A stretch of DNA of 64,000 bases from Vulcanimicrobiota bacterium (GTDB lineage Bacteria > Vulcanimicrobiota > Xenobia > Xenobiales > JADMJV01): positions 64,001 to 128,000 of the forward strand of contig JBFWNU010000005.1 in NCBI GenBank assembly GCA_050250895.1, read 5' to 3'. The notes under the pieces were generated by a model. The model did no database searches and had not been told where the DNA came from. It was given only the letters and a program-made list of their open reading frames with translations. Shown here one piece after another: positions 1 to 64,000 of this stretch; position 1 is the first letter of the stretch; each line of letters opens with the position of its first letter. The position numbers and the translations under genes were made by a program.

Positions 1-207
1 GTCTGGAGGGCTCGCCGCTTCGAGCATCCTTACCTGGGCGTGCCGGGGCAGGTCCTGACCCTCAAGCCGCAACTGCTCGTGGCGTGTGGCGACCACCGCG
101 CCCTGGTGCTCGAGGAGATGGAGTTTGAAGACGGCGCAGACCCGATCCAGTCTCTAGCCATCCCGCTCGGGTCTAGCCCTCAGACACCGACGGCAACGAC
201 ACGCTGA
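1..207 (+). CDS. 3' end of a formyltransferase (Fmt/ArnA-like C-terminal domain), partial
   Basis: Frame 1 reads VWRARRFEHPYLGVPGQVLTLKPQLLVACGDHRALVLEE, resembling the PG.v.....l.VaCgdg.l.l motif of Formyl_trans_C; TGA at 205-207. Confidence 0.6.
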   Translation, partial: VWRARRFEHPYLGVPGQVLTLKPQLLVACGDHRALVLEEMEFEDGADPIQSLAIPLGSSPQTPTATTR

Positions 208-1555
208 AACAAGAGCCTTGCCCGGGTGCACTTCGGACTGACACCGAGCCGCCCGCGCTTTCGACCGCGGCTTTGACCAGCGCCAATCCCAGACCGCTTC
301 CTCCGGCGCTGCGAGCAGGATCGACCCGAAAAAACCGTTCAAAGATTCTCTCTTGATGCTGGGCCTCGATACCCGGTCCATTGTCTGCCACTTCCAGGCG
401 CAACCCGCCTGGCTCGGGCCTAGCCGTCAGGCCTACCCTTCCGCCGGCCGGCGTGTACTTGATGCCGTTGTCGAGCAGGTTGACGGTCAACAGTTCCAGA
501 GCCTGGGACGAAAGCGCCACCCGAGGCAGGTCTTGACTCAGCTCGACCACGAGTTCTGTCTGGCGCTCCTCGGCCCCAGGTCTCACCGCCTCCACGGCCC
601 GTTTGAGCGCCTGGCTGACTTCGCAAGAAGCCCCGCTCCTGCGCGACTCCTCCAGCCTGGTCAGGTCCAGCAGCGTGTTGGCCAGGCTGGCCAGGCGGTC
701 GATCTGGTCATCGAGTTCGCTCAGATAGCGCCGGGTCAGCTCCTCATCTTCGAGTCCACCATCCAGCAGAGCCTCGGTTCTTAGTTTCATGCGCGTCAGG
801 GGAGTGCGCAATTCATGGCTTGCATCTCCGACGAACCGGCGTTGGCGTTCGACCGAAGCGCGCAACTCGGTCAGCATGGTGGCGAAGGCTTGGGCCAGCG
901 AGGCTATCTCGTCGTCGCCGGTAACCGCTACAGGGGCTTGCCAGTCGCCGCTGGCCACCTTCAAAGCGCTGTCCTCGAGTTGTCGCAGTGGACCCACCAA
1001 CCGGCGACTGAGGGCAACCCCACCCACGAGAGCCAACAGCAGGGTGACCAGGCTGACGACGGCCATCCGCAGGCGGAGGCTGCGGCTGCGAGCCTCGGCC
1101 CGGGTCCGCCCTATCGCCAATCGAACCACCCCCAGGGGCCCGCCCCGGTGCGAGATGGGGGCCACCGCATAGACCCATTCGGCGTCGAGTCGATGCAACG
1201 GGCGGCCTGCCAGGGCCTCGGAGAGTTCTCGGCGCACCAGCCCGCCTTCTCCGGCCAGCGGGTGTCCGCTACGATCGGTCACCAGCACGGTAGCGCCGCT
1301 TCGCTGGGCCACCTGGGCGGCCCAACTGGCCAGATGCGGCAATTCCTCGTAGTCACCCTCTTCGAGTTCATGGAGGTAGCCCGAGAGCGGGTCCTCGAGG
1401 TAGCGAGCAGCCAGCAGCGCTTGAATTTGAAGATGATTGGCGCTTTCTTCGAGCTGGGCCTCGGAGACGAGCTGTCCAACCCCCAGATTGACCAGCAGCA
1501 GAGCCAGGCTCAAGAGCCCGCCGATCACGGCCAGGATCCGGTGTTGGATTCTCAA
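173..1555 (-). CDS. Sensor histidine kinase (2 TM, HAMP, HisKA, HATPase_c)
   Basis: H-box DASHELRTPLT, N-box NLLDNGIKY, G-boxes DNGPGI and GSGLGL; HAMP GDDEIASLAQAF. Confidence 0.95.
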   Translation of the reverse strand: MRIQHRILAVIGGLLSLALLLVNLGVGQLVSEAQLEESANHLQIQALLAARYLEDPLSGYLHELEEGDYEELPHLASWAAQVAQRSGATVLVTDRSGHPLAGEGGLVRRELSEALAGRPLHRLDAEWVYAVAPISHRGGPLGVVRLAIGRTRAEARSRSLRLRMAVVSLVTLLLALVGGVALSRRLVGPLRQLEDSALKVASGDWQAPVAVTGDDEIASLAQAFATMLTELRASVERQRRFVGDASHELRTPLTRMKLRTEALLDGGLEDEELTRRYLSELDDQIDRLASLANTLLDLTRLEESRRSGASCEVSQALKRAVEAVRPGAEERQTELVVELSQDLPRVALSSQALELLTVNLLDNGIKYTPAGGRVGLTARPEPGGLRLEVADNGPGIEAQHQERIFERFFRVDPARSAGGSGLGLALVKAAVESAGGSVSVRSAPGQGSCFSVSLPSVSEG

Positions 1556-2235
1556 GCGTCCGCCAGGCGGTAGCCCACGTTTCGCACCGTCAAAATGAGT
1601 TGAGGGCGACTCGGGTCCTGCTCGAGCTTCTCGCGAAGCCAGCGAATGTGCACATCCAGAGTCTTGGGGTCGCCGATCCAGTCGGCTCCCCAGACTGCTG
1701 CCAGCAACCGTTCGCGTTCGACCACCGCTCCGTTGGCCTCGAGCAAACCGCGCAACAGTTCGAACTCCCGAAAGGATAGATGAACCGGCTGGCCATCTCG
1801 CCGCACTTCACGCCGGGACAGGTCGACCATCAGATGACCCAGTCGCCGCTCGCTTTTCTCCTCTGTGTAGCCGACCCGGCGCAGGTTGGCCCGCACTCTG
1901 GCCAGCAGTTGACGTGTCCCGAAAGGCTTGACGATATAGTCGTCGGCTCCCAGTTCCAGTCCGACCACCTGATCCGACTCTTCGCCTCGGGCCGTGACCA
2001 TCAGAATCGGCACGGTGCTGAAACGCCGGATCTCGCGACAGACCTCGAGCCCATTCATTTTCGGCAGCATCAGATCCAGCAGCACCAGGCTCGGCGCCTG
2101 GGTGCGGGCCATTTCAAGTCCGGTCTGGCCATCAAACGCCTGCAGAACCTCGAAGCCCTCGCGACGCAAGGCCAGACCCAGCGGGTCCTGAATCATCGGG
2201 TCATCCTCGATCAGCAGGATTTTCTCGGCGGCCAC
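1552..2235 (-). CDS. OmpR/PhoB-family response regulator (probable GTG start at 2235)
   Basis: KILLIEDD, LLDLMLP, GADDYIVKPF receiver motifs; winged helix TLDVHIRWLREKLE...TVRNVGY; 4-nt overlap with the kinase. Confidence 0.95.
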   Translation of the reverse strand: MAAEKILLIEDDPMIQDPLGLALRREGFEVLQAFDGQTGLEMARTQAPSLVLLDLMLPKMNGLEVCREIRRFSTVPILMVTARGEESDQVVGLELGADDYIVKPFGTRQLLARVRANLRRVGYTEEKSERRLGHLMVDLSRREVRRDGQPVHLSFREFELLRGLLEANGAVVERERLLAAVWGADWIGDPKTLDVHIRWLREKLEQDPSRPQLILTVRNVGYRLADA

Positions 2236-2278
2236 CCTGGCTTGATTTGTGCCTGGCGAGGGGGCGTCCTTCCCGCGC

Positions 2279-2773
2279 TTAGTCGTCATCATCGTGGCGG
2301 GCGCCGCCGCCATCAACAGCAGGCGCCGACACGGCCGCCCCACTAAATTCTGTGTGGCGGAACTCGCCCCCGGCCTTAGCTGTTAGAGCCAGCGAACCGA
2401 AGGTCAACAGGGCCAGCACTGCCAGGGCTCCCAGGGGAGCGGCTGGCAGCTCCCGGTTGCGCCAACCAATCAGCGCCCCAAGCGAGAGCATGCCTAGCAC
2501 CGAGGTTGCGATCAGAGAGATCTCGGCGCGCTCTTCGTGCTCGTGAATCAGGCGCTCACTGACCCCGGCGATGTGCTCGACCTTCTCTTCGGCGGGCTCG
2601 CCGGTGAGATAGGCTGGCACGGCTGCTAGAGCCGCCAGGGCGAAGGTGGCCAGAGCGGCTCGTTTGAGGTCTGAGCTACGGGCCAATCCAGCCGCCCCCA
2701 ACAGGAGCAGGCCGAAGGGAACGCCCAGCACAGGTAGGTGATTAAGAAGCAGGTGAAGGTATGCGGTATCCAT
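2279..2773 (-). CDS. Four-TM membrane protein with conserved His (DUF2231-like)
   Basis: HLLLNHLPV N-terminus, TGE.AEE, HEHEERA; first gene of the putative operon with the two-component pair. Confidence 0.65.
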   Translation of the reverse strand: MDTAYLHLLLNHLPVLGVPFGLLLLGAAGLARSSDLKRAALATFALAALAAVPAYLTGEPAEEKVEHIAGVSERLIHEHEERAEISLIATSVLGMLSLGALIGWRNRELPAAPLGALAVLALLTFGSLALTAKAGGEFRHTEFSGAAVSAPAVDGGGARHDDDD

Positions 2774-2790
2774 ACCCTTAGCTTAGCCGA

Positions 2791-2834
2791 TCAGGGTAAA
2801 GACTGGCCAAAGCGCAGGTTAAGCTCAGGTTAAG
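2791..2834. promoter_or_regulatory. Four tandem 11-bp-phased repeats, probable OmpR-family binding site
   Basis: TCAGGGTAAAG / ACTGGCCAAAG / CGCAGGTTAAG / CTCAGGTTAAG in the divergent intergenic region upstream of the RR-HK operon. Confidence 0.6.
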
Positions 2835-2851
2835 GCCCGAAACACCGGTCC

Positions 2852-4471
2852 ATGAGCGACTTCTTTCAAGCCTTACGCCAGGCGAGGCCAAACCCCGACG
2901 GTCGGCGCTGGCTTTATGTCCCTTACGATCAGCTCAGCGACGAGCTCGGGCCGCTGGCGAGCGAGCCGGCCGAGGAACTCGGCGTCGTGCTCATCGAAAA
3001 TCCTGGCAAAGCCGCTCGCCGACCTTATCACCGCCAGAAGCTGGCTTACATCCTGGCCAACCAGCGACACTTTGCCCTCGAGCAAGCAGGCCGCGGCGTG
3101 GCGGTGCGCTATCTGGTGGCCGACAGCTATGCCCAGGCCCTGGAGTCGGTCTCTGAACTGGGACCTTTGCGCGTGATGGAGCCGGCCGAGCGCGAGCTGC
3201 GCCGGGAACTGGCCCCCCTGTTCGAGTCGGGCTTGCTCGAACAGTTGCCCCACGAAGGCTGGCTGACCACCCCCGAACAGTTCAGAAAGAGTCAGAAGTC
3301 GGGCGGCTTCAAGATGGATGCCTTCTATCGCAAGGTTCGCCAGGACACCGGAATTTTGATGCGCAACGGTTCGCCCGTCGGCGAGAAGTACAGCCACGAC
3401 GCGGCTAACCGCCAGGCCTGGTCGGGTGAGCCCGAGGCTCCCGAACCGCCCGCCTTCAAGCTAGACCCTATCAAGCGCGAGGTGGGCCAGCTGATCGAGA
3501 AGAGCTTTGGTCATCACCCCGGGCGGCTGGACCTCGAGCGCCTGCCGGCTAGCAAAGACGAGGCCGTTAGCCTGTGGGAGTGGGCCAAGCAGCATTGCCT
3601 GAAGAGCTTCGGACCCTATGAAGACGCCATGTCGTGGCGCTCGCGAGGAGTCTTTCATACTCGCATCTCGCCACTGCTCAACCTTCACCGCATCCTGCCC
3701 CGCACCGTCATCGCCGAGGTGCAACAACTCGACATTCCCTTGTCTTCCATGGAAGGCTTCGTTCGCCAGGTGATCGGCTGGCGCGAGTACGTGCGACACG
3801 TCCACCGGGAGACGGACGGCTTCCGCAGTCTGGGCGGCAGGATGAGCCGTCAGGGTGACGGCGGCTACGAGCGGTGGGCGAACCAGGCCTGGCCCGGTCA
3901 ACCCCCCGAAGAACAAGCCGAGCCCAACTTTTTCGAGGCGTCTCAGGACTTGCCCCCGGCCTACTGGGGCCGGCCCAGCGGGCTGGCGTGTCTTGACCAG
4001 GTCGTCGACGACGTGTGGTATGAAGGCTGGAGCCACCACATCACCCGCCTGATGGTCCTCTCCAACCTGGCTACGCTTTTGGATCTCTCGCCTCGCCAGC
4101 TGACCGACTGGTTCTGGGTGGCTTACATCGATGCTTTCGACTGGGTCGTCGAACCCAACGTGCTGGGCATGGGCACCTATGCGGTGGGAGAGTTGATGAC
4201 TACCAAGCCCTATATCTCGGGGGCTGCCTACATCCACCGCATGAGCGACTACTGCCAGCGGTGCCGCTTTGATCCCAAAAAGGACTGCCCTATTACCCGT
4301 CTGTACTGGGCCTTTTTGGGCCGCCACGCCGAGCGTCTCGAGGGCAACTTTCGTCTGGCCATGCCGCTACGCAGCCTGGCCAAACGTAGTGCGGCCAACA
4401 AAGCCAAAGACGCCGAAACCTTCGAGCGGGTGCTCGCAACCCTCCAGGCCGGAGGCCGGCTCGAGCCTTAG
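2852..4471 (+). CDS. Fe-S cluster cryptochrome/(6-4) photolyase (FeS-BCP, PhrB/CryB-like)
   Basis: YDQL, HRQKL, FGPYEDAM, HHITRLM, YIDAFDWVVEPNVLGM, KPYISGAAYIHRMSDYCQRC...DCP with candidate Fe-S cysteines. Confidence 0.92.
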   Translation: MSDFFQALRQARPNPDGRRWLYVPYDQLSDELGPLASEPAEELGVVLIENPGKAARRPYHRQKLAYILANQRHFALEQAGRGVAVRYLVADSYAQALESVSELGPLRVMEPAERELRRELAPLFESGLLEQLPHEGWLTTPEQFRKSQKSGGFKMDAFYRKVRQDTGILMRNGSPVGEKYSHDAANRQAWSGEPEAPEPPAFKLDPIKREVGQLIEKSFGHHPGRLDLERLPASKDEAVSLWEWAKQHCLKSFGPYEDAMSWRSRGVFHTRISPLLNLHRILPRTVIAEVQQLDIPLSSMEGFVRQVIGWREYVRHVHRETDGFRSLGGRMSRQGDGGYERWANQAWPGQPPEEQAEPNFFEASQDLPPAYWGRPSGLACLDQVVDDVWYEGWSHHITRLMVLSNLATLLDLSPRQLTDWFWVAYIDAFDWVVEPNVLGMGTYAVGELMTTKPYISGAAYIHRMSDYCQRCRFDPKKDCPITRLYWAFLGRHAERLEGNFRLAMPLRSLAKRSAANKAKDAETFERVLATLQAGGRLEP

Positions 4472-4995
4472 GCGAGCATCTGCTGAAGAGTTTTGACCAC
4501 CTTCAGGTTGCGCATGGTCATCGAGACACCCAGGCCCTTTTCGAAGTAGGCGTTGGTCAGTTTACTGCGACCGATACCGTCGGGACAATGCAGATAGACG
4601 GCCCGACCGATCACCGAGAACTGTTCGCTCTCTTTTTTGACGGGCTTGAGTTCGACCTCGGCGGGCTCTCGGTCGAGAAAGCCCACGAAAACGCGGGTCG
4701 GACTCTCTTCGCCCGCTTTGGCATAGGGGTTGGCAGCCGCGATTTCGTCCATCGTCTCGGAAGAGATGACCATCACCGAGACCTCGTAGCCCCACTTCTC
4801 TTTGATGGCCCCGCTAATGGTGTCGGCCAGCTTCTTGGGAGAGCCCTTAGCCAGGAAGACGACATTGCCGGTCTGGATGTAGCTTTCCACATCCTGGAAG
4901 CCTTGTTCGCGAAACAGATCGCGCAATTCAGCCATGGCGATTTTGTTGTGCCCCCCAACATTGATGCCCCTCAGCAGGGCCAGCCACTTTTGCAT
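4468..4995 (-). CDS. DUF1697 domain protein
   Basis: ALLRGINVGGHNKIAMAEL...YIQTGNVVF...GIGRSKL...TMRN signature. Confidence 0.9.
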   Translation of the reverse strand: MQKWLALLRGINVGGHNKIAMAELRDLFREQGFQDVESYIQTGNVVFLAKGSPKKLADTISGAIKEKWGYEVSVMVISSETMDEIAAANPYAKAGEESPTRVFVGFLDREPAEVELKPVKKESEQFSVIGRAVYLHCPDGIGRSKLTNAYFEKGLGVSMTMRNLKVVKTLQQMLA

Positions 4996-5237
4996 GGGCC
5001 GTGCTTCCAGGTTGGAAAGCGACTCCCTGGGCCAAATCATTAGGATTTCTTTAGAGGCTAGAGGGTGTTTTTGATCGTCGCCAACGCCACGCCGGCCTAT
5101 GCTGATGCCATGTTGGAGATCGTCATCGGACTGGCTATCCTTTTCCTCACGTTGGTTGCTCTAGCCTCGGCTCTGGCCGAGATCAAGGGAAACCGGCCGT
5201 CCTCTTGCGAACCATGGGGCTCGGAGGGACAAGCCGG

Positions 5238-5672
5238 ATGCAGCGAATCGAGCAATACCTTGACCTGATGCTTCACGTGCTCAGGGCCGACGGGGTCGTC
5301 GACCCGGCCGAGCGAGAGAAATTCATGGCTATCATGGTCGAAGGCTTGCAGCTTCGACCCGAACTGGTCGAACGTTACCGCAAGGCTCTGGAATGCTCGG
5401 ATTGGACCGAGGTCAGCGACGATGAGTTGGCGGCCCTGGGAGAGGGCCTCGAGCCTGGCTCCATCGCTCACATGGTCAAAGATGCCTATGCCATGGCCGA
5501 GGCTGACGGCAACTTCGATGTCAGCGAACTGGTCCTGGTGCGGCGTTTCCTCAAGGCGATCGGGATTCCCGAGACGCGCATGGAGGCTATCGACAACTGG
5601 GCCCGGGTGTCGCTCGAAGTGGCCCGCAAGGGCGAGCGCCTCTTTGTGCGGGTCCCTCAGGAGGCTCGCTAG
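5238..5672 (+). CDS. TerB-like (tellurite resistance TerB family) protein
   Basis: Two ADG repeats: RADGVVDPAERE and MAEADGNFDVSE; SD-like GGAGGG upstream. Confidence 0.75.
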   Translation: MQRIEQYLDLMLHVLRADGVVDPAEREKFMAIMVEGLQLRPELVERYRKALECSDWTEVSDDELAALGEGLEPGSIAHMVKDAYAMAEADGNFDVSELVLVRRFLKAIGIPETRMEAIDNWARVSLEVARKGERLFVRVPQEAR

Positions 5673-5840
5673 ATGTCGGGGTTTTCGGCCTTTGCCGCTG
5701 CCTCGTTTCAGATGAAGAAGCTAGCCGAAGGGGCGGTGGCCTTCAGCTTCCACGAGCAAGCCGACGGGTTTGCCGAGAGTCTTGACGACGGCATCACTCT
5801 GAGCCCTCAGGCGCTGGCCTTCTTGCACGACGAGGAGTAA
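5673..5840 (+). CDS. Small 55-aa hypothetical protein (not in the ORF track)
   Basis: ATG immediately after the TerB stop; MSGFSAFAAASFQMKKLAEGAVAFSFHEQADGFAESLDDGITLSPQALAFLHDEE*. Confidence 0.45.
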   Translation: MSGFSAFAAASFQMKKLAEGAVAFSFHEQADGFAESLDDGITLSPQALAFLHDEE

Positions 5841-5960
5841 AGAAATTAGGCCGCCCGCAGGCGGCCTTCGCGAAGGTGGTGGGCCACCTTCCCCATTGTT
5901 GGAGCCGAGTTCGTCGGCTCACCCCTATCCCCGTGTTGGACTGAGGGCACAGCCTCAGTC
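5841..5960 (-). ncRNA. Candidate structured small RNA ending in an intrinsic terminator
   Basis: Four consecutive hairpins and a repeated TCCAACA(C/AT)GGGGA motif; the last hairpin is followed by AATTTCTTT on the minus strand. Confidence 0.4.
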
Positions 5961-6034
5961 TAAACGCTGTTTACAAAATTGTAACAAAGTGAGTATAGCA
6001 CATCGAGAAAAGGCGAGCAACCGAGAGGTTTGGA

Positions 6035-6643
6035 CTAGTTCCTCATGCGGACCACGCCCTCGAGACGGACTCGTTCTTCATCGCTGCGACCGTAGCGTTG
6101 CTTGCGAGCATCGAGGGTCACCCTCAGCAGGGGTTCGTTGGTGGGCGGTTGGGAGTCTAGAAAGAAGGAGCAATCGTAGATGTCGGACGCCAGCCGGCGT
6201 CCGGCCGTGAGATACCCCGTGATGTTGGTCCCGGTGCTCGAGATAGGAGCGGCCGTGGTGGTGGGGGACGCCAGGGGGACCTCGCGACGAAGCACCTGCC
6301 GGGTGGCCGGGTCGTGATAGAGGACGACGTATTTCTGCCACAGTGGCTGGCCGGCCGCGTCCACCTGAAAGTCGGTGTCGTAGACGGCCGAGAGAAAAGC
6401 GACCGAGCCATTGTTGGGGCCAATCGTCACCGAGTCATAGACCGTCTGCTCGGCGTCGCGCGAGAAGCGGCTCAGCACCGCCTGGTTGGCGCGCACCAGA
6501 TCGGTGGCCGCGTTGGTGCGCATCAGGGCGTTGGAACCCAGGCGATAGATGGCGAAGATGGCAGCTGTCAGCAACCCGAGTAGACAGGCCGAGATGAGCA
6601 CCTCAGGCAAGGTGAAGGCCTTATGGGTAGAGGTAGGTTTCAA
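6035..6643 (-). CDS. Type IV minor pilin/pseudopilin (PilW-like), probable TTG start
   Basis: Class III signal HKA|FTLPEVLISACLLGLLTAAIFAIY with E5. Confidence 0.8.
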   Translation of the reverse strand: MKPTSTHKAFTLPEVLISACLLGLLTAAIFAIYRLGSNALMRTNAATDLVRANQAVLSRFSRDAEQTVYDSVTIGPNNGSVAFLSAVYDTDFQVDAAGQPLWQKYVVLYHDPATRQVLRREVPLASPTTTAAPISSTGTNITGYLTAGRRLASDIYDCSFFLDSQPPTNEPLLRVTLDARKQRYGRSDEERVRLEGVVRMRN

Positions 6644-7049
6644 GCTCGACCTTATGATTGCGTCCCCAGCGAATCTGGACCTGCACGGAACGGGGCGGAC
6701 TGATGGCTCCAACCACCGGCACGGTATCGGTGCGCACGATGATGTCGTAGCGCGTCCCATCGATGGTGGAGCTGGGGTAGGGCGTGGGAGGAAACCCGGT
6801 TCCAGCCGGTGGGGTCGGCACCGTGGCGCTGCCGTCAAAGAGGTTCTGGCCGGGCGGAATGGACGCGTAGCCCTGGGCTCGCGCCCGATCCAGCACCTGG
6901 CGGCCCAGCTCGCCGGCGGTGGCCAGCTGGGTCGACTGGGCGCTGAGCGTCACTCCGCCAAGAAAGACCTGGATAGTCCCCAGCAAAGCCACCGCCAGGA
7001 TCCCCAGGGCCACCACCACCTCCATGATGGTAAAGGCCCGTCGTCTCAC
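6621..7049 (-). CDS. Type IV minor pilin (PilV-like)
   Basis: MRRRA|FTIMEVVVALGILAVALLG; C-terminal VQVQIRW strand. Confidence 0.85.
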   Translation of the reverse strand: MRRRAFTIMEVVVALGILAVALLGTIQVFLGGVTLSAQSTQLATAGELGRQVLDRARAQGYASIPPGQNLFDGSATVPTPPAGTGFPPTPYPSSTIDGTRYDIIVRTDTVPVVGAISPPRSVQVQIRWGRNHKVELETYLYP

Positions 7050-8878
7050 TAGCGGGCCACCCAGGTGGTCACCGTCATGGGTCCGGTGGCCGCCTGCGAA
7101 GTGTCGTCGAAATAGGCCTTGTTGTAGGTGATGCTGGTGCCGCTATTCAGCAGAACGTCTCCGGGAGCCACCGTTTGGCCGTTGATGTCGACGGGCTGTT
7201 GCGAGCCGTCGTCGTTGGCGATGACCGCGCCCACAATGTTGACCTGATTGTCGGCATAGAAGTAGCCGTTGGTGTAGATCACTCCCTGGAAGTTCGAACT
7301 TCCCAGGCGACCGAAGCCAATCTGCTGATGGATGGAAAGCACCTGACCCCAGAGGTGGGCGTGGGTGGTGTACTGGTCGCCTACGCTGTCGAGCAGACCG
7401 GCGTGGGTGGAGGGGATGTCGGGATTGAAGTTGTTGAGGACATTGAGGTCTCCGCCCAGGTGGCTGCCGCCCCCTTTGAACAGGTCCGAGACATAGGTCA
7501 ACCGCTTGACCATGAACTGCTCGGTCGGACCGCTGCCAGCGGCGTTGACCACCGTGGCAATTTTTTCTAGCACGGCCTCGTCGCTACCGCCGAAGCCGGG
7601 CTGGCCGGTATTGAACGGCGCCAGAGTGCGCTGGATGTCGACCCGGCGGTCGCGCACGGTGGTGCCGAAGTCGGCCACCCCGTAGTTCTGCATATCGGTA
7701 TCGAGGGCGTCGAGAGCGGTCTTGGCCTGGTCCCACCAGAGGGACAACTGGGGATTGCCCTGAGCCGTGGCCAGGTCCTGGATGTATTGGTCTCCGTCGA
7801 AACCGGTGAGTTCGACGCTGCCCTTGCTGAAGATCGAGACCTTGCGATCGTTGTTGGTCACGATGGTGGCGTCACCGCGAAAGACGGTGGCCGGCTCGTC
7901 GGGGTCGGCGCCGTTCACGTAGAGCCCCCCATCGCCGGTGATCGACCCGTTGACGGTCACCTTGCCGTTGACATAGAGGGTGGCGCCGTTGAGCACCAGA
8001 TCGCCATTGACCAGCAGGTCTCCGTCATAGTAGAAGTCTTCCGGAGTGCCGCTGCCCAGAGTGGCTCCACCCACGGCGGGAACGGTGGCCGGCGTGGCCG
8101 TCTGTTTAGCCAGGATTTCCGCCTCGATGTCGACGGTGGGAAAGGGCTTGGCGCTGGCGTTGTTCTGGGTCGGCGGGCTGCCTCCGAGGGTGGCGCCGGT
8201 GAGGCTGATGCCCGAGGCCGCCACTGCACTGACCGTGCCGGCGATGGTAGCGGTGGTGCCGGGGTCCTGGGTCCACTTGATCAGGTCCGGGTCGCTACCG
8301 GCAAAGTTCGAGTGAATGCCCGCCGGTTCAGGGGTGGGATCGTCGAGGGCCCCGATGCCCTCGACGCGTACGTCTCCTCGCATGTGGACCCGGCCCGAGT
8401 TGAGCAGAGCCACGTCCACCTCGGGGCCTCCACCCCGCCGCACCAGCACCTCGACTACGCGCTCGACCGGGCCCACCCGGGCTACCACCACCAGATCGGC
8501 CACGCCCGGGGGTACGGTGCCGTCGCCCCGAGGGCCATTGACCACGGCCAGTCCGGCCAGGTTGTTGACCGACTCGTGCTTACCTACCGACTGGGTGTCG
8601 GCGTTGGTATTGAAGATCAGAGTGTAGCTGCCCCGGCCCCCCAACAACGTGGTCGAGTTGAACCCGCCCACCCAGGCCCGGTTGGCCTCGAGTTCGGCCA
8701 GGGCGTGAGCCACGCCCGCTTCGGCTGCGCCCAGCGCAGCCAGGCGGTCGGTGTGGCCTCTGGTCGTGAAGTTGCCCCCGGTGGCCCCGGCCACAATGGC
8801 CACGAGCATGATCATCAGCACCGTGGCGAATAAGAGCGCTGTAATGAGGGCGATGCCCCGCCGTGTCCCGTTCCCCAT
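7049..8878 (-). CDS. Large PilX/GspK-like pilin
   Basis: RRG|IALITALLF lacking E5, followed by ALGAAEAGVAHAL; beta-rich C-terminal region. Confidence 0.75.
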   Translation of the reverse strand: MGNGTRRGIALITALLFATVLMIMLVAIVAGATGGNFTTRGHTDRLAALGAAEAGVAHALAELEANRAWVGGFNSTTLLGGRGSYTLIFNTNADTQSVGKHESVNNLAGLAVVNGPRGDGTVPPGVADLVVVARVGPVERVVEVLVRRGGGPEVDVALLNSGRVHMRGDVRVEGIGALDDPTPEPAGIHSNFAGSDPDLIKWTQDPGTTATIAGTVSAVAASGISLTGATLGGSPPTQNNASAKPFPTVDIEAEILAKQTATPATVPAVGGATLGSGTPEDFYYDGDLLVNGDLVLNGATLYVNGKVTVNGSITGDGGLYVNGADPDEPATVFRGDATIVTNNDRKVSIFSKGSVELTGFDGDQYIQDLATAQGNPQLSLWWDQAKTALDALDTDMQNYGVADFGTTVRDRRVDIQRTLAPFNTGQPGFGGSDEAVLEKIATVVNAAGSGPTEQFMVKRLTYVSDLFKGGGSHLGGDLNVLNNFNPDIPSTHAGLLDSVGDQYTTHAHLWGQVLSIHQQIGFGRLGSSNFQGVIYTNGYFYADNQVNIVGAVIANDDGSQQPVDINGQTVAPGDVLLNSGTSITYNKAYFDDTSQAATGPMTVTTWVAR

Positions 8879-8973
8879 GTTAACATAATAGCAACAAATC
8901 GACCGGTTTGCACCCATCCAAAAGTAGCGAAATCGACAGGATGGCTGGGGGCGAACGGGCGAATGCGAACCGC

Positions 8974-9597
8974 ATGCAGGTGATCGCCGTCAACGTAGGA
9001 CAGGCCAGGACTCTCGTCAAGGGTCGGGGCCAGAGCAAAACCGGCATCTTCAAGACCGCCGTCGAGGGTCCGGTGACGGTCGGTCCCCTCGGGCTCGAGG
9101 GGGACGTGCAGGTCAACCGCAAGCACCATGGCGGCCCGGACCAGGCGGTTTATCTATATGCGGCCGACGATTACGTCTGGTGGCAGAGTCAGTTGGGTCG
9201 CGAGCTTGAGCCGGGCACGTTCGGTGAGAACCTGACTCTCGACACCTTTGGCACCGAGCCCCTGGCCGTGGGCGACCGCCTTCGACTGGGAGAGGTCTTG
9301 CTCGAACTCACGGCACCCCGCGTACCATGTGCTACCCTGGCAGCCCGCATGGGCGAACCGGGCTTCGTCAAGCGATTTCACCAGGCGGGTCGACCGGGTG
9401 TCTACGCCCGGGTGCTGGAAGCGGGCCGGCTCGAGGCCGGGCAAACGGCGAACTGGGAGGCCCGAGGCCAGGTGAGCATAGAGGAGCTATTTGGCCTCGT
9501 TTATCAGAGCAAGGCCGAGCCGGCCAGGCTGGCGGCGGTCTTAGCTGCGCCTGTGGCGTCTCGTCTGCGTGAACTCTTGGAATCGCGGCTGGCCTGA
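8974..9597 (+). CDS. MOSC domain protein (YiiM-like)
   Basis: TGIFK, GD.Q...HHGGPDQAV, FGENLT, PRVPC, GRPGVYARVL. Confidence 0.92.
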   Translation: MQVIAVNVGQARTLVKGRGQSKTGIFKTAVEGPVTVGPLGLEGDVQVNRKHHGGPDQAVYLYAADDYVWWQSQLGRELEPGTFGENLTLDTFGTEPLAVGDRLRLGEVLLELTAPRVPCATLAARMGEPGFVKRFHQAGRPGVYARVLEAGRLEAGQTANWEARGQVSIEELFGLVYQSKAEPARLAAVLAAPVASRLRELLESRLA

Positions 9598-10610
9598 GCC
9601 TCATCCACCAGCCGCACCACCAGATCCAGCAGTTTCTGGCCGCGAGGACCGGCTAACTCTACATAGCGCTGGCGCACGGGTAGGCTGGCCTCGACAAAGC
9701 GCGCCCGCTCCTCGGGCGTCAAACGGACCACCTGAATCCCCGGACGGGCCTCTTTGATCTGCTCGAGGCGCTCTTGATTGTAGCGCTTCTGCAAATCGAA
9801 GATCTCGCCGTGCAATTGGGCGATGACCTCGTCGACCATGTCTCTTCGTTCGGGCGACAGGTCCTGATAGAACTTGCGGTTGGCCACCGCCGTGGTGAAG
9901 AATTGGGCCTGGCGGGCGAAGATGAGATAGTCGCAAACTTCATAGAAGCTCATCTCTTGAATGGCGAAGATGGGGTTGACCTGACCGTCGATCATCTTCA
10001 GTTGCAGGGCGCTGTAGACCTCGCCGTAGGGGAGGGGAGTCGACGAGGCTCCATAGGCCTGATAGGCGGCCAGCAACAGCGGTGAGGTCATCACCCGAAA
10101 CTTGACCCCCTCGAAATCGGAGGGCTGGTGGATGGGCTCGTTGGTGGTCCACACCTGCCACCCCTCGGAATAGATCGAAAGTAGCTGGAAGCCCTTTTCG
10201 GCGTACAGCTCGTCAAAGGCCCGCGTGAGTTCTGGGTCCTCGAGCACCTCACGATTGACCGCCTGGTCGGCCGAGAAGAGATAATGCAATAGCAAGACCT
10301 GGACCTCGGGAATCAGCTTGCCGATATGCCCCGGCGAGGCCATCGCAAACTGCAGAGTCCCGTTATAGAGTAGTTCCGTGGTTTGGTCTGAGGTTCCCAG
10401 CGCACCATAGGGGTAGATCTTCACCCGGATCTTTCCGCCCGACCTGGCTTCGATGAGCTCCTTGAAGCGCCGGGCGTAGGCGTCTTGCACGCTGCCGCGA
10501 GTCTCTTCGATAGCGAAGCGCCAGGTTTCGGGACCCGGCTGATTCGTAGCGCAACCGCCCAGGCACACCAGGGCTACCAGGCTCAGCCAGACGCGAGCTT
10601 TACTAGCCAT
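9504..10610 (-). CDS. dctP: TRAP substrate-binding lipoprotein DctP (TeaA-like, ectoine type)
   Basis: Lipobox LGGC; WRFAIEE..GSVQDAYA, RVMTSPLL, PLPYGEVYSALQ, DGQVNPIF, resembling TeaA as recalled. Confidence 0.85.
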   Translation of the reverse strand: MASKARVWLSLVALVCLGGCATNQPGPETWRFAIEETRGSVQDAYARRFKELIEARSGGKIRVKIYPYGALGTSDQTTELLYNGTLQFAMASPGHIGKLIPEVQVLLLHYLFSADQAVNREVLEDPELTRAFDELYAEKGFQLLSIYSEGWQVWTTNEPIHQPSDFEGVKFRVMTSPLLLAAYQAYGASSTPLPYGEVYSALQLKMIDGQVNPIFAIQEMSFYEVCDYLIFARQAQFFTTAVANRKFYQDLSPERRDMVDEVIAQLHGEIFDLQKRYNQERLEQIKEARPGIQVVRLTPEERARFVEASLPVRQRYVELAGPRGQKLLDLVVRLVDEAQASRDSKSSRRRDATGAAKTAASLAGSALL

Positions 10611-11869
10611 AGCGAGATCCCTTCGAATTTGATGATGATGGCCGAGGCCAACAGCAAGATGGCGATGAACGGCGGAGTACCGCGAATCACCTCCAGGTAC
10701 GGCTTGCGAAAGACGGCAATGGCCGTGAAAATGTCACACCCGAAGGGCGGTGTGGCCGACCCGATGGCGGCCTGCAAGGTGACTACCACCCCCACATGGA
10801 CAGGATGGATCCCGGCGGCCACCGCCAGGGGATGAAAGATCGGCGTGAGGATCAAGATGACCACGATGGGGTCGACAAACATGCAGCCGATGAAATAGGC
10901 CACCGCCACCGCGCCAAGGATGACCAGCGGCGACGAATCGGGAGTCAGGTGAAGCCAACCGTTGATCAGTTGCTCGGGTAGTTCAGCGAAAGCAATGACC
11001 CAGGAGAAAGCCGCTCCGGCTCCCACGAGCAAAAAGACCACGGCGGTGATCAGCCCGGTGGACAGGGCAATGGAGGGGATGTCTTTCCAGGCCAGCTGGC
11101 CAAACACCATCACCTCGAGGGCAATGGCATACATCACCGAGATGGCGGCCGCCTCGGTGGGGCTGAAAAAGCCGGTGTAGATGCCTCCCACCACAATGAC
11201 CGGAAAGCCCAACGGCAGCAGGGCCTTGCGCAGGCTCTCGCGCCGCTCGCTCCAGCTGGCCGGCTGGGCTCTGGGGATACCCATCTGTCCGGCGGCGATG
11301 TAGCAATAGATGGAAAACATCAGCAGGATCAGCAAGCCGGGACCGATGCCCCCCAGAAAGAGGTCTCCGATGGAAGTGCCCGAGACCACTCCATACACGA
11401 TCATTCCGATGCTGGGGGGAATGAGCAGCGCGATATCGCTGGCGTTGATGATCAGGGCCGTGGCGAACGAATCGGGATAGCCCTTCTCGAGCATGCGCGG
11501 CCGCATGGGGCCGCCTACGGCCACCACGGTGGCCTGGGTCGAGCCCGAGATGGCTCCGAACAGAGTGCAGGTCACCGCGCTGGTGATGGGCAGTCCGCCA
11601 CGAATGTGGCGCACAAAGGACATGACCAGGTCGAGCAATCGATTGGAGGTTTGCCCGGTGGTCATCACATCGGCGGCCAGGATGAACATCGGCACGGCGA
11701 TGAGGGCGGCCGGCTTGACCCCGCCGATCATCTGCTGGGCCATCACTTCCAGGCTCACTCCGGGAAAGCCGCTCAGCAACAAGGTCAGTGAGCCCACCAC
11801 CAGGGGAACCACCATAGGAAAGCCGAGCAGCAGCAGGGCCAGCATCAACAGCGCCACCAGCCCAATCAT
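10583..11869 (-). CDS. dctM: TRAP large permease DctM
   Basis: AVPMFILA, FGAISGS, LIPPSI, GFFSPTEAAA, TPPFG motifs. Confidence 0.95.
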   Translation of the reverse strand: MIGLVALLMLALLLLGFPMVVPLVVGSLTLLLSGFPGVSLEVMAQQMIGGVKPAALIAVPMFILAADVMTTGQTSNRLLDLVMSFVRHIRGGLPITSAVTCTLFGAISGSTQATVVAVGGPMRPRMLEKGYPDSFATALIINASDIALLIPPSIGMIVYGVVSGTSIGDLFLGGIGPGLLILLMFSIYCYIAAGQMGIPRAQPASWSERRESLRKALLPLGFPVIVVGGIYTGFFSPTEAAAISVMYAIALEVMVFGQLAWKDIPSIALSTGLITAVVFLLVGAGAAFSWVIAFAELPEQLINGWLHLTPDSSPLVILGAVAVAYFIGCMFVDPIVVILILTPIFHPLAVAAGIHPVHVGVVVTLQAAIGSATPPFGCDIFTAIAVFRKPYLEVIRGTPPFIAILLLASAIIIKFEGISLWLVKLASG

Positions 11870-12384
11870 AACGGGTCGGCCCCATCCTCGACATCATAAG
11901 AGATGTAGATCTTATCAGGGCTTCCCAGATTCTTGAAGGCAGTCAAGCAGAACTGTAGACCCGTCATCAACAGGCCCAGAGGAGCCGTGATGTAAACCAG
12001 GTAGAGCGGGACTCGCAACACGGGCGAGATCGTTCCCAGGGCCCTGAGCGTGTTGAGATAAGCGACTGCAAACACGGTCAGGGCAAACATCAGCAAGGCC
12101 GTCAAAACACAGGAAGAGATCATCAGCCGGCGCTTCCAATCGTGGCTGAGCTGGTCATAGAGGGCGGTCATGCGGATGTGGCGGCCGTGGCCGGCGGCAT
12201 AGCTCGCGCCCACGAAGGTGATCATCACGATCAAGAACTGGCACAGCTCTTCGGCGAAAGCCAAACTGTGCCCGAAACCTGTGCGCGTCACCACATTGGT
12301 GGCGGTCAGGCCGGCGATGGCAAGAATTCCAAAGCTAATCAGAAATTCTTCCAGTCGCCGTATGCAACGGAAAAACGCCAGCAA
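11866..12384 (-). CDS. dctQ: TRAP small permease DctQ
   Basis: NVVTR, AEEL, GRHIRM; four TM helices. Confidence 0.9.
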   Translation of the reverse strand: MLAFFRCIRRLEEFLISFGILAIAGLTATNVVTRTGFGHSLAFAEELCQFLIVMITFVGASYAAGHGRHIRMTALYDQLSHDWKRRLMISSCVLTALLMFALTVFAVAYLNTLRALGTISPVLRVPLYLVYITAPLGLLMTGLQFCLTAFKNLGSPDKIYISYDVEDGADPL

Positions 12385-12449
12385 AACCAGGGAGACTACT
12401 TGCTTTCGGGACCCACGCTCGAATCCCCCCCCTAGAAAAATAAAGGACC

Positions 12450-12463
12450 TGAACGTGTGTTCC
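12450..12463. promoter_or_regulatory. GAAC-N4-GTTC palindrome (Gram-positive-type LexA box-like)
   Basis: TGAACGTGTGTTCC in the TRAP/ABC divergent promoter. Confidence 0.35.
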
Positions 12464-12482
12464 TCAAAGCCGTTACTATCCC

Positions 12483-13490
12483 GTGATTGAATTACAGCAG
12501 GTTTGCAAGGTTTTCCATGCTCCTGACGGCCGTGAGGTGCATGCCGTCAAGAACATTACGCTGACGGTGGAAGAGGGCGAGACGGTCTGTCTGATCGGCA
12601 CCAGCGGCTCAGGCAAGACGACCACGATGAAGATGATCAATCGCCTGATCAATCCCACCAGCGGCAAGATCCTGGTGGGTGGTCAGGACGTGCTCGAGCA
12701 AGACCCGATCCAATTGCGCCGGGGCATCGGCTACGTCATCCAGAAAGGTGGGCTTTTTCCCCACCTGACCGTGCGAGCCAATGTGGCGATGCTCTGTCGC
12801 CTCGAGAATTGGGAGGCGAGTCGCACGCGCGCGCGAGTCGACGAGCTGCTGAGTCTGGTCAACCTGCCACCCGACGAGTATGCCGAGCGCTATCCGGGCG
12901 AGCTGTCGGGCGGTCAACGCCAGCGCGTCGGGGTGGCCAGGGCGCTAGCCCTCGATCCCGACTACATCCTCATGGACGAGCCGTTCGGAGCCCTCGACCC
13001 AATCACTCGCGATCAGATTCACGAAGAGTTCACCACCCTGAAAGAACGTGTGAAGAAGACCATCGTCATCGTCACCCACGACATGGCCGAGGCCTTCAAA
13101 CTCGGGGATCGCATCGCCTTGATGCACAATGGCGAGATGATCCAGTGCGGCAGTGAAGACTATTTTCGTTCCCAGCCGGCCAACGAGTTCGTGGTCGACT
13201 TTCTCAAGAGTCACCTGTCTCGCCCGGCTACCGCCCAGGAGATCGTGGACCCTGAAGTGCCGGTAGTGACCCGACGTAACGGCGCTCGAATGCAGCTGGT
13301 CCAGGACGAGGACAGACTGGTCCTTCATCGCGATGACCAGAGTTGGGAACTCAAAGCGATCGCGGCGAACTGCGGGGTCTCTCAGGCCTTCGAAGAGATG
13401 CTCGACGGTGCGGCCCCGGCCGTGGCCGTGGCCGACGGCGAGCGGGTGCTGGGCGTGATCACCAGAGAGAGCTTGATGAATGCCCTTTAG
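12483..13490 (+). CDS. Osmoprotectant ABC transporter ATPase (OpuCA/ProV-like)
   Basis: GTSGSGKTTTMKMINRLI, LRRGIGYVIQ, LSGGQRQR, LMDEPFGALDPITR; degenerate CBS tail. Confidence 0.92.
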   Translation: MIELQQVCKVFHAPDGREVHAVKNITLTVEEGETVCLIGTSGSGKTTTMKMINRLINPTSGKILVGGQDVLEQDPIQLRRGIGYVIQKGGLFPHLTVRANVAMLCRLENWEASRTRARVDELLSLVNLPPDEYAERYPGELSGGQRQRVGVARALALDPDYILMDEPFGALDPITRDQIHEEFTTLKERVKKTIVIVTHDMAEAFKLGDRIALMHNGEMIQCGSEDYFRSQPANEFVVDFLKSHLSRPATAQEIVDPEVPVVTRRNGARMQLVQDEDRLVLHRDDQSWELKAIAANCGVSQAFEEMLDGAAPAVAVADGERVLGVITRESLMNAL

Positions 13491-15018
13491 GCGCTGGCTG
13501 CTCATACTGATGGCGATGTTCGCTCTGGCGCTGGGGGTGGGGGCCGAAGACAATCCTACCATCGTAGTGGCCAGCAAGACCTTCGCCGAGTCTCGCATTC
13601 TGGGCGAGATCATGGCCCAGCTGATCGAGTCCCAGACCGACCTGCGGGTGGAGCGAAAGTTAGGGCTGGGCGGCACCATGATCTGCTTTGAGGCTTTGCG
13701 TAAAGGCGAAGTCGATGTCTACGCCGAGTACTCCGGCACCGGCCTGGTAACCATTCTCAAGAGAGAGCCCGTCAAAGAGCCTCTCAAAGCCTACGTACAG
13801 ACCGCTCGGGGCTTTCGCAACCAGTATGATCTCATCTGGCTGGCTCCCTTTGGCTTCAACAATACCTATGTGCTGGTGATGCCCGAAAAGGTCATCCAAC
13901 AGACCGGTTTTCAGCGGGTGTCTGACCTCTCGGATACGGACTTTCCCGTAGACGGAGGCTTTACCCACGAGTTTCTCCAGCGGCCCGACGGTTGGCCCGG
14001 GTTGAGCAAGACTTATGACCTTGATTTTCCGGTGCGAGGGGTCGAACATGCCCTGGCTTATCAGGCCATCCAGGGCGGTAGCATCAACGTCATGGATGCG
14101 TTCTCTACCGATGGCAAGCTGCTTCGCTTTCACCTGATTCCGCTCGAAGACGACCAGAATTTCTTTCCTCCCTACCAGGCCTGTCCGGTGGTGCGCCGCG
14201 AGACTCTCGAGGCCCACCCCGAGTTGCGACAGGCTCTCAACAGCCTGGCTTTTCGCATCGACGACCAGACCATGCAACGATTGAACTACCAGGCCGAAGA
14301 AGAGGGCAAGAGCTTCCCCGCGATCGCTTCGGATTTTCTCGAGGAGATGGGCCTGCAGGCCCCGCCTAAACAGACCGCAGCCACAGGGCGAGGCTTCTGG
14401 CAACTGCTCTTGAGCCGCCACATGGGCTCGCTGTTGCTCGAGCATCTCGGCCTGACGCTGGTGGCCGCCGGCCTGGCTACCCTGGTGGGTGTTCCCGTCG
14501 GGATCTTTATCACCCGCAAAGAACGGCTGGCCCAGCCGGTGCTGACCGCCACCGGTGTCATCCAGACCATCCCCAGCCTGGCTCTGCTGGCCTTTCTCAT
14601 TCCCATTCCTTTTCTCGGTTTGGGAGCGACCTCGGCCATCGTGGCTCTGTTTCTGTATGCCCTGCTGCCGATCGTGCGCAACACCTACACCGGCATTCGC
14701 GAAGTCGATCCCAATTTGATCGAGGCCGCGCGGGGCATGGGCCTGCGCGAGTCGCAGATCCTCTGGAAGGTGCAGCTGCCCCTGTCCGTGCGAACCATCA
14801 TGGCCGGCGTGCGGACTTCGACCGTCATCGGGGTGGGCGTCGCCACCCTGGCGGCCTTCATCGGAGCGGGTGGTCTGGGGGAGCCCATCATTACCGGCCT
14901 GCAGCTTAGCGATAACTTGATGATTCTTTCGGGAGCCCTGCCGGCCGCCGGACTGGCCCTGTTCTTCGAGGCAGCCCTCGGCCAGCTCGAGGTGGTGCTG
15001 GCCCCTCGTGCGGCTTAG
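13480..15018 (+). CDS. Fused glycine-betaine-type substrate-binding protein and permease
   Basis: SKTFAESRILGE, YAEYSGTG, GFNNTY, LEDDQNFFPPY, then permease QTIPSLALL...LIEAARGMG...GAGGLG. Confidence 0.9.
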   Translation: MPFRRWLLILMAMFALALGVGAEDNPTIVVASKTFAESRILGEIMAQLIESQTDLRVERKLGLGGTMICFEALRKGEVDVYAEYSGTGLVTILKREPVKEPLKAYVQTARGFRNQYDLIWLAPFGFNNTYVLVMPEKVIQQTGFQRVSDLSDTDFPVDGGFTHEFLQRPDGWPGLSKTYDLDFPVRGVEHALAYQAIQGGSINVMDAFSTDGKLLRFHLIPLEDDQNFFPPYQACPVVRRETLEAHPELRQALNSLAFRIDDQTMQRLNYQAEEEGKSFPAIASDFLEEMGLQAPPKQTAATGRGFWQLLLSRHMGSLLLEHLGLTLVAAGLATLVGVPVGIFITRKERLAQPVLTATGVIQTIPSLALLAFLIPIPFLGLGATSAIVALFLYALLPIVRNTYTGIREVDPNLIEAARGMGLRESQILWKVQLPLSVRTIMAGVRTSTVIGVGVATLAAFIGAGGLGEPIITGLQLSDNLMILSGALPAAGLALFFEAALGQLEVVLAPRAA

Positions 15019-16871
15019 GGTTGGTGCGTGTGGGCGGTGTGCCAGGTCTCGACAAAGGGATAGGCGTCGCGGTTAAAGTCTACCCCCACCTGATAGTCGA
15101 ACGTGCCGGGATGGGCCCCGACGAGAAAGCGACCTGCCTTGTTCTCTAGCGGAATGATCTTGGCCCCAGCGTTCTTGCGCACTCGCGCAACCAGATGCCA
15201 GCCATCGGGAACAGTGCGGTCGGGACGAACCTCGAGCCACACCCCCTGCTCGTCTTGCACGACGGTGGTGGCCAGGCGAGGAAGGCGTGCCAGGAAGTCC
15301 GCCTCCTCGGATTCGAGCTGCTTGAGTCGGCGGAGCCAGGCGGCTCGGACTCGTTCGAAGCTGAACTCCTCGGCCTGCAGGGTGTCCTGCCAGAACACCA
15401 CCGGATCGTTGAGCTCGGGGGCGTCGGCTCGGCCGATGGAGTGATAGACTCGACCCGGTGCCGTGGGTCCGTAGAGGTCGACCAGGGCGGCGACCCACAG
15501 TTCTCCCAGGGTGTAAAGGGCGCCCTCGTCGAGCCGCAGCTTGAACTGCTCGGGGTCGGTCAGGTCGGTGAACTTGAGGTGATGACGACTCCAGAGGGCC
15601 ACCGCGTGTTGGCGCGAGGCTCGGCGGCTGCGCTTGCTGGTGATATTCTCGAAAGCAGCGAACTCCGAGCTGCCCTCGCAGAAGAACGAAGCCGCGGCCG
15701 CATAGTCTTGCAAGCGCTGCCCGGCGATGCGGTGGGCCAGCACGTGGCAGGTCTCGTGGAAGAGAACATGCTCGAGCAGGCTGGGGTCGCCGTCCTGGGT
15801 GATGTCGACCCGCATCTTGCCCTTGGAGGCGATGCCCAGATGAGCGTAACTGACATCGGTAAGGTCGGCCACGATGGGAGGCCCGGACGGAGCCGCCAAC
15901 ACTTCCACGGCCCGCTCATAGATTCGATCGGCCGAATCGGCCAGTTGAACAGCCCGGCTTCGCAGGTTGACGGGAAAGGTGAATTGATAGTGGCTGGTGC
16001 TCAGGCGGGCTGTTTGAAAAGACTGAAACGTCTCGGTCTCTTCCTCGGGCGCGTCCCCGCCCATCAAGGCGATGCTCAGCAGGATCACGATCAGAAAGCC
16101 GGTGCAACCCAGGGCGAAGCGCCCGGGCAAGGCCCGAGCTGCGTCTTCGTAAGCGCGGGTGGCCTGACCGCCGCGGCCGCTCCAGAGCCGCTCGGCCATG
16201 ACCAGGCAGACGAGCGCCGCGGCCAGGTGATAGAACACGTCAGACCAGGCCACCTCCAGGTAGACTCCGTAGTAGCGGGCCGCGCCCAGCCGGGTGGGAT
16301 CCAGCCAGATCAGTTTGGGGGCGATAGTCTCGAAGCGAGTGACCAGCCAGGCCAGGGCCGCCCACACCAGCAGGCCGTAGTTGCGTCCAAACGAGAGCAA
16401 GAGCCCGTGGGCGAGCCCCAGACCCGCCACCAGCGCCCACAGGCAAGCGATCGTGAGGGCCGTAGCCAGGCGAAACTGAGCGAAGCCCATCGAGTCGTTG
16501 CTGGCCAGATGGAGGCCGAAATAGAACAGCTGGGTGAAGGTAACCACGGCCAGGATCAACAGCTGGGCCGCCGACCACTTGGCCGCAAAGATGCCGCGCC
16601 GGCTAATGGGCAGAGTATGCAAGAAGGCGATGGTGCCGTCTTCATATTCGCGCGGAAACAGGCAGAAGGCGAGCGAGAAACCGAAGAGATAGTGGAAGAA
16701 CGAGAGGCTGCGCGAAGAGTCTGGCTTGAGAACATCCAGCATGTCGGTCCAGCCCATCTGGTCGATGGGGGCAACCAGCAAGGCCATGACTCCGTCGAGC
16801 AGAAAGAGCGACAGGAACAGCAGCGCCACCGGCAACAGCTGGGCCAACTCTTTGCGGACCAGCGAACTCAT
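15015..16871 (-). CDS. ABC-2-type permease fused to an HExxH metallopeptidase-like domain
   Basis: N-terminal TM region with EYEDGTIAFLHTLPISR; C-terminal LFHETCH...FFCEGSSE. Confidence 0.75.
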   Translation of the reverse strand: MSSLVRKELAQLLPVALLFLSLFLLDGVMALLVAPIDQMGWTDMLDVLKPDSSRSLSFFHYLFGFSLAFCLFPREYEDGTIAFLHTLPISRRGIFAAKWSAAQLLILAVVTFTQLFYFGLHLASNDSMGFAQFRLATALTIACLWALVAGLGLAHGLLLSFGRNYGLLVWAALAWLVTRFETIAPKLIWLDPTRLGAARYYGVYLEVAWSDVFYHLAAALVCLVMAERLWSGRGGQATRAYEDAARALPGRFALGCTGFLIVILLSIALMGGDAPEEETETFQSFQTARLSTSHYQFTFPVNLRSRAVQLADSADRIYERAVEVLAAPSGPPIVADLTDVSYAHLGIASKGKMRVDITQDGDPSLLEHVLFHETCHVLAHRIAGQRLQDYAAAASFFCEGSSEFAAFENITSKRSRRASRQHAVALWSRHHLKFTDLTDPEQFKLRLDEGALYTLGELWVAALVDLYGPTAPGRVYHSIGRADAPELNDPVVFWQDTLQAEEFSFERVRAAWLRRLKQLESEEADFLARLPRLATTVVQDEQGVWLEVRPDRTVPDGWHLVARVRKNAGAKIIPLENKAGRFLVGAHPGTFDYQVGVDFNRDAYPFVETWHTAHTHQP

Positions 16872-18736
16872 CAGGGAACCACCCATCGGCCGGCCACCAG
16901 GCGGACCGGGCAGCCAAGCTCGGGAACATCCACCTCGAGAGCGCAGAAGATGCGCTCTCCGCTGGTATAACGCGAGTCGAGCTGAAACTTCTCTGAGCCT
17001 CGACAGAAGTGTTCTTCGCGCAGCAGCTTCGAGGCCGGCAGATAGGCGTCATAGGGTCCCACCTCGGCGTGGACCAGGGCACACGCCAGCGCTTGCTGGC
17101 TGGGTACGTCAAAGGCGTAGTGGATGGCATCCCCCCTCACTTCGAGCCGGCCTTGAAAAGAGTCCAGGCGGGTCATCAAGTCCGCGTTCTGGCGGCGCCA
17201 GTGCTCCATCTGCTCGGCCCAACCGCTCACGAACTCGGGCCAGGGGACTCCGCAGACTTTTTGGAAGCGCTTGGGAAACGGATAGAACCACTCGCGAACG
17301 GTTTGCCGCGAGTCGCTGGGCGAAACCTGGGTATAGAGGCTGCGGGCCAGCTCGAGCACGGCTTCGCGCCCGCGGGTCTGCTCGAGATAGAGCACCCCGG
17401 AATAGGCCAGGGCTTCGGCCAGGCGATCACCCAACCGGTCGGTGCTCAGGCCCCAGTCTCGCACTTGCTCGGCGGTCAAGCGGCCGCCCCGGATGGCGAA
17501 GAGAGCTCTCGGGATCAGCGCGGGGGTGGCCGCTTCGCGTTCGACCCACCAGCGGCCGAAACCGTCGAGAAACCAGTGGCGATTCTCGAGATAGGCGCGA
17601 CCTTTGGTGTGATTGCTGAGCACGTCGTGCAGACAGCGTGAGGCAAAGCCCCGCTGGTCGAAGTCGGGAGCCTCGAAATTGCAGCGGAGCAGGACTCCTT
17701 CGTTGTCGGGAAGGCTGCCTTCGTCGAAGGTCTGGCCGTCGAGGGTCGGATCGCAGATCACCCGCAGGGGTGGCCACTGGTCCACCGCCAGAGTGGTTTG
17801 CAACTGGCTCAACTGTTCCTCGAGAAAGACCATCAGGCGATGGGCGGCCGGTGAAGGTTGGTCGTCCAGGCAAAGAATGTGAAGCGGTACCTTCTGGCTG
17901 GTCAGCACCCCTTCTTTGCCCAGGTCATAGGGGGGCTTGGCCTTTTTGGCGTCATAGATGGTGGTTGCGAACATGCCGAGCACGATCAGCAGGGCGGCCA
18001 GGCATTTTTCCTTTTGCGAGAGCCGTCCTGCCATGGTCTCGGCCAGCGAGCCCTCTTTCCAGGTGCCGGCCAGCCAGGCCGCCGCCGCGAACACCACCGT
18101 CAGAAACAGACTCTCGCCCAGCTCCTTCCAGGGTAAGAGATTGCGCTCGAACGGCATCTCGGTCGGAGAGATCAGAGCCAGCGGACCGAACTTCCATAGA
18201 TCGAGTTCGGTGGTGCCGGCGAGAGTCAACAGCCCGATCAGAAAACCGAGGTAGAGCGGCGTTCGAAAGCGTCCCGCAAACCCCATCAGAAAGCAGAAGC
18301 TCCATAAGAAGGCCACGTAGGCCAGGGTGCGCAGGCTCAAAAGCCCGGCGAACCGCCAGCCCACCGGTTCGCCCCGCAAGGCCAGCACGATTCCCAGGCA
18401 GACCGCCGCCAGCCCCGCCAGCGCGAGCACGCAACAACCCAGCCCGAATTTGATGGTCACCATCCGGCCTCGGCCGATGGGAAGCGTCTCTAGAAAGAGC
18501 TGGGTTCGGCCGTGGTACTCGACCACCACCAGCCGGTGAGCGCAAAAGAAGGCGGCTAACGGGATGTAGGCCAGCAAAAAGGAGGGGATCAGCTCCAACA
18601 TGCTGGTTTTGTTCTCGGAGGCCGCATGACCCAATGCCTGCAAACCCAGCATCAGCCCCAACCCGACCAGCAAGCCGAGCGCCGCCCAGCCGTGATGGAG
18701 CAGTTCTTTGTAGAGCAGGGCTCGGACCTGACGCAC
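16871..18736 (-). CDS. ABC-2-type permease paralog with a degenerate peptidase-like domain
   Basis: EYHGRTQLFLETLPIGR permease motif; CLHDVLSNH...WFLDG where HExxH...EG is expected. Confidence 0.7.
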   Translation of the reverse strand: MRQVRALLYKELLHHGWAALGLLVGLGLMLGLQALGHAASENKTSMLELIPSFLLAYIPLAAFFCAHRLVVVEYHGRTQLFLETLPIGRGRMVTIKFGLGCCVLALAGLAAVCLGIVLALRGEPVGWRFAGLLSLRTLAYVAFLWSFCFLMGFAGRFRTPLYLGFLIGLLTLAGTTELDLWKFGPLALISPTEMPFERNLLPWKELGESLFLTVVFAAAAWLAGTWKEGSLAETMAGRLSQKEKCLAALLIVLGMFATTIYDAKKAKPPYDLGKEGVLTSQKVPLHILCLDDQPSPAAHRLMVFLEEQLSQLQTTLAVDQWPPLRVICDPTLDGQTFDEGSLPDNEGVLLRCNFEAPDFDQRGFASRCLHDVLSNHTKGRAYLENRHWFLDGFGRWWVEREAATPALIPRALFAIRGGRLTAEQVRDWGLSTDRLGDRLAEALAYSGVLYLEQTRGREAVLELARSLYTQVSPSDSRQTVREWFYPFPKRFQKVCGVPWPEFVSGWAEQMEHWRRQNADLMTRLDSFQGRLEVRGDAIHYAFDVPSQQALACALVHAEVGPYDAYLPASKLLREEHFCRGSEKFQLDSRYTSGERIFCALEVDVPELGCPVRLVAGRWVVP

Positions 18737-19590
18737 TAGCTGTGGGTGACCATCTCCACGAAGATGTCCTCGAGGCTGAGTTCTTCCAATCCCTCGAGGT
18801 TCGCGAACACCGAGGGGTCGAGGGTCCGCAAGACGACCTGCCGTTCTCCTTCGCGGATACGGTCGGTGTAGACGGTGAAGTCCGCGAAGGTCGTCTCGTC
18901 CTCGGCCGGCAGTCTGAGCATGCGAACCTGCGAGCGCAGCTCTGCGAGGCTGCCCTCATAGGCCATCTGGCCGCCCTCGATGATGCCCAGGCGGTGGGCC
19001 ACGCGTTCAACCTCTTCTACCAGGTGCGAAGAGAAGAGCACAGTATGGCCGTCGTCACGGGTTTGCTCGCGGACGATTTCGAGAAATTCTCGCCGGGCCA
19101 CCGGGTCCAGACCGGCCGTCGGTTCGTCCAGCACCAGCAGGGGAGGCTTGTGGGCCAGGGCCAGAGCCAGCGCCTGTTTGGCTTTCATTCCCCCTGAAAA
19201 GGTGCCGATGGGGCGCTCGGCCGGCAACTCCATGGTCTGGACCAGACGAGCGTACTCCTCGTCGTTCCAGGTGGGGTAAAATCCGCGCACGAACCGGCCG
19301 ATAGAATGGGGTGTCATCCAGGGATAGAAATTCTGCTCCTGGGCCACATAACCGATGCGTTGGCGCAACTCGGTGTCTTGACTCGACATGGGCTGACCAA
19401 ACAGCTCGACAGTGCCAGCCCCGATTTCAAGAATACCCACCAGGATGCGCAGGGTGGTGGATTTGCCAGCGCCGTTTCGCCCCAGAAATCCATAGACCTG
19501 ACCGGCCTCGACACTCATGTCCAGACCCTTGAGCACCTGCACGCGTCCGTAGGCCTTGTTGAGTTGCCGAACTGCCACCACCATGGCCAA
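18736..19590 (-). CDS. ABC transporter ATP-binding protein
   Basis: GRNGAGKSTT, FSGGMK, LVLDEPTAGLDP, SSH. Confidence 0.95.
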   Translation of the reverse strand: MAMVVAVRQLNKAYGRVQVLKGLDMSVEAGQVYGFLGRNGAGKSTTLRILVGILEIGAGTVELFGQPMSSQDTELRQRIGYVAQEQNFYPWMTPHSIGRFVRGFYPTWNDEEYARLVQTMELPAERPIGTFSGGMKAKQALALALAHKPPLLVLDEPTAGLDPVARREFLEIVREQTRDDGHTVLFSSHLVEEVERVAHRLGIIEGGQMAYEGSLAELRSQVRMLRLPAEDETTFADFTVYTDRIREGERQVVLRTLDPSVFANLEGLEELSLEDIFVEMVTHS

Positions 19591-19699
19591 CGTCTTTCGC
19601 GGCCATGGCCGATCGAACCTACGGGGATGGGGGGGAGGCTATCCCCGGGGGGGACGCCGTGGTCGGGCTCGGCCCCTAGAATAGAATCAGGAGGCGAAC

Positions 19700-20011
19700 A
19701 TGAAAAAGTTGATTTTGTTGATGGTATTGCTCCTGGCCGGCTCGGCCTGGGCGATTGACGTGGAGTTTCCTTATCCCGATGAAGGCATGGTCTTCTTCGA
19801 GGCGCAGGCGGCTGCCATAGACACTCCGGTCAGCTATCCGCCCAACGCCGTCTTCTGGCAAAACGACCGCGGTAAGGCCCAGCAGGCCGTGAACAGGGCC
19901 TTTCCCCCCAACGCGACCAAGGTTCAGAAGGTGACCTTGACCCACAGTCGGGGGCCGGTGACCTACGAGCAGGTTTTGCGTCAACTCGAGCCGGAACTGG
20001 TGGAACGCTAA
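19700..20011 (+). CDS. Small secreted hypothetical protein
   Basis: AGGAGG SD; signal peptide MKKLILLMVLLLAGSAWA. Confidence 0.7.
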   Translation: MKKLILLMVLLLAGSAWAIDVEFPYPDEGMVFFEAQAAAIDTPVSYPPNAVFWQNDRGKAQQAVNRAFPPNATKVQKVTLTHSRGPVTYEQVLRQLEPELVER

Positions 20012-20109
20012 TCCAAGCCTGTTACCACCGATTGGCTTACTTGGCCTCGGCATGGACCTGGCCGACTGAATCCCCGGCCGGCGAATCCGATGGGACCCCG
20101 CGAGATACC

Positions 20110-20215
20110 CGAGCCACCAGTATAGCTTCTTCGCTGACTTCGATCTCGGTGGTGACGCTGCGACGGTCGAGGCCGTCATACTCGAACTCGCTTCGGTGGG
20201 CGCCCATCACGATGG
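20110..20215 (-). pseudogene. Frameshifted RHS core relic (copy of 21819-21935)
   Basis: Near-identical DNA encoding IVMG.HRSEFEYDGLDRRSV.TEIE and KKLYWWLG in two frames; 11 nt shorter than the intact copy. Confidence 0.85.
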
Positions 20216-20467
20216 GGAACCCCGGTGAGTCTTCCGGGCCCGAGGTGAGCTGTCGGCCCGGGAGCGCTCGTTCGTGCGCAGTTATCTCAGTTCGATGTGG
20301 TCTGAGAACTGCGCCCGCGCGCGTTTCCGTCACGCCTACCCCCTGCTCCTTGCAGTCTTTGCTCACGTCCCGCGTCGCTGGTGAGCGCCCTTGGGCAAAG
20401 GGCGCGACAGCGCCCCGGTGACGTTTCAGCGAGGCCGTGAGAATAGGAACCAATCGAGGAATGAGCG

Positions 20468-21145
20468 CTATCCCTCATCAATGAGTTCCCGAATCATCGA
20501 GTACAGTTCGTCTTCGTTCCAGCCAGAATAGCCCTTGATGTCTACTAGAGCTGGGTTGGCCAACCTTTGAGCGTGTAACTCTTGGAGTCTTTCAACCCTA
20601 CTCAGTCCCTCTGGAAGCTCTTCCTGTCTCTTGCGAACGCTGTCCACAAAGCGATCCATGGTAGCCTTCGAGAGCTTGCTGATCATTAGACTCTCCACGG
20701 CCTCAATAGCTAGACCGGCGTTCTCGATCTCCGCTTTATGGCGCAATAAGACGACCTCGAGGGAATCCAACCAATCTGGGGATGCCAAGACTCTGTCAAC
20801 GTTCCTTAGAAAGTCCGACCGGTCCTCGAACTCTCTCTTCGATGTTTCAGTTCTTAGCCTTCTGCTTGCAGAGAGAACGCTTCTCGCTAGAAGTTTGAGA
20901 GATTCAGGAAAAGCCTCATTTGTGGCTAGTAACTCCGTCCACACAGCGACCTGATCGAATCTCGTGTCGTAATCGCCGGAAGACCAGTATGGGTCAGACG
21001 GTTCGTCTCTAACGATCGCCTCGTAAAGAGTCGATGTGATTACGAGTTCCTCCAATTCTGTCCCGCTCCCGGATTCCGCCATAGCCTGAACGGCTCGGAC
21101 TAACTGCCAGCCAAAAGACTCGTATTGATTCTTGAGGGACCTCAT
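20468..21145 (-). CDS. Putative immunity protein for the RHS C-terminal domain
   Basis: 4-nt overlap with the RHS stop, GAGGAGG SD, visibly lower GC than the flanks; no recognisable domain. Confidence 0.6.
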   Translation of the reverse strand: MRSLKNQYESFGWQLVRAVQAMAESGSGTELEELVITSTLYEAIVRDEPSDPYWSSGDYDTRFDQVAVWTELLATNEAFPESLKLLARSVLSASRRLRTETSKREFEDRSDFLRNVDRVLASPDWLDSLEVVLLRHKAEIENAGLAIEAVESLMISKLSKATMDRFVDSVRKRQEELPEGLSRVERLQELHAQRLANPALVDIKGYSGWNEDELYSMIRELIDEG

Positions 21146-24100
21146 GGGTTATTCCTCCTCGGTATCTTGATCCCGAGTCGACAGAGAGTATACAAGAAGT
21201 CGCAGGCCGCAAGTTTTGTGTCAGTATTTTCAGAAAGCATCCAAGCGCCCTCAGAGACTGCCGCTATCTCGGCGGCCAACTCGAGATTGTTTTTCAGTAT
21301 GGCTTCCGCGATCGTTGTAGTTCCCCAATGAAGTAGGGAGTCCCAAACAGCCTGTTCCTTTCGTACCTTTCTCAAGCACCTTTGATATTGCATAGAACAG
21401 TCATCTTGGCATTCCAACCCCGCTGGATCCACCCAGTTTATCGGGTTCCCACCCACATAGGCATACAGGTTCAACCCACCCTCGTAGCCTATCGGGTCCC
21501 GCGAAATGAACCTGCCCAAGGTGGCGTCGTAAACTCGGTAGGTGGCCAGGTCCAGACCCGTCAGTTCGTGGTGGAAGAGGCCGGCGTAGCCGAAATCGCT
21601 GTCGGCATCTCCGGCTACCTTGGTCCGCTCGCCGTAGATGGTGTAGCGGTAGTCGGCTACGGTGTTGCCGTTCTCGTCGAGCAGCGAGCGGACCGAGCCG
21701 AGGTGGTCGGTGGTGTAGAAAAGCTTGGCGCCGTTGTCGATGACGCCCTGGCCGAAGTAGCGCTTCGTGATCGGGAAGTCTTGCACCAGACCATCGCGCT
21801 CGCACACGATGGCCCCACCGAGCCACCAGTATAGCTTCTTGGACACAATCACGCCGTCTTCGATCTCGGTGATGACACTGCGACGGTCAAGGCCGTCATA
21901 CTCGAACTCGCTTCGGTGGGTGCCCATCACGATGGCCGTGACCCGGCCCTGACCGTCCCACTCGAACAGTTTGCCGTCGAGCTCGGTGGTCTGCCCTTTG
22001 GCGTCATAGACCTTGGTTCCGGGGGAGACCACCTGGTTGTTGGAGTTATAGCCGAAGTCGGTGGTGACGCCGGCCACCGTCATGCTGGTGATGTTGCCGG
22101 CATCGTCGAAGTCGTAGCTGGCATAGGGCGTCTGGTTGAGGTTGACGCCCACCAACCGGCTGAGGTTGTCGTAGCTATAATTGTAAGTTTCCGTGGTTAC
22201 CGTGCCGGTTCCTCCGCCGCCGGTGTCATCATCGTCCCAGCCGCTGTCCCATTCCCAGAGACAGCTGAGGAACTCGTAGATCGCTCGGGAAGCCCGCCTC
22301 CGTTCCCGGCGAAGTTCGCACTCGAGGTCCGATTCGTCTTCGTCGTGGTCGCAGTCGTCGTGACCGTGGCCATGGTTGTTGTTGGCGTTGTTTCCGTGAC
22401 CGTGGTTCCCGTTGTGGCTGTTCCCGTGGTGACCGTTGTTGCCCTGGTGGTTGTTAGCCTGGTGACCATTGTTGCCGTGATGGCCGTTATTACCATTGTG
22501 GCCACTATTTCCGTGGTGGCCACTGGCACCATGGTGACCGTTGTGACCGTTATTCCCGTGGTGACCATCCCCATGGTGACCGTTGCTGCCATGATGGCCA
22601 TTGCCGTGGTGACCGTGTCCGTGGCCGTGGCCATCACACTGGTCGTCGTCATCGTCATCGTCATCGTCGTCGTCATCCCCGCCCCCGCCTCCGGGGTCGG
22701 CGGCGCCGCCCAGGCTCTGGACCATCTGGGTGATCCGGCCGATGGGATCGTAGGTGTAGTCGAACTGGCTCAACACGGCGCCGTTGCGCAGGTTCATGAT
22801 TTGCAGCAGGCGCCGGTCGCCCTGGTTGGTGTCGTAGCTATAAGCCATATTGGGCCCGACCGTCGAGGTCACGCCGGTGACCTGGCCGGTGGTGCCGAGA
22901 TAGGTCATCTGGAACGTGTCCAGAGCATTGGTGGTGGAAGTCGGCCGCCAGAGCTGGTCATAGATCACGCTCTCGGGGCTGCCGTTGATGATGCTGCCGC
23001 TCGGCCGCCCGGCCACGTCATAGGAGAACGCGGCCAGGTCGCCATAGGGGCCGCTGATCGAGGCGACCTGGTTGGCCCCCAGGCTACCCACCGGCACATA
23101 GTTGAGAGTGGTGGTTCCCTGGCCGTCGGTCATGCTCAACGGGCGCGACAGGAAAGAGTCCTGAGTGAAGGTTACCGCTGGCGTGCCGTCGCTGTAGGTC
23201 ACGCTCTTGAGCATGTTGTCCAGGAAGTAGTCGTAGGTTTTGGTGTGCCCCAGCGCGTCGGTGACGGTGCTCAGCCGACCGCAGCAGGGCTGGTAGCTCA
23301 CCGTCTGGGTGGCGCCATCGGGATAAGTCTTGCTCAGCAGGCGCTGTTGGATATCGTATTGGAAGGTGGTGGCGTTGCCGTTGGGGTCGGTCAGCCCGGA
23401 AGGGGCGTTCTCGAGACCGTAGGCCAGCGAGGTGATGCCGCCGTTGGGATCGATGACCGAGGTGACGCGCTGCAAGGCGTCGTGATGGATCTGGGTGATG
23501 CGGCCGATGCGGTCCTGCGTCCGGAACAGATCCAGGCGGTCATAGGTCAGGCTGTCGGTGGTGCCGTCAGGATACTGGACGCTGACGGGACGATCGAAGT
23601 CGTCATACTGGACCTCGACGGTATAGCCTTCGGAATCGGTGGCCGAGGCCACTCGCTCGGCCGAGTCGTAAGCAAATGTGGTCTGCTTGCCCAGTGGTTG
23701 GGTGATCGAAGCCAGGTTGCCCGAACTGGTGTAGGTGTAGTTCGTGGTCTCGCCCAGCGGGTTGGTGGCGGAGAGCATCAGGCCGCGGGCGTCATAAGAG
23801 AACGAACTGCTCTGCCCGGCAGCGTCGGTGAGGTTGGTGATGTTGTGGTTGGCATCGTAGGATGCGGTGAAGAGCGTCTGCCCACCCACCGAGGCACTGG
23901 TGAGATCGATGCCGTTGGCGTCATAGGTGTAATCGTAGACGCGGCCCTGAGGGTCGATCATCTGGGTGACATTGCCCCGGGTGTTGTATTGGTAGCGCGT
24001 GACCTGGGAACTGCCGTCCCCCAGGACCTGGCCCACATGGGTGACGTTGGAGTCACCGGCGAAGATCGTGTTGTACATCGGGTGGCCGTTGGGCGGGTAG

Positions 24101-26265
24101 AGATACCAGACCCTGTTCTGCAGAGGTTTCTTGAAGCTCTCCAGGACGCGCGCCCTGGCCTCGCCGCCTGGCGTCTCGATATGCATGAAGTGATAGATGG
24201 TGGCCTTGGTGTAGTCGAGAGTGGCGTCGAGCTGCTGCGGCTCCCAGAAGAACGTATTGCGGTAGGCCAGATTGGTGTTGCGAACCGGCATGCCTTGAGG
24301 GGTCTGGCTCTCTGAGTTGTAGGGCTCGCGGCCTTCGTTGGACTCGTAGCGGTAGCGACGACCGGCGGGGTCGGTGATCTCGAGGACCCGGTCATACGGC
24401 ACCGGGATGAGATGGCGATTGTGGTTGATATCGGCGTAGAGGAAGGTGGTCGTGCCGTAAGGCGTGGTCATGGAGTTGATGAAGTCGTTCTCTTCATACT
24501 GAAAACTCGAAGTCAGGCCGATCACGTCGGTGATCGATTCGAGGTGGCCATCGGCGCTATAAGTAAAGGTCGCTGATCGCCCGAACGGGTCGGTGACCCG
24601 CGTGATTTTGAGCGGGTCTTCGGCCAGCTCATAGGCGATGGTCATCGGACGGTCGACGGCGTCGCGAATCTCGCTCAGGCGCCCCTGGTCGTCGTAGGTC
24701 AAGCGGGTGGCGTTGCCTTGAGCCGTGATGCGAGCCGTCAGGTGATAGCGCTCGCCGATCTGATGAAAATACTCGTCGCGGGAACCATCGGGATACTCCA
24801 GGCTAAAGCCGCTGCCGGTGTAGCTGAGGAAGGCGTCCGTATAGGCACCTTTGTCCGAGATGGTTGCTCCGTTGGTGAAGGTGTAGCCGTCGGTCCCGCC
24901 GCCGGTCTTGTAGATCAGCGCCTTATTGTCGGTGGCGCGGGTGTCGGTCACAAAGCTGGTCCAGTTGCTGGTCCATTTGGGCCCCAGGTTGGAGTAATCG
25001 AAGATGGCCGGCTGACTGGCTTCGCGGTGGCCGTAGGTCACTCGGAAGGGCACCGCAAAAGCGCCCGGGCTCAGACCCACCGGCGTGTCGGATAGACGCA
25101 GTCCAATCAGCATCGTGTGGGCACTCCATTGGGCCATACCCGACATTGCGGTGGTGAGCCCCGGCCCTCCACCCGACGCGGGGGCCGGACAGGTCGGAAA
25201 GGCGTCCTCGTCGCCCGAGGCTTCATTCTCTCTACGGTCTCGAGTCACCCCGCGACCCCACACCGTCTTCGCCTCACTCGCCGGCACCTTACGCCAGCCC
25301 TTCGGCAGAGACCCGGCCGGGACCAGGAAGTATCCACTCGCCTCTTCTTCCAGGACCTGAGGCTCCATCTTGATTTGCGAGCGCCCCAGGCCAGCCGTCT
25401 CGTCGCCCACCGGATAGATTCCGTTCTGGGGCTCGAGCAGAGCGGCGAAGTGTCCTACTTTCCAGTGTACGACGGCCGGAGTGAGGATAGCGCTTCCCGG
25501 CTGGCGAAAGGCCATCTGATAGTCCATGCCCAGCCGCTCCGAGAGGCCGTGAACCTGGGCCAGCGAGGTGCCGCGAGTGGTCGAAGGAAGGCTTTTGATA
25601 ATCCTGGCCGTCTCGACATCCCAGGCGTTAGTACATTGGCGGATGCGGCGCAGGGCGGCCGGTCCACACAAGAAGGCGACCTCAGGTCTTTGCTTCATGG
25701 TCGTCAGCGCTTCGTGAGCATCCACGACCCACTCGGTGGCGGCGCCTTGCAGCGAGCGGCCTTTGGCCTGCTCGAGCAGCGGCTCCAATTCTTCCACCCT
25801 ACCGATATGGGAGAGCGTCATCGCGTATTCACCCAGAGCCCTATCGGCCAGGGGCTTGATGCGCGGGTCTTGGACGGGCTCGAGTTCTTTCCAGGCCTGG
25901 CTCAGGCAAGCCAGGGCGCGGGTGAACCTTCCTGAGTCGCGATAGTAGGTGCCCAGATTGAGCCGCACCGACGGAGCCCACGGGTCTTGGGGATGTTCTC
26001 TGAGGAAAGCCTCGAGGAGATCGACCTTTTGGGACTTCGTACGAGCGTCGGAGCGATACTGCTCGAGCACCTGAGCCAGGCCTCGGTCGTCGGCACCTGG
26101 CTTGATGGGCACGAAAGGCTCGGGGAAATCCCCTCGGAGCATGGCCAGTCGGACTTGCGGCGGACTGGCGGGAGGACTGTTCGTGGCAGTGGGGGGACCC
26201 AGACTCGAGCACCCTCTGAAAATCACGAGCAGAGCAAGGAAAACCTGAAGCCTACCCACCGTCAT
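21142..26265 (-). CDS. RHS/YD-repeat protein with signal peptide, TPR-like and C39-like peptidase N-terminus, His-rich insert and short Cys-rich C-terminal domain
   Basis: YD repeats, DHLGS, GRFISRDPIG...NLYAYVGGNPINWVDPAGL; CGPAAL...VHWKVGHF. Confidence 0.9.
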   Translation of the reverse strand: MTVGRLQVFLALLVIFRGCSSLGPPTATNSPPASPPQVRLAMLRGDFPEPFVPIKPGADDRGLAQVLEQYRSDARTKSQKVDLLEAFLREHPQDPWAPSVRLNLGTYYRDSGRFTRALACLSQAWKELEPVQDPRIKPLADRALGEYAMTLSHIGRVEELEPLLEQAKGRSLQGAATEWVVDAHEALTTMKQRPEVAFLCGPAALRRIRQCTNAWDVETARIIKSLPSTTRGTSLAQVHGLSERLGMDYQMAFRQPGSAILTPAVVHWKVGHFAALLEPQNGIYPVGDETAGLGRSQIKMEPQVLEEEASGYFLVPAGSLPKGWRKVPASEAKTVWGRGVTRDRRENEASGDEDAFPTCPAPASGGGPGLTTAMSGMAQWSAHTMLIGLRLSDTPVGLSPGAFAVPFRVTYGHREASQPAIFDYSNLGPKWTSNWTSFVTDTRATDNKALIYKTGGGTDGYTFTNGATISDKGAYTDAFLSYTGSGFSLEYPDGSRDEYFHQIGERYHLTARITAQGNATRLTYDDQGRLSEIRDAVDRPMTIAYELAEDPLKITRVTDPFGRSATFTYSADGHLESITDVIGLTSSFQYEENDFINSMTTPYGTTTFLYADINHNRHLIPVPYDRVLEITDPAGRRYRYESNEGREPYNSESQTPQGMPVRNTNLAYRNTFFWEPQQLDATLDYTKATIYHFMHIETPGGEARARVLESFKKPLQNRVWYLYPPNGHPMYNTIFAGDSNVTHVGQVLGDGSSQVTRYQYNTRGNVTQMIDPQGRVYDYTYDANGIDLTSASVGGQTLFTASYDANHNITNLTDAAGQSSSFSYDARGLMLSATNPLGETTNYTYTSSGNLASITQPLGKQTTFAYDSAERVASATDSEGYTVEVQYDDFDRPVSVQYPDGTTDSLTYDRLDLFRTQDRIGRITQIHHDALQRVTSVIDPNGGITSLAYGLENAPSGLTDPNGNATTFQYDIQQRLLSKTYPDGATQTVSYQPCCGRLSTVTDALGHTKTYDYFLDNMLKSVTYSDGTPAVTFTQDSFLSRPLSMTDGQGTTTLNYVPVGSLGANQVASISGPYGDLAAFSYDVAGRPSGSIINGSPESVIYDQLWRPTSTTNALDTFQMTYLGTTGQVTGVTSTVGPNMAYSYDTNQGDRRLLQIMNLRNGAVLSQFDYTYDPIGRITQMVQSLGGAADPGGGGGDDDDDDDDDDDDQCDGHGHGHGHHGNGHHGSNGHHGDGHHGNNGHNGHHGASGHHGNSGHNGNNGHHGNNGHQANNHQGNNGHHGNSHNGNHGHGNNANNNHGHGHDDCDHDEDESDLECELRRERRRASRAIYEFLSCLWEWDSGWDDDDTGGGGTGTVTTETYNYSYDNLSRLVGVNLNQTPYASYDFDDAGNITSMTVAGVTTDFGYNSNNQVVSPGTKVYDAKGQTTELDGKLFEWDGQGRVTAIVMGTHRSEFEYDGLDRRSVITEIEDGVIVSKKLYWWLGGAIVCERDGLVQDFPITKRYFGQGVIDNGAKLFYTTDHLGSVRSLLDENGNTVADYRYTIYGERTKVAGDADSDFGYAGLFHHELTGLDLATYRVYDATLGRFISRDPIGYEGGLNLYAYVGGNPINWVDPAGLECQDDCSMQYQRCLRKVRKEQAVWDSLLHWGTTTIAEAILKNNLELAAEIAAVSEGAWMLSENTDTKLAACDFLYTLCRLGIKIPRRNNP
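22355..22680 (-). repeat. Low-complexity His/Gly/Asn repeats plus poly-Asp inside the RHS gene
   Basis: DDDDDDDDDDD...GHGHGHGHHGNGHHGSNGHHGDGHHGNNGHNGHHG... Confidence 0.95.
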
Positions 26266-26356
26266 ACGCAGACACCTCCCCGACCAGATGGGCAGCTAAG
26301 CGAAGCAACCCTCTCCAGAGGGTACAGCTTGCCGACTGCTATTTTCAGTAGTCATA

Positions 26357-26384
26357 AGAGTATCCCTTTTTTATGCAAAGTCAA
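26357..26384 (-). promoter_or_regulatory. Possible sigma70 promoter for the RHS gene
   Basis: TTGACT-N16-TACTCT in an AT-rich patch about 90 bp upstream of the ATG. Confidence 0.35.
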
Positions 26385-26631
26385 GTTTTAACAGGTGTGC
26401 TGCGTTAGCTACTCTTGCCGTCTTCTGGACTCGAAGAGATGTCTCAATTTGCCAAAAGAATGGATGCCTTACAATTTTTGGTCTCTGGACAGTGCGTGCT
26501 GTCGTGCTGTGCTACCGAATGCACTTGAGGCTCAAAAGCCAGGGAAGGCGCACGGCTTAGCCTGGAATGTCGGGCGGAATGGGCACATAGGTGAGTCAAC
26601 CACCCGCCTCCCGGGCCGCAACACGATACCT

Positions 26632-27056
26632 CCGCGCCCCCCGCGGAGCCCCGCGGTTTCCATTTCAAGCGTCCACCCTCGAGACGCGCCACCCCCTCGG
26701 CGGTTTCAACGTCGGCGCTCGCTCGATGTGAAAACCGCGGAGGACGCAGAGTTCGCGAAGGTGTGGCGAGGCTTCAGGGGCGGTGTCTCTGGAGGTCAGT
26801 GGCCCGTCTTGGAAGGGTTAAGAGATTGGGGTGGAGGAGCCAGAGGCGACCAGGTGAGCGCTCGTTCGATGGGGGGCTGACCTCCCAGGTTCGGGCGGCC
26901 AATCCCAAAAAAAATGCGGTCGAGAGCCAACCCTTCCAGATGCACGGCCCTCCCCGCGCCCCCGCGCCCCCCGCGGAGCCCCGCGGTTTCCCATTTCGAG
27001 CGGCCACCCTTCGAGTCACACCACCCCCTCGGCGTCTTGGCGACTCGGCGGTTTCC
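26632..27056. repeat. Imperfect ~70-bp direct repeat (26632-26702 and 26962-27034) with REP-like GC-rich units
   Basis: CCGCGCCCCCCGCGGAGCCCCGCGGTTTCC(C)ATTTC..GCG.CCACCCT(T)CGAG...CCACCCCCTCGGCG occurs twice. Confidence 0.85.
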
Positions 27057-27128
27057 CAAAGGCGCGGACATTTAGATGGTCGAGTCGGCCAAGGAGGCAA
27101 CCGCCGCTCCGGTCGGGAATTCCTTGGT

Positions 27129-27623
27129 ATGTTTGGAAAACCGCCGAAGCAACCCCAGCAACTCAGCATCGAGATCCCGACTGCCAAAAGCAAGCCCAAG
27201 GGGCAGGCCGAGCTACGGGCTCGCCGTTTCGTGCTGGAAGACGACGACGGGTCGGTGCGGGCCCAGTTGCAGAGTGCCGGCAACGGAGCCGTGGCCCTCA
27301 CCTTTCACGACACGGGGGGTAAGTTGGGAGTGATTGTCGGGCTAGACCCCAAGCAGGCCCCGACGCTCGCTCTTTTGCACGAGGGCAAAAAGAAGGTGGC
27401 GGTCGAGCTGGATCGAGCGAGCGGCCAGCCCAGCCTGACCCTCGAGGGCCCAGCTGACTCGAAGGTGGTGGTGGGCTTTGGCGAGCAACACCAGGCTGGG
27501 GTGACCATCCACGATCAGGCCGGTCGGCTGCGACTGCGCATCTCGGTGGCGCCGGACGGCAGCACCGAGGTCGCCCTCTATGACAACAAAGGCTACGTGC
27601 GCGAGTCGCTCAAGCGCGCCTAG
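27129..27623 (+). CDS. Hypothetical protein with LxDxxGxxR beta repeats
   Basis: RFVLEDDDGSVRAQL, LTFHDTGGK, TIHDQAGRLR, ALYDNKG; the upstream ORF extension runs through repeat DNA. Confidence 0.6.
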   Translation: MFGKPPKQPQQLSIEIPTAKSKPKGQAELRARRFVLEDDDGSVRAQLQSAGNGAVALTFHDTGGKLGVIVGLDPKQAPTLALLHEGKKKVAVELDRASGQPSLTLEGPADSKVVVGFGEQHQAGVTIHDQAGRLRLRISVAPDGSTEVALYDNKGYVRESLKRA

Positions 27624-28399
27624 TTGGCGGGAAAAAAGGAGCGACGGTACTGGCTGGTCTCGGGGCGGGACCTGAGCGAGACCGAGCCAACCCGCAACGA
27701 GCGTTCCAGATTCGGGGTCGAGGACGCTCGCAGGTCGACAACCACTTCACTCCCCGTGCGAGTCACCTCGAAATAGAGTAACCGGGTGGCCACCACTTCG
27801 ACGCTCTCGAGCCCCGCCTCGCCATTCATCGCGGAGATGTCCAGACCGTCGGGTCGAGTCAAATAGGGCGTGATGTCGGTGAGTATCTGCTCCTGGCTGG
27901 CCTCGGGGTCGGTGGTGGGATCGGTCGGCACGCCAGAATCGATGACTTTTCGCAGCAAGATCTTATGGGGACAGAAGTCATCTAGCCCGGCGCTGCCGCC
28001 CTGGCAATCGTAGCCATAAAGCTGTTGATGGCGCTGAGGGACCACCAGATAGTATAGGATGTTGCGCTGCCAGAACGGGTTTCCATCGAGGTCGTGGGCG
28101 AACTCACCGGTCAGGGGATCGATGGCTGACAGAAACCAGAGTGCCTGGCCGTCGGCGGCGCCTCCGGCCAGACTGGCCGGACCGTTGGCCAGATTGATGG
28201 TGGACGCCCCGGCTAGCCCTAGATCGGCCTCCAGCCTGCGGCTGGCCGAAGAGAGGCTCAGGGCCACCGTCTGTCCTCCCGAGCGGTGGCGCCAGTGCTC
28301 CATGCCGCGGGTCATCAGGAGCAGGGTCATGATGGCCAGGATCGAGAACAGTCCGACGGCGGTCAATAGCTCAGGTAGACTGAAGCCCCGCTGAGTCAT
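27620..28399 (-). CDS. Type IV minor pilin (PilW-like)
   Basis: QRG|FSLPELLTAVGLFSILAI; shares FLSA...G.P.WQ motif with 6035-6643. Confidence 0.85.
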   Translation of the reverse strand: MTQRGFSLPELLTAVGLFSILAIMTLLLMTRGMEHWRHRSGGQTVALSLSSASRRLEADLGLAGASTINLANGPASLAGGAADGQALWFLSAIDPLTGEFAHDLDGNPFWQRNILYYLVVPQRHQQLYGYDCQGGSAGLDDFCPHKILLRKVIDSGVPTDPTTDPEASQEQILTDITPYLTRPDGLDISAMNGEAGLESVEVVATRLLYFEVTRTGSEVVVDLRASSTPNLERSLRVGSVSLRSRPETSQYRRSFFPAN

Positions 28400-28842
28400 T
28401 CTGGTTCGGTCACCAGTCGACTGGCCTGGGTGCTGAGACGGCCGAAGCCCTGGCGTTCACCACCCAGCCACTTCACCTCGACCCGGACTTGCTTGACCCG
28501 GTTGCTGCCGTCGGCCCCGGTGAGCACGGTTTGGGTATACACTGCGAATTCGAAGGTGGTTGTTCCCGAGGTCACCGAGCCGCTAGAGAAGGCTGGTCCC
28601 GAAGAGGGAAAATCCTGACTCCAGAAGCGAGTCAGCTCGCCGGGGGGGTCGTCCAAAGTGGCCGCCCGCACCGCCCGGCTGAGTTCGCCATCGGCCACCG
28701 CAGCCGCCGCGGCCAGTTGGCTGGCCTTGCTGCCCGCCTGGAGAGAGGCGATCCAAAGGCTGAACATGGCTAGCGCGCCCAGGCTGAGCAGGGCCAGCGA
28801 AATGAGAATTTCGATCAGGCTAAAGGCCCGCGCCCGATTCAC
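28396..28842 (-). CDS. Type IV minor pilin (PilV-like)
   Basis: RARA|FSLIEILISLALLSLG; VKQVRVEVKW. Confidence 0.85.
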   Translation of the reverse strand: MNRARAFSLIEILISLALLSLGALAMFSLWIASLQAGSKASQLAAAAAVADGELSRAVRAATLDDPPGELTRFWSQDFPSSGPAFSSGSVTSGTTTFEFAVYTQTVLTGADGSNRVKQVRVEVKWLGGERQGFGRLSTQASRLVTEPE

Positions 28843-28862
28843 TCACCAAGCCTAACAGACAA

Positions 28863-30548
28863 CTACAACTGTTGCAACAACTGGAGCATTGGAGCCAGGG
28901 CGGCCAGGGCGACGAAGCCCGCCACCACCCCTCCTCCCGCCAGGAGAATGGGCTCGAGCAAACGGGCCAGCGCCAGCAAGGCGTCCTGAGCGTCCTCCTC
29001 CAGGCTGGTCGAGGCCCGCATGAGCAACTCCGACAGGTTGCCGGTGGTCATGCCCACCTCGATGATCGAGATCACCATGGGCGGCAGGACCTCGAGACTG
29101 CCGAACGCGGCTGTTACGTCTTCGCCCAGGCCAACCGCCTGGCGCACCCGCCGCAGCTGCCCCTCGACCGCCAGGTTGCCGGCCACTCGCTCGCCCAGAT
29201 CGAGCGAGGCCGTCAGCGGCAGCCCGACGTCGAGAGTCAGACCCATCACATAGACCACCCTGGCCGAGATCATCTTGGCCACCAGGCGACCGACGAGGGG
29301 CATCCGCAAGATAGCCTCGTGCACTCTTCGCCGGATGGCTCGCGAGCGCTGATAGGTCTGGCGAGCAGTGGCCGCCACCATTCCCAGCAGCAGGATCGCT
29401 CCGCTCACCACCAGGGGGTTGCGGGCCAGCCCGCCAAAGGCGACCAGGACGCGGGTGGGCCAGGGCAGTTGGTCGGCCCCGAAGAGGTTAGCGTCCTGCG
29501 AGCAGATGAAGGTGGCGAAGAGCAGGGCCAGCAGCAAGAGCGAGCAGGCCAGGATCACCGGATAGGTCAGCGCGGCGATCACCATTTTCTTCAGTCGCAG
29601 TGCTTGCTCCGAGGCGTCGGCCAGACGGGACAGGGCATAGGTGAGCCGACCCGTCTCTTCGCCCGCCGCCACCAATCCCAGGGCTAACGGGCCGAAGATA
29701 TCGGGGCGCCGGCGCATCGATTGGCTCAAGGAAAAGCCGCTGCTGACTCCCTGGTGGAGCGTCTCCACCAGGCGGTCCAGGTCAGCCTCGCCCGAGTCGC
29801 CCAGCGACTCGAAAGCCCGACTCAGGTTGACTCCGGCCGCGAGCAGGGTGGCCAGGCGGCGATAGAAAGGGGCCATGATCTCGAGAGACAACGAACGTCT
29901 CAGCTGTTCGGGCACCGGTTCGTAATGGGTCCCATAGTCTCGCGAGCGGCCCACCACCTCGACGTTGGTCTGGCCAAACTGAAGGCGTTGCCCGGGAAAG
30001 ACCGGCTCCCAGCTTGAGCCGACCGCTCGCCCGTCACGGCGGGTGCCGTTGGCCGAGCCCAGGTCCTGAACCCAGAGCAGGCCTCCCTTCCAGCGCACCT
30101 CGGCGTGGTTGCGACTGACCCCGCCTCCCACCAGGCAGAGCAGATTGGCCGGGTCGCGACCTATGCCTATGGTGAAGCCGTCTTCCGGCACGCTCACCCG
30201 CTGGCCGTTGGCGGCGACCAATTCGGGGGGCCGAGCGGATGGATCGGGCAAAAAGAAGCTAGCCTCGAGGCTGTTGCCAAAGCGGACCAGAACGCCCGCC
30301 GGGACCTCGGTCCACTGGCCGGGGTTCAGCTTCTTGTCGCTGCAATAGGTGCCGTTGCGAGAGTCGAGATCCCGCATCCAAAGGGTCCCGTCGCGCATCG
30401 TCAACTCGGCGTGGCGACGGCTGATTTGATCCGAGTCAAAGCGCAAACCAGCCTCGAAATCCCGGCCCACGATCAGGTTGGTGGTCGTCTCGGGAATTTC
30501 GAACACCACGCCGCCGGGTAAGGTAAGTCGTGGCCAGCTCGAACTCAC
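28863..30548 (-). CDS. Tandem FHA-FHA domains fused to a PilC/GspF inner-membrane platform protein
   Basis: Two GR...SRxHA...DLxSxNGT FHA motifs; T2SSF motifs RLATLLAAGV, GEETGRL, ALTYP, LLEPILL. Confidence 0.88.
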   Translation of the reverse strand: MSSSWPRLTLPGGVVFEIPETTTNLIVGRDFEAGLRFDSDQISRRHAELTMRDGTLWMRDLDSRNGTYCSDKKLNPGQWTEVPAGVLVRFGNSLEASFFLPDPSARPPELVAANGQRVSVPEDGFTIGIGRDPANLLCLVGGGVSRNHAEVRWKGGLLWVQDLGSANGTRRDGRAVGSSWEPVFPGQRLQFGQTNVEVVGRSRDYGTHYEPVPEQLRRSLSLEIMAPFYRRLATLLAAGVNLSRAFESLGDSGEADLDRLVETLHQGVSSGFSLSQSMRRRPDIFGPLALGLVAAGEETGRLTYALSRLADASEQALRLKKMVIAALTYPVILACSLLLLALLFATFICSQDANLFGADQLPWPTRVLVAFGGLARNPLVVSGAILLLGMVAATARQTYQRSRAIRRRVHEAILRMPLVGRLVAKMISARVVYVMGLTLDVGLPLTASLDLGERVAGNLAVEGQLRRVRQAVGLGEDVTAAFGSLEVLPPMVISIIEVGMTTGNLSELLMRASTSLEEDAQDALLALARLLEPILLAGGGVVAGFVALAALAPMLQLLQQL

Positions 30549-30618
30549 GCTGCCTGCTTCGACGGGCCGGGCGGTTGTCCCCGGGCCGACTGGATGCTAA
30601 ACTCTCAGAGTGTTCGTT

Positions 30619-32508
30619 ATGGGGTCGCGGCGCCGAGGCACGGTCGTCATCGTCAGTTTATTGCTGGTGATGGTGATCGCCCTGATCGGGCGGGCGGCGG
30701 TTGGGCTCGACCCCGGGCTGCTGGCCCTCTCGCGCAGCAGCGCCAATCGTGTGGCTGCCCGGCAGGCGGCCGATTCGGGCCTCGACTATGCCCTCCACCG
30801 GTTGCGCGAGAATCCGACCTGGCGCGGCGACGGCAACGCCACCGTGGTGGATACGCCGGCCCTGACGGTGGTCGAACGAGAGGGTAACGTCGTCGGTTTG
30901 ATCCGTCAGCCCGACGGGCAGGTAAGCCAGTTCAGGATTCGCTTCAACTTTCAGGACGGGCCCGGCGGCGGTGACGGCCTAAACGATCCCCCGTCCGACC
31001 TGCGCATCGACCATCCCTACGTATCCTTGAGCAATCTCGGAAGCGGCAGCATGGCTCCACTTCCCCGCGCCGAAGGAGCAGGCTGGAGTGTAACCGACCC
31101 CAGCGTCGGCCCCGGCAGTGTCCCGCGCCGAGCCGTGGCCGTGCTGGTCGAGGGGCGGGCCGGCAAGGGCTTGCGAGAATTGACGACGGCCGCTCCCAAT
31201 CAGGCTCCCGGCGGGCCTGTCTCGACGGTGGTGGTCGAGGGTGTTTACCACCTTGGCCTCAACCAGGACGTGACCAGTGCGGCCCTGATGGCCGGCTCCA
31301 ACATCGACCTGACCGTGGCCGCCGGGGGACAGACCCTGGTTGCTCTCTACGGCGCCGAGGAGGGAGACCGCCCCCGCCTGCGCGCCAAGGGCTCGGTCAG
31401 TGTCACCAATCCTGACGGGACGCCCGGCGACGTGGTCATGGTCAAGGCCGAAGGCGAGATCGGTCGCAATGCCGGGGCGCCTCCCGGATTTGTGGGCAAT
31501 CTTCGCGGGCTGGGGGCCACGCTAGCCCAAGAGAACGTGGGCGACGGCGCCGATTTCTACAATCTTCAATGGGATGCGGTCTCCAAAGCCTCTCCCGACC
31601 CGGCCGAAAGCGTCCACATCCCCGCCGGCACCTATGTGGTCTGGGACGACAACAGCATTCACTACTACGATATGGGCTTTGACGAATACAAGACTTACAT
31701 GGGCAACCCGGCCAATCATAGCGATGCCGGCACGGCCTTGACCTGGGGCTTTCCCCAGATTCGGGACCCGGCCAACTATTCAGCTTTCGACCGCATCGTG
31801 GTCTGGCCCGAGTACGACGACACGTGCCAATCGATCGGCTTCGATCACGACACCTTTATCGAGCCCTCGGCCCGGGGCGTCACCGACTTCACCGTCATGC
31901 CTCGAGGAGGAGCCCCCTTTCTGCCGGATGACACCACTGAGGTCATTGCCGGGGCGGCCGATTCGTATACCAACAATAATGTCCAGGTTCGCGTGGTGCA
32001 GGCCACCCTCTCGGCGCCAGGTGACGTGCGCATCATGGGACGATTGGTAGGCAGCGCCGGCACCATTACCACCGAAGGTTCCTTTCGTCTGGCAACCCCC
32101 TACGGTAGGATGCAGGGCACGGCCGAAACCAACTATTCCGAGGGCGGGCTCAACCTCTACTCTAAGGGTGATATCGACATTTCGGGCTATCGGGCTTACA
32201 ACAATGACTTTCGCGAGATTAGCTTCCGCGGTCTGATTTACACCTGGGGAGACTTTCGCGCTTATACCGGCCATCCGGACGTGCCCGTCGATCGTTGGGA
32301 CAAGAGTTCGTTCTATGGAGCTGTGGTGGCCTACGGCAGCGAACCCGGAGTCGGCACTCCCGGCAGCAACGGGCTAGGTTCTATCGACATGATGGCTTCC
32401 GAGATCAATCTCTGGAATCACGTCGATAGCGTGACCGACGCCCTCGACATCGCCGCGGCCTCGGCCCCCCAGAGCCTCGAGCGGGCCTATTACACCATCC
32501 ACCAGTAG
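30619..32508 (+). CDS. Large PilX/GspK-like pilin
   Basis: RRRG|TVVIVSLLLVMVIAL lacking E5; ARQAADSGLDYAL...NPTWRG; FRGLIYTWG resembles FQGVIYTNG of 7049-8878. Confidence 0.75.
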   Translation: MGSRRRGTVVIVSLLLVMVIALIGRAAVGLDPGLLALSRSSANRVAARQAADSGLDYALHRLRENPTWRGDGNATVVDTPALTVVEREGNVVGLIRQPDGQVSQFRIRFNFQDGPGGGDGLNDPPSDLRIDHPYVSLSNLGSGSMAPLPRAEGAGWSVTDPSVGPGSVPRRAVAVLVEGRAGKGLRELTTAAPNQAPGGPVSTVVVEGVYHLGLNQDVTSAALMAGSNIDLTVAAGGQTLVALYGAEEGDRPRLRAKGSVSVTNPDGTPGDVVMVKAEGEIGRNAGAPPGFVGNLRGLGATLAQENVGDGADFYNLQWDAVSKASPDPAESVHIPAGTYVVWDDNSIHYYDMGFDEYKTYMGNPANHSDAGTALTWGFPQIRDPANYSAFDRIVVWPEYDDTCQSIGFDHDTFIEPSARGVTDFTVMPRGGAPFLPDDTTEVIAGAADSYTNNNVQVRVVQATLSAPGDVRIMGRLVGSAGTITTEGSFRLATPYGRMQGTAETNYSEGGLNLYSKGDIDISGYRAYNNDFREISFRGLIYTWGDFRAYTGHPDVPVDRWDKSSFYGAVVAYGSEPGVGTPGSNGLGSIDMMASEINLWNHVDSVTDALDIAAASAPQSLERAYYTIHQ

Positions 32509-32524
32509 TTTCTGGTGGGAAGTT

Positions 32525-32546
32525 AACAAAGCGATCACGCTTTGTT
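32525..32546. terminator. Inverted repeat (terminator or operator) between the pilin and toxin-like genes
   Basis: AACAAAGCG-ATCA-CGCTTTGTT. Confidence 0.4.
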
Positions 32547-32603
32547 CATAGGCGAGCCCCTGGTTCGGCGATCGTCCAGCAATCCGCCGATAGACTAAAG
32601 GCC

Positions 32604-35600
32604 ATGAATCCCGTCGGCACTGGCTCTTCGTCCTCCTCAGAAACCACCCGAACGACCCGGTCCAGGCCCAGCGAAACCTCGCGTCCCGACCGAGATTCCC
32701 GCACCCGCCGTGAGGATGGTGAGGACCGCGTCGAGGTGGGGACCACCCGCAACCGCAACTCGAGCACCACCGCCGAGACTCCGGTGGTGATGGGTAATTC
32801 GAATCAAGAACCGCCTTCCGGTCGCAGCAGCGGCGCCTGGCGGGTGGCCCATCAGGTGGTCAACCGCAACGATCGCGAAGCAGACACCATCGAGGTGCAA
32901 GACGAAGACCGCAATGCCAACGCCGACGAAGAAGAACTCTCCGAGTTCGAGGCCCACGCCGAAACTCTCGAGAACTACTTCGAGGTCTTCGACAACCCCG
33001 GCGGGGGAGGCACCGATGGCACCGCCAGCAACGACGACATCGGGGATATCGCCAGCGGCGACTATGACCGGGACCGGGCTCGTGAGCGTCTGGTCGAGGC
33101 CGGAGTCGACCAGGCCCAGCTCGACGAGACCCTCGATGACATCGAAGCCACCGCCCGTTACTTTGATCAGAACACCGAGTCGCGCGACCGGGTGGATGGT
33201 GGCGACGATGGCGGAGATACCGATGGAAAGATCAGCCGCGGCGACCTGGATGTGGTGCTCGAAGAGACGCGGGAAAATCGCCACCGCGAACTTAGCGACG
33301 AGGATGCGGTCGGGTTACTCGATGAGCACTTCGATGTGCTCGACAACCCGGGCGGGGGCGGAACCGACGGCAAGATCAGCCGCGACGATCTCGAGCACAT
33401 CGCCGAAGGCGACTATGACCGCGACGTTGCCCGCCAGCGTCTGCGCGAAGCGGGCGTGGCCGAAGATCAGCTCAACGCCACCCTGGGCCGCTTAGAGAGC
33501 ACCGCCGATCACCTGCTCGATGACGAGCGCGGTATCTATCGCGACCTCGACATCGCCAACGATGGCGACCGCGATAGCGACGGCGACATCCGGCGTGGCG
33601 ACCTGGACAGGTATCGGCTGGACCATCGCCCCGACCCGGCCGAGGGGCCCAATCCTCTCGAGCCCAGCCAGGCCGAACTCGAAGAAGCGCAAGCGGCCTA
33701 TCAGGTCTTTCAAGAACCCGGGGCCCTCGAAGAGACCCTCGAGGACACCCCGCTAGCCGAACTGACCCAGGGTGAACTGTTGGCCCTGGCCCAGTTGGGC
33801 CAGGACAACCCCGAGGCCGCCGGCCTGCTGCAAGAGGCTGTGCTCGAGTCGGTGGAAGGGGCCGAAAGCCTGGAGCAGCTTCCCCAGGGACTGGGCTATC
33901 AGACCCTGCTGGCCGACCATCTGACCTCGCTCGACCCCGCTCGACTCGACGGCGATCAGACGGCCGCTCGCGAGCATCTCGGCGAACTGGTCCAGGCCGA
34001 CCTCGACGCTCGCCTCGACGAATTGCTCGACGACCGCCGGGGCGACAGCGAGGCCGATCTGGCCATCGACCGCTTCGTCACCGAGCTAGAAGATCTGGCC
34101 GCCACCAACCCGGCCCTGGGAAGCGAGTTGGCGGCTCGAGCCGAACAGACTCTGGCCGGGGCCGGTGACCGCCTGACCGACGTGCGGCGGGCTGACGACT
34201 CGACCTTCAGCAAGATCGGTCACGCTTTTACCGACGGTTTCAACGGCTTGGCCGGGTTTCTAGGCGATCGCCTGCGGGATATCGGCGACCTGGGGGGTCA
34301 GCTTCTGACCGCCCCGCTCCGGGCCTATGGTGAGGTGGCCGATTTCGCCCTCACCCAGGGCGGACGTCTGGCCGGTGGGGCCCTCGACGCGGTGGGAGCC
34401 GATGGGGCGGCGGACTTCGTGCGCGACACCTCGGCTTCGGCTGGCGACGCCGTCAACGGCGCCACCGACTTTGTGGCCGAGCAGCAAGAGAACCTGCTCA
34501 ACGGTTTCGCCGAGGGGGCGGCCGGGGCGGTGGAAGGCATCGCCACTCTGGTTACCAATCCGGTGGGCACGGTCCAGGGCCTGGCCGCCGTGGTCCAGGA
34601 CCCGTCCCTGCTGCTCGAGAGTTACAAGGACGTGTTGCACGAGCACGGCGTGGCCGGCTTGATCGGCAACATCGGGTTTGACGTGGTGGCCACCATCGCC
34701 ACCGGCGGCAGCGGGGCTGCCTCGCGCATCTCGAGTCGCCTGGGCAGTCTGGCCAATCTCACCGATGATCTGGGTCGGCTGGGACGGGCCGGCCGTCTGG
34801 CCGACACCGCCGGCGAACTGGGCACGGTGGCCCGGGTGGCCGACGACCTGGGTGAATTGGGCACAGTGGCTCGGGTGGCCGATGATCTGGGTGAGGCGGG
34901 TACCGTCGCTCGAGTGGCCGAGGCGGCTCCCCGGCCCCGCAGCCGGCGCCCGCTGAGCGAAGACGAACTGGGCGTGCGCCAGCGAGCCAATCAGTATCTC
35001 GACGAAAACTTGGACCAACTGGTAGACGAATACGGCCAGCGCTTCGGCAACATCCTCGACCTCGATAACGCTCGCGAACTGTTCGACGAGTTCGCCGCCA
35101 GTCCCGAGGCCCGCTCGCGCTACGGAACGGCCATCCACGAGCCCTCGAACCGGCTTATCGACGAGGTGTTGGATCGCCGTCTGAGCGGTCCGGTGCGCGA
35201 AGGGGCCGAGCCCGAAGTGGTTTTCACCGCCGGGGGCTCGGGCTCGGGTAAGTCTTCGGCCATCGACGACCTGGGTGGGATCTACGACGATACCGACTTC
35301 GTCTTTGACTCGACCCTGGCCAACTATGACCGTAGTTTGAGCCGGATCGAGCAGGTGCTCGAGTCGGGTCGGGACGTCGAGATTGCCTATGTCTATCGCG
35401 ACCCGGTCGATGCCTTTGTCAACGGCGTGTTACCCCGCGCCGCCGAGACCGGTCGGGCTGTTCCCATCGAAGCCTTCGCCGCCTCGCATCAAAAGGTGGC
35501 CGAGACGGTGGCTCGACTGGCCGAACACTTTGCCGGTGATGAACGTTTTGGCCTGAGCGTCATCGACAATAGTCGGGGCGCGGGTCAGGCCGCGCTCTCG

Positions 35601-35741
35601 ACCTTGGACGATTTGCCCCTGAGAAATATCGATAATCTAACGGAGGTACTGTATGATCAACTGGAACTCGCACTTCAGGAAGGAAGGATTCCACACCATG
35701 TCTACGACGCGATCCTCCGCGAGCGACCCCCCTTCGGATAG
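32604..35741 (+). CDS. Polymorphic-toxin-like protein: EF-hand-like repeats, pre-toxin-like helical region, zeta-toxin-like P-loop kinase C-terminus
   Basis: DNPGGGGTDGKISRDDL repeats; GAVEGI...NPVGTVQGL...DVVATIATGG; FTAGGSGSGKS, DSTL, YVYRDP, RAAETGRAVP, IDNS. Confidence 0.75.
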   Translation: MNPVGTGSSSSSETTRTTRSRPSETSRPDRDSRTRREDGEDRVEVGTTRNRNSSTTAETPVVMGNSNQEPPSGRSSGAWRVAHQVVNRNDREADTIEVQDEDRNANADEEELSEFEAHAETLENYFEVFDNPGGGGTDGTASNDDIGDIASGDYDRDRARERLVEAGVDQAQLDETLDDIEATARYFDQNTESRDRVDGGDDGGDTDGKISRGDLDVVLEETRENRHRELSDEDAVGLLDEHFDVLDNPGGGGTDGKISRDDLEHIAEGDYDRDVARQRLREAGVAEDQLNATLGRLESTADHLLDDERGIYRDLDIANDGDRDSDGDIRRGDLDRYRLDHRPDPAEGPNPLEPSQAELEEAQAAYQVFQEPGALEETLEDTPLAELTQGELLALAQLGQDNPEAAGLLQEAVLESVEGAESLEQLPQGLGYQTLLADHLTSLDPARLDGDQTAAREHLGELVQADLDARLDELLDDRRGDSEADLAIDRFVTELEDLAATNPALGSELAARAEQTLAGAGDRLTDVRRADDSTFSKIGHAFTDGFNGLAGFLGDRLRDIGDLGGQLLTAPLRAYGEVADFALTQGGRLAGGALDAVGADGAADFVRDTSASAGDAVNGATDFVAEQQENLLNGFAEGAAGAVEGIATLVTNPVGTVQGLAAVVQDPSLLLESYKDVLHEHGVAGLIGNIGFDVVATIATGGSGAASRISSRLGSLANLTDDLGRLGRAGRLADTAGELGTVARVADDLGELGTVARVADDLGEAGTVARVAEAAPRPRSRRPLSEDELGVRQRANQYLDENLDQLVDEYGQRFGNILDLDNARELFDEFAASPEARSRYGTAIHEPSNRLIDEVLDRRLSGPVREGAEPEVVFTAGGSGSGKSSAIDDLGGIYDDTDFVFDSTLANYDRSLSRIEQVLESGRDVEIAYVYRDPVDAFVNGVLPRAAETGRAVPIEAFAASHQKVAETVARLAEHFAGDERFGLSVIDNSRGAGQAALSTLDDLPLRNIDNLTEVLYDQLELALQEGRIPHHVYDAILRERPPFG
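34761..34916 (+). repeat. Four 39-bp (13-aa) tandem repeats
   Basis: TDDLGRLGRAGRL / ADTAGELGTVARV / ADDLGELGTVARV / ADDLGEAGTVARV. Confidence 0.9.
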
Positions 35742-35862
35742 CAAGGCCGAGCGGCGCCAACGCCGTCAGGAAAAGATGTTGGCGGCCCTCAACGCCGCGG
35801 CCGTCGAATCGGTGCAGCTGAGTGATGCCGCCAAGCAAGAGGCCGAGAAGAAGAAAGATTAG
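35698..35862 (+). CDS. Small helical protein overlapping the toxin-like gene; candidate immunity/antitoxin
   Basis: ATG 35698 preceded by GGAAGGA; MSTTRSS...KAERRQRRQEKMLAALNAAAVESVQLSDAAKQEAEKKKD. Confidence 0.5.
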   Translation: MSTTRSSASDPPSDSKAERRQRRQEKMLAALNAAAVESVQLSDAAKQEAEKKKD

Positions 35863-36245
35863 CGGCCGAGGTAGTAGTGAAGAGTTTCGCTCTCTTCGTG
35901 AGTCAGGTTGCGAAACTCCACCCCCGCGCGGTAGCCACCTTCGTGTTGCCAGACGCACCAGGCAAAGCGGCCGGTCAAGACCAGTTCTCGTTGCCCGAGT
36001 TCGAGGGTGATGGGGATTTCGATGCCCACCGGCAGCGGCTGAGATGAACTGATGCGCATTCCGGTGGCCGAGAGATTCTCGGTGGTCGTGATGTAGGAGG
36101 GCAGACCCAGCGAGCGGACGTTGACGCTGACTTCGTGGCGCTCGGCCCGCGGGGTGAGCAACCAGGCTTCAAGTTTTTGCAGGGTTTCGCTGGGCTCGGG
36201 TGGGGCCGGGAAGAACCTTCGGGTGATCGTCTGCATCCAGTTCAT
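35859..36245 (-). CDS. Single-domain PilZ protein (c-di-GMP receptor)
   Basis: RAERH (RxxxR-like) and NLSATG (D/NxSxxG); YRAGVEF. Confidence 0.85.
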   Translation of the reverse strand: MNWMQTITRRFFPAPPEPSETLQKLEAWLLTPRAERHEVSVNVRSLGLPSYITTTENLSATGMRISSSQPLPVGIEIPITLELGQRELVLTGRFAWCVWQHEGGYRAGVEFRNLTHEESETLHYYLGR

Positions 36246-36322
36246 ACTCTTGATGATACCGGGTGCCCCCTAGCTCGTCGAAGAGGCGGATCTACCAATC
36301 ACCGTCTGGTAGGTGCATACTA

Positions 36323-37384
36323 TCAGAGGCGTCCATGGCGGCGCAGCCAGGCTTCGATGGCCTGGATCTGGTCTTCATCCTGACTCTCGCGATAATAGGC
36401 GATCAGGCGCTGGGACCAGTCGAGCACCTCGGGCTCGTGGCCCAGGCGATGAAAAAGCAGAATGTGCTTGAGCAGCATCTTTTCGCCGTGAGGGCGACAG
36501 CCCCGCAGGCGCTCGCCCACGGCCAGGGCCTCATCCAGCCGCCCCTGACGTTCGTAGAGTTCCATCAAGAAGAGACATTCGGCCTGGGCGAGTTCAAAGC
36601 TGGCCTGCTTGAGAAAGAGCTCGAAGCGAAGCACGGCCGTCTGCTCGTCCTGGGGGTCGAGGCGCATCAAGCGTAGGAGATAGTGATTGGCCTCATCGGT
36701 CTCTTCGCGGTCGAGCGAATTGCGGGCCCGGGCCAAGAGGGCGTCAGGGTTGTTGTCGAGCAACAACTGCTCGGCCCGAAAAACGGCGTCTTCTGCCCCC
36801 CGGGGAGCCGGCAACTGCAGCAGCTCGCCCAACTCGGTTTGCAATTGTTCGGCTGGCTCGAAGAAGGGGCGCACGCGGCGGGCGTGACCAAGACAGACCC
36901 GAGCTGCCCCCTTGTCGCCCTGGCGCGACAGGGCTCGGCCTTTGAGCACCCAGGGTAGGGGATCATGGGGATCTAGCGCGAGCGCCCTTTCGCAACAGGC
37001 GATGGCCCCGGCGAAGTCCTCCTGGGTCAACAACAGCTCGGCCCGGCTGGTCCAGGCCGGCAGATAGCCGGGATGCACCAGAATGGCCTGTTCGAGCTGG
37101 TTCAGGGCTTCTTCGATGCGTGCCATCCCCAGCAAAGCCACGGCGGCCAGATAGAAAGAGTCGGGGTCGTTGGGGCTCAGCCGCTGCAGCAGTCGAAGAT
37201 GATTGAGGGCTTCGTGATTCTCGCCTTCGCCCAGCAGGCACTCGGCTTTGCCCTTTTGGGCGCTGGCGTTGGTGTCTTCACAGGAAAGAACAGAATCGAA
37301 GTAGTGGGAGGCTTCACGGTACCGCCCCTGCCGCAGGTATGTCGACCCCAAGAAAAGCCACTCCTGGATTCTAGGAAGCTCCAT
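36323..37384 (-). CDS. TPR-repeat protein
   Basis: Repeated A...A...P TPR helices, e.g. FAGAIACCERALALDPHDPLPWVLKG. Confidence 0.88.
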   Translation of the reverse strand: MELPRIQEWLFLGSTYLRQGRYREASHYFDSVLSCEDTNASAQKGKAECLLGEGENHEALNHLRLLQRLSPNDPDSFYLAAVALLGMARIEEALNQLEQAILVHPGYLPAWTSRAELLLTQEDFAGAIACCERALALDPHDPLPWVLKGRALSRQGDKGAARVCLGHARRVRPFFEPAEQLQTELGELLQLPAPRGAEDAVFRAEQLLLDNNPDALLARARNSLDREETDEANHYLLRLMRLDPQDEQTAVLRFELFLKQASFELAQAECLFLMELYERQGRLDEALAVGERLRGCRPHGEKMLLKHILLFHRLGHEPEVLDWSQRLIAYYRESQDEDQIQAIEAWLRRHGRL

Positions 37385-37501
37385 TCCCTCGATTATACCG
37401 TCTCAGAGTAGAGCTGTCACCCGGACAATCTTCCCAGGCGCTGGCAGGTGTAGTTGGGTACTCTGTGAAATTATGTCGGCCATCATAATTTCGGAGGCAC
37501 T

Positions 37502-38164
37502 ATGAACGTCAATCCTCGCCGTCGCCCGGACCTTTCGGTGGAATGGCTGCAAGCCGAGGCCCTGGTCTATTGTCAGCAGAGTCAGCGCGCCTTTTGGCTC
37601 AGTCCGGGCTGCGCTCGCCTGCTGGAACTGTGTGATGGAACCCGGGACGAGTCCCGATTGTTCGAGGAACTGGCTGGCGAAGATGGACCGACTTGCCTCG
37701 AGGCGCTCCGCTCCCAGGGTTTGCTCGAAGACGCTCACCTGATCCATCGGCGCGATTGGCTCACCGCCGCCGCGGGAGCCCTGGTCATGGTCGTCGGCGC
37801 TCCCTTGCCGGCCCTGGCTGCTTCTACCGCTTGCATCACCAACATCGACTGCTCGGGGGGAGGATTTGGTTGCAACCCTTGTGATATCGCCAACGGAGCC
37901 CCACCCGATTGCACCCGGACGCCACCCACCTTTTGCATGCAGCAGTTCCAGGTTCGCAAGATGCCCGACGGCACGCCCATCGGTTCGAGTTGCGTGGGCG
38001 ACACGCCGCGAGCCGTGCCCCGCAACTGCGAACCCGAGCAGGCGAGCGGGTTCTGGGATCGCAATTGCAACGTCGCCCGTCAGGCCGTGGTCGATCTTTG
38101 GCTGGCGCAAGCCGAGCCTCGGCCCGACAACGTCTCTGATTACAAATGTTGCTTCTGCTCCTGA
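37502..38164 (+). CDS. PqqD/RRE domain fused to an internal twin-Arg signal-like segment and a Cys-rich tail
   Basis: EALVY...AFWLSP...LLELCDGTR (PqqD-like); HRRDWL...APLPALAAS; 10 Cys after it, ending KCCFCS. Confidence 0.75.
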   Translation: MNVNPRRRPDLSVEWLQAEALVYCQQSQRAFWLSPGCARLLELCDGTRDESRLFEELAGEDGPTCLEALRSQGLLEDAHLIHRRDWLTAAAGALVMVVGAPLPALAASTACITNIDCSGGGFGCNPCDIANGAPPDCTRTPPTFCMQQFQVRKMPDGTPIGSSCVGDTPRAVPRNCEPEQASGFWDRNCNVARQAVVDLWLAQAEPRPDNVSDYKCCFCS

Positions 38165-38895
38165 GCTAGACTGATCCCCCTCACCTGGTTGAGCCGGACG
38201 ATCTCGGCCAGGTGAGAGAGGTTTTCGCGGGCGGCTGTGTAGTTCTGCAGGTGAGCAAACAGATGCCAGGCCGTCTGACCCGGGGTCAGCTGCGCTCGGG
38301 CCGGGCCTTCGACCCGGACCGCGGCCAGAGGATAAGGCTGCCTGGCGGGCTCGAGTTCGAGTGCAGCAGGCCCGTCGTGATAGGGATGCACAATCCCGTT
38401 GAAGTCGAGAAAGACGTGGCGCGAGGCCAATAGCTTGGCGCCCCGAGCACGCAGCTGCCCGACCCGTTCACCGGCGCGGACCGCGGCCGCCCCAAGATAG
38501 AGGTGGGCTCGCTCCTCGAGTTCGACGGCCAGTCCCCGCAAGGCGAGTTTTTCCACCGGGCGGGCGGCCACCGAAAGATGGACCAACCGATTGAGTTCTT
38601 CGAGGACCGGTTCCACTTCGAGCGAGCGCAGCCAGCGAAAGCTCCACTGATAAAGCAGAAAATAGCTGCGAAAGCCGCGAGGACGACGAGCCACCCCGGC
38701 CACGGAGAATAAGATCTGGGCCTGGTCCAGGGGCTCGACCCGCCATTCGGGCAACAGAATCTCGCGGCGGACGCGTTCAGCCAGGGCCGGCTCTTGAAAG
38801 CGAAACCCTAATCTGGTGTGTTCCGGTTTGACCGAAAATCCTTCCGCCCAGACCAGGCGGTCGAGATCGTCTGTTCAGCCGCGTTTGGTAGCCAT
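38140..38895 (-). pseudogene. HprK-related kinase homolog with an in-frame TGA at codon 7 and a degenerate P-loop
   Basis: GAGGGAG-ATG at 38895, MATKRG*TDDLDRLVWAEGF... continuing in frame into the 38140-38754 ORF; ...VFLDFNGIVHPY; GxxxxGKS absent. Confidence 0.55.
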
Positions 38896-38940
38896 GTTCT
38901 CCCTCAAGAAATCTACTCTGAGGAAGAATTATTATGCTCG

Positions 38941-40014
38941 TCATAATCGGGTTCCTGCAGTCTGGAGTTCCCAAATGGCGGCGCTTCCGCCCGAGATGGT
39001 CAGGTTACGATCTGACCACCAGTCGACAAAGGAGGGGGCCTGAGAGTGGCTCAGGTTGGCCCTCGTCTGACCGTTCTGGGTATCCCACACCACCACCACG
39101 CGGCAATCGGGCGGGGTGGTGGCGGCCCAGCGGCCGTCCGGACTGAGCGTGTCCACCAGGCGAGTGGCCAGCTGGTTGTGCGAGAGGGCTCGGCCGGAAC
39201 GAGGCTCGAAGACGGTAGCTCGCGCCTCACCACGAACCAACAGGCGTTGTCCGTCTCGGCTGACCGCATAACCGCGCAGGCCGGCTTGCTCGAGAGGAGG
39301 GCCCAGAGGTTGGCCGGTGTCGGTCTGATAGAGGCGAGCATGATCGAGGTGGGGCCGGCCGCGAAAGCGGAAGCAGGCGGCCAACCACTGGTCATCGTGG
39401 CAAAAGTCGAGACCCGCTGGAGTGAGTCCGTCTTCGAACTGTCTGAGCAGGCGGCGCCGCTGCAGGTCAAAGATGCGAATGCCCTCTTCGAAACAGCCGG
39501 TGGCCAAATAGCGTCCGTCGCGACTGACCTGGCTGTGAAGCAGATAGGGCTGTTCGAGTCGCCAATAGAGTTTGAGGTTGGTGGCTTGCCACAGGTGCAG
39601 GTTGCCAGTGCCGCGGGCCATCAAGAACCGGCCGCGATAGGCCACCTCGCGCACCAGCGAATCGGTTTTGAGTCGTCTGGCTTTCCACTTCGGGGCCTCG
39701 AGCACGATGACGGTCTGACCCGAGGCGATGGCCAGGGCCTGACCGTCGCTGCGCCAACTCAAGCAGCGCAGCGGCGCCACCGGCGCCTCGATGGCGAACG
39801 GTTTGACCAGCTCTCCGCCGGTGCGGTCGAAGACGCCGACAAAGAAGCTATCGGCATTGCGACCCAGGGCTCCGGTCACGGCCTGGTCGTGGCTGACCGA
39901 AACCACCAGGTCCTGGCCGAATTCGGCCACTTTGCGGGCGGGGCTGTCCAACCAGCCAGAGAGAAGCTGGCCAAGCGCGGCCAAACAGAGAAAAAGAAGA
40001 ATCCTCGAGCGCAT
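38941..40014 (-). CDS. WD40 beta-propeller protein with N-terminal anchor
   Basis: SRDGRYLATG, IRIFD, SPDGRWAAT, VVVWD repeats. Confidence 0.85.
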   Translation of the reverse strand: MRSRILLFLCLAALGQLLSGWLDSPARKVAEFGQDLVVSVSHDQAVTGALGRNADSFFVGVFDRTGGELVKPFAIEAPVAPLRCLSWRSDGQALAIASGQTVIVLEAPKWKARRLKTDSLVREVAYRGRFLMARGTGNLHLWQATNLKLYWRLEQPYLLHSQVSRDGRYLATGCFEEGIRIFDLQRRRLLRQFEDGLTPAGLDFCHDDQWLAACFRFRGRPHLDHARLYQTDTGQPLGPPLEQAGLRGYAVSRDGQRLLVRGEARATVFEPRSGRALSHNQLATRLVDTLSPDGRWAATTPPDCRVVVVWDTQNGQTRANLSHSQAPSFVDWWSDRNLTISGGSAAIWELQTAGTRL

Positions 40015-40025
40015 CCTCAGCGCTT

Positions 40026-41309
40026 CTAGTCTTCGGGAAAGGACCCTCCAAAGGCCTCGGCCAGGCTGCGCAGGCGCTGGCGGCGTCGGCCTTCGAGAGT
40101 GGCTGCGGCGGTGGCCGCCCCCAGCACCAGGCCGCCTACCGGGGTGAAGGCCGCGCCTGCCAGGGCCCCCACTGCCGCCCCGGCCACCATGCCCTTGAAG
40201 CCGAGCTTCCAGCCGGCCAGGTGGGGTCGCAGGTTATCGTAAAGCAGCCGCGTTTCGTGGGCGATGAGGGCCAGTAGCTTCTCGAAGCGCTCGTCCCGAC
40301 GCACCGTCAGGCCATCGGGTTCGAGCGTTAACGATTGCCCATCGGCGATCACTAAAAGCCCGGCCGGCCCTTTCTCCCAGGCTAGCGGTTCGGCCGTCAC
40401 TCCATCGACTACGAAGACGAGCTGGGCGGGCCTTTCGCTGAAAAGGATTTGAATCCAGAGGGCCGGGCCTGGCCGGTGAAAGAGTTCGCGGAAATAGGTC
40501 TGAGCGTTCCAGCCGGCCTGTTCAGATTGGCGTTGGCCCTGGACGAACTGCAGTCTCGCCGGGTTTTTGGCCAGATCGAGCGGAAAGATAACCGAGCGCG
40601 ACTCCTCGGGGGGCAGGGCGAAGCGCTCGGCCAACACGAAGGCGGCCGTCTCATGGGCCTGCTGGTCGAAGAGCTTGACCAACCCCCACAGGGGGCTGTT
40701 GATCTGGCGACCGTCCATCCACACCGGCACGGGGGAAAAGGCGCAGCGGGCGGCCACGGAGCGGTGTTCGGCCAGGCGACTCAGCAGGCGCGTATCGATG
40801 AGGCCTCGGCTGGGCGGAGCCTCGTGAGTGCGCGTCAGAGCTATAAACCGGCCGCGACCCGAGGGCTGCACATGGACCGTGGCGCCCTGCAGACCAAAGG
40901 CCAGATGGTAGGTGGTCTGACCGTCTGACCAGCGCAGGTCCAGGCGCTGCAAGTTGGTGGCCCGGCTAGCCTCGAGGCTGGCCGCCAGCTGGCTGAGCGC
41001 GGCCCGCTCGGCGCCGGGTCGGCCCAGACCATCGAGCAAGTCGTCCACGTCGAAGCGGGGCAGCTCGAAGGGGTCCTCGGCGACCACTCGGGTGCGCTCG
41101 ACCCGTATCCCGATGTTGACCCGGCGTGCGCGAGCCCCGACGGCGGCCTGGACGAACCTCAGCAAGTAGTGAGAAGGATCGGGATGCCCGGGCTGGTGGA
41201 ATCGCTCGACGAAGGGCCCCAGGCGGGCTGAATGCTCAAAAGTATGCGAAGTCCAACCCAGCCCCGGGGTTGTATCCAGAAACTTGTCGAGGCCGGAGGG
41301 GCTTTTCAT
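40026..41309 (-). CDS. Hypothetical protein with a C-terminal Gly/Ala-rich membrane segment
   Basis: Long ORF with host-like composition; DPSHYLLRFVQAAV may be a degenerate GHKL-like N-terminus. Confidence 0.6.
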   Translation of the reverse strand: MKSPSGLDKFLDTTPGLGWTSHTFEHSARLGPFVERFHQPGHPDPSHYLLRFVQAAVGARARRVNIGIRVERTRVVAEDPFELPRFDVDDLLDGLGRPGAERAALSQLAASLEASRATNLQRLDLRWSDGQTTYHLAFGLQGATVHVQPSGRGRFIALTRTHEAPPSRGLIDTRLLSRLAEHRSVAARCAFSPVPVWMDGRQINSPLWGLVKLFDQQAHETAAFVLAERFALPPEESRSVIFPLDLAKNPARLQFVQGQRQSEQAGWNAQTYFRELFHRPGPALWIQILFSERPAQLVFVVDGVTAEPLAWEKGPAGLLVIADGQSLTLEPDGLTVRRDERFEKLLALIAHETRLLYDNLRPHLAGWKLGFKGMVAGAAVGALAGAAFTPVGGLVLGAATAAATLEGRRRQRLRSLAEAFGGSFPED

Positions 41310-41349
41310 CTCTGCCCCAGCTTTCCACGACGAACGGGCCCTACCTCCG

Positions 41350-42795
41350 CTAAAAGGGGACGGGGGCCTCCAGGCAGAGCCAGCGCTGCCGGTGGGGATG
41401 GCGCAGCTCCAGCTTCTGAGCGTGCAGACGCAGACGGCCGTCGGGGGTCCCGTAGAGCCGATCGCCGCGAACGGGGCAGCCGAGTTCGAAGGCGGCGTGG
41501 ACGCGAATCTGGTGACTGCGCCCGGTCACCGGAGAGAACTCGACCCGCCGCCCGTCCAGGCAGCGATAGAGGGTCTGACTCGGCCGACCGGCGGGGTCGG
41601 GGCGATAGCAGCCTGGTCGGTTGGGATCGCTGGCGATAGGTTGCTCGAGCAGCCCCTCAGGCTGGTTGGGCCGGGCCGTCAGTTCGGCCACGTAGGTCTT
41701 GCGTGCGTTCCGCTCCTGGAACTGCCGCTGCAATCCGGCCTGGGCCGGGCGTGTGCGGGCGAAGAGCACCACCCCCGAGGTCTCGAGATCGAGGCGATGC
41801 ACCGGCAACAGGTCGGGCCCCAGCCGGGTCAGCACCGAGTCCTGGTTCCAACCCGCCTGGCCCGGCACGGTCAAGACGCCGGGTGGCTTATCCACCGCCA
41901 GCAGATGCTCGTCGTCATAGAGCACCCGGATGGGCCGGGCCCCGGCCAACAAAGGGCCGAGTAGCGGCTGACAACGGGCAGGGCAGGCCGTGTAAAACTG
42001 CCCGGGCTGGCGACCGGGCCTGGCCGGACCCCACCAGAACTCGGCCAATCCCAGCGGCTCGAGCCTTTGTAGGGCCGCCTGATAGAGCAGCTTGGGAGCA
42101 CAGCAGTCGCCGGTGCCGGTGGGGGTGCCGCGGGGAAAGAGCGAGGCCAGCGACCACGGCAGGTCGGCAAAGAGCGCCTGGTCGAACTGCTGGTGGATTT
42201 CTGTCTGTAATTGGCGCGATAGTTGGCGGCGCTCGCGTCGCAACCTTTGCTCGTGCTGGATCAGATCGTGGAGGGGAGCCAGTTGGGCCTGGCGGACGCG
42301 TTGGAAATCGCGTTTCTCGGCGCTTTGCCGACGGCTCTGCTGGTCCAGGTCCGGTCTCGGCCCGGCCTGACGGGCCTGATGCCGTTCCTGGCGGTCGGCG
42401 CGGTGCCGCGCCATCAGCGCGGCCTGTTGTTGGTCGAGAGCAGTTTTCAACCGTTCGAACTCAAGCTTTCTCTCGTTCAATTCGGCCAGTTCAACCCGGA
42501 TCGCTTCGAGACGGGGCAGGGTGGCCCGCTCCAGCGGCGTCTCGGCTGGATCGAAGATGGGATCGACCCAACCCGGCAGACGACGCTGGCCCTGCCAGCA
42601 CCCCGAGAAGGCGCGCAGCACCACCCTCTGGCCCTGCGGGTCTCGGGCCAACAGCACCCCGAACATCTTGCCCTCGTCACTTTCCAGCCGGCCCATCAGC
42701 TGGCGGGCCGCCTCGATGGCTTCGGGGCTACGCGCCAGGCGCAGCCGCCGCCCTGTGATCGGGCAATCCCCCTCGTAGAAGTAGTCAGCGTCCAC
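41350..42795 (-). CDS. RluA-family pseudouridine synthase with N-terminal extension
   Basis: GKMFGVL, GDCCAPKLL, VDKPPG, VHRLDLETSG, TGRSHQIRVH, GDRLYG, LHA. Confidence 0.92.
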   Translation of the reverse strand: MDADYFYEGDCPITGRRLRLARSPEAIEAARQLMGRLESDEGKMFGVLLARDPQGQRVVLRAFSGCWQGQRRLPGWVDPIFDPAETPLERATLPRLEAIRVELAELNERKLEFERLKTALDQQQAALMARHRADRQERHQARQAGPRPDLDQQSRRQSAEKRDFQRVRQAQLAPLHDLIQHEQRLRRERRQLSRQLQTEIHQQFDQALFADLPWSLASLFPRGTPTGTGDCCAPKLLYQAALQRLEPLGLAEFWWGPARPGRQPGQFYTACPARCQPLLGPLLAGARPIRVLYDDEHLLAVDKPPGVLTVPGQAGWNQDSVLTRLGPDLLPVHRLDLETSGVVLFARTRPAQAGLQRQFQERNARKTYVAELTARPNQPEGLLEQPIASDPNRPGCYRPDPAGRPSQTLYRCLDGRRVEFSPVTGRSHQIRVHAAFELGCPVRGDRLYGTPDGRLRLHAQKLELRHPHRQRWLCLEAPVPF

Positions 42796-42882
42796 CTGGC
42801 TGCCTTCGGCGGGGGGGCGGAATATCCCCAGGAGTCCTCGCGACGGTCCAGAACAATCCGCCCTCTGGGAGTAACACGAATC

Positions 42883-45800
42883 ATGCGACGTCTGTTGATA
42901 TTATTGGCCCTCTGCCTTTTGTGCGGTTGCCTGACCCCGTCAGAAAGGGCCCTCGGCTCGACCCCTGAGGCCGAGCGAACACCCGGCTTCGAGTTCACCC
43001 TGGCCGACGGGTCCGAGGCCGGCAAGCCCCCCGAGCAGCTGCCGGTGCCCAAGACCACGCCGATGACGGCCGAGGCCACCAAAGCCCTCCTGGATCGTTT
43101 GCCCAAGTTGCCCCAGTTGGCGGGTGACAAGACGCCTTTTGCCAAGCGGGAAGACTCCAAACCGCTGCCCAAGACCGGAAAGACGGTCGAAGAGTCTTTC
43201 CCCCCCCCTCCCCGCGACCTGCCGCCGGTGGAAGTGACCAGTGGCCCGCTGGAGGTGGTTCGTTTTTCGCCCGAGGGCGCCGTCGAACTGGCTCCCTTCC
43301 TGAGTGTCACCTTCAACCAGCCCATGGTCGCCGTGAGTTCTCAGAGCGAAGCCTCGGCCGTGCATCCCGTCAAGCTCACCCCCGAGCCGCCGGGAGAGTG
43401 GCGCTGGGTGGGCAGCAAGACCCTGCTTTTTAAGCCCAAGCCGCGTTTCCCCATGGCTACCAAATACCAGGTCGAGATTCCCAGCGGTACCGTCAGTCAG
43501 GCCGGGCAGAAACTGGCGGCCGCCAAGTCCTTCACCTTCACCACCCCGGCTCCCCGGCTGCTGCAGAAATATCCCGAAGTCGGCCCGACCGTCCGTGATC
43601 CCCTGATCTTTCTCGGTTTCGACCAGGCCATCAGCCCTGAGAAGATGAGCGGGCATATCACCCTCAAGGCCGACGGCAAAACGTTCCCGTTCCGCCTGGC
43701 GACGGCCGCCGCTCGGGCCGAAGACACTCAGATCACCAGTCTGATCGATCAGGCCGAAGAGGGTCGCTGGCTGGTCATTCAGCCCAGCCAGCCCCTGCCT
43801 CTGGCCAGCACCATCACGGTTACGGTCGAGGCCGGAGCCCCCTCCGAGGAGGGGCCCTCCACCACCCCTGCCCCTCAATCCTTCACCTTCTCCACCTATT
43901 CGCCGTTGAAGGTCGTCGATCAGAATTGCGACCCCGGCGACCATTGCCCGCCGCTTTCCCCCTGGTGGGTCGAGTGCAACAACCCCCTCGACGAGAAGAA
44001 CTTCATGCCGGCCATGGTGACGGTCAGTCCCGAGGTGCCCGGCTTCAAGGTCGAAGCCCAGGGCAGCTACCTGCGCATGCGTGGGCGCACCAAAGGCAAC
44101 ACCACCTACACGGTGACCATCCACAAGCGGCTGGGTGACAGCTTCGGCCAGTTTCTGGGCGAGCCTCAGGAGCTAAAGTTCCATGTGGGACGGGCCAACA
44201 AAATGCTGCGCTCGACCACCCAGGGTATGACCGTGCTCGACCCCTACGCCAAGCCCAGCTTCCCGATCTACACGGTCAACATCAAAGAGGTGCGAGTGCT
44301 GGCCTATGCGCTCACCCCTCAGGATTGGCTGGCCTTCGGCAAATACTATCACGGCTGGCGCAACGAACCGCCGCCGCCGATTCCCGGGCGCCAGGTGCTC
44401 AACACCACCGTCCAGATCAAGGCCGACCCTGACGAGTTGGCAGAGACCAACCTCGATCTCAGCCAGGCTTTGCCCGACAAGTTCGGCCAGCTGGCGGTCA
44501 TCGTCGAAGATACCGACATGCCACCCAAGCGTTACGAACAGCGGCGTCTGGTGGCCTGGGTCCAGGCCACCAACATCGGCCTCGACGCCATGCTCGACGG
44601 TCAAGAACTGGTGGCCCTCACCACCGATCTTCGCGATGGAAAGCCCCTTCAGGGCGTCGAGGTCTCGATTTCAGAGTCGACGGTCAAAGGCCAGTCCGGC
44701 GACAACGGCCTGACCACGCTGGACCTTCCCGGCGAGCGCTCCAAGCAGACCAGCATGTTGCTGGCTCGCCAGGGCAAGGACCTGGCCATTCTGCCCGAGC
44801 ACGCCTACTTCTACGAGAGCCAGGGCAACTGGCTCAAGCGCACCGACACCGATTCCTTGCTCTGGTATGTGGTCGACGACCGTCAGATGTACCGACCCGG
44901 CGAGAAAGTCAGTGTCAAAGGTTGGATCCGGCGCATGGCCGCCGGCCCCAAGGGCGACCTGGAGGGGCCGCCGACCCAAGCCAAAGAGGTCTCCTACACC
45001 GTCTTCGACTCGCGCAACAATAAAATCGGCGAGGGTAAGGCGGCACTGGCCGCTACCGGAGGCTTCGATTTCAACTTCCAACTGCCGGCCACGCCCAACC
45101 TGGGCTACGCTCGCATTCAGCTCGACACCAGCTCGGGCCTGGGTAACAGTTCGACCAGTCACGGTTTTCAGATTCAAGAGTTTCGGCGCCCCGAGTTCGA
45201 GGTGACCAGCTCGCCCAGCGACGGCCCCCACCTGCTGGGCGGCCAGGCCACCGTCACTGTCCACGCCAACTATTACGCCGGCGGCGGGTTGCCCAACGCC
45301 GAAGTCAACTGGTCGGTGTCGAGTTCGCCGGGCAGCTTCTCGCCCCCCAATCACCCCGAGTTCACTTTCGGTCGCTGGACCCCGTGGTGGGATATGGGGC
45401 CCTGGTGGCGCACCCCCGAAAACCCTTACAACTCGAAGTCGCTTTCCAGTCACACCGACAGTTCGGGAGCCCACACCCTGGAGCTGAAGTTCCAGTCGGT
45501 CTGGCCCCCTCAGCCCATGTCGGTCTCGGCCCAGGCCTCGGTGGAAGACGTCAATCGCCAGTCCTGGGCAACCTCCAGCTCTTTGCTGGTGCACCCCGCC
45601 AAGGTCTACGTCGGTCTCAAGAGCCCGCGCACGTTCGTGCAGCAGGGCGAGAAGTTCGAACTCGAGACCATCGTGGCCGACCTCGACGGCAGGCTGCAGA
45701 CGGGCACGCCCATCTTGCTCGAATTGGTTCGCCTGGAGTGGGCCTATGAAAAGGGCGAGTACATCCAAAAAGAACTCGACCTGCAGACCCAGACCATCAC

Positions 45801-48800
45801 CTCGGCGGCCCAGCCTCAGAGTTTTAGCTTCAAACCGGGCGAAGGCGGCAGCTATCGCCTGACGGCCACCGTCAAAGACGCCGATGGTCGCCTCAACCAG
45901 AGTACCCTTTCTTTGTGGGTAGCCGGCGGCAAGGTGCCCACGAGTCGTTCGGTCGAGCAAGAGCGGATCACCATGATCCCCGACCGTAAGCAGTACGCCC
46001 CCGGTGACACCGCCGAGATTCTCATCCAGGCTCCTTTCGCCGACGCCGAGGGGGTCGTGTCCCTACGTCGCAACGGTCTGCTCAAGAAAGAGCCCATCGT
46101 GCTCAAGGGCACCAGCTATACCCTCAAAGTGCCCATCGAAGAATTCCACACCCCCAACCTCTACGTCCAGGTCGACCTGGTCGGAGCCGCGCAGCGCACC
46201 GGCCCCGACGGCAAGCCACTGGACACCGACATCAAGAGACCAGCTTATGCCACTGGCATGCTCAATCTGTCGGTTCCGCCCCTGGCCCGCAAATTGACGG
46301 TCGAGGTGGCACCGGCCGTCAAGGCCCTCTCGCCGGGTGGAGAGACCCAGCTCCAGTTGACCGTCAAGGATGCCGCCGGCAAACCTGCCCAGAACTGCGA
46401 AGCGGCCGTAGTGGTGGTGGACGAGTCGGTGCTGGCCCTGACCGGATACCGCCTGCCCGACCCCCTCAACACGTTCTATCCTGGCCGGGGAGCCGGCGTC
46501 AGCGACTACCACTCGCGTGGCTATGTGGCTCTCGCTTCGGCCGACCTGCTCGAGAACGCCAATGAGGGAGTCGCCCCGGGCATGGCCGTCGACCTCGAGG
46601 GCGGCGAGGCCGATGAACTCTACGCTGACGCGGCCGTAGCCGGCCGCGCCATGTCGGCGGAAGAGAGGCCCGCTCCTTCGGCCGCGCCGCGCCCCGAGGC
46701 CAAACAGGCCTTGCGTCGCGACAAGACCTCCAACAGTGCTCAGCCCGCCCCCGATGAGCCTATCGCGATGCGGACCAATTTCGACGCTCTGGCTCTGTTT
46801 GCGGCGGAGGTGCCCACCAACGCTCAGGGTCAGGCTACGGTCAAGATCAAAGTGCCTGACAACCTGACCCGCTATCGCATCATGGCGGTGGCCGTGGCCG
46901 GCAACCGCGAGTTCGGCCAGGGCGAGTCGACCTTGACCGCCCGGCTGCCCCTGATGGTGCGCCAGTCGCCGCCGCGCTTTCTCAACTTTGGTGACCACTG
47001 CGAACTGCCGGTGGTTTTGCAGAATCAGACCGACGCTCCGATGGAGGTCCAGGTGGCCATGCGGGCGACCAACGCCAAGCTCGACGACGCCCTGGGTCGC
47101 CAGGTCGTAGTGCCCGCCAATAACCGCGTCGAAGTCCGCTTCCCGGTGGCTGCCGACCAGGCCGGCAAGGCTCGCTTCCAGGTGGGAGCTCAGTCCCAGA
47201 GCGGCTCGGACGCCTCGCAGTTCGAGTTGCCGGTGTGGACGCCGGCCACCAGCGAGGCCTTCGCCACCTATGGCGAGATCGACCAGGGAGCCATCGCCCA
47301 GCCGGTCAAGATGCCGGGCGAGGTGTGGCCCCAGTTTGGCGGGCTCGAGGTGACCACCAGTTCGACTGCGGTGGGAGCCCTCACTGACGCCGTCCTTTAC
47401 CTGGTGGCCTATCCCTTCGAGTGCTCCGAGCAGGTGGCCTCACGCGTCATGTCCATCGCCGCCCTGCGCGATGTCTTGAGCGCCTTCAAGGCCGAGGGCC
47501 TGCCGCCCGAGAAAGAGCTGCTGGCGGCTGTCGGTCGCGACATCGAGAAGCTCAAGAACATGCAGAACTACGACGGCGGCTGGGACTACTGGATCCGCGG
47601 ACGCGAGTCCGACCCTTACCTGAGCATCCATGTGGGTCACGCCCTGATCCGGGCCAAGCAGAAGAAGTTCGCCGTGCCCGAGGATGCCCTCGAGCGCAAT
47701 CGCCAGTTCCTGGTCGATATCCAATCGCACATTCCTTACTACTACAGCCAGGAGGCCAAGTGGGCCCTGCGGGCCTACGCCCTCTACGTTCGCAACCTGG
47801 CTGGCGACAACGATCCGGCCACGGCCAGGGCACTGCTGGCCGAGGTTGGCCCCATTGACAAAGTCGGCCTCGAGACGCTGGGCTGGCTGTTGCCGGTGCT
47901 CTCGAAAGACCCGGCCTCGGCCGCTCAGGTGAAGGCTATCCGCCTGCACTTCAACAATCGTGTCTCCGAGACGGCAGCCACGGCCCAGTTCGCCACCAGC
48001 TACGGCGATTCGAACTATCTGCTGCTCTACTCGGATCGCCGGGTGGACGCGGTGCTGCTCGAGGCGCTCATTCTGGACAGCCCTAAGAGCGATATCATCC
48101 CCAAGATCGTGCGCGGTCTGCTCGACCATCGCAGCCAGGGCCACTGGGGCAACACCCAGGAGAACTGCTGGGTGCTGCTAGCCCTCGACCGCTACTTCAA
48201 CACCTACGAGAAGGTCGAGCCCGACTTCGTGGCCCGGGTCTGGCTGGGGCAGCAGTATGCTGGCGAGCACGCTTTCAAAGGCCGCACCACCGAAGAGTCG
48301 CTCATCAAGGTGCCCATGAAGTTGCTCTCCGAGAAAGCCCAGAACCTGGTCTTGCAGAAAGACGGCAAGGGACGCCTCTACTATCGCATCGGCATGCGCT
48401 ATGCGCCCAAGAGCCTCAAGCTCGAGCCCGCCGACTACGGCTTCGTGGTCGAGCGCCGCTACGAGGCGGTCGACGACAACCGCGACGTGACTCGCGATGC
48501 CGACGGAGTCTGGCATGTCAAGGCTGGAGCCAAGGTGCGGGTGCGCTTGACGATGGTGGCCCCCGAACGCCGCTATCACGTGGCCCTGGTCGACCCGCTG
48601 CCGGCCGGCCTCGAGGCCATGAACCCGGCTCTGGCTGTCACCGGCGAGGTGCCTCGCGAGCCCAACGCCAGCCCTTACTGGTGGTGGGGAGGCACCTGGT
48701 ACGAGCACCAGAACCTGCGCGACGAGCGCACCGAGGCCTTCAGCTCGCTGGTCTGGCCCGGCGTCTACGAATACAACTATGTGGCCCGGGCCACCACTCC

Positions 48801-48894
48801 GGGCAACTTTGTGGTGCCCCCGACCAAAGCCGAGGAGATGTACCATCCCGAGACCTTCGGCCGCTGCGGCACCGATCGCCTCGTAGTCGACTAG
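42883..48894 (+). CDS. Bacterial alpha-2-macroglobulin lipoprotein with Ig-like N-terminal domains
   Basis: Lipobox LCGC; DRQMYRPGE, EFRRPEFEV, PDNLTRYR, thioester motif YPFECSEQ, WGNTQEN, EEMYHPETFGR. Confidence 0.92.
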   Translation: MRRLLILLALCLLCGCLTPSERALGSTPEAERTPGFEFTLADGSEAGKPPEQLPVPKTTPMTAEATKALLDRLPKLPQLAGDKTPFAKREDSKPLPKTGKTVEESFPPPPRDLPPVEVTSGPLEVVRFSPEGAVELAPFLSVTFNQPMVAVSSQSEASAVHPVKLTPEPPGEWRWVGSKTLLFKPKPRFPMATKYQVEIPSGTVSQAGQKLAAAKSFTFTTPAPRLLQKYPEVGPTVRDPLIFLGFDQAISPEKMSGHITLKADGKTFPFRLATAAARAEDTQITSLIDQAEEGRWLVIQPSQPLPLASTITVTVEAGAPSEEGPSTTPAPQSFTFSTYSPLKVVDQNCDPGDHCPPLSPWWVECNNPLDEKNFMPAMVTVSPEVPGFKVEAQGSYLRMRGRTKGNTTYTVTIHKRLGDSFGQFLGEPQELKFHVGRANKMLRSTTQGMTVLDPYAKPSFPIYTVNIKEVRVLAYALTPQDWLAFGKYYHGWRNEPPPPIPGRQVLNTTVQIKADPDELAETNLDLSQALPDKFGQLAVIVEDTDMPPKRYEQRRLVAWVQATNIGLDAMLDGQELVALTTDLRDGKPLQGVEVSISESTVKGQSGDNGLTTLDLPGERSKQTSMLLARQGKDLAILPEHAYFYESQGNWLKRTDTDSLLWYVVDDRQMYRPGEKVSVKGWIRRMAAGPKGDLEGPPTQAKEVSYTVFDSRNNKIGEGKAALAATGGFDFNFQLPATPNLGYARIQLDTSSGLGNSSTSHGFQIQEFRRPEFEVTSSPSDGPHLLGGQATVTVHANYYAGGGLPNAEVNWSVSSSPGSFSPPNHPEFTFGRWTPWWDMGPWWRTPENPYNSKSLSSHTDSSGAHTLELKFQSVWPPQPMSVSAQASVEDVNRQSWATSSSLLVHPAKVYVGLKSPRTFVQQGEKFELETIVADLDGRLQTGTPILLELVRLEWAYEKGEYIQKELDLQTQTITSAAQPQSFSFKPGEGGSYRLTATVKDADGRLNQSTLSLWVAGGKVPTSRSVEQERITMIPDRKQYAPGDTAEILIQAPFADAEGVVSLRRNGLLKKEPIVLKGTSYTLKVPIEEFHTPNLYVQVDLVGAAQRTGPDGKPLDTDIKRPAYATGMLNLSVPPLARKLTVEVAPAVKALSPGGETQLQLTVKDAAGKPAQNCEAAVVVVDESVLALTGYRLPDPLNTFYPGRGAGVSDYHSRGYVALASADLLENANEGVAPGMAVDLEGGEADELYADAAVAGRAMSAEERPAPSAAPRPEAKQALRRDKTSNSAQPAPDEPIAMRTNFDALALFAAEVPTNAQGQATVKIKVPDNLTRYRIMAVAVAGNREFGQGESTLTARLPLMVRQSPPRFLNFGDHCELPVVLQNQTDAPMEVQVAMRATNAKLDDALGRQVVVPANNRVEVRFPVAADQAGKARFQVGAQSQSGSDASQFELPVWTPATSEAFATYGEIDQGAIAQPVKMPGEVWPQFGGLEVTTSSTAVGALTDAVLYLVAYPFECSEQVASRVMSIAALRDVLSAFKAEGLPPEKELLAAVGRDIEKLKNMQNYDGGWDYWIRGRESDPYLSIHVGHALIRAKQKKFAVPEDALERNRQFLVDIQSHIPYYYSQEAKWALRAYALYVRNLAGDNDPATARALLAEVGPIDKVGLETLGWLLPVLSKDPASAAQVKAIRLHFNNRVSETAATAQFATSYGDSNYLLLYSDRRVDAVLLEALILDSPKSDIIPKIVRGLLDHRSQGHWGNTQENCWVLLALDRYFNTYEKVEPDFVARVWLGQQYAGEHAFKGRTTEESLIKVPMKLLSEKAQNLVLQKDGKGRLYYRIGMRYAPKSLKLEPADYGFVVERRYEAVDDNRDVTRDADGVWHVKAGAKVRVRLTMVAPERRYHVALVDPLPAGLEAMNPALAVTGEVPREPNASPYWWWGGTWYEHQNLRDERTEAFSSLVWPGVYEYNYVARATTPGNFVVPPTKAEEMYHPETFGRCGTDRLVVD

Positions 48895-48895
48895 A

Positions 48896-49456
48896 GTGCG
48901 GCTCGAACTGGCTAGCCGCCGGTTGGCGCTGACGACGATAGAAGCCCGCTACCCGGGCGCGATGGTCCTCGACCTGACTTCGCGGGGGCCGGACCCCTGG
49001 GTTCGGTTCAGTCCGTTCTTTCCTCACGGAAACATCCCGGTGCCCGACGGCTCAGGCCGCCTGGCGGCAAGCGTCGAGGGTATCTGGCAGGGCCTGAAAG
49101 TGTTCGAGTCGGCCGGCGTCGACGAGAGTAAGTTCGAGGTAGAGTCGATGCGTGGGCTCAAACGGACCCTTCGCAGGCTTGGCCCCTGCCGGGCCCATCT
49201 GGTCAATGGGCGCTTGCTTGGCTATCGTGAGGCTCGCTACGCCCTCTATCTGCCGGCCTATCGCTGGGTACTCGACCACCGACTGGCCCCTGAGTTGGCC
49301 GAGTTGGCCAGACTAGCCGCCGCCGGCCCGGTGGTGTTGCTCGACTATGAGAGCAATGCCGACCCGGGGGACCTGCGGCGGCCCCTGTCCCATGCCGGGC
49401 TAGTGATTCGCTACCTGACCGGCGATTGGCCAGAGTCTACTTCCGCGCGGAAGTAG
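48896..49456 (+). CDS. DUF6939-like / NADAR-like protein
   Basis: FSPFFPHGNIPVP, SVEGIWQGLKVFE, YLPAYRWVL, PLSHA. Confidence 0.65.
   Translation: MRLELASRRLALTTIEARYPGAMVLDLTSRGPDPWVRFSPFFPHGNIPVPDGSGRLAASVEGIWQGLKVFESAGVDESKFEVESMRGLKRTLRRLGPCRAHLVNGRLLGYREARYALYLPAYRWVLDHRLAPELAELARLAAAGPVVLLDYESNADPGDLRRPLSHAGLVIRYLTGDWPESTSARK
49437..49456. repeat. Perfect 20-bp palindrome CTACTTCCGCGCGGAAGTAG (copy 1 of a recurrent motif)
   Basis: Core also present at 53466, 53834 and 54977. Confidence 0.9.
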
Positions 49457-49654
49457 AGAATTTGCCCTGGATGACGAGAGCCTCCTGGTGGCCGACCAGA
49501 CCGTCCCACGACGCCCCGACCAGGGGCGGTCGAAGCCCCATTTTGCCTTGATCGCCGTCAATAGGACGAAATGTTCATACTTGGAGTGAAAATCGCCGCA
49601 AACGTTGATATATAAGGGTTTTTTTCTTCGAGAATCGAGGTTGTTTCCTGTTTT

Positions 49655-49668
49655 CGAACAAATGTTCT
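49655..49668. promoter_or_regulatory. GAAC-N4-GTTC palindrome (LexA box-like) upstream of EF-G
   Basis: CGAACAAATGTTCT in an AT-rich intergenic region. Confidence 0.4.
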
Positions 49669-49795
49669 CAGAAATTTAAGGTTTTTTTGGGTTTAAATCC
49701 GCATCTTATCTGCGATAAAGAAACCTGTGCTCAGGGGGTGGAGCCCAGAAAGCCGGAGCGTTGGAATACGCCCGGAATATCGAAGGAGAACGAAA

Positions 49796-51907
49796 ATGAA
49801 TGGTGATGTGAACGCTAGCATCACTCGCGTGAGAAACATCGGAATTTCCGCCCACATCGACTCGGGTAAGACCACCCTCTCGGAGCGGATTCTATTTTAC
49901 ACCGGAAAGATCCACAGGATTGAGGAAGTTCGGGGTAAGTCGGGTGTCGGAGCCAAGATGGACTCCATGGACCTCGAGCGCGAGAAGGGGATCACCATTC
50001 AATCGGCTGCAACCTATTGCACCTGGGGTGATTACAACATCAACCTCATCGACACTCCTGGTCACGTCGACTTCACCGTCGAGGTCGAGCGCGCCCTGCG
50101 CGTGCTCGACGGCGCCGTGCTGGTGCTGTGCGCCGTAGCCGGTGTGCAGTCGCAGTCGATCACCGTCGACCGCCAGATGAAGCGCTACGGCGTTCCCAAA
50201 TTGGCTTTCGTCAACAAGATGGACCGGGCTGGCGCGAACGCCCAGCGTGTGGTCGGCATGCTGCGCGAGAAGCTCAACCACAACGCCCACCTGGTGACCA
50301 TGCCTATCGGCGCCGAAGATCGCTTCGAGGGGATCGTCGACCTGTTGACCCTGGAAGCCATCTATTTTGACGGCGACAACGGCGAGAACATCCGCCGCGA
50401 GGCCTGTCCGGCCAACTTGCTTGACGAGGCCAAAGGCCTGCGCGACGCTCTGGTCGAGGCGCTGTCGGACTTCGATGACGACCTGGCCGAGAAGTTCCTG
50501 GAGGGCGCCGAGGTGAGCGCCGAGGAGATGCGTCCGGTGCTGCGCAAAGCCACCCTCTCGCTCGAGTTCACCCCGGTCTTCTGTGGCTCGGCCTACAAGA
50601 ACAAAGGCGTTCAGCACTTGCTAGACGGCGTCTGCAGCTATTTGCCCAATCCGACCGAGCGTACTAATATCGGCCTCGACCAGGACAACGAAGAGGCCGA
50701 AGTGGTGCTCAGCTCCGAGACCGACAAGCCGTTCGTGGGCCTGGCCTTCAAGCTCGAAGACGGCCGCTTCGGTCAGCTGACCTACCTTCGCATCTATCAG
50801 GGCCGCCTGAGCAAAGGCGACTTCATCCACAACATCAACAACAAGAAGAAAGTCAAAGTGCCTCGCATCGTGCGCATGCACGCCGACGAGATGCACGAGA
50901 TCGAGTCGGCTGACGCCGGTGATATCGTGGCTCTCTTCGGTATCGACTGCGCTAGCGGCGACACCTTCACTGACGGCAAAGTGTCCATCACGATGACCTC
51001 GATGCACGTGCCGGCAGCCGTGATGTCGGTGACCGTCGAGCCCAAGGAGCGTCGCAGCCTGCAGAACTTCTCGAAAGCTCTCAACCGCTTCTCGAAAGAG
51101 GACCCGACCTTCCGGGTGTGGCGCGATGAAGAGTCCGGCAACACCCTGGTGGCCGGCATGGGCGAGCTGCACATCGAGGTCTACATCGAGCGCATCAAGC
51201 GTGAGTATGACTGCGAAGTCACCGTGGGTGCGCCGCAGGTGGCCTATCGTGAAGCCATCAGCTCGCGGGTCGAGATCGACTATACCCACAAGAAGCAGAC
51301 CGGCGGTTCGGGTCAATACGCCCGCATCAAAGGCTATCTTGAGCCCCTGCCGGCCAACTCGGTGGAGGAGTACGAGTTCGTCGACGACGTGGTGGGTGGT
51401 GTCATTCCCAAAGAATATCTACCGGCCTGCAACAACGGCTTCCGCGAGTCGCTGCGCAAGGGAACCCTTATCGAGGCTCCCGTGGTGGGCGTTCGCTGCG
51501 TGGTCAACGACGGTAACTACCACTCGGTCGACTCGTCCGAGATGGCGTTCCGTATCGCCGCTCAGACGGCCATCCGCGAGACCCTGCCGAAGGCCAACCC
51601 GATCATCCTCGAGCCGATCATGCTGGTCGAGGTAGCTGCTCCCGACGAGTTCGTGGGCGCTCTGACGCGGGGCATCAACCAGCGCCGCGGCATGATCATC
51701 AGCACCGAGACCAACGACGGCTACGCCTGCGTGCAGGCCTACGTACCCTTCTCGGAGATGTTCGGCTACGCCACCACGTTGCGCTCGGCGACGCAGGGTA
51801 AGGGCGAGTTCTCGATGGAGTTCTCGAAGTACGAGCAGGTGCCCAAGAGCATCCAGGAAGATCTGACCAAAGAGCACCGCGAGAAGAAGCTAGCGGCCGC
51901 CCGATAG
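49796..51907 (+). CDS. fusA: Elongation factor G (spdEFG1/mtEFG1-like paralog, outside the str operon)
   Basis: [73 protein letters not shown]; AAGGAG SD. Confidence 0.95.
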
Positions 51908-51926
51908 GTCGGTTCCACCCCCGAAG

Positions 51927-51959
51927 AGGCCAGCGGTCGTCCGCTGGCCTTCTTCTTGT
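51927..51959 (+). terminator. Intrinsic terminator after fusA
   Basis: AGGCCAGCGG-TCGT-CCGCTGGCCT followed by TCTTCTTGT. Confidence 0.8.
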
Positions 51960-52016
51960 GACGATTTTTTGACTTCTCGTCAATATGATCGCCTTGTGAT
52001 CGTCAACAATCTGAAA

Positions 52017-52961
52017 ATGGCCACTCCTCCCGGTCGTCTCCACCCCCCTGGCTGGGTCGTGGAAGAGACCGAGGTTGAACCTACCGATCGCTTTCACATC
52101 ACCGATACCACCCCACCGGCGCCTCCGCAGGGGCTCAAGCTGGCGGCCGGCGCTCTGATGTTCGTGGCTTGCGCCGTGGGCGCGGCCCACACTCGCAATT
52201 TCAACACCCCCCGCCAGCCCGCTCCGGTCAAGCCGACCGAGCCCTCGCAACCCCCGGCTCCCGACTTCAAGCTCGACCCCGAGGCGGAAGGCTTTTTGAT
52301 GGTCGGCATCCAGCCCGAGCAACCGGTCCAGGTGCCAGCGACTCCCCTGGTGTTGCCTACCGCGCCGCCGATGGTAAGGGCAGAAGAGCCGAAAGGGCCC
52401 GCCGCGCCCGCCGCGCCGGTCGTAGCCACCGAAGCCGCTCCGGTGGTGCTGGCTGAAGAGCCTGCCCCGCCGGTCGCACCGGCGGCCGAGTCGACCCCCC
52501 AGGTCGCCACCGTCACTCTTCCCGAGGAAGTTCCCCTTCCGCGGCCCCGGCCGGCCCACGAGGTCGCGGCCGTCCACTACAGCCGCTACGCCAAGCACCA
52601 GGAGTTGCTGGCCCGGGCCATCGCGGCCGAGTCGCGGGGCGAGTCTTATGACACCCAGGTGGCCGTGGCCCAGACGATTCTCAACCACGCGTCCAAGTAC
52701 GGGCGCGGCCTGCCCGGCCTCATTCGCAGCACGTTCTTGTCTTCGAACTACGACGGCAATCGCGTGTTCTACACGATGCGGACCAGCCGTATCCCCAACT
52801 GGCAGCAATACTACCGGGCCGCCGGCGACGCTCTGGCCGGACGCTCCTCGGTGGGCTTCAATCGCGTCTACTTCCACGACGACAGCATCGGCGCGCCTCG
52901 CTACGTCAACAAAGGCACCGCGCTCAAGCTCGACAACATGATCTTCTACGCGGCCCGCTGA
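52017..52961 (+). CDS. Cell wall hydrolase (SleB/CwlJ Hydrolase_2) with TM and Pro/Ala-rich linker
   Basis: LLARAIAAESRGE...QVAVAQTILN; YFH...IFY C-terminus. Confidence 0.8.
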   Translation: MATPPGRLHPPGWVVEETEVEPTDRFHITDTTPPAPPQGLKLAAGALMFVACAVGAAHTRNFNTPRQPAPVKPTEPSQPPAPDFKLDPEAEGFLMVGIQPEQPVQVPATPLVLPTAPPMVRAEEPKGPAAPAAPVVATEAAPVVLAEEPAPPVAPAAESTPQVATVTLPEEVPLPRPRPAHEVAAVHYSRYAKHQELLARAIAAESRGESYDTQVAVAQTILNHASKYGRGLPGLIRSTFLSSNYDGNRVFYTMRTSRIPNWQQYYRAAGDALAGRSSVGFNRVYFHDDSIGAPRYVNKGTALKLDNMIFYAAR

Positions 52962-53012
52962 TTGGGTCGTTCGCCCCGCGCGGTTTGGCGGTGGGCTGGC
53001 TAAGCTGGGGGC

Positions 53013-53450
53013 ATGAACGCTTACACGCTACTCGCCCTCTTCTCGGCCTGGCCGGCCCTCTGCGCTGCGCTTGGCGCCTGGGCAGGCTATCGCTGCGCTC
53101 CTCACGACCCGCTACCGGTGGCCTGCCGGCGCAGCGGCTGGGCGGCGACCTTCTCGCTGCTGGCTCTGGCGGCTGGTTTGTTGGTGTGGGCCTACACTTT
53201 GGGTGCCGAGCGCCAGGCCAGCTTCGCAACCGTGCGGATGGCCATGGTCCTGGTGGCGCTGCTGGTCGCCGCGCTTTCGCCTCTGGCCGGGACGGCTGCC
53301 TATCGCGGTGTGGCCTTCGGACACACCCTGACCCACGAGGTCGGCGGCATCCTGGGGGGCGCCCTGGGCGCGGGCCTGGTCTTGCCGCTCGGGTTGGCGG
53401 TGGTTCTCTTCTTGCGCTTGGGGCGGGCGGCGCTTAGGGCGATAGGGTAG
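53013..53450 (+). CDS. Hypothetical four-TM membrane protein
   Basis: Hydrophobic helices; fills the gap between neighbours. Confidence 0.6.
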   Translation: MNAYTLLALFSAWPALCAALGAWAGYRCAPHDPLPVACRRSGWAATFSLLALAAGLLVWAYTLGAERQASFATVRMAMVLVALLVAALSPLAGTAAYRGVAFGHTLTHEVGGILGGALGAGLVLPLGLAVVLFLRLGRAALRAIG

Positions 53451-53465
53451 GCGGCGTCACCGCCT

Positions 53466-53479
53466 CTTCCGCGCGGAAG
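53466..53479. repeat. Palindrome CTTCCGCGCGGAAG (copy 2)
   Basis: Exact 14-bp match. Confidence 0.9.
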
Positions 53480-53519
53480 TCAGTGGGGCGAGGTGTGCAG
53501 GGTCACGATGCAACAAACG

Positions 53520-53798
53520 TCAGGTTGCGCAAAGCGGACACAGAACTCCTTTCGGAACGCCGGTTTCCAGCGGCTCGCCTGGGTCAGCCCCTGGCATCGC
53601 CAGATGGTCCAGCCGTAGCCTATGGTCAGAGAGCAGCTTCGGGTCGACCTCGCGGGACTGGCAGCCCGGCACCAACTGACTGACCAGCACGCAGGCGTCG
53701 TCGGCCCGGAGATAAGTCAGGGCGAACTGCTCCGAGGGACAACGCGTGAACCAGCCGACCACAGCCAGGGCAACGAGCAGGGCGACCAGGTTTCGCAC
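53520..53798 (-). CDS. Small hypothetical protein bracketed by two palindrome copies
   Basis: GAGG SD, N-terminal TM, terminal CxxC; may be a decayed gene. Confidence 0.35.
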   Translation of the reverse strand: MRNLVALLVALAVVGWFTRCPSEQFALTYLRADDACVLVSQLVPGCQSREVDPKLLSDHRLRLDHLAMPGADPGEPLETGVPKGVLCPLCAT

Positions 53799-53833
53799 AC
53801 CTCACCATTTCGCGCCGCCTCGATCACCCGCCT

Positions 53834-53847
53834 CCTCCGCGCGGAAG
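53834..53847. repeat. Palindrome variant CCTCCGCGCGGAAG (copy 3)
   Basis: One mismatch; followed by TGAGAATTT, similar to TAGAGAATTT after copy 1. Confidence 0.85.
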
Positions 53848-53934
53848 TGAGAATTTACAAGGGTTTCGCTTGTTGTTTGGGCTTGAAAAATGCTAAAATC
53901 ATAGCAATCCCCGAACCCACTCCCTGGAGGTCCT

Positions 53935-55020
53935 ATGTCTCTTTCTGCCCTGGTTGCTACCTTGCGCCAACTCACTCCTGACCAGCTTCATCAGCGCAAT
54001 CAAGACGCTCGGCTTGAACTGGCCCGTAGCGAATGGCGGATGGCCGTCCATTTGCTGGCCACCGAGCGAGCCGGTCTGCACCGTAGGATGGGCTATGGCG
54101 ACGTCATCGCCTACGCCGAGAAGCTGCTCGACCTGCCGCGTTATAAAGCCTGCGAGTTGCTGAGAGTGGCCCGCTCGTTCGACCGCATGCCAGACATCTC
54201 CGAGGCCTTCCGCACGGGCGAGATTGGATGGACCAAGGTCCGGGAGATCACGCGGGTGGCTACTCCCAAGACCGAGGGCGTCTGGCTCGAGCGGGCCCGA
54301 ACGCACGACGCCAATACCGTCGCTCGGATGGTGGCCGTCTCGCCTGCCGAGTACAAGCGGGGCAAGGCCCTGACCGCCGAAACCCAGCCCGAAGTGACCC
54401 CTCAGCTCATCCACCTGCATCTGCGCCTGACCCCCGAGCAATACGCCGTGCTCGAACAGGCCGTCAGCCTGGCCCGAGCTCGGGCCGGCAAGCGCTTGAG
54501 CCGAGAGGCAGCCGTGGCCGCTCTGGCCAAGACTGCCCTGTCGTCGGCTGACAGTCGCAGCAAAGTGCGCCACCAGGTCATCATCGAGGTCGATCCCGAA
54601 AGCGGTCGCGGGTTCTATGATACCGAGCGCGGGCCGCTGCCGGCTTCACCCCGGGTGGTCGAGGAAGCCCTGGCTGCAGGCCCCATCGTGATCGAGGCCG
54701 CTGCGCCGGCCGAGGGGGCGAGGCCGACCGAGCCCCAGGCACGCAGGGCTCCGCCCATGGGAGAATTGCGTTCTGTCTTCGCTCGAGCCCGCGGGCGATG
54801 CGAGCACTGCGGCTGTAAGGGGGGATCGCTGCATGTCCACCATTGCCTGCCCCGTTCGCGGGGAGGGCGCGACCTGGGGCCAGAATTGAGGTTGCTATGC
54901 CCCGCCTGCCACGGGGTCGCCCACGAGACCGATTTTGCCGAGGACCCTGGTTGGCGGGCGGCTAGAGAAGCCGCCACTTCCGCGCGGAAGCGCGCTAAGT
55001 CTGACGCAGTTGGTGGCTGA
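53935..55020 (+). CDS. HNH endonuclease with DUF222-like helical N-terminus
   Basis: GEIGWTKVREI; RCEHCGC...LHVHH...SRGG...LLCPACH...H; GGAGG SD and extended -10 TGCTAAAAT upstream. Confidence 0.85.
   Translation: MSLSALVATLRQLTPDQLHQRNQDARLELARSEWRMAVHLLATERAGLHRRMGYGDVIAYAEKLLDLPRYKACELLRVARSFDRMPDISEAFRTGEIGWTKVREITRVATPKTEGVWLERARTHDANTVARMVAVSPAEYKRGKALTAETQPEVTPQLIHLHLRLTPEQYAVLEQAVSLARARAGKRLSREAAVAALAKTALSSADSRSKVRHQVIIEVDPESGRGFYDTERGPLPASPRVVEEALAAGPIVIEAAAPAEGARPTEPQARRAPPMGELRSVFARARGRCEHCGCKGGSLHVHHCLPRSRGGRDLGPELRLLCPACHGVAHETDFAEDPGWRAAREAATSARKRAKSDAVGG
54977..54990. repeat. Palindrome CTTCCGCGCGGAAG (copy 4) within the 3' end of the HNH gene
   Basis: Exact match, encodes TSARK. 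Confidence 0.9.
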
Positions 55021-55330
55021 GGGTCCGGAGTTGGAGGGCGGCCGAGGTCAGGTTGGCGCCTTCGATGTCGAGAGCCAGCGCTCTGGCGGTGGCGCAAACC
55101 TGCTCGTGGTCGGCTACGCTGTTGATGGCCTGGCGTAGGCAGCCGGCGGCGCCGGCCAGGTCGCGGGCCGCCAGGGCCTCGACCCCCTGACGTAGAGCCG
55201 TCCAGGGCTCGCCCGTGGGAGCGAGTTCAAGGGCTTTGGTTAGAGAGCCGGCGGCGCCGGCCGTGTCGAAATAGCCGAGCGCTTCGGCGGCGGCCTCGAG
55301 CCAATGAAATGGGCCAGTTGCCTGCTGCAT
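54995..55330 (-). CDS. Small helical (TPR-like) hypothetical protein
   Basis: Ala/Leu-rich helices; G-rich SD upstream. Confidence 0.55.
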   Translation of the reverse strand: MQQATGPFHWLEAAAEALGYFDTAGAAGSLTKALELAPTGEPWTALRQGVEALAARDLAGAAGCLRQAINSVADHEQVCATARALALDIEGANLTSAALQLRTLSHQLRQT

Positions 55331-55389
55331 GACCCCCCCCTTCTATGTGTGCCGATTATAGAGCAAAGCCGGCCGGCCGGCAATATCCG

Positions 55390-55831
55390 CTAGAGGCGCT
55401 CGAAGCGGACCTGGTCACCAGACCAGACGGCATAGCTGCCCTGGTCGAGGCTGCCGACGTCTACGATGTAGCGATGCTGGGGCTGGCAGGCCAGGCTGGG
55501 GGCGCTGAACCAGCGGGGTAGGTCCGAGGTCAGTTCCCACCAGCCGGGGCGGTGCATGTGGCCGACGAAAGCCAGGCGAAAGTCGGCTAAGGTGAACATC
55601 TCCAGGGCGTCGGCCGGTGAGCCGGGCCCAGTCGGGCAACTCCGAGCTGGCCACTTCGTGATTGCCTTTCAGGCAGGCCACTCCGGCCGAACGAAGCAGC
55701 TCGAGGCAGGCCTGGTCGTGGGCCCCTCCCACTGCGTCGCCGAGAAAGACCAGCCGCCCGGGTCGCTCCAGCAGCTTCTGCAGGGCGGCCAGGTTGCCGT
55801 GCAGATCCGAGAAAACTAGCGTCGTGTCCAA
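55390..55831 (-). pseudogene. Frameshifted metallophosphoesterase (YfcE/PrpA-like)
   Basis: SDLHGN, LGDAVG, GNHE in one frame; GHMH and DVGSL in another; switch near 55610-55640. Confidence 0.75.
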
Positions 55832-55882
55832 TTTGACCGGGTTCGACAGGGCAGGGTCTGGCCCTGGTGGAACGGGCCCGGG

Positions 55883-57565
55883 ATGCTGGGCCTGTTGAAG
55901 CCATACCGCGGCCTGGTTGGTCTGTTGTTGGCCTTGAGTGTGCTGAGCAACGCCACCGGGTTGCTGCTGCCGCGTCTGATCGGCACAGGCATCAACCGTT
56001 ACGAGGCCACCGGGGCTCTGCCTCCGGCCGTGTTCGAGCAGTTTCTGGTGGCGGTGGTGGCTATTGCTATCCTGGCCACGGCCCAGACGGTGGTCGAGGT
56101 GCTGACCTCGGAGCGGGTGGCTCGTGACCTGCGCCAACGCCTGGCCGATCGGCTCTCGCGCCAGAGCTACACCTTCGTGGTCGAGCGCGATCCGGCTCAG
56201 CTATTGACCAATCTCACCTCCGACATCGACTCCATCAAGTTTTTCGTGTCTCAGGCTATTTCGGGCATCCTCAGCTCGGGGGTCATTCTGGTGGGAGCCA
56301 GCCTTCTGCTCTTGAGCCTCGAGTGGCGGCTGGGGCTCGTCATCATCGCCATCATCCCGCTGATCGGCATCGTCTTCGGCTGGATTTTCTCCAAGGTGCG
56401 CCAGCTCTTTCGCGAGGGGCGCGAGGTGGTGGACCGTCTCAACCGGGTCATCGGTCAGAGCATCATCGGCGCCGGCCTGATTCGGGTGCTCGCTGCCACC
56501 GGGGCCGAGAAGGAGAAATTCGCCGAGGTCAATCGTCAGGCCCGAGACCTCGGGTTGTCGGTCTTGCGCCACTTCGCCTCGATGATTCCAGTGGTGGTGT
56601 TCTTGTCCAACCTCGGCACCTTCGCCATCTTGACCCTGGGCGGGCGGTTCGTGGTGGCTGACGAGATGAGCCTGGGAACGATCGCTGCCTTCACGACCTA
56701 TCTGGGTCTTTTGATCTTTCCCGTCATCATGTTGGGCTTCATGGGCAACTTGATTGCCCAGGCCCAGGCCAGCTATGGACGCGTGGTCGAGGTGCTCGAG
56801 GCGGCTGACCCCGAGCCCACCGGTACCATCACCGCCGGTCTCAAGGGCCTGACCGAAGTCAAGGCCGTGCACCTGAGCTATGGCGAGAAAGAGGTGCTCA
56901 AGGGAGTCAGCCTCAAGCTCGAGCCGGGCACCCGCAACGCGGTGGTGGGGCCGACCGCCGCCGGCAAGAGCCAGCTGGTCAATCTGCTCAGCGGGTTGCT
57001 CGAGCCGAGTCAAGGCCAGGTCGTCTACGACGGCCAATATGCTCCCCGGCAGTTGCGCCATCAGGTCTCGGTCGTGTTCCAAGAGTCATCCTTGTTTGCC
57101 GCCAGTTTGCGCGAGAACATCTGCTTTTATCCCAACACGACTGCCGAGAGCTACGAGCTGGCAGTGCGCACCGCCGAGCTTCACGACTTTCTCGAGGGTC
57201 TGCCTCAGGGCGACGCCACCCCGGTGTCCGAGCGAGGAAGCTCCTTGTCGGGAGGGCAGAAGCAGCGGGTGATGCTGGCCCGAGCCCTGGCCAAGGCGCC
57301 GGATGTCTTGCTGCTCGACGATTTCACGGCTCGCCTGGATCCCACCACCGAGGCCAGCGTGCTGGCCAACCTGAGGCGAAACTATCCGGGTCTGACCCTG
57401 CTGACGGTGACCCAGCGCATCGCCCCCATTGTGGACTATGACCAGATCTTTCTCATGATGGAGGGCGAGATTCTGGCCCGCGGCACCCACCAGCAGTTGC
57501 TCGCGACCTCGCCCGAGTATTTGCAAATCTACGAATCGCAGAAGAGCACCCATGCGCTTGAATGA
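55883..57565 (+). CDS. Heterodimeric ABC exporter subunit (degenerate Walker B)
   Basis: TMD plus NBD; GPTAAGKS, LSGGQKQR, LLLDD, TQR. Confidence 0.92.
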   Translation: MLGLLKPYRGLVGLLLALSVLSNATGLLLPRLIGTGINRYEATGALPPAVFEQFLVAVVAIAILATAQTVVEVLTSERVARDLRQRLADRLSRQSYTFVVERDPAQLLTNLTSDIDSIKFFVSQAISGILSSGVILVGASLLLLSLEWRLGLVIIAIIPLIGIVFGWIFSKVRQLFREGREVVDRLNRVIGQSIIGAGLIRVLAATGAEKEKFAEVNRQARDLGLSVLRHFASMIPVVVFLSNLGTFAILTLGGRFVVADEMSLGTIAAFTTYLGLLIFPVIMLGFMGNLIAQAQASYGRVVEVLEAADPEPTGTITAGLKGLTEVKAVHLSYGEKEVLKGVSLKLEPGTRNAVVGPTAAGKSQLVNLLSGLLEPSQGQVVYDGQYAPRQLRHQVSVVFQESSLFAASLRENICFYPNTTAESYELAVRTAELHDFLEGLPQGDATPVSERGSSLSGGQKQRVMLARALAKAPDVLLLDDFTARLDPTTEASVLANLRRNYPGLTLLTVTQRIAPIVDYDQIFLMMEGEILARGTHQQLLATSPEYLQIYESQKSTHALE

Positions 57566-59174
57566 GCAACTGGCGCCCGAGCGCCGCGTCTTGATGCTGG
57601 CCAGCCTGGCCGTGCTGTTGACCTCGGCGCTCAACCTGGGAGCCCCGGCCGTGTTGGGCTACGCCATCGACCACCCATTGGCGGCGGGCGACCTCAAGGG
57701 GGTGATGCGCTACGGGTTGCTGCTGTTGGCCATGGCCGTGGTGGCGATGGCCACCCAATACCTGCAGACGCTGTGGATGGGCGGAGTCGGCCAGCGTCTG
57801 GTCTATCGCTTGCGGGGACAGTTGTTCGAGAAGCTGCAGGACCTGCCGCTGGCCTTCTTTCAGCGTCATCAGACCGGCGATCTGATCTCGCGTCTGGCCA
57901 ACGACACCGATAAGCTGGCCAGTTTCTTCTCGCAGTCCTTGACGCGCTTTGTGGGCAGCCTGGTGACGATGTTGGGTTCGGCCGTCTGCTTGCTGGTCCT
58001 TAACCCGCGTCTGGGAGCGGCCGCCCTGTTGCCAGGGCTCATCATGGTGGCCGTGACTCGGGCCTCGAGCACCCTGGTGCGGCGCCTCAACAAGGCCAGC
58101 CTCGAGGGGGTCGGAGCGCTCAGCGCCGAGGTGCAAGAAAGCCTCGAGAACTTTAAGGTGATCGTGGCCTTTGACCGGCGCGACTTCTTTCGCCAGCAAT
58201 TCGGGCTGGCCAACCAGGCTAACTATGCTCGGGCCGTGAAAGCCGGCCTGGTCAACGGCTCGCTATCGCCGTTCTACGGGCTATGTTCCCACGCCGGCCA
58301 ACTGATTGCGCTGGCCTACGGGTTGTGGATGGTGGCCAACGGTCAGTTTACGGTGGGCTTTCTCATCAGCTATTTCGTCTATCTGCAGCGTTTTTACGAC
58401 CCGATGCGTCAGTTGGCCAATCTGTGGTCGACCTTTCAGGGCGCCATGTCGGGCTTTGACCGTATCGCCGAGATTCTAGCCGTCAAAGACCACCTGCCGG
58501 TGCTAGCGGCCGGGCCGGTGGAAGAGGGGGCACCGCGCCTCGAGTTTCGCGATGTTTCCTTCGGTTACGAAAAGGATCGCTGCATCCTGCATGATGTCAG
58601 CTTTGCCCTCGAGAAGGGCAAGACCTATGCGTTCGTCGGGCCGACCGGAGGCGGCAAGACCACTACCGCCAGCCTCATGGCCCGCCTCTTTGACCCCGAC
58701 CAGGGAACGGTGCGCCTGGACGGGCGCGACCTGCGCAGCTATGAAGCCGCCGAACGAGCTGCCAAGATCGGTTTTATCTTGCAAGAACCGTTTCTTTTCG
58801 ACGGCACCGTGGGGGACAACGTCAGTTCGCTGGAGGGGCTCGAGGGGATGTTCGAACAGGGTCTGGCCACTCCGGTGGAGGGGCTCAGCCTGGGTCAGCG
58901 TCAGGTGGTGGCCTTTTTGCGGGCCATGCTGAGAAAGCCCGATCTCTTGATTCTCGACGAGGCCACCGCCAATATCGATACTGTGACCGAGAGGGTGCTC
59001 ACGGCGCTGCTCGAGCGCCTGCCCGCCGAAACAACCCGGGTGGTCATCGCCCATCGCTTGAACACGATCGAGCAGGCCGACGCCATCTTCTTTGTCAACG
59101 CCGGCTGGGTGCGGCTGGCCGGTTCGCTGGGCCAGGCCGTGGCCATGCTGCGCGAGGAGCGCCGCCAGAGTTAG
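57552..59174 (+). CDS. Heterodimeric ABC exporter subunit (consensus Walker B)
   Basis: GPTGGGKTT, LSLGQRQ, ILDEAT, IAHRL. Confidence 0.92.
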   Translation: MRLNEQLAPERRVLMLASLAVLLTSALNLGAPAVLGYAIDHPLAAGDLKGVMRYGLLLLAMAVVAMATQYLQTLWMGGVGQRLVYRLRGQLFEKLQDLPLAFFQRHQTGDLISRLANDTDKLASFFSQSLTRFVGSLVTMLGSAVCLLVLNPRLGAAALLPGLIMVAVTRASSTLVRRLNKASLEGVGALSAEVQESLENFKVIVAFDRRDFFRQQFGLANQANYARAVKAGLVNGSLSPFYGLCSHAGQLIALAYGLWMVANGQFTVGFLISYFVYLQRFYDPMRQLANLWSTFQGAMSGFDRIAEILAVKDHLPVLAAGPVEEGAPRLEFRDVSFGYEKDRCILHDVSFALEKGKTYAFVGPTGGGKTTTASLMARLFDPDQGTVRLDGRDLRSYEAAERAAKIGFILQEPFLFDGTVGDNVSSLEGLEGMFEQGLATPVEGLSLGQRQVVAFLRAMLRKPDLLILDEATANIDTVTERVLTALLERLPAETTRVVIAHRLNTIEQADAIFFVNAGWVRLAGSLGQAVAMLREERRQS

Positions 59175-59722
59175 ACCAACAAGTAGCCGAGGCGGATGCC
59201 GGCCGTGACGGCTTCGGTGCGGCTGCTCACGGCCAGCTTGGAAAAAACCGAGCTCAGGTGGAACTTGACGGTGTTCTCGGAGATTCCGAGCAGTTCGGCC
59301 AGTTGCTTGTTGGGCAGACCTTCGGCCAGCAGTTCGAGCACCTCGATCTCGCGAGCGGTGAGGGCGTCAGGGCCGTCCGGCCGGGCCTGGCCAAAGCGGT
59401 CGCTGACCCACAGCCCGGCCCGCACCGCTCTTAGCGCGGCCAAGACGGCTGTGTCGTCGGCCTGGCGGGCCAGCAGGCCACGTCCGGGACCGGGTTCCAG
59501 GGCCAGGTCCCGGCGGTCGCTCAAGAGCAGAAAGGGAAGAACCAGGCTCGGGATGGGATCGCCCGAGACCAGCTCGCCCAGCAGCAACTCGGCTCCCTCC
59601 GGGGCCGGGGCCGACCAGTCGCAAGAACCTGCCGCCACGAAGTCGTCGGTCGAGGCCAGCAATCCCGCCAACCCGCGCCGGGTGGCGTTAGACCCGGCCA
59701 CCACCAGCACCGGAGTCAGCAA
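59171..59722 (-). CDS. LuxR/NarL-family regulator with degenerate receiver
   Basis: LTAREIEVLELLAEGLPNKQLA...ISENTVKFH...KL; probable TTG start. Confidence 0.85.
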   Translation of the reverse strand: MLTPVLVVAGSNATRRGLAGLLASTDDFVAAGSCDWSAPAPEGAELLLGELVSGDPIPSLVLPFLLLSDRRDLALEPGPGRGLLARQADDTAVLAALRAVRAGLWVSDRFGQARPDGPDALTAREIEVLELLAEGLPNKQLAELLGISENTVKFHLSSVFSKLAVSSRTEAVTAGIRLGYLLV

Positions 59723-60666
59723 ACCGGTGGACCGCCTCGACCGGGCGGCGGACCGGGCGGCCCGAAGTGGCGCAGTATTTTGTGAATGAAGTGCCGACGA
59801 CGGTGGTGATGGTGCTGATGGCCGCGGTGATGATGCGGCCCCGGATGGTGAGGTGGCCCATGGCGGACGGGCCGCTCGCCCAGAGTGGCGGTCACTTCCA
59901 GGGGTTGGCCGGCGCGCACCAGGGCTAGTCTGACCTCGCGCCCGGGAGAGAGCGAGCGTAGCTGGTGCATCACTTCTTCGGGACCGTTGACGGCCTGATG
60001 GTCGAGGCGCAGCAGGGTGTCGCCCAGCATGGCGCCAGCTTGCTGGGCGGGGCTGTCGGGCTCGATTTTGACGACCAGGCACCCCTCGTGGTCGAGGGGC
60101 ATCAGACCCAGGCCCAAGAATCCGGGCTCGAGATTGCCGCCCGATTCGAGTTGCTCGACCAGCGTGGCCAGGCGAGAGTAGGGCAGGGTCTGGGGCGGAT
60201 GACCGCCATGCAGGCCCAGCAACCGGCCCTGATGATCGACCAGAGTCGCGCCAGCCAACTCGGGGCGGGGCGGGTGGCGATGGCTGGCCAGCGTCTGCAT
60301 CAGCGAGATGGCCGAAATCAGGCCTCCCTGATGGTCGCGACCGAGGCTGACTACCAATCCCGGGCCGGGTTCACGGTTCCAGGGCGGCGGGTCGAAGGCG
60401 ACCGGCTGGTCCAGGCGCAACAAGGCCAGATCCCAACCGGGTGAGCGACCTACTACGCTCGCTTTCATAGCCGAACCGTCATGAAAATAGACGTCCGCCT
60501 GGTCATGCTCGAGGCGGTGTTCGATGGTGAGCACGGATTGCTCTGACCAGAGCAAGCCACTCGACCCCGGCCCGCGGCCGCTGTCGACGGCCACCACGAG
60601 CGGGGCCACGCTGACCACCATTTGGGTCAGTTCTTGTGAGAGTGCTTCAAGATGGGGGTATTTCAT
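59716..60666 (-). CDS. HtrA/S1C-like protease homolog with PDZ domain and His/Pro-rich tail
   Basis: DLALLRL, GFLGL, SPAQQAG...GD; catalytic GxSGG replaced by ELAGA. Confidence 0.75.
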   Translation of the reverse strand: MKYPHLEALSQELTQMVVSVAPLVVAVDSGRGPGSSGLLWSEQSVLTIEHRLEHDQADVYFHDGSAMKASVVGRSPGWDLALLRLDQPVAFDPPPWNREPGPGLVVSLGRDHQGGLISAISLMQTLASHRHPPRPELAGATLVDHQGRLLGLHGGHPPQTLPYSRLATLVEQLESGGNLEPGFLGLGLMPLDHEGCLVVKIEPDSPAQQAGAMLGDTLLRLDHQAVNGPEEVMHQLRSLSPGREVRLALVRAGQPLEVTATLGERPVRHGPPHHPGPHHHRGHQHHHHRRRHFIHKILRHFGPPGPPPGRGGPPVC

Positions 60667-60725
60667 AGTCTCATCATAGAGCCCATCGGCCCGTCGCGGA
60701 TCAGCCGGATGGGTGGGGCTGCGAC

Positions 60726-61031
60726 CTACCCGTCCGGGTGGGAGAGAAACTCGAGCACCTTCTCGGGCGGGCGCGCGATGATGGCCTGGCCCCCACGCAC
60801 GACCACGGGTCGTTGCATGTCCTCGGGGTGCGCGAGCAGCCAGTCGACCAGATCGGTGTCGGGTTTCGAGCGAGCCAACTGGTCGCCTAGTTGGTTGACC
60901 AGTTGCCGTAGCTGTTCACGGGTGAGGGGCGACTTGAGGTATTCGACCACCTCGTAATCGACGTGATTTGACTCGAGCAAAGCCAGCAACTGGCGACATT
61001 TAGAGCAACGCGGGTTGTGATAGACGAGCAT
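60726..61031 (-). CDS. ArsC/Spx-family protein
   Basis: YHNPRCSKCR, EYLK, HP..MQRPVV, ARPPE. Confidence 0.9.
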   Translation of the reverse strand: MLVYHNPRCSKCRQLLALLESNHVDYEVVEYLKSPLTREQLRQLVNQLGDQLARSKPDTDLVDWLLAHPEDMQRPVVVRGGQAIIARPPEKVLEFLSHPDG

Positions 61032-61058
61032 GCGTGGCGGTTCGCTAGTTCGCCGCGA

Positions 61059-61910
61059 TCATCCGCCCAGGTTCGCCACCGAGTTCGCGAACCGGGTGGA
61101 ATATTCCAACACCAGGCGTCCGGCCAGGTCCGGGGCGAGCTGCAGTCCGTGCGTGAGCGTGGCGGTCGCGGCCGGAGTGGGGTCTTCGTCTTCGGGCAGG
61201 AACGTTGCCTCGACGCCAAAACGAAGCGCATTGCCCGACACCGCCAGCCCGATCTCTTCGAACCGGTTGGGGTAGGCCCGCAGCAGATGGTGGCCGAGCA
61301 ACTGCAAACAAAGCGCGGGAAAGAGGACCCGGGCCCGGCGACGCTTGACGAAGTTCCACCATCTCAGGCCCAGCCGGGGACTATCTGCTTGTAAAAGAAG
61401 CGCGTGGCAAGAGACGAATCGCATGACCGACATGGATACCGGTCGACCCGATTGGACCTGACGCACTTCGTCCAGGCTCGGTTGAAGGTCGAGCGGGTTG
61501 AAGCCCACGGCAGGGCTTTCCAGTTCGGCGAGCGCGGCGCTAAAGGCCTCCAGGCTGGGCTCTGGGCCCGGTCCCAGGCCGCTGCGAGAGGTGCTGGTCC
61601 ACTCTCCCAGCATGCTGGCCTCTCCGAACTCGGGGCGGGTGCGCTCGAGGGTGATGTAGCGCCAGGGAGTGGTCTTGAGAACCGCCACCATGAAGGCTTC
61701 GGCCGGCGCTGAAGGCGGCGGCATCTTGATGATGATTGCGGGCCCGACCCCGTCGACTTCGAGATAATGCACGGCCAGGGGAGCTCCTTTCCAGACCTCG
61801 GCCAGGGGAGGGATGGAGCAAAGCATCTGCTCGAAGCGTTCTGGCTGGTCGTGCACCAGTCGAGGCAAAGTGCGGTGGGCGAATTCGTAGTGCGAGGAGA
61901 GTTCGGACAT
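61059..61910 (-). CDS. Hypothetical protein
   Basis: HYEFAH..LP...MPPP..PAEA...RYITLE...LGEW; co-oriented in a run of minus-strand genes. Confidence 0.6.
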   Translation of the reverse strand: MSELSSHYEFAHRTLPRLVHDQPERFEQMLCSIPPLAEVWKGAPLAVHYLEVDGVGPAIIIKMPPPSAPAEAFMVAVLKTTPWRYITLERTRPEFGEASMLGEWTSTSRSGLGPGPEPSLEAFSAALAELESPAVGFNPLDLQPSLDEVRQVQSGRPVSMSVMRFVSCHALLLQADSPRLGLRWWNFVKRRRARVLFPALCLQLLGHHLLRAYPNRFEEIGLAVSGNALRFGVEATFLPEDEDPTPAATATLTHGLQLAPDLAGRLVLEYSTRFANSVANLGG

Positions 61911-61947
61911 GTCTCAGAGAGTCAGATTGCCCCCGAAAGGTTCGCCC

Positions 61948-62427
61948 TCAGGGGAGCCGTTCCGTGCCCTGGAAGACGAAGCTCTCCTTGAGCCAGGTGA
62001 TGCCGTTGGGGACGGGTTCGAGCGGACCGCTTCCCAAGGTTTCCGGGCCTGGCTGCGAGGGGGGAGAGGCCAGGCGATATTGGCTCAGGGTCGAGCCGTC
62101 CTTGAGCCAGAACACGTAGAGATAATAATTGCCGTGGGGGGACGGGCTGTTGGTCCAAAGGGCCAGATAGAGCCGTTGCTCGTCGGCCGATAAGCCGAGA
62201 ATGCGACTGGCCCCGTCGGTGCGAGCCAGCAGCTTCATCTCCTTGGAGTCAAGTCCCGTCCAGAGCACCAGGGTGGTGGCTGGCAATCGCGAGCCCTCGA
62301 CCGGGTCGCGGTAGGCATAGACCGTGCAATCCTGGTTGCTGGTGATGGGACGCAACTCCCAGGGGGGTGGGGGCACGGCCAGAGCCATCGAGGTCAAAAG
62401 TCCCAGCATCAGAAGTCTCAGTCGCAT
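61948..62427 (-). CDS. Secreted hypothetical protein
   Basis: Signal peptide MRLRLLMLGLLTSMALA; overlaps the GNAT stop. Confidence 0.65.
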   Translation of the reverse strand: MRLRLLMLGLLTSMALAVPPPPWELRPITSNQDCTVYAYRDPVEGSRLPATTLVLWTGLDSKEMKLLARTDGASRILGLSADEQRLYLALWTNSPSPHGNYYLYVFWLKDGSTLSQYRLASPPSQPGPETLGSGPLEPVPNGITWLKESFVFQGTERLP

Positions 62428-62918
62428 CCGTCATCCTCCAGCTTTCGATACATCACCAGGGCGTCGACCAGGCCCAGAGTTGGGTGGCGAAAGGCGCCAG
62501 GTAGGCGGCCGACCGTCGCAAAGCCGTGCTTTTCCCACAGCCTGATGGCGCCTTCGTTCGTGGTAACCACCAGATTATACTGCATGGCCAGATAGCCTCG
62601 ACGCCGGGCTTCGGCGAGGGAGTGGACGCACATGGCGCTGGCCACTCCCCGCCCCCGAGCGGCCTCGGCCGTCATATAGCCGCAGTTGGCTACATGGGCG
62701 CCGGGGCCCATCTGGTTAGGACGCAGGTAATAGGTGCCCAGGACCTTCTCGCCCTCGGTGGCCACGAACACCTGGTGGGTGGGGGCGTGCCAGTAAGCCA
62801 GTGCATCCTGGCGCGAGAGCTCGGGAGGCAGTGCGTAGGTCTCGCCCCCGCGCAGGACCGGCTCGAGAATCGCCCAGATTGACGGCTGGTCGTCGGGCCT
62901 GGCGGGGCGGATTTCCAC
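62418..62918 (-). CDS. GNAT N-acetyltransferase
   Basis: GTYYLRPNQ.G.GAHVANCGY, ARGRGVA, MQYNLVV.TN..A..LW...GF. Confidence 0.92.
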   Translation of the reverse strand: MEIRPARPDDQPSIWAILEPVLRGGETYALPPELSRQDALAYWHAPTHQVFVATEGEKVLGTYYLRPNQMGPGAHVANCGYMTAEAARGRGVASAMCVHSLAEARRRGYLAMQYNLVVTTNEGAIRLWEKHGFATVGRLPGAFRHPTLGLVDALVMYRKLEDDGCD

Positions 62919-63469
62919 TACTTGAAGGTTCGCATCGACCGAACCACCGCGCGGGGGCGAATGTCATCGAGGCCGAGTTTCTGGTGCTCTCCCTCGAGGC
63001 GCCGAGAGCCGATGTAGTCTGATTTCGTAAACAGCAGCTGGGTGTTGCCTTCGTCCACATGGTCGACCACGATGCGGTCGCTGACGTAGGTATAGAACAC
63101 TTCGGCGTTGGGGGTGACCCGTTGGACATCCTCCCAGGTCAGGCCCACGGCAAATCCGTGCTCGTGGTAGACGCCTGGTGCGCTCACCACGATTTCGCGG
63201 ATGGTTCCGTCCGGGTCGAGGATCGCCTGGGCAATGACGTGATGCTGAAAGGAGATGTCCAGATAGGCTATCTCTTCGGGGCTGCCCTCGCGGGTCTGTT
63301 TGCGAAGGAAGCGCTGGTAGCTCAGGGCCGGATTGCGCGAGGATTCGGGCGGAAGTTGGCCGAGATAGAAGTCTTCCAGCCCGTCTTTGGTGAGATTCGG
63401 CTCGTCTTGAGCCAGAACCGGCAACCAGGCCAACAAGAGGAGAATGAGCAAGGTGCGAAGCTTGGACAT
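62918..63469 (-). CDS. Secreted hypothetical protein
   Basis: Signal peptide MSKLRTLLILLLLAWLPVLA; the upstream ORF extension is antisense to the macro gene. Confidence 0.65.
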   Translation of the reverse strand: MSKLRTLLILLLLAWLPVLAQDEPNLTKDGLEDFYLGQLPPESSRNPALSYQRFLRKQTREGSPEEIAYLDISFQHHVIAQAILDPDGTIREIVVSAPGVYHEHGFAVGLTWEDVQRVTPNAEVFYTYVSDRIVVDHVDEGNTQLLFTKSDYIGSRRLEGEHQKLGLDDIRPRAVVRSMRTFK

Positions 63470-63691
63470 GCTGGCTCGCTTCCCAGCCGGGCCGGGGGAT
63501 CCTTCCCAACGAAAAGAGCCCCGGGGACGGGGCTCGGGCCGGGGCGGAGAAATGAGGGGGGACGATTCCCCACCGCCGGTTAGCGGCTTCAACCACGCCG
63601 ACCCGAGAATGTTTCTCCCGCGTTGCAGATGGGGACAGCAGCGGGTCGAGCCATCGGCAGGGTTTCCCGGCCAAGCCGCGCAGACGAAGGT

Positions 63692-64000
63692 ATGAAAGTC
63701 GTGCACGGAGATCTGGTCAAGTTGGCTCTCGAGGGCAAGTTCGACGTGATCATCCATGGTTGTAACTGCTACTGTGCGATGGGAGCCGGGATCGCCAAGC
63801 TGATCAAAGCGAAGTTTCCCGAGGCCTACCAGGCCGATTGCAAGACCGAGAAGGGCGCTCGCGCCAAGCTGGGGTCCATATCCTCCGCCACAATCGAGCG
63901 CGACGGACACACCATCACCGTGGTGAATGGTTACACCCAGCATCACTGGCGCGGCCAGGGCGTGCTGGTCGACTACGAGGCAGTGCGGGGCGTCGCTCGC
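63692..64000 (+). CDS. Macro-domain (ADP-ribose processing) protein, partial
   Basis: MKVVHGDLVKLALEGKFDVIIHGCNCYCAMGAGIAK...NGYTQ; runs off the window end. Confidence 0.88.
   Translation, partial: MKVVHGDLVKLALEGKFDVIIHGCNCYCAMGAGIAKLIKAKFPEAYQADCKTEKGARAKLGSISSATIERDGHTITVVNGYTQHHWRGQGVLVDYEAVRGVAR

Follow-up and report, generated by a model that had tools for sequence, protein, structure and literature searches.

The gene described here joins two FHA domains to a platform protein of the PilC/GspF type, and the question that it raises is whether a type IV filament machine can be controlled at its platform through recognition of phosphothreonine (pThr). It lies on a 64,000-nucleotide stretch of Vulcanimicrobiota DNA that was analysed as a whole and that we call the window. 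The initial annotation of this stretch had proposed a dedicated platform paralog, recruited or switched by threonine phosphorylation to assemble one specific tip complex.

The fusion gene and its pilin cassette

Pfam finds two stretches of FHA (PF00498; 90.4 bits, cut-off 20.7) and two of T2SSF (PF00482; 136.2 bits, cut-off 25.2) in the translation of a single ORF, P0001, such that two complete FHA domains are in frame with the platform, as originally noted (Table 1). The junction near position 29930 falls inside the linker, which is 22 amino acids long. Because a 547-amino-acid protein from a separate assembly, P0289, is 94% identical to P0001 and has the same uninterrupted architecture, ungapped across the linker, the fusion is not a misassembly. 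It is not a singleton either, as FHA–platform fusions recur (see below), and this reservation about the original claim can be dropped: the fusion gene is genuine. Mismatches between P0001 and P0289 amount to 7% in FHA1, 8% in FHA2 and 4.4% in the platform compared with 27% in the linker, which indicates that not just the platform but also the FHA domains are under constraint, although sequences so closely related provide a weak test of conservation. A fragment that is 81% identical to P0001, P0123, keeps the same pThr-contacting residues.

Table 1. Features of the fusion gene and its neighbours (positions within the window)
Feature	Positions	Strand	Basis
FHA-FHA-linker-T2SSF platform gene (P0001)	28863..30548	-	Single 561-aa ORF, GTG start; Pfam FHA (two) and T2SSF (two)
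FHA domain 1 (FHA1; about aa 5-99)	30252..30536	-	Pfam stretch 26-91; AF2; Foldseek matches to solved FHA domains
FHA domain 2 (FHA2; about aa 105-200)	29949..30236	-	Pfam; phmmer; Foldseek
Predicted flexible linker, FHA2 to platform core (aa 201-222)	29883..29948	-	Low pLDDT; high mismatch versus P0289
Short-type GspF/PilC platform core (aa 223-561): Cyto1, TM1, TM2, Cyto2, TM3; without N-domain	28863..29882	-	T2SSF (two)
Minor pilin 1, 148 aa, PilV/GspI/ComGE-like N-terminus	28396..28842	-	Pfam N_methyl, 28.5 bits
Minor pilin 2, 259 aa, G|FSLPE prepilin motif	27620..28399	-	Pfam N_methyl and NCBIfam IV_pilin_GFxxxE
Divergent PilX/GspK-like large pilin-like protein (P0291), 632 aa, candidate tip subunit	30610..32508	+	Weak PilX_N

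The platform gene leads two minor pilin genes, as had been claimed, and both encode prepilin N-terminal motifs. The stop codon of the platform gene is separated by 20 nt from the start of minor pilin 1, and the two pilin genes overlap by 4 nt. Minor pilin 1 matches the N-terminal NCBIfam models of PilV, ComGE and GspI, all below cut-off, while minor pilin 2 is 44% identical to a pilin on contig C24 of a relative from the same genus (G001:C24). The PilX-like gene is indeed divergent, but its distance from the platform gene is 61 nt and not the approximately 70 bp given previously, and the PilX_N match of its product is weak (E 0.0069, below cut-off); an N-terminal hydrophobic helix is present. 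Homologs of P0291 and of both minor pilins are found together in five paralogous sets of the host genome and in G001:C24. Platform, PilV/GspI-like pilin, second minor pilin and the facing PilX/GspK-like gene together constitute one self-contained cassette of the kind 'platform + tip pilins'. An ATPase, a secretin and a peptidase are all missing from it, and Pfam detects no T2SSE domain within 6 kb or in the large ORFs of the window. No kinase or PP2C gene is apparent in the locus; in the genome-wide Pkinase scan the match nearest to the P0001 gene is 35.8 kb away and weak (55 bits). A promoter and terminator scan at the locus gave nothing above shuffled sequences. An RHS protein is encoded 1.3 kb beyond the platform–pilin operon.

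The gene directly downstream of that for P0291 encodes a 1045-amino-acid protein, P0292, which is rich in Ser and Thr at its N-terminus, lacks an obvious signal peptide and contains a zeta-toxin-like P-loop domain (Pfam Zeta_toxin, E 1e-13). Together with the RHS protein, it would suit a role in which the FHA domains capture a phosphorylated cytoplasmic client for delivery, with P0292 as the candidate. Known type II secretion systems take periplasmic substrates, however, and the single-FHA platforms of the sister genus g2 (see below) have unrelated neighbours, so that we regard such cargo recruitment as extremely improbable.

FHA domains and platform core

Each FHA domain retains the GR, SxxH and NGT residues that the initial annotation had assigned to pThr binding. 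In the translation these are Gly28-Arg29, Ser43-Arg-Arg-His46 and Asn65-Gly66-Thr67 for FHA1, and Gly130-Arg131, Ser145-Arg-Asn-His148 and Asn167-Gly168-Thr169 for FHA2. Gly130, Arg131, Ser145, His148, Ser165, Asn167 and Thr169 do not vary across the 18 rows of FHA alignment A4. In the genome-wide scan the two domains score 52.2 and 46.9 bits. FHA2 is matched by phmmer to the FHA domain of Mycobacterium tuberculosis FhaA (3po8; E 7.5e-06) with GR, SRxH and NGT aligned.

An AF2 model of residues 1–215 (mean pLDDT 82) predicts a β-sandwich for FHA1, with block pLDDT values of 84–94 over residues 21–90, and the pLDDT drops below 50 at residues 201–212 of the linker. When compared with 3poa using Foldseek, the predicted FHA2 gives a TM-score of 0.86 on the target and an r.m.s.d. 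of 1.4 Å over 95 columns, and for the model there are 134 PDB matches at E ≤ 0.001. The full-length AF2 model is of low confidence in the FHA part and uninformative on FHA–platform contacts. The nearest solved relatives found by phmmer and Foldseek are the pThr-binding FhaA, GarA/OdhI and DgcB. Judged by sequence and predicted fold, both FHA domains look competent for pThr binding.

The FHA part of P0001 also matches Pfam Yop-YscD_cpl (48.5 bits, cut-off 33.2) and, weakly, the NCBIfam TagH FHA model (E 2.5e-08). The former is of interest since T3SS YscD-type FHA folds act without phosphothreonine. By analogy with YscD/PrgH, the FHA folds of P0001 could be plain adaptors or ring-building units through which the platform is constitutively attached to an ATPase or an alignment protein. 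The lack of an apparent kinase or phosphatase gene in the locus agrees with such a phospho-independent scaffold, as does the distribution of other FHA genes of the host, which are not enriched near platform genes (four of 76 platforms have one within 3 kb; 2.1 are expected and 84 of 500 shuffles reach four). We nevertheless consider it unlikely: the full GR, SRxH and NGT set is kept in both domains, while YscD-type domains are not known to have these pThr residues, and the nearest solved relatives bind pThr.

FHA1 and FHA2 match each other with 36–37 bits, and each of them matches other FHA domains of the genome with 40–46 bits. A tandem duplication of one domain after fusion is unsupported, as the two are closer to other genomic FHA domains than to one another. 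It is possible, if weakly supported, that a ready-made tandem module was captured, comparable to a 628-amino-acid double-FHA protein encoded at C4:303489.

The platform core scores below every NCBIfam GspF/PilC equivalog cut-off (204 bits versus 424 for GspF, TIGR02120; 174 and 141 bits versus 700 for the PilC models NF052607 and NF052606). The GspF profile is matched at positions 54–399 of 401 only, from which we conclude that the N-domain is missing. The 'full two-lobed' T2SSF protein of the initial annotation is therefore correct for the two repeats, but not for the N-domain. The core is all helical in the AF2 model (block pLDDT 86–98). Tyr329 and Pro330 in TM1 and Glu532 and Pro533 in TM3 occupy columns that are conserved in at least 90% of 83 sequences, and they correspond to channel pairs that are named for PulF in PMC10790770. 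According to the same paper, the N-terminal domain of PulF is peripheral, sits on a flexible linker and is dispensable, and a PulF3:PulE6 complex has been modelled. Replacement of the N-domain by an FHA module should not break the core.

Genomic setting and recurrence

The 9.5 Mb host genome encodes about 76 platform paralogs. A pilin-like ORF is found within 4 kb of 51 of the 76, a T2SSE match within 6 kb of only nine, and 45 lie in pilin cassettes without an ATPase. The genome totals are two secretins, one prepilin peptidase and nine full-length PilB-like ATPase matches. The idea that a platform paralog is dedicated to one tip complex agrees with this setting, since the gene belongs to a platform and minor-pilin cassette in a genome with many platforms and few secretins and ATPases; the absence of a kinase from the locus speaks against its phosphorylation-dependent part.

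Ser/Thr kinases number 94 in this genome, and their genes are found next to platform genes more often than expected. Of the 76 platforms, eight have a Pkinase match within 300 bp (1.9 expected; two of 500 shuffles reach eight) and 23 within 5 kb (8.5 expected; none of 500 shuffles). Fusions of GAF to T2SSF are also present (five over the Pfam cut-off and one just below it), as are four gene pairs in which a kinase precedes a GAF platform and a fusion of MshEN, a kinase-like domain and a T2SSE (PilB-type) ATPase. FHA binding to autophosphorylated kinases is established in the mycobacterial FhaA/GarA systems, to which the closest solved relatives of the P0001 domains belong. With the kinase enrichment and the four kinase–GAF-platform pairs, this could point to docking: the FHA domains would recruit an activated Ser/Thr kinase that phosphorylates platform, pilins or ATPase, and would serve as an input adaptor and not as the switch. 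No kinase is encoded in the locus, and the observations suit docking and the signal-gated platform proposed below alike; we judge kinase docking as such to be improbable.

Platforms with a single FHA domain occur in five of six genomes of g2 and in three of 36 scanned metagenomic representatives (150 listed). In P0125, P0152 and P0249 the order is FHA, linker and short platform, and the G-R, S..H and N residues are kept, except that P0125 has Gln in place of His. A quick tree requires no fewer than four changes of the FHA label, and FHA–platform fusions stand in at least four places on it. This fits repeated gain; a single gain followed by several losses is the alternative. The g2 proteins are not orthologs of P0001, as they belong to another clade, have other neighbours and carry FHA domains that are not similar to those of P0001 at E < 1e-3; they are orphans, with no pilin genes alongside.

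No ortholog of the double-FHA platform was found in 40 relatives, including the same-genus G001 (98% completeness), which makes the gene accessory and young. The double-FHA form was seen only in the P0001/P0289 cluster and the fragment P0123. A search of genome contigs with P0001 gave 90 pattern matches, none of which is a relative, and one with P0125 gave only a Verrucomicrobiota PilC-like locus (23% identical). The word-index homolog search from alignment A2 missed three of its own four query rows (P0125, P0152 and P0249) and is therefore not a reliable census of the architecture. In G001 the comparison turned up no more than a pilin set, paralogous or orthologous, that has no platform; at about 69% DNA identity in conserved genes the two species are too far apart for locus-level synteny to be informative.

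A narrow distribution in a genome with so many platforms is what would be expected if domains had been shuffled recently and almost neutrally in a platform-churning genome, with little or no function. We find such a by-product very unlikely, as between the 94% homologs the FHA domains have diverged far less than the linker, with every key residue retained, the platform core retains the conserved family columns, the operon is compact and FHA–platform fusions recur on the tree.

Proposed function and comparison with known systems

In our estimate, the chances are about even that P0001 is a signal-gated platform paralog that binds a pThr partner. The tandem cytoplasmic FHA module on its flexible linker takes the place of the peripheral N-domain of the platform, and the cassette would borrow an ATPase from the small PilB-type set of the genome, together with a secretin and the only prepilin peptidase. 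Both FHA domains would bind phosphothreonine on a partner, candidates being an autophosphorylated Hanks-type kinase, the ATPase or an alignment protein. If so, an active Ser/Thr kinase pathway would be the sole condition under which the platform engages the motor, or is held away from it. Should P0001 form a PulF-like trimer, one may speculate that six FHA domains face the ATPase hexamer. The data suggest, without proving, that kinase signalling decides when the double-FHA platform module is used.

The locus touches on the question of how cells with several minor-pilin sets choose a tip complex. Platform proteins are usually viewed as passive, and P0001 points to regulation at the platform and not at the ATPase. 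The genome context (about 76 platforms, two secretins, kinase enrichment, GAF fusions and a kinase-like ATPase fusion) suggests a modular system that is absent from the literature searched. A tentative and, on balance, doubtful extension is that large-genome Eremiobacterota possess a combinatorial type IV filament system. Here, at least 45 swappable 'platform + tip-pilin' cassettes would depend on the same few motors, the two secretins and the one prepilin peptidase, and would be chosen at the platform by N-terminal sensors (tandem FHA, elsewhere GAF) that read Ser/Thr-kinase or small-molecule signals, and the double-FHA module would be the first pThr code that selects a filament tip. In a platform with its own phospho-reader, the pThr partner is open to a direct search with pull-downs and Arg-to-Ala mutants. 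Should pThr binding be absent, what is left of the finding is an uncommon shuffling of domains.

P0001 resembles GspF/PilC proteins such as Klebsiella PulF (PMC10790770) in its two T2SSF repeats, predicted helical core and Tyr-Pro (TM1) and Glu-Pro (TM3) pairs. It differs from the GspF/PilC equivalogs in having a tandem FHA module instead of the N-domain and no adjacent ATPase. The idea that a phospho-reader controls a type IV filament machine is not in itself new: the Tad ATPases CpaF of class III (PMC12019362) and Myxococcus KilF (PMC8460266) carry a single N-terminal FHA domain, for which the authors suggest kinase signalling. As in P0001, a flexible stretch connects this domain with a core part of the machine. 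There it is one domain on a cytoplasmic T2SSE-type ATPase of Tad/T4c systems, whereas P0001 has two on a PilC/GspF-type membrane platform. Our literature searches found FHA domains described on Tad ATPases and none on a PilC/GspF platform, in agreement with the earlier statement that such control is not established for a T4P platform.

Among other FHA proteins, the g2 and metagenomic single-FHA platforms share the domain order of P0001, but have one FHA domain and belong to different platform clades. Mycobacterial FhaA (Rv0020c), GarA/OdhI and Bdellovibrio DgcB contain the closest solved FHA domains, with the pThr residues aligned; they regulate cell-wall synthesis, metabolic or c-di-GMP enzymes, and none is fused to a filament platform. 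A functional parallel may be sought in the PpkA/PppA/Fha1 or TagH pathway of the T6SS, where, as is proposed for P0001, an FHA reader passes the signal of a Hanks-type kinase on to the assembly of a secretion nanomachine. T6SS Fha1 is a separate soluble protein that is encoded with its own kinase and phosphatase. For P0001, by contrast, no kinase or phosphatase gene is apparent in the locus, and the reader is built covalently into the machine.

Domain architecture and reality of the fusion

The translation of P0001, the FHA-platform protein encoded in the window, contains the two FHA domains that the initial annotation had proposed, each with its GR, SxxH and NGT residues (G28-R29, S43-R-R-H46 and N65-G66-T67 in FHA1; G130-R131, S145-R-N-H148 and N167-G168-T169 in FHA2). 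Pfam recognizes FHA in two stretches (90.4 bits versus a cut-off of 20.7), together with a weaker match to the FHA-like family Yop-YscD_cpl. FHA2 matches the FHA structure of M. tuberculosis FhaA (3po8; E = 7.5e-06) with GR, SRxH and NGT in register, and GarA/OdhI, Bdellovibrio DgcB and Sulfolobus ArnA are weaker matches. The AF2 model of residues 1-215, for which an 18-row alignment was the input, has a mean pLDDT of 82 and consists of two β-sandwiches followed by a disordered tail. Foldseek finds 134 PDB matches to this model at E ≤ 0.001, the top ones listed being FHA domains; 3poa superposes over 95 columns at an r.m.s.d. of 1.4 Å, with a target-based TM-score of 0.86. In the full-length model the platform block is all helical with pLDDT values of 86-98, and the FHA part, where the alignment is shallow, is poor.

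T2SSF is likewise matched in two stretches (136.2 bits versus a cut-off of 25.2). The NCBIfam GspF model matches the platform from position 54 of 401 only, and this part scores below every NCBIfam equivalog cut-off. P0001 is therefore a short-type platform: its description as a full two-lobed T2SSF protein holds for the two stretches and not for the GspF N-domain, which is absent. Y329-P330 and E532-P533 lie in columns conserved at at least 90% (83 sequences) and correspond to the Tyr-Pro pair of TM1 and the Glu-Pro pair of TM3, both described in a study of PulF as conserved residues of the channel (PMC10790770).

This gene belongs to a protein cluster of three: the 561-aa form on a 611,395-base contig, a 548-aa form with another called start, and P0289 (547 aa) from a different assembly. 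P0289 is 94% identical to P0001 over 547 residues with zero gaps. A second genome, not identical to this one, thus carries the fusion unbroken, which rules against the misassembly or singleton feared at the outset. P0123, a 145-aa partial protein named 'FHA domain-containing protein, partial [Candidatus Eremiobacteraeota bacterium]' by NCBI, is 81% identical to residues 58-202 and keeps the key FHA residues; the probable placement of the present genome in Eremiobacterota leans on this name. Judged from these sequences, the fusion is real and no artefact. A rival reading is that it represents a near-neutral domain shuffle; mismatches between P0289 and P0001 number 6/86 in FHA1, 8/100 in FHA2, 6/22 in the linker and 15/339 in the platform, and the FHA domains have thus diverged far less than the linker.

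Spread of FHA-platform fusions

When the whole of P0001 was used in a word-indexed search of 5.8 billion proteins, PF00498 and PF00482 occurred together only in its own cluster (120 hits listed of 170), and a query with the FHA region against the same index returned the combination in one of 23 hits. A profile search missed three of four of its own alignment rows, so the word index under-reports FHA-platforms. An exhaustive phmmer search of 1.84 billion representatives gave 39,231 hits. From the 150 listed, 36 were scanned with Pfam, namely those long enough for an extra domain and a few more; three carry a single FHA plus T2SSF (P0125, P0152 and P0249), one GAF plus T2SSF (P0146) and one four cNMP-binding domains plus T2SSF (P0239), the last two also being metagenomic. 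The remaining long hits have N-terminal extensions without a Pfam match. In 40 relatives no match covered the FHA part of P0001, and even the best hits start no earlier than residue 186 of the query.

A profile of four FHA-platforms was run over a phylum sample of 401 genomes. Among the best four candidates scored per genome, full-length matches occur only in the present genome and in five of six genomes of the sister genus (G002 and G008 with two each; G006, G010 and G012 with one each), and the match in G232, an unpublished genome, is T2SSF-only. FHA scores 25.7 and 20.7 bits in the two sister-genus matches that were scanned with Pfam. The single-FHA platform genes of the sister genus are orphans among unrelated neighbours. 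These orphans (L030-L034 and L026) form two conserved paralog types without pilin genes nearby, one of which always adjoins an S-adenosylmethionine-decarboxylase-like and ATP-grasp-like gene pair (names read from the N-termini). The spread of the fusion, left for checking by the initial annotation, is thus a recurrence of single FHA plus T2SSF in the sister genus and in metagenomes.

In a quick IQ-TREE tree of 71 platform cores, with SH-aLRT support only, P0001 and P0289 group as sisters of P0003 and P0124, two short platforms without FHA, while P0125 and the group of sister-genus proteins, P0152 and P0249 are placed elsewhere, and the FHA label requires at least four changes. Repeated gain of FHA on platforms is a simpler reading of this tree than one gain with several losses. 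The P0001 FHA domains do not detect those of the other fusion classes at E < 1e-3. In the FHA alignment the sister-genus proteins, P0152 and P0249 keep G-R, S..H and N, and P0125 has Q for H.

The locus and the platform repertoire of the genome

As expected, the platform gene leads two minor pilin genes directly downstream. Their operon stops at 27620, facing a convergent plus-strand ORF. The PilX-like gene is divergent as had been noted, with a gap somewhat shorter than the ∼70 bp first given. This trio (PilX-like, pilin 1, pilin 2) has five homologous sets in the genome, two of them with an adjacent platform: the P0001 locus and that of its closest paralog in this genome (36% identity). In a same-genus relative, G001, a homologous trio runs in the order PilX-like, pilin 1, pilin 2, all on the same strand; no platform accompanies it, and a Ser/Thr kinase gene is found upstream.

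Features of the locus and of related platform loci
Feature	Location	Strand	Description
P0001	window 28863-30548	-	One ORF, 561 aa, GTG start
Pilin 1		-	148-aa prepilin, 20 nt past platform stop; N_methyl; weak PilV/GspI/ComGE N-terminal matches
Pilin 2		-	259-aa prepilin, 4-nt overlap with pilin 1; G|FSLPE motif
P0291	window 30610-32508	+	632 aa, 61 nt upstream of platform gene; pilin-like hydrophobic N-terminus, weak PilX_N match
P0292	window 32604-35741	+	1045 aa; Ser/Thr-rich N-terminus; acidic repeats with DNPGGGGTDGKISRxDL-type motifs; C-terminal P-loop domain matching Zeta_toxin (E 1e-13); signal peptide not evident
RHS-repeat protein	window 21142-26265	-	1707 aa, 1.3 kb past pilin operon; striking Asp-run and His/Gly/Asn-rich low-complexity insert
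Short ORF	window 20468-21145		Behind RHS gene
Alpha-2-macroglobulin-like protein	window 42223-48894	+	2223 aa, bacterial type; then DUF6939 gene
Paralogous platform with trio	C4:184558		
Trio of G001	G001:C24:227-6286 (L062)		Single operon, downstream of Ser/Thr kinase gene and TPR-like ORFs; PilX-like gene broken by assembly gap
Kinase, then GAF + T2SSF (L050-L053)	C1:1545758-1548129; C11:26131-28598; C10:28432-30841; C1:2412529-2414935		Hanks-type Ser/Thr kinase upstream
Other GAF-platforms	C1:1686310; C1:2721477		Second just below cut-off
P0293	C10:65319-69062 (L054:320-4063)		PilB-type ATPase, 1247 aa
Platform and FHA-cyclase genes	C1:2041957-2044253 (L055)		346-aa short platform, then FHA + adenylate/guanylate cyclase gene just downstream; two kinase genes 4-7 kb beyond
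Overlapping platform ORFs	C1:3609905-3613124		Three ORFs

The window corresponds to C5:64001-128000 in a genome of 9.5 Mb and 17 contigs. This genome matches PF00482 in 149 places, and a local profile search gives 78 platform ORFs, including two 74-aa contig-end fragments, or about 76 genes; the exact number is uncertain because three ORFs overlap on contig C1. PF00437 has 32 matches, nine of them near-whole-profile and PilB-like (E ≤ 1e-93). Two secretin matches and one prepilin peptidase match are found on C1, each beside a platform and a PilB-like ATPase. A pilin-like ORF, called with a simple prepilin motif (at least 149 such ORFs in total), lies within 4 kb of 51/76 platforms, and a T2SSE match within 6 kb of only 9/76. 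Pilins are present and an ATPase is absent at 45 platforms, and the P0001 gene is one such cassette. First-look candidate counts suggest that platforms have likewise expanded in families f1 and f2, whose genomes are large, and not in f3, a family with small genomes. For a family of large-genome marine Eremiobacterota a predatory lifestyle has been suggested (PMC9259500).

The 94 Pkinase matches of the genome cluster with platform genes. Compared with random placement (500 shuffles), a Pkinase match lies within 300 bp of 8/76 platforms (1.9 expected; eight reached in 2/500 shuffles), within 3 kb of 16/76 (5.9 expected; 1/500) and within 5 kb of 23/76 (8.5 expected; 0/500). There are 38 FHA matches, of which only the two of P0001 fall within a platform gene; other FHA genes are not enriched near platforms (4/76 within 3 kb, 2.1 expected; four reached in 84/500 shuffles). 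Ten more platforms with a long N-terminal extension were scanned, and GAF was found over the cut-off in five and just below it in one; four of these six directly follow a kinase gene. In P0293, MshEN is combined with a kinase-like domain and T2SSE, and there is also a long acidic linker. Where HRDLKPxN and DFG would be usual, the kinase-like domain has HRDLRPDT and EFG; P0293 is possibly a pseudokinase-motor fusion.

Possible mechanism and comparison with known systems

The N-domain of PulF is described as peripheral, attached by a flexible linker and dispensable for trimerization, and the PulF trimer has been modelled against the PulE hexamer (PMC10790770). FHA-FHA on a 22-aa linker in place of this domain would position readers beside the ATPase and alignment proteins, and would leave the platform core undisturbed. 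Since platforms far outnumber motors in the genome and kinases cluster at platform genes, we read P0001 as a phosphorylation-coupled platform paralog, the use of which would be tied to Ser/Thr phosphorylation via a bound pThr partner. The pThr binding, the partner and the sign of regulation are all at the level of what we infer. Further rival readings would have the FHA module act as a phospho-independent scaffold, serve as a kinase-docking adaptor or recruit a phosphorylated client, for example the neighbouring zeta-toxin-like P0292. The large ORFs of the window, scanned with Pfam, include no ATPase, secretin, peptidase or kinase, and the Pkinase match closest to the P0001 gene is 35.8 kb away. 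The fusion also offers an entry point to the many platform and tip-pilin cassettes of this genome, whose use looks modular and gated by signals.

The initial annotation knew of no established FHA control of a T4P platform; in agreement with this, listings and abstracts of the literature on FHA, PilC/GspF platforms and Eremiobacterota pili yielded no description of an FHA-PilC/GspF fusion. FHA domains are reported for the Tad ATPases CpaF class III (PMC12019362) and KilF, the latter together with several Kil-cluster proteins (PMC8460266), and FHA genes lie near the tad genes of Bdellovibrio (bioRxiv 10.64898/2026.07.08.737194). In CpaF class III and KilF the FHA domain is carried by the Tad ATPase, whereas in P0001 it is carried by a PilC/GspF-type platform. 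Publications thus already place FHA domains on type IV filament machines, and the fusion to a platform is a variation on this known arrangement.

Follow-up and report, generated by a model that had tools for sequence, protein, structure and literature searches.

A candidate modular toxin of an uncultured bacterium with a block-swapped, ng_zeta1-type kinase tip and an overlapping 54-residue open reading frame

Background

How a zeta-type kinase comes to sit at the C-terminal end of a large modular protein, and whether the product of a small overlapping frame could keep it in check, are the questions raised by the locus described here. Zeta kinases are mostly known as plasmid-addiction and chromosomal toxins and, to our knowledge, the rewired ng_zeta1 type has so far been studied only as a gonococcal toxin-antitoxin pair. 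The locus lies in a window of 64,000 nucleotides, i.e. the whole stretch of DNA that was analysed, from an uncultured sludge bacterium. The initial annotation, made from the sequence by itself, had described the large protein (P0001) as a polymorphic-toxin-like protein tipped with an apparently permuted zeta-like kinase and followed by a tiny overlapping partner frame (P0002), and all the motifs that it quoted are found in the P0001 sequence. The features considered below are collected in Table 1.

Table 1. Features of the P0001-P0002 locus, in coordinates of the window
Feature	Position	Strand	Basis
P0001 gene, modular toxin candidate, 1045 aa	32604..35741	+	ORF and motif inspection
Disordered, S/T/R-rich N-terminus without hydrophobic signal, aa 1-115	32604..32948	+	Hydropathy and composition
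Pair of acidic modules of ~100 aa each (aa ~118-225 and ~236-345), with EF-hand/dockerin-like DxDxDGxIxxxD loops	32955..33638	+	Intragenomic match
Carrier: compact helical domain followed by long Gly/Ala-rich helices, with FDVVATIATGG at the end, aa 351-702	33654..34709	+	Paralogs and homologs
Two Gly/Ala helices, most hydrophobic part of P0001, aa 634-702	34503..34709	+	Kyte-Doolittle
Linker of 13-aa repeats (GELGTVARVADDL, 2.7 copies)	34815..34921	+	Tandem Repeats Finder
Basic RPRSRR (RxRR) directly before the kinase domain	34932..34949	+	Ortholog alignment
ng_zeta1-type zeta-toxin kinase domain, aa 786-1045	34959..35738	+	Pfam, phmmer, AF2, Foldseek
Catalytic Asp821	35064-35066	+	Alignment to ng_zeta1
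Walker A GGSGSGKS, aa 877-884	35232-35255	+	Sequence
Sigma-70-like promoter match within the toxin 3' end, 41 nt before the P0002 start	35629..35657	+	Promoter scan
Shine-Dalgarno-like run (GGAAGGAAGGA), ending 9 nt before ATG 35698	35678..35688	+	Sequence
P0002, 54-aa ORF, candidate immunity/antitoxin protein	35698..35862	+	Codon statistics, homologs, complex model

Results

The tip is a zeta-type kinase with a known block swap

The C-terminal domain of P0001 is a zeta-toxin kinase. Pfam Zeta_toxin (PF06414) matches it with 51.6 bits against a cut-off of 22.3 (E 1e-13), over profile positions 96-178 only of 199, and phmmer aligns residues 791-976 collinearly with residues 22-206 of ng_zeta1 (6EPH_B; E 1.5e-7). 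The AF2 model of the domain, past which P0001 ends after ~7 residues, has a pLDDT of 95.2, and in Foldseek it matches ng_zeta1 with a TMq of 0.82-0.83 and an rmsd of ~3 A, against 0.46-0.47 for classical zeta, 0.41-0.43 for AvrRxo1 and 0.42 for PezT. The permutation had been suggested from the order of the sequence segments, together with a Foldseek comparison to PezT and AvrRxo1 as a check; both of these score low, and ng_zeta1 is the best match. The swap is thus real and collinear with that of ng_zeta1, but it is not new, because this swap of two sequence blocks is already described for ng_zeta1 by Rocker et al. 2018 (PMC5923241). The comparisons support the reading of the tip as a zeta-type P-loop kinase with swapped block order.

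In the phmmer alignment, Asp821, Lys883, Arg945 and Arg951 fall on Asp56, Lys115, Arg175 and Arg181 of ng_zeta1, i.e. on its catalytic Asp, its Walker A Lys and two phosphate-binding Arg, whose roles are taken from PMC5923241, and all four are invariant across 30 aligned homologs. In that paper, Lys59 and Asn75 of ng_zeta1 contact UNAM, with Asn75 reading the MurNAc carboxyethyl group. Lys59 is changed conservatively to Arg824 in P0001, while Asn75 is replaced by Gly841, a Gly invariant in four orthologs, and therefore the substrate specificity may differ from that of ng_zeta1. The zeta domain is internal to giant phage or conjugative-element proteins in 107 of the 150 best domain relatives and, since most of the close relatives sit in such proteins, assigning a UDP-sugar is a guess. 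The substrate is most likely a nucleotide-linked small molecule, phosphorylated with ATP in the target cell; a UDP-sugar cell-wall precursor would be our best guess, and an NAD-type molecule is possible. NAD-kinase activity is a property of AvrRxo1.

The same carrier bears different tips

The carrier has three paralogs in the same genome, one tipped with AvrB_AvrC, one with a region lacking an assigned family, and one with FHA plus another such region. Among 13 database homologs of the carrier, two end in Zeta_toxin, one in AvrB_AvrC and ten in regions without a Pfam family. The initial annotation had proposed searching for the same N-terminal part with other C-termini, and these paralogs and homologs are what such a search returns: together they bear at least five kinds of C-terminus (zeta, AvrB-like, HExxH, FHA plus an unassigned region, and a common unnamed domain), and the sequence similarity of the family ends past the ATGG motif and the linker. 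The reading of carrier and variable tip as a polymorphic-toxin layout holds. A tightly abutting downstream ORF is also present at two of the three carrier paralogs.

Of 200 other genomes sampled from the phylum, 11 contain the carrier, all of them large-genome Eremiobacterota from three families of one class, and none of the 200 contains the zeta tip; within the P0001 genome the zeta domain is single-copy. Orthologous loci are those of P0004, P0005, P0006 and P0169. P0001 lies on the chromosome among genes for pilus, TPR and PilZ proteins; the ten neighbours scanned include none of phage or conjugation type. In a genome of the same genus (G088) the TPR-PilZ neighbours are kept and the toxin is absent. 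As the initial annotation had held, this is not the arrangement of a classical toxin-antitoxin module, the kinase being the last 260 of 1045 residues and the upstream gene encoding a 632-aa PilX_N-like protein.

The constant part of P0001

The P0001 gene has a GC content of 0.75/0.46/0.76 at the three codon positions, which is gene-like. The first 100 residues contain 15 Ser, 15 Arg and 13 Thr and have no hydrophobic stretch, the highest Kyte-Doolittle mean over 19 residues being -0.54; since no start codon lies between the preceding stop and ATG 32604, a Sec-type h-region cannot be hidden ahead of it. The first residues, MNPVGTGS, are compatible with a loose family motif, M-x-x-x-[IV]-[GS], which is our own reading of the alignments of family N-termini. 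Each copy of the acidic module matches the same single module in a 475-aa HEFGH metallopeptidase protein encoded by this genome, and the alignment indicates that the copy number differs among orthologs. Pfam gives no EF-hand match in these modules, so calcium binding is suggested by the loop motif only.

In the AF2 model of the carrier, residues 351-530 exceed a pLDDT of 90, whereas the long helices reach 50-70, and a PDB fold search with the carrier gave no informative match. T700, G701 and G702 at its end are invariant in four orthologs, and the two Gly residues are nearly invariant among 18 family members. The two highest 19-residue Kyte-Doolittle windows of P0001 lie here, at residues 682-700 (1.48) and 646-664 (1.42), and the pair of Gly/Ala helices could possibly be a membrane-active hairpin, with membrane insertion suggested by this hydropathy. 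PT-TG (PF14449) is not matched in P0001 by hmmscan at E<=1, and a six-frame search of the genome with its HMM at the same threshold hit two unrelated places only, leaving the carrier family unmatched; an Atlas feature lead for PT-TG scored 0.81, under the trust level. A remote relationship of the helical region to PT-TG is nevertheless possible.

The linker, a 39-nt unit repeated 2.7 times, is matched in other family members by repeat linkers at the same place with different sequence and length. Of the basic motif that follows it, R777, P778, R779, R781 and R782 are invariant in four aligned zeta-tipped orthologs, and P0169, the fifth zeta-tipped member, has only TRR at this position; a function as a processing site is speculation. 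The disordered N-terminus without a Sec signal, on which composition and hydropathy agree, the acidic repeats, the Gly/Ala helical region ending in ATGG, and the 13-aa linker repeat had all been pointed out in the initial annotation, and each is borne out here.

Delivery systems searched for in the genome

Pfam finds only Zeta_toxin in P0001 and no trafficking domain. Searches of its own genome for TssC (T6SS) and WXG100 (T7SS) gave no match; the two complete FlhA/SctV loci belong to flagellar systems, and none of the FlhA/SctV loci examined was that of an injectisome. The genome has ~75 type IV filament platform genes.

The small overlapping frame

The 54-aa frame is present as had been described, overlapping the toxin gene by 44 nt, and can alternatively be read as 69 aa from ATG 35653. 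The sigma-70-like match ahead of it is weak, two such sites occurring in 4.6 kb against 0.5 expected. Outside the overlap, the 117 nt of P0002 have a GC content of 0.72/0.38/0.77 at the three codon positions and a codon score of 24.3 bits, against a mean of 16.2 +/- 7.3 for real coding windows (n=2092); of 4621 open windows that lie outside long ORFs, only 0.8% attain that score. P0002 has four homologs, all from close relatives and 77-94% identical, a conservation that is not distinguishable from simple recency, and a profile search returned the same four proteins only. Two of the four, P0156 and P0157, have in common an in-frame deletion of one codon. Given the divergence of the DNA around it, P0002 does not show obviously fewer amino-acid changes than expected, and it has no sequence similarity to PDB chains.

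The complex model of P0002 with the kinase reaches an ipSAE of 0.84, past a mark attained by 58 of 80 solved complexes and 2 of 110 mismatched pairs, though this pass may partly reflect memory, since a solved ng_epsilon1/ng_zeta1 complex exists. The best of three controls, in which P0002 was kept and the kinase replaced, gave 0.51, which makes the P0002 helix somewhat sticky. The three complex runs share at least 91% of their contacts, with a partner pLDDT of at least 61. In the model, a P0002 helix (residues ~16-36) lies over the P-loop and one side of the central sheet; the interface takes in the P-loop residues G882 and K883, and the variable P0002 positions 21-22 lie outside it. The suggestion that the small frame is coding is thus favoured by a codon score above the coding mean, by four close homologs and by a complex model that passes, and P0002 probably encodes an antidote of the kinase tip.

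Discussion

We consider it fairly probable that P0001 is a lineage-restricted toxin of the polymorphic type, with an ng_zeta1-type tip that is silenced by the 54-aa product. P0001 would then be one member of a modular toxin family of large-genome Eremiobacterota, in which a constant part, made up of the disordered N-terminus, optional acidic calcium-loop-like modules, a helical carrier of ~350 residues with its hairpin and ATGG, and a repeat linker, would bear interchangeable C-terminal enzymes. The enzyme of P0001 would be a kinase of the ng_zeta1 type that, once in the target cell, would use ATP to phosphorylate a small molecule linked to a nucleotide. Because it has no Sec signal, P0001 would fold in the producer cytoplasm, and on the producer side the kinase would be silenced by the product of the overlapping downstream ORF.

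That the sister tips include AvrB_AvrC, a family that occurs among the effectors of plant pathogens, that the kinase is structurally related to AvrRxo1, and that RxRR precedes the kinase in four of the five zeta-tipped members would also suit an effector directed against eukaryotic cells (protists or other sludge hosts), for which P0002 would have no role beyond that of an antitoxin or chaperone in the producer, comparable to Arc1 with AvrRxo1. The proposal, in PMC9259500, that large-genome marine Eremiobacterota are predatory points the same way. We hold this role to be unlikely, since the fold is far closer to the bactericidal ng_zeta1 (TM 0.82) than to AvrRxo1 (0.43), since no injectisome was found and both full FlhA/SctV loci are flagellar, and since ORFs abutting two of three carrier paralogs are typical of toxin-immunity pairs. 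It is quite unlikely that P0001 is never exported and works as an intracellular conflict module, whose N-terminal part would sense an invader, e.g. a phage, and free the kinase for abortive infection, with P0002 as antitoxin. Such a module would fit with zeta kinases being classical intracellular toxins, with nearest domain relatives in phage and conjugative-element proteins and with no secretion signal or system having been found in our searches, but Pfam and the PDB fold search revealed in the carrier neither an NTPase or nuclease nor a known sensor domain; moreover, a constant N-terminal part, variable tip, repeat linker and pre-tip TGG are a hallmark of exported polymorphic toxins, and the calcium-loop-like modules would suggest an extracellular setting.

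A different objection concerns P0002, which may be no gene but a chance open frame between two convergent genes, with the kinase controlled otherwise, e.g. by folding only post-export or by carrier inhibition. By our own estimate a frame open for 39 codons is expected about 1 time in 3 at this GC content; the antisense frame is likewise open, the homologs come only from close relatives, and an overlap of 44 nt is unusually long. Weighed against these points are the codon score, which lies above the coding mean and is rare among open non-genic windows, the 3-base GC periodicity and Shine-Dalgarno-like motif, the in-frame deletion common to two homologs, the position of the variable residues outside the modelled interface, and the passing complex model; taken together they make a chance frame somewhat unlikely.

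Under the preferred reading of an exported polymorphic-type toxin, a large modular protein from an uncultured phylum would be armed with a rewired ng_zeta1-type kinase as its exchangeable toxic part. This type of domain also occurs in many injected phage and plasmid proteins, so that one enzyme would link three conflict arenas, a spread that poses the question of which substrates zeta kinases phosphorylate. As neither an export signal, a T6SS or T7SS marker match nor an injectisome locus was found, the carrier family offers a handle on toxin delivery in these bacteria. A bolder idea, which we put forward tentatively and regard as rather doubtful, is that the carrier is an undescribed, self-sufficient or pilus-linked module for the delivery of swappable toxins and that the 54-aa helix is a new minimal class of zeta-kinase inhibitor. 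The parts of the proposed module are M-x-x-x-[IV]-[GS], the basic disordered stretch, the calcium-loop modules, the helical domain and the Gly/Ala hairpin ending in ATGG, and its hosts are large-genome, possibly predatory Eremiobacterota.

Comparison with known systems

Outside its orthologs, the nearest relatives of the P0001 kinase, with 35-43% identity over the whole domain, are found in polyvalent proteins of phages and conjugative elements, a concept that reportedly goes back to Iyer et al. 2017. Examples of such zeta-like fusions are ART-PolyVal with LPD22, ddrB-ParB, portal with Acb1, portal with InPase, and NUDIX. P0001 has none of these polyvalent partner domains; its kinase is the single enzymatic domain, at the extreme C-terminus, in a chromosomal setting. 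Classical zeta and PezT, which are UDP-GlcNAc 3'-kinases (PDB 1GVN, 3Q8X, 2P5T), belong to the same P-loop kinase superfamily and have the Asp, Lys and Arg set in common with P0001, but their block order is swapped relative to it (TM 0.42-0.47), and P0001 lacks their upstream three-helix epsilon or PezA antitoxin. AvrRxo1-ORF1/ORF2 (Arc1) of Xanthomonas (PDB 4Z8V and related entries) is likewise a zeta-like kinase with a downstream-encoded binding partner, and it serves as a delivered effector. It is a structural relative of the P0001 kinase (Foldseek E 2e-4) with a TM of only 0.41-0.43, has the classical block order and is delivered by an injectisome, whereas none was found in the P0001 genome.

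Polymorphic toxins (Zhang et al. 2012, PMC3482391; Burroughs et al. 2025, PMC12419801) have the same layout as P0001, in which a linker joins the constant N-terminal part to a swappable C-terminal toxin and a small gene lies next to the toxin gene, but P0001 matches none of their described trafficking or pre-toxin modules in searches with Pfam and the PT-TG HMM. PMC12419801 lists the zeta toxin-kinase as one of the effector domains found in polymorphic toxins and allied systems; the word 'zeta' does not occur in the accessible text of Zhang et al. 2012 (PMC3482391).

The closest counterpart is ng_zeta1 of the Neisseria gonorrhoeae epsilon1/zeta1 pair (PDB 6EPG, 6EPH, 6EPI; PMC5923241), in which, as in P0001, the catalytic Asp block lies ahead of the P-loop, and which is the best structural match of the kinase (TM 0.82), yet with an identity of only ~21%. 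Its C-terminal OB-fold domain is missing from the P0001 kinase; since that domain is restricted, according to PMC5923241, to gonococcal homologs and one from Eikenella, it is not a strict criterion for the ng_zeta1 subclass. According to the same paper, the ng_zeta1 antitoxin is a small helical peptide without a globular fold and lies over the ATP site, an arrangement that the modelled position of P0002 over the P-loop resembles. Whereas ng_zeta1 stands alone, however, the P0001 kinase is fused behind a 785-aa carrier and, unlike the antitoxin of ng_zeta1, its candidate inhibitor is encoded downstream of the toxin gene and overlapping it.

Organisation of the P0001 gene

The features that the initial annotation had listed for the toxin P0001 were all found in the sequence of the window, and the open reading frame shows a gene-like distribution of GC over codon positions (0.75/0.46/0.76). 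The first 100 residues are rich in Ser, Arg and Thr and contain no hydrophobic stretch, the highest Kyte-Doolittle mean over 19 residues being -0.54. They are followed by two acidic modules of ~100 aa each with DxDxDG-type loops, and this module recurs in a 475-aa protein of the same genome that has an HEFGH metallopeptidase motif. Next comes the carrier region (aa 351-702), whose Gly/Ala-rich helical part has an ATGG end in which T700, G701 and G702 are invariant across four orthologs. A repeat linker leads to the C-terminal tip, and all the kinase motifs quoted in the initial annotation sit in the final ~260 residues. The RxRR motif directly ahead of the kinase domain may be a processing site.

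Features at the toxin locus (window coordinates) and at the carrier paralog loci of the same genome (G000 coordinates)
Feature	Position (strand)	Size	Remarks
RHS-repeat protein, YD-shell match	21142..26265 (-)	1707 aa	6 kb upstream of the P0001 gene; second polymorphic-toxin-type gene
T2SSF copy	28863..30548 (-)		fused to two FHA domains
Protein with weak PilX_N match	30610..32508 (+)	632 aa	96 nt upstream of the P0001 gene; pilin-like N-terminal helix
P0001, toxin	32604..35741 (+)	1045 codons	zeta kinase tip
Linker repeats	34815-34921	39-nt unit x2.7	encodes the 13-aa repeats
RPRSRR (RxRR) motif	34932..34949		directly N-terminal of the kinase domain; kept in 4/5 zeta-tipped family members
P0002, small ORF	35698..35862 (+)	54 codons	44-nt overlap with the toxin gene
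PilZ-domain gene	35859..36245 (-)		convergent with P0002
Carrier paralog	G000:C4:507590-509548 (L005 790..2748)	652 aa	tip without family name
Candidate immunity gene	G000:C4:~509548-510663	371 aa	starts at the stop codon of the 652-aa paralog
Candidate immunity gene		208 aa	acidic ORF, next after the 371-aa ORF
Carrier paralog		824 aa	FHA domain and tip without family name
Candidate immunity gene	G000:C10:~202989-203453	154 aa	ATGA overlap with the stop of the FHA-tip paralog
Carrier paralog		871 aa	AvrB_AvrC tip (E 2e-19)

Exchange of tips on a conserved carrier

The initial annotation had read P0001 as a polymorphic toxin, and had proposed a search for the same N-terminus joined to other C-termini. 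That search bore the reading out. Three paralogs of aa 351-779 were found in the own genome. A collection of 5.8 billion proteins contained 13 other proteins that match the carrier, two of them with a Zeta_toxin domain, one with AvrB_AvrC and ten with no Pfam family; at further loci the carrier bears an AvrB-like or an FHA10-like tip. In an alignment of 18 family members the similarity extends up to FDV..T.ATGG, is followed by repeat linkers of varied sequence, and then gives way to at least five kinds of tip, among them an HExxH tip in the database protein P0171. The polymorphic architecture of the family is thus shown. One tip of ~250 aa, with the motifs GxY..A.D, N..DR and GG..Q, is common to the database proteins P0161-P0168 and the 652-aa paralog; it matched no Pfam family and is likely to be an undescribed toxin domain.

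The family is unevenly spread. NCBI names one carrier homolog, and one homolog of the small ORF, as proteins of Candidatus Eremiobacterota MAGs. Among 200 other sampled genomes of the phylum the carrier was present in 11, with genome sizes of 5-9 Mb and all within three families of one class (5/15, 4/5 and 2/3 of their genomes); the other 177 genomes gave no carrier match. The zeta tip was detected in none of the 200, and in the own 9.5-Mb assembly the zeta domain has a single copy. In a genome of the same genus, G088, the neighbouring TPR and PilZ genes are kept and different genes stand at the place of the toxin. From this distribution and from the G088 locus it follows that the P0001 gene belongs to a lineage-restricted family as an accessory member that was assembled recently. 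When metagenome and genome contigs were scanned with the family alignment, 1 and 2 loci came up, respectively, none of them from the zeta-tipped orthologs P0004, P0005, P0006 and P0169.

A zeta kinase with the block order of ng_zeta1

The tip had been described as a zeta-toxin-like kinase with apparently permuted blocks. The permutation is real, but it is not new, since the same topology has been published for ng_zeta1 of Neisseria gonorrhoeae, as reported by Rocker et al. (PMC5923241). Residues 791-976 of P0001 are collinear with residues 22-206 of ng_zeta1 (6EPH_B, E 1.5e-7 in a sequence search of the PDB), and the Pfam Zeta_toxin profile matches P0001 (E 1e-13) over positions 96-178 of 199 only, as expected from the block swap. 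An AlphaFold2 model of the domain, built on an alignment of 30 rows, had a mean pLDDT of 95.2. When this model was compared with the PDB by Foldseek, ng_zeta1 gave a query-normalised TM of 0.82-0.83 with an rmsd of about 3 A, against 0.46-0.47 for classical zeta, 0.41-0.43 for AvrRxo1 and 0.42 for PezT, the last two being the comparisons that the initial annotation had put forward.

By sequence alignment, Asp821 of P0001 corresponds to Asp56 of ng_zeta1, the proposed catalytic base, Lys883 to the P-loop lysine Lys115, and Arg945 and Arg951 to Arg175 and Arg181 of the phosphate-binding patch (roles as given in PMC5923241). These four residues are invariant in 30 aligned homologs, and the P0001 kinase domain is likely to be active. 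The two ng_zeta1 residues that contact the carboxyethyl group of UNAM in the same report, Lys59 and Asn75, align with Arg824 and Gly841; as Asn75 is not kept, the substrate of the P0001 kinase may differ from that of ng_zeta1.

Relatives of the kinase domain are numerous: of 1.84 billion cluster representatives scanned by HMMER, 2527 matched at E<=0.001, and 435 at the stricter E<=1e-30. The closest are P0004, P0005 and P0006, with 58-67% identity and the domain at the C-terminus in all three; apart from these, the best 150 of the 2527 have 33-44% identity. In 107 of the best 150 the domain is internal in a large protein (median 1546 aa), while 21 are proteins of no more than 450 aa, 20 have the domain at the C-terminus and 2 at the N-terminus. 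The Pfam scan, which covered 25 of these 150, found that the partner domains in the large relatives were ART-PolyVal with LPD22 and DUF3293, or ddrB-ParB. Polyvalent-type proteins with this kinase are presumably injected by phages and conjugative elements, and the partner domains thus indicate that the kinase type is common in such supposedly injected proteins. Relatives are few in the curated phage collection, with one record (30.5% identity), and in the curated plasmid collection, with six (about 27%). Outside the family of P0001, the C-terminal cases included fusions to a phage portal and Acb1, to a portal and an inorganic pyrophosphatase, and to NUDIX. The database proteins P0058, P0119, P0136, P0008 and P0016 are those in which these three fusions, and the ones to ART-PolyVal with LPD22 and to ddrB-ParB, were seen, and Acb1 is an anti-CBASS protein; the fusions hint at a counter-defence role exerted through injected phage or plasmid proteins.

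The 54-aa ORF as a candidate inhibitor

P0002 takes up the entire gap between the toxin gene and the convergent PilZ-domain gene. At the local GC content a frame of 39 codons would, by our estimate, be open by chance about 1 time in 3, and the frame antisense to P0002 is likewise open, so that the open frame is unremarkable in itself and coding has to be argued from other features. Beyond the overlap, the 117 nt have a strong 3-base periodicity (GC1/2/3 of 0.72/0.38/0.77), and a codon model derived from 800 long ORFs gives them 24.3 bits, where real coding windows of equal length average 16.2 +/- 7.3 (n=2092) and just 0.8% of 4621 open windows outside long ORFs reach as much. A GGAAGGAAGGA run lies upstream and ends 9 nt ahead of the ATG. 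Four predicted proteins (P0154-P0157) are homologous to P0002 at 77-94% identity, two of which, P0156 and P0157, have in common an in-frame deletion of one codon; a profile search gave the same four proteins as the single-sequence search and no more distant homologs, and no relatives were found in Pfam, NCBIfam or the PDB. Among the contigs compared, from four sequencing runs of four studies, some bridge the 3' end of the toxin gene, the small ORF and the PilZ gene with no indels, the X2 record 13 covering 35493-36097 with 45 differences from the window and the X10 record 8 covering 35654-35918 with 14.

A role of P0002 in immunity is plausible. The predicted complex of P0002 with the kinase domain scored 0.84, past a mark attained in 58 of 80 solved complexes and in 2 of 110 mismatched pairs, with at least 91% contact agreement among the runs and a partner pLDDT of at least 61; the best of three controls reached 0.51, and as in this control P0002 was kept and the kinase replaced, the complex score is to be read with caution. 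In the model, residues 16-36 of P0002 lie against the central sheet on one of its faces, and also against the P-loop (G882, K883) and the helix that follows it; the variable positions 21-22 of P0002 fall outside the interface. A comparable complex, that of ng_epsilon1 over the ATP site of ng_zeta1, is present in the PDB, and the prediction may in part reproduce it. A downstream ORF likewise abuts two of the three carrier paralogs, which fits a toxin-immunity layout.

Export route and fold of the carrier

Among the features and systems searched, no export route was found for P0001. Pfam gave no trafficking domain in P0001, the PT-TG HMM did not match the carrier family, and the Atlas leads to PT-TG (0.81), MafB (0.80) and EndoU (0.79) were all under the trust level. 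TssC and WXG100 had no match in the own genome. As to an injectisome route, the two full FHIPEP (FlhA/SctV) genes are both among flagellar genes, in two separate clusters; eight more ORFs resemble FHIPEP in its cytoplasmic C-terminal half only (profile positions ~322-656), and these genes and ORFs lie on contigs C1, C6, C7 and C8. A pilus or T2SS-like link was considered, as the loci of the zeta and AvrB tips each have a T2SSF gene within 10 kb. That is two of five loci, with a chance probability of ~0.2 by rough estimate, and the adjacency was set aside as evidence, since it carries little meaning in a genome where 149 domain matches to T2SSF (GspF/PilC) pass the Pfam cut-off. These correspond to roughly 75 platform genes, so that type IV filament systems are extremely expanded in this 9.5-Mb genome. 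Most members of the carrier family begin with M-x-x-x-[IV]-[GS]-x-[GN] and a basic Ser-rich stretch (e.g. MGLDIGTGG, MALEVGTGG, MAVISGDSG, MTVVSGNNS, MAFGINGF), and this motif may be the export signal of some system.

In the carrier model, aa 351-530 form a confident helical domain, followed by long helices at lower confidence. Foldseek gave no PDB match at E<=0.001, and the best VIA-align result (Z 8.8) covered 56 residues of long helix, a generic match, with no informative PDB structure. The 'broken-hairpin' domain, as described in PMC12419801, is a short beta-hairpin C-terminal to toxins, as opposed to a helical carrier, and was set aside. The two most hydrophobic segments of P0001 lie directly ahead of ATGG, and one might speculate that they form a membrane-active hairpin.

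Relation to known systems

The block permutation is known from ng_zeta1, and zeta toxin-kinases are already among the effector domains listed for polymorphic toxin and allied systems (PMC12419801). What is new beside them is a carrier family without a recognisable delivery signal, the first tip of the ng_zeta1 type seen on this carrier, and an orphan 54-aa candidate inhibitor.
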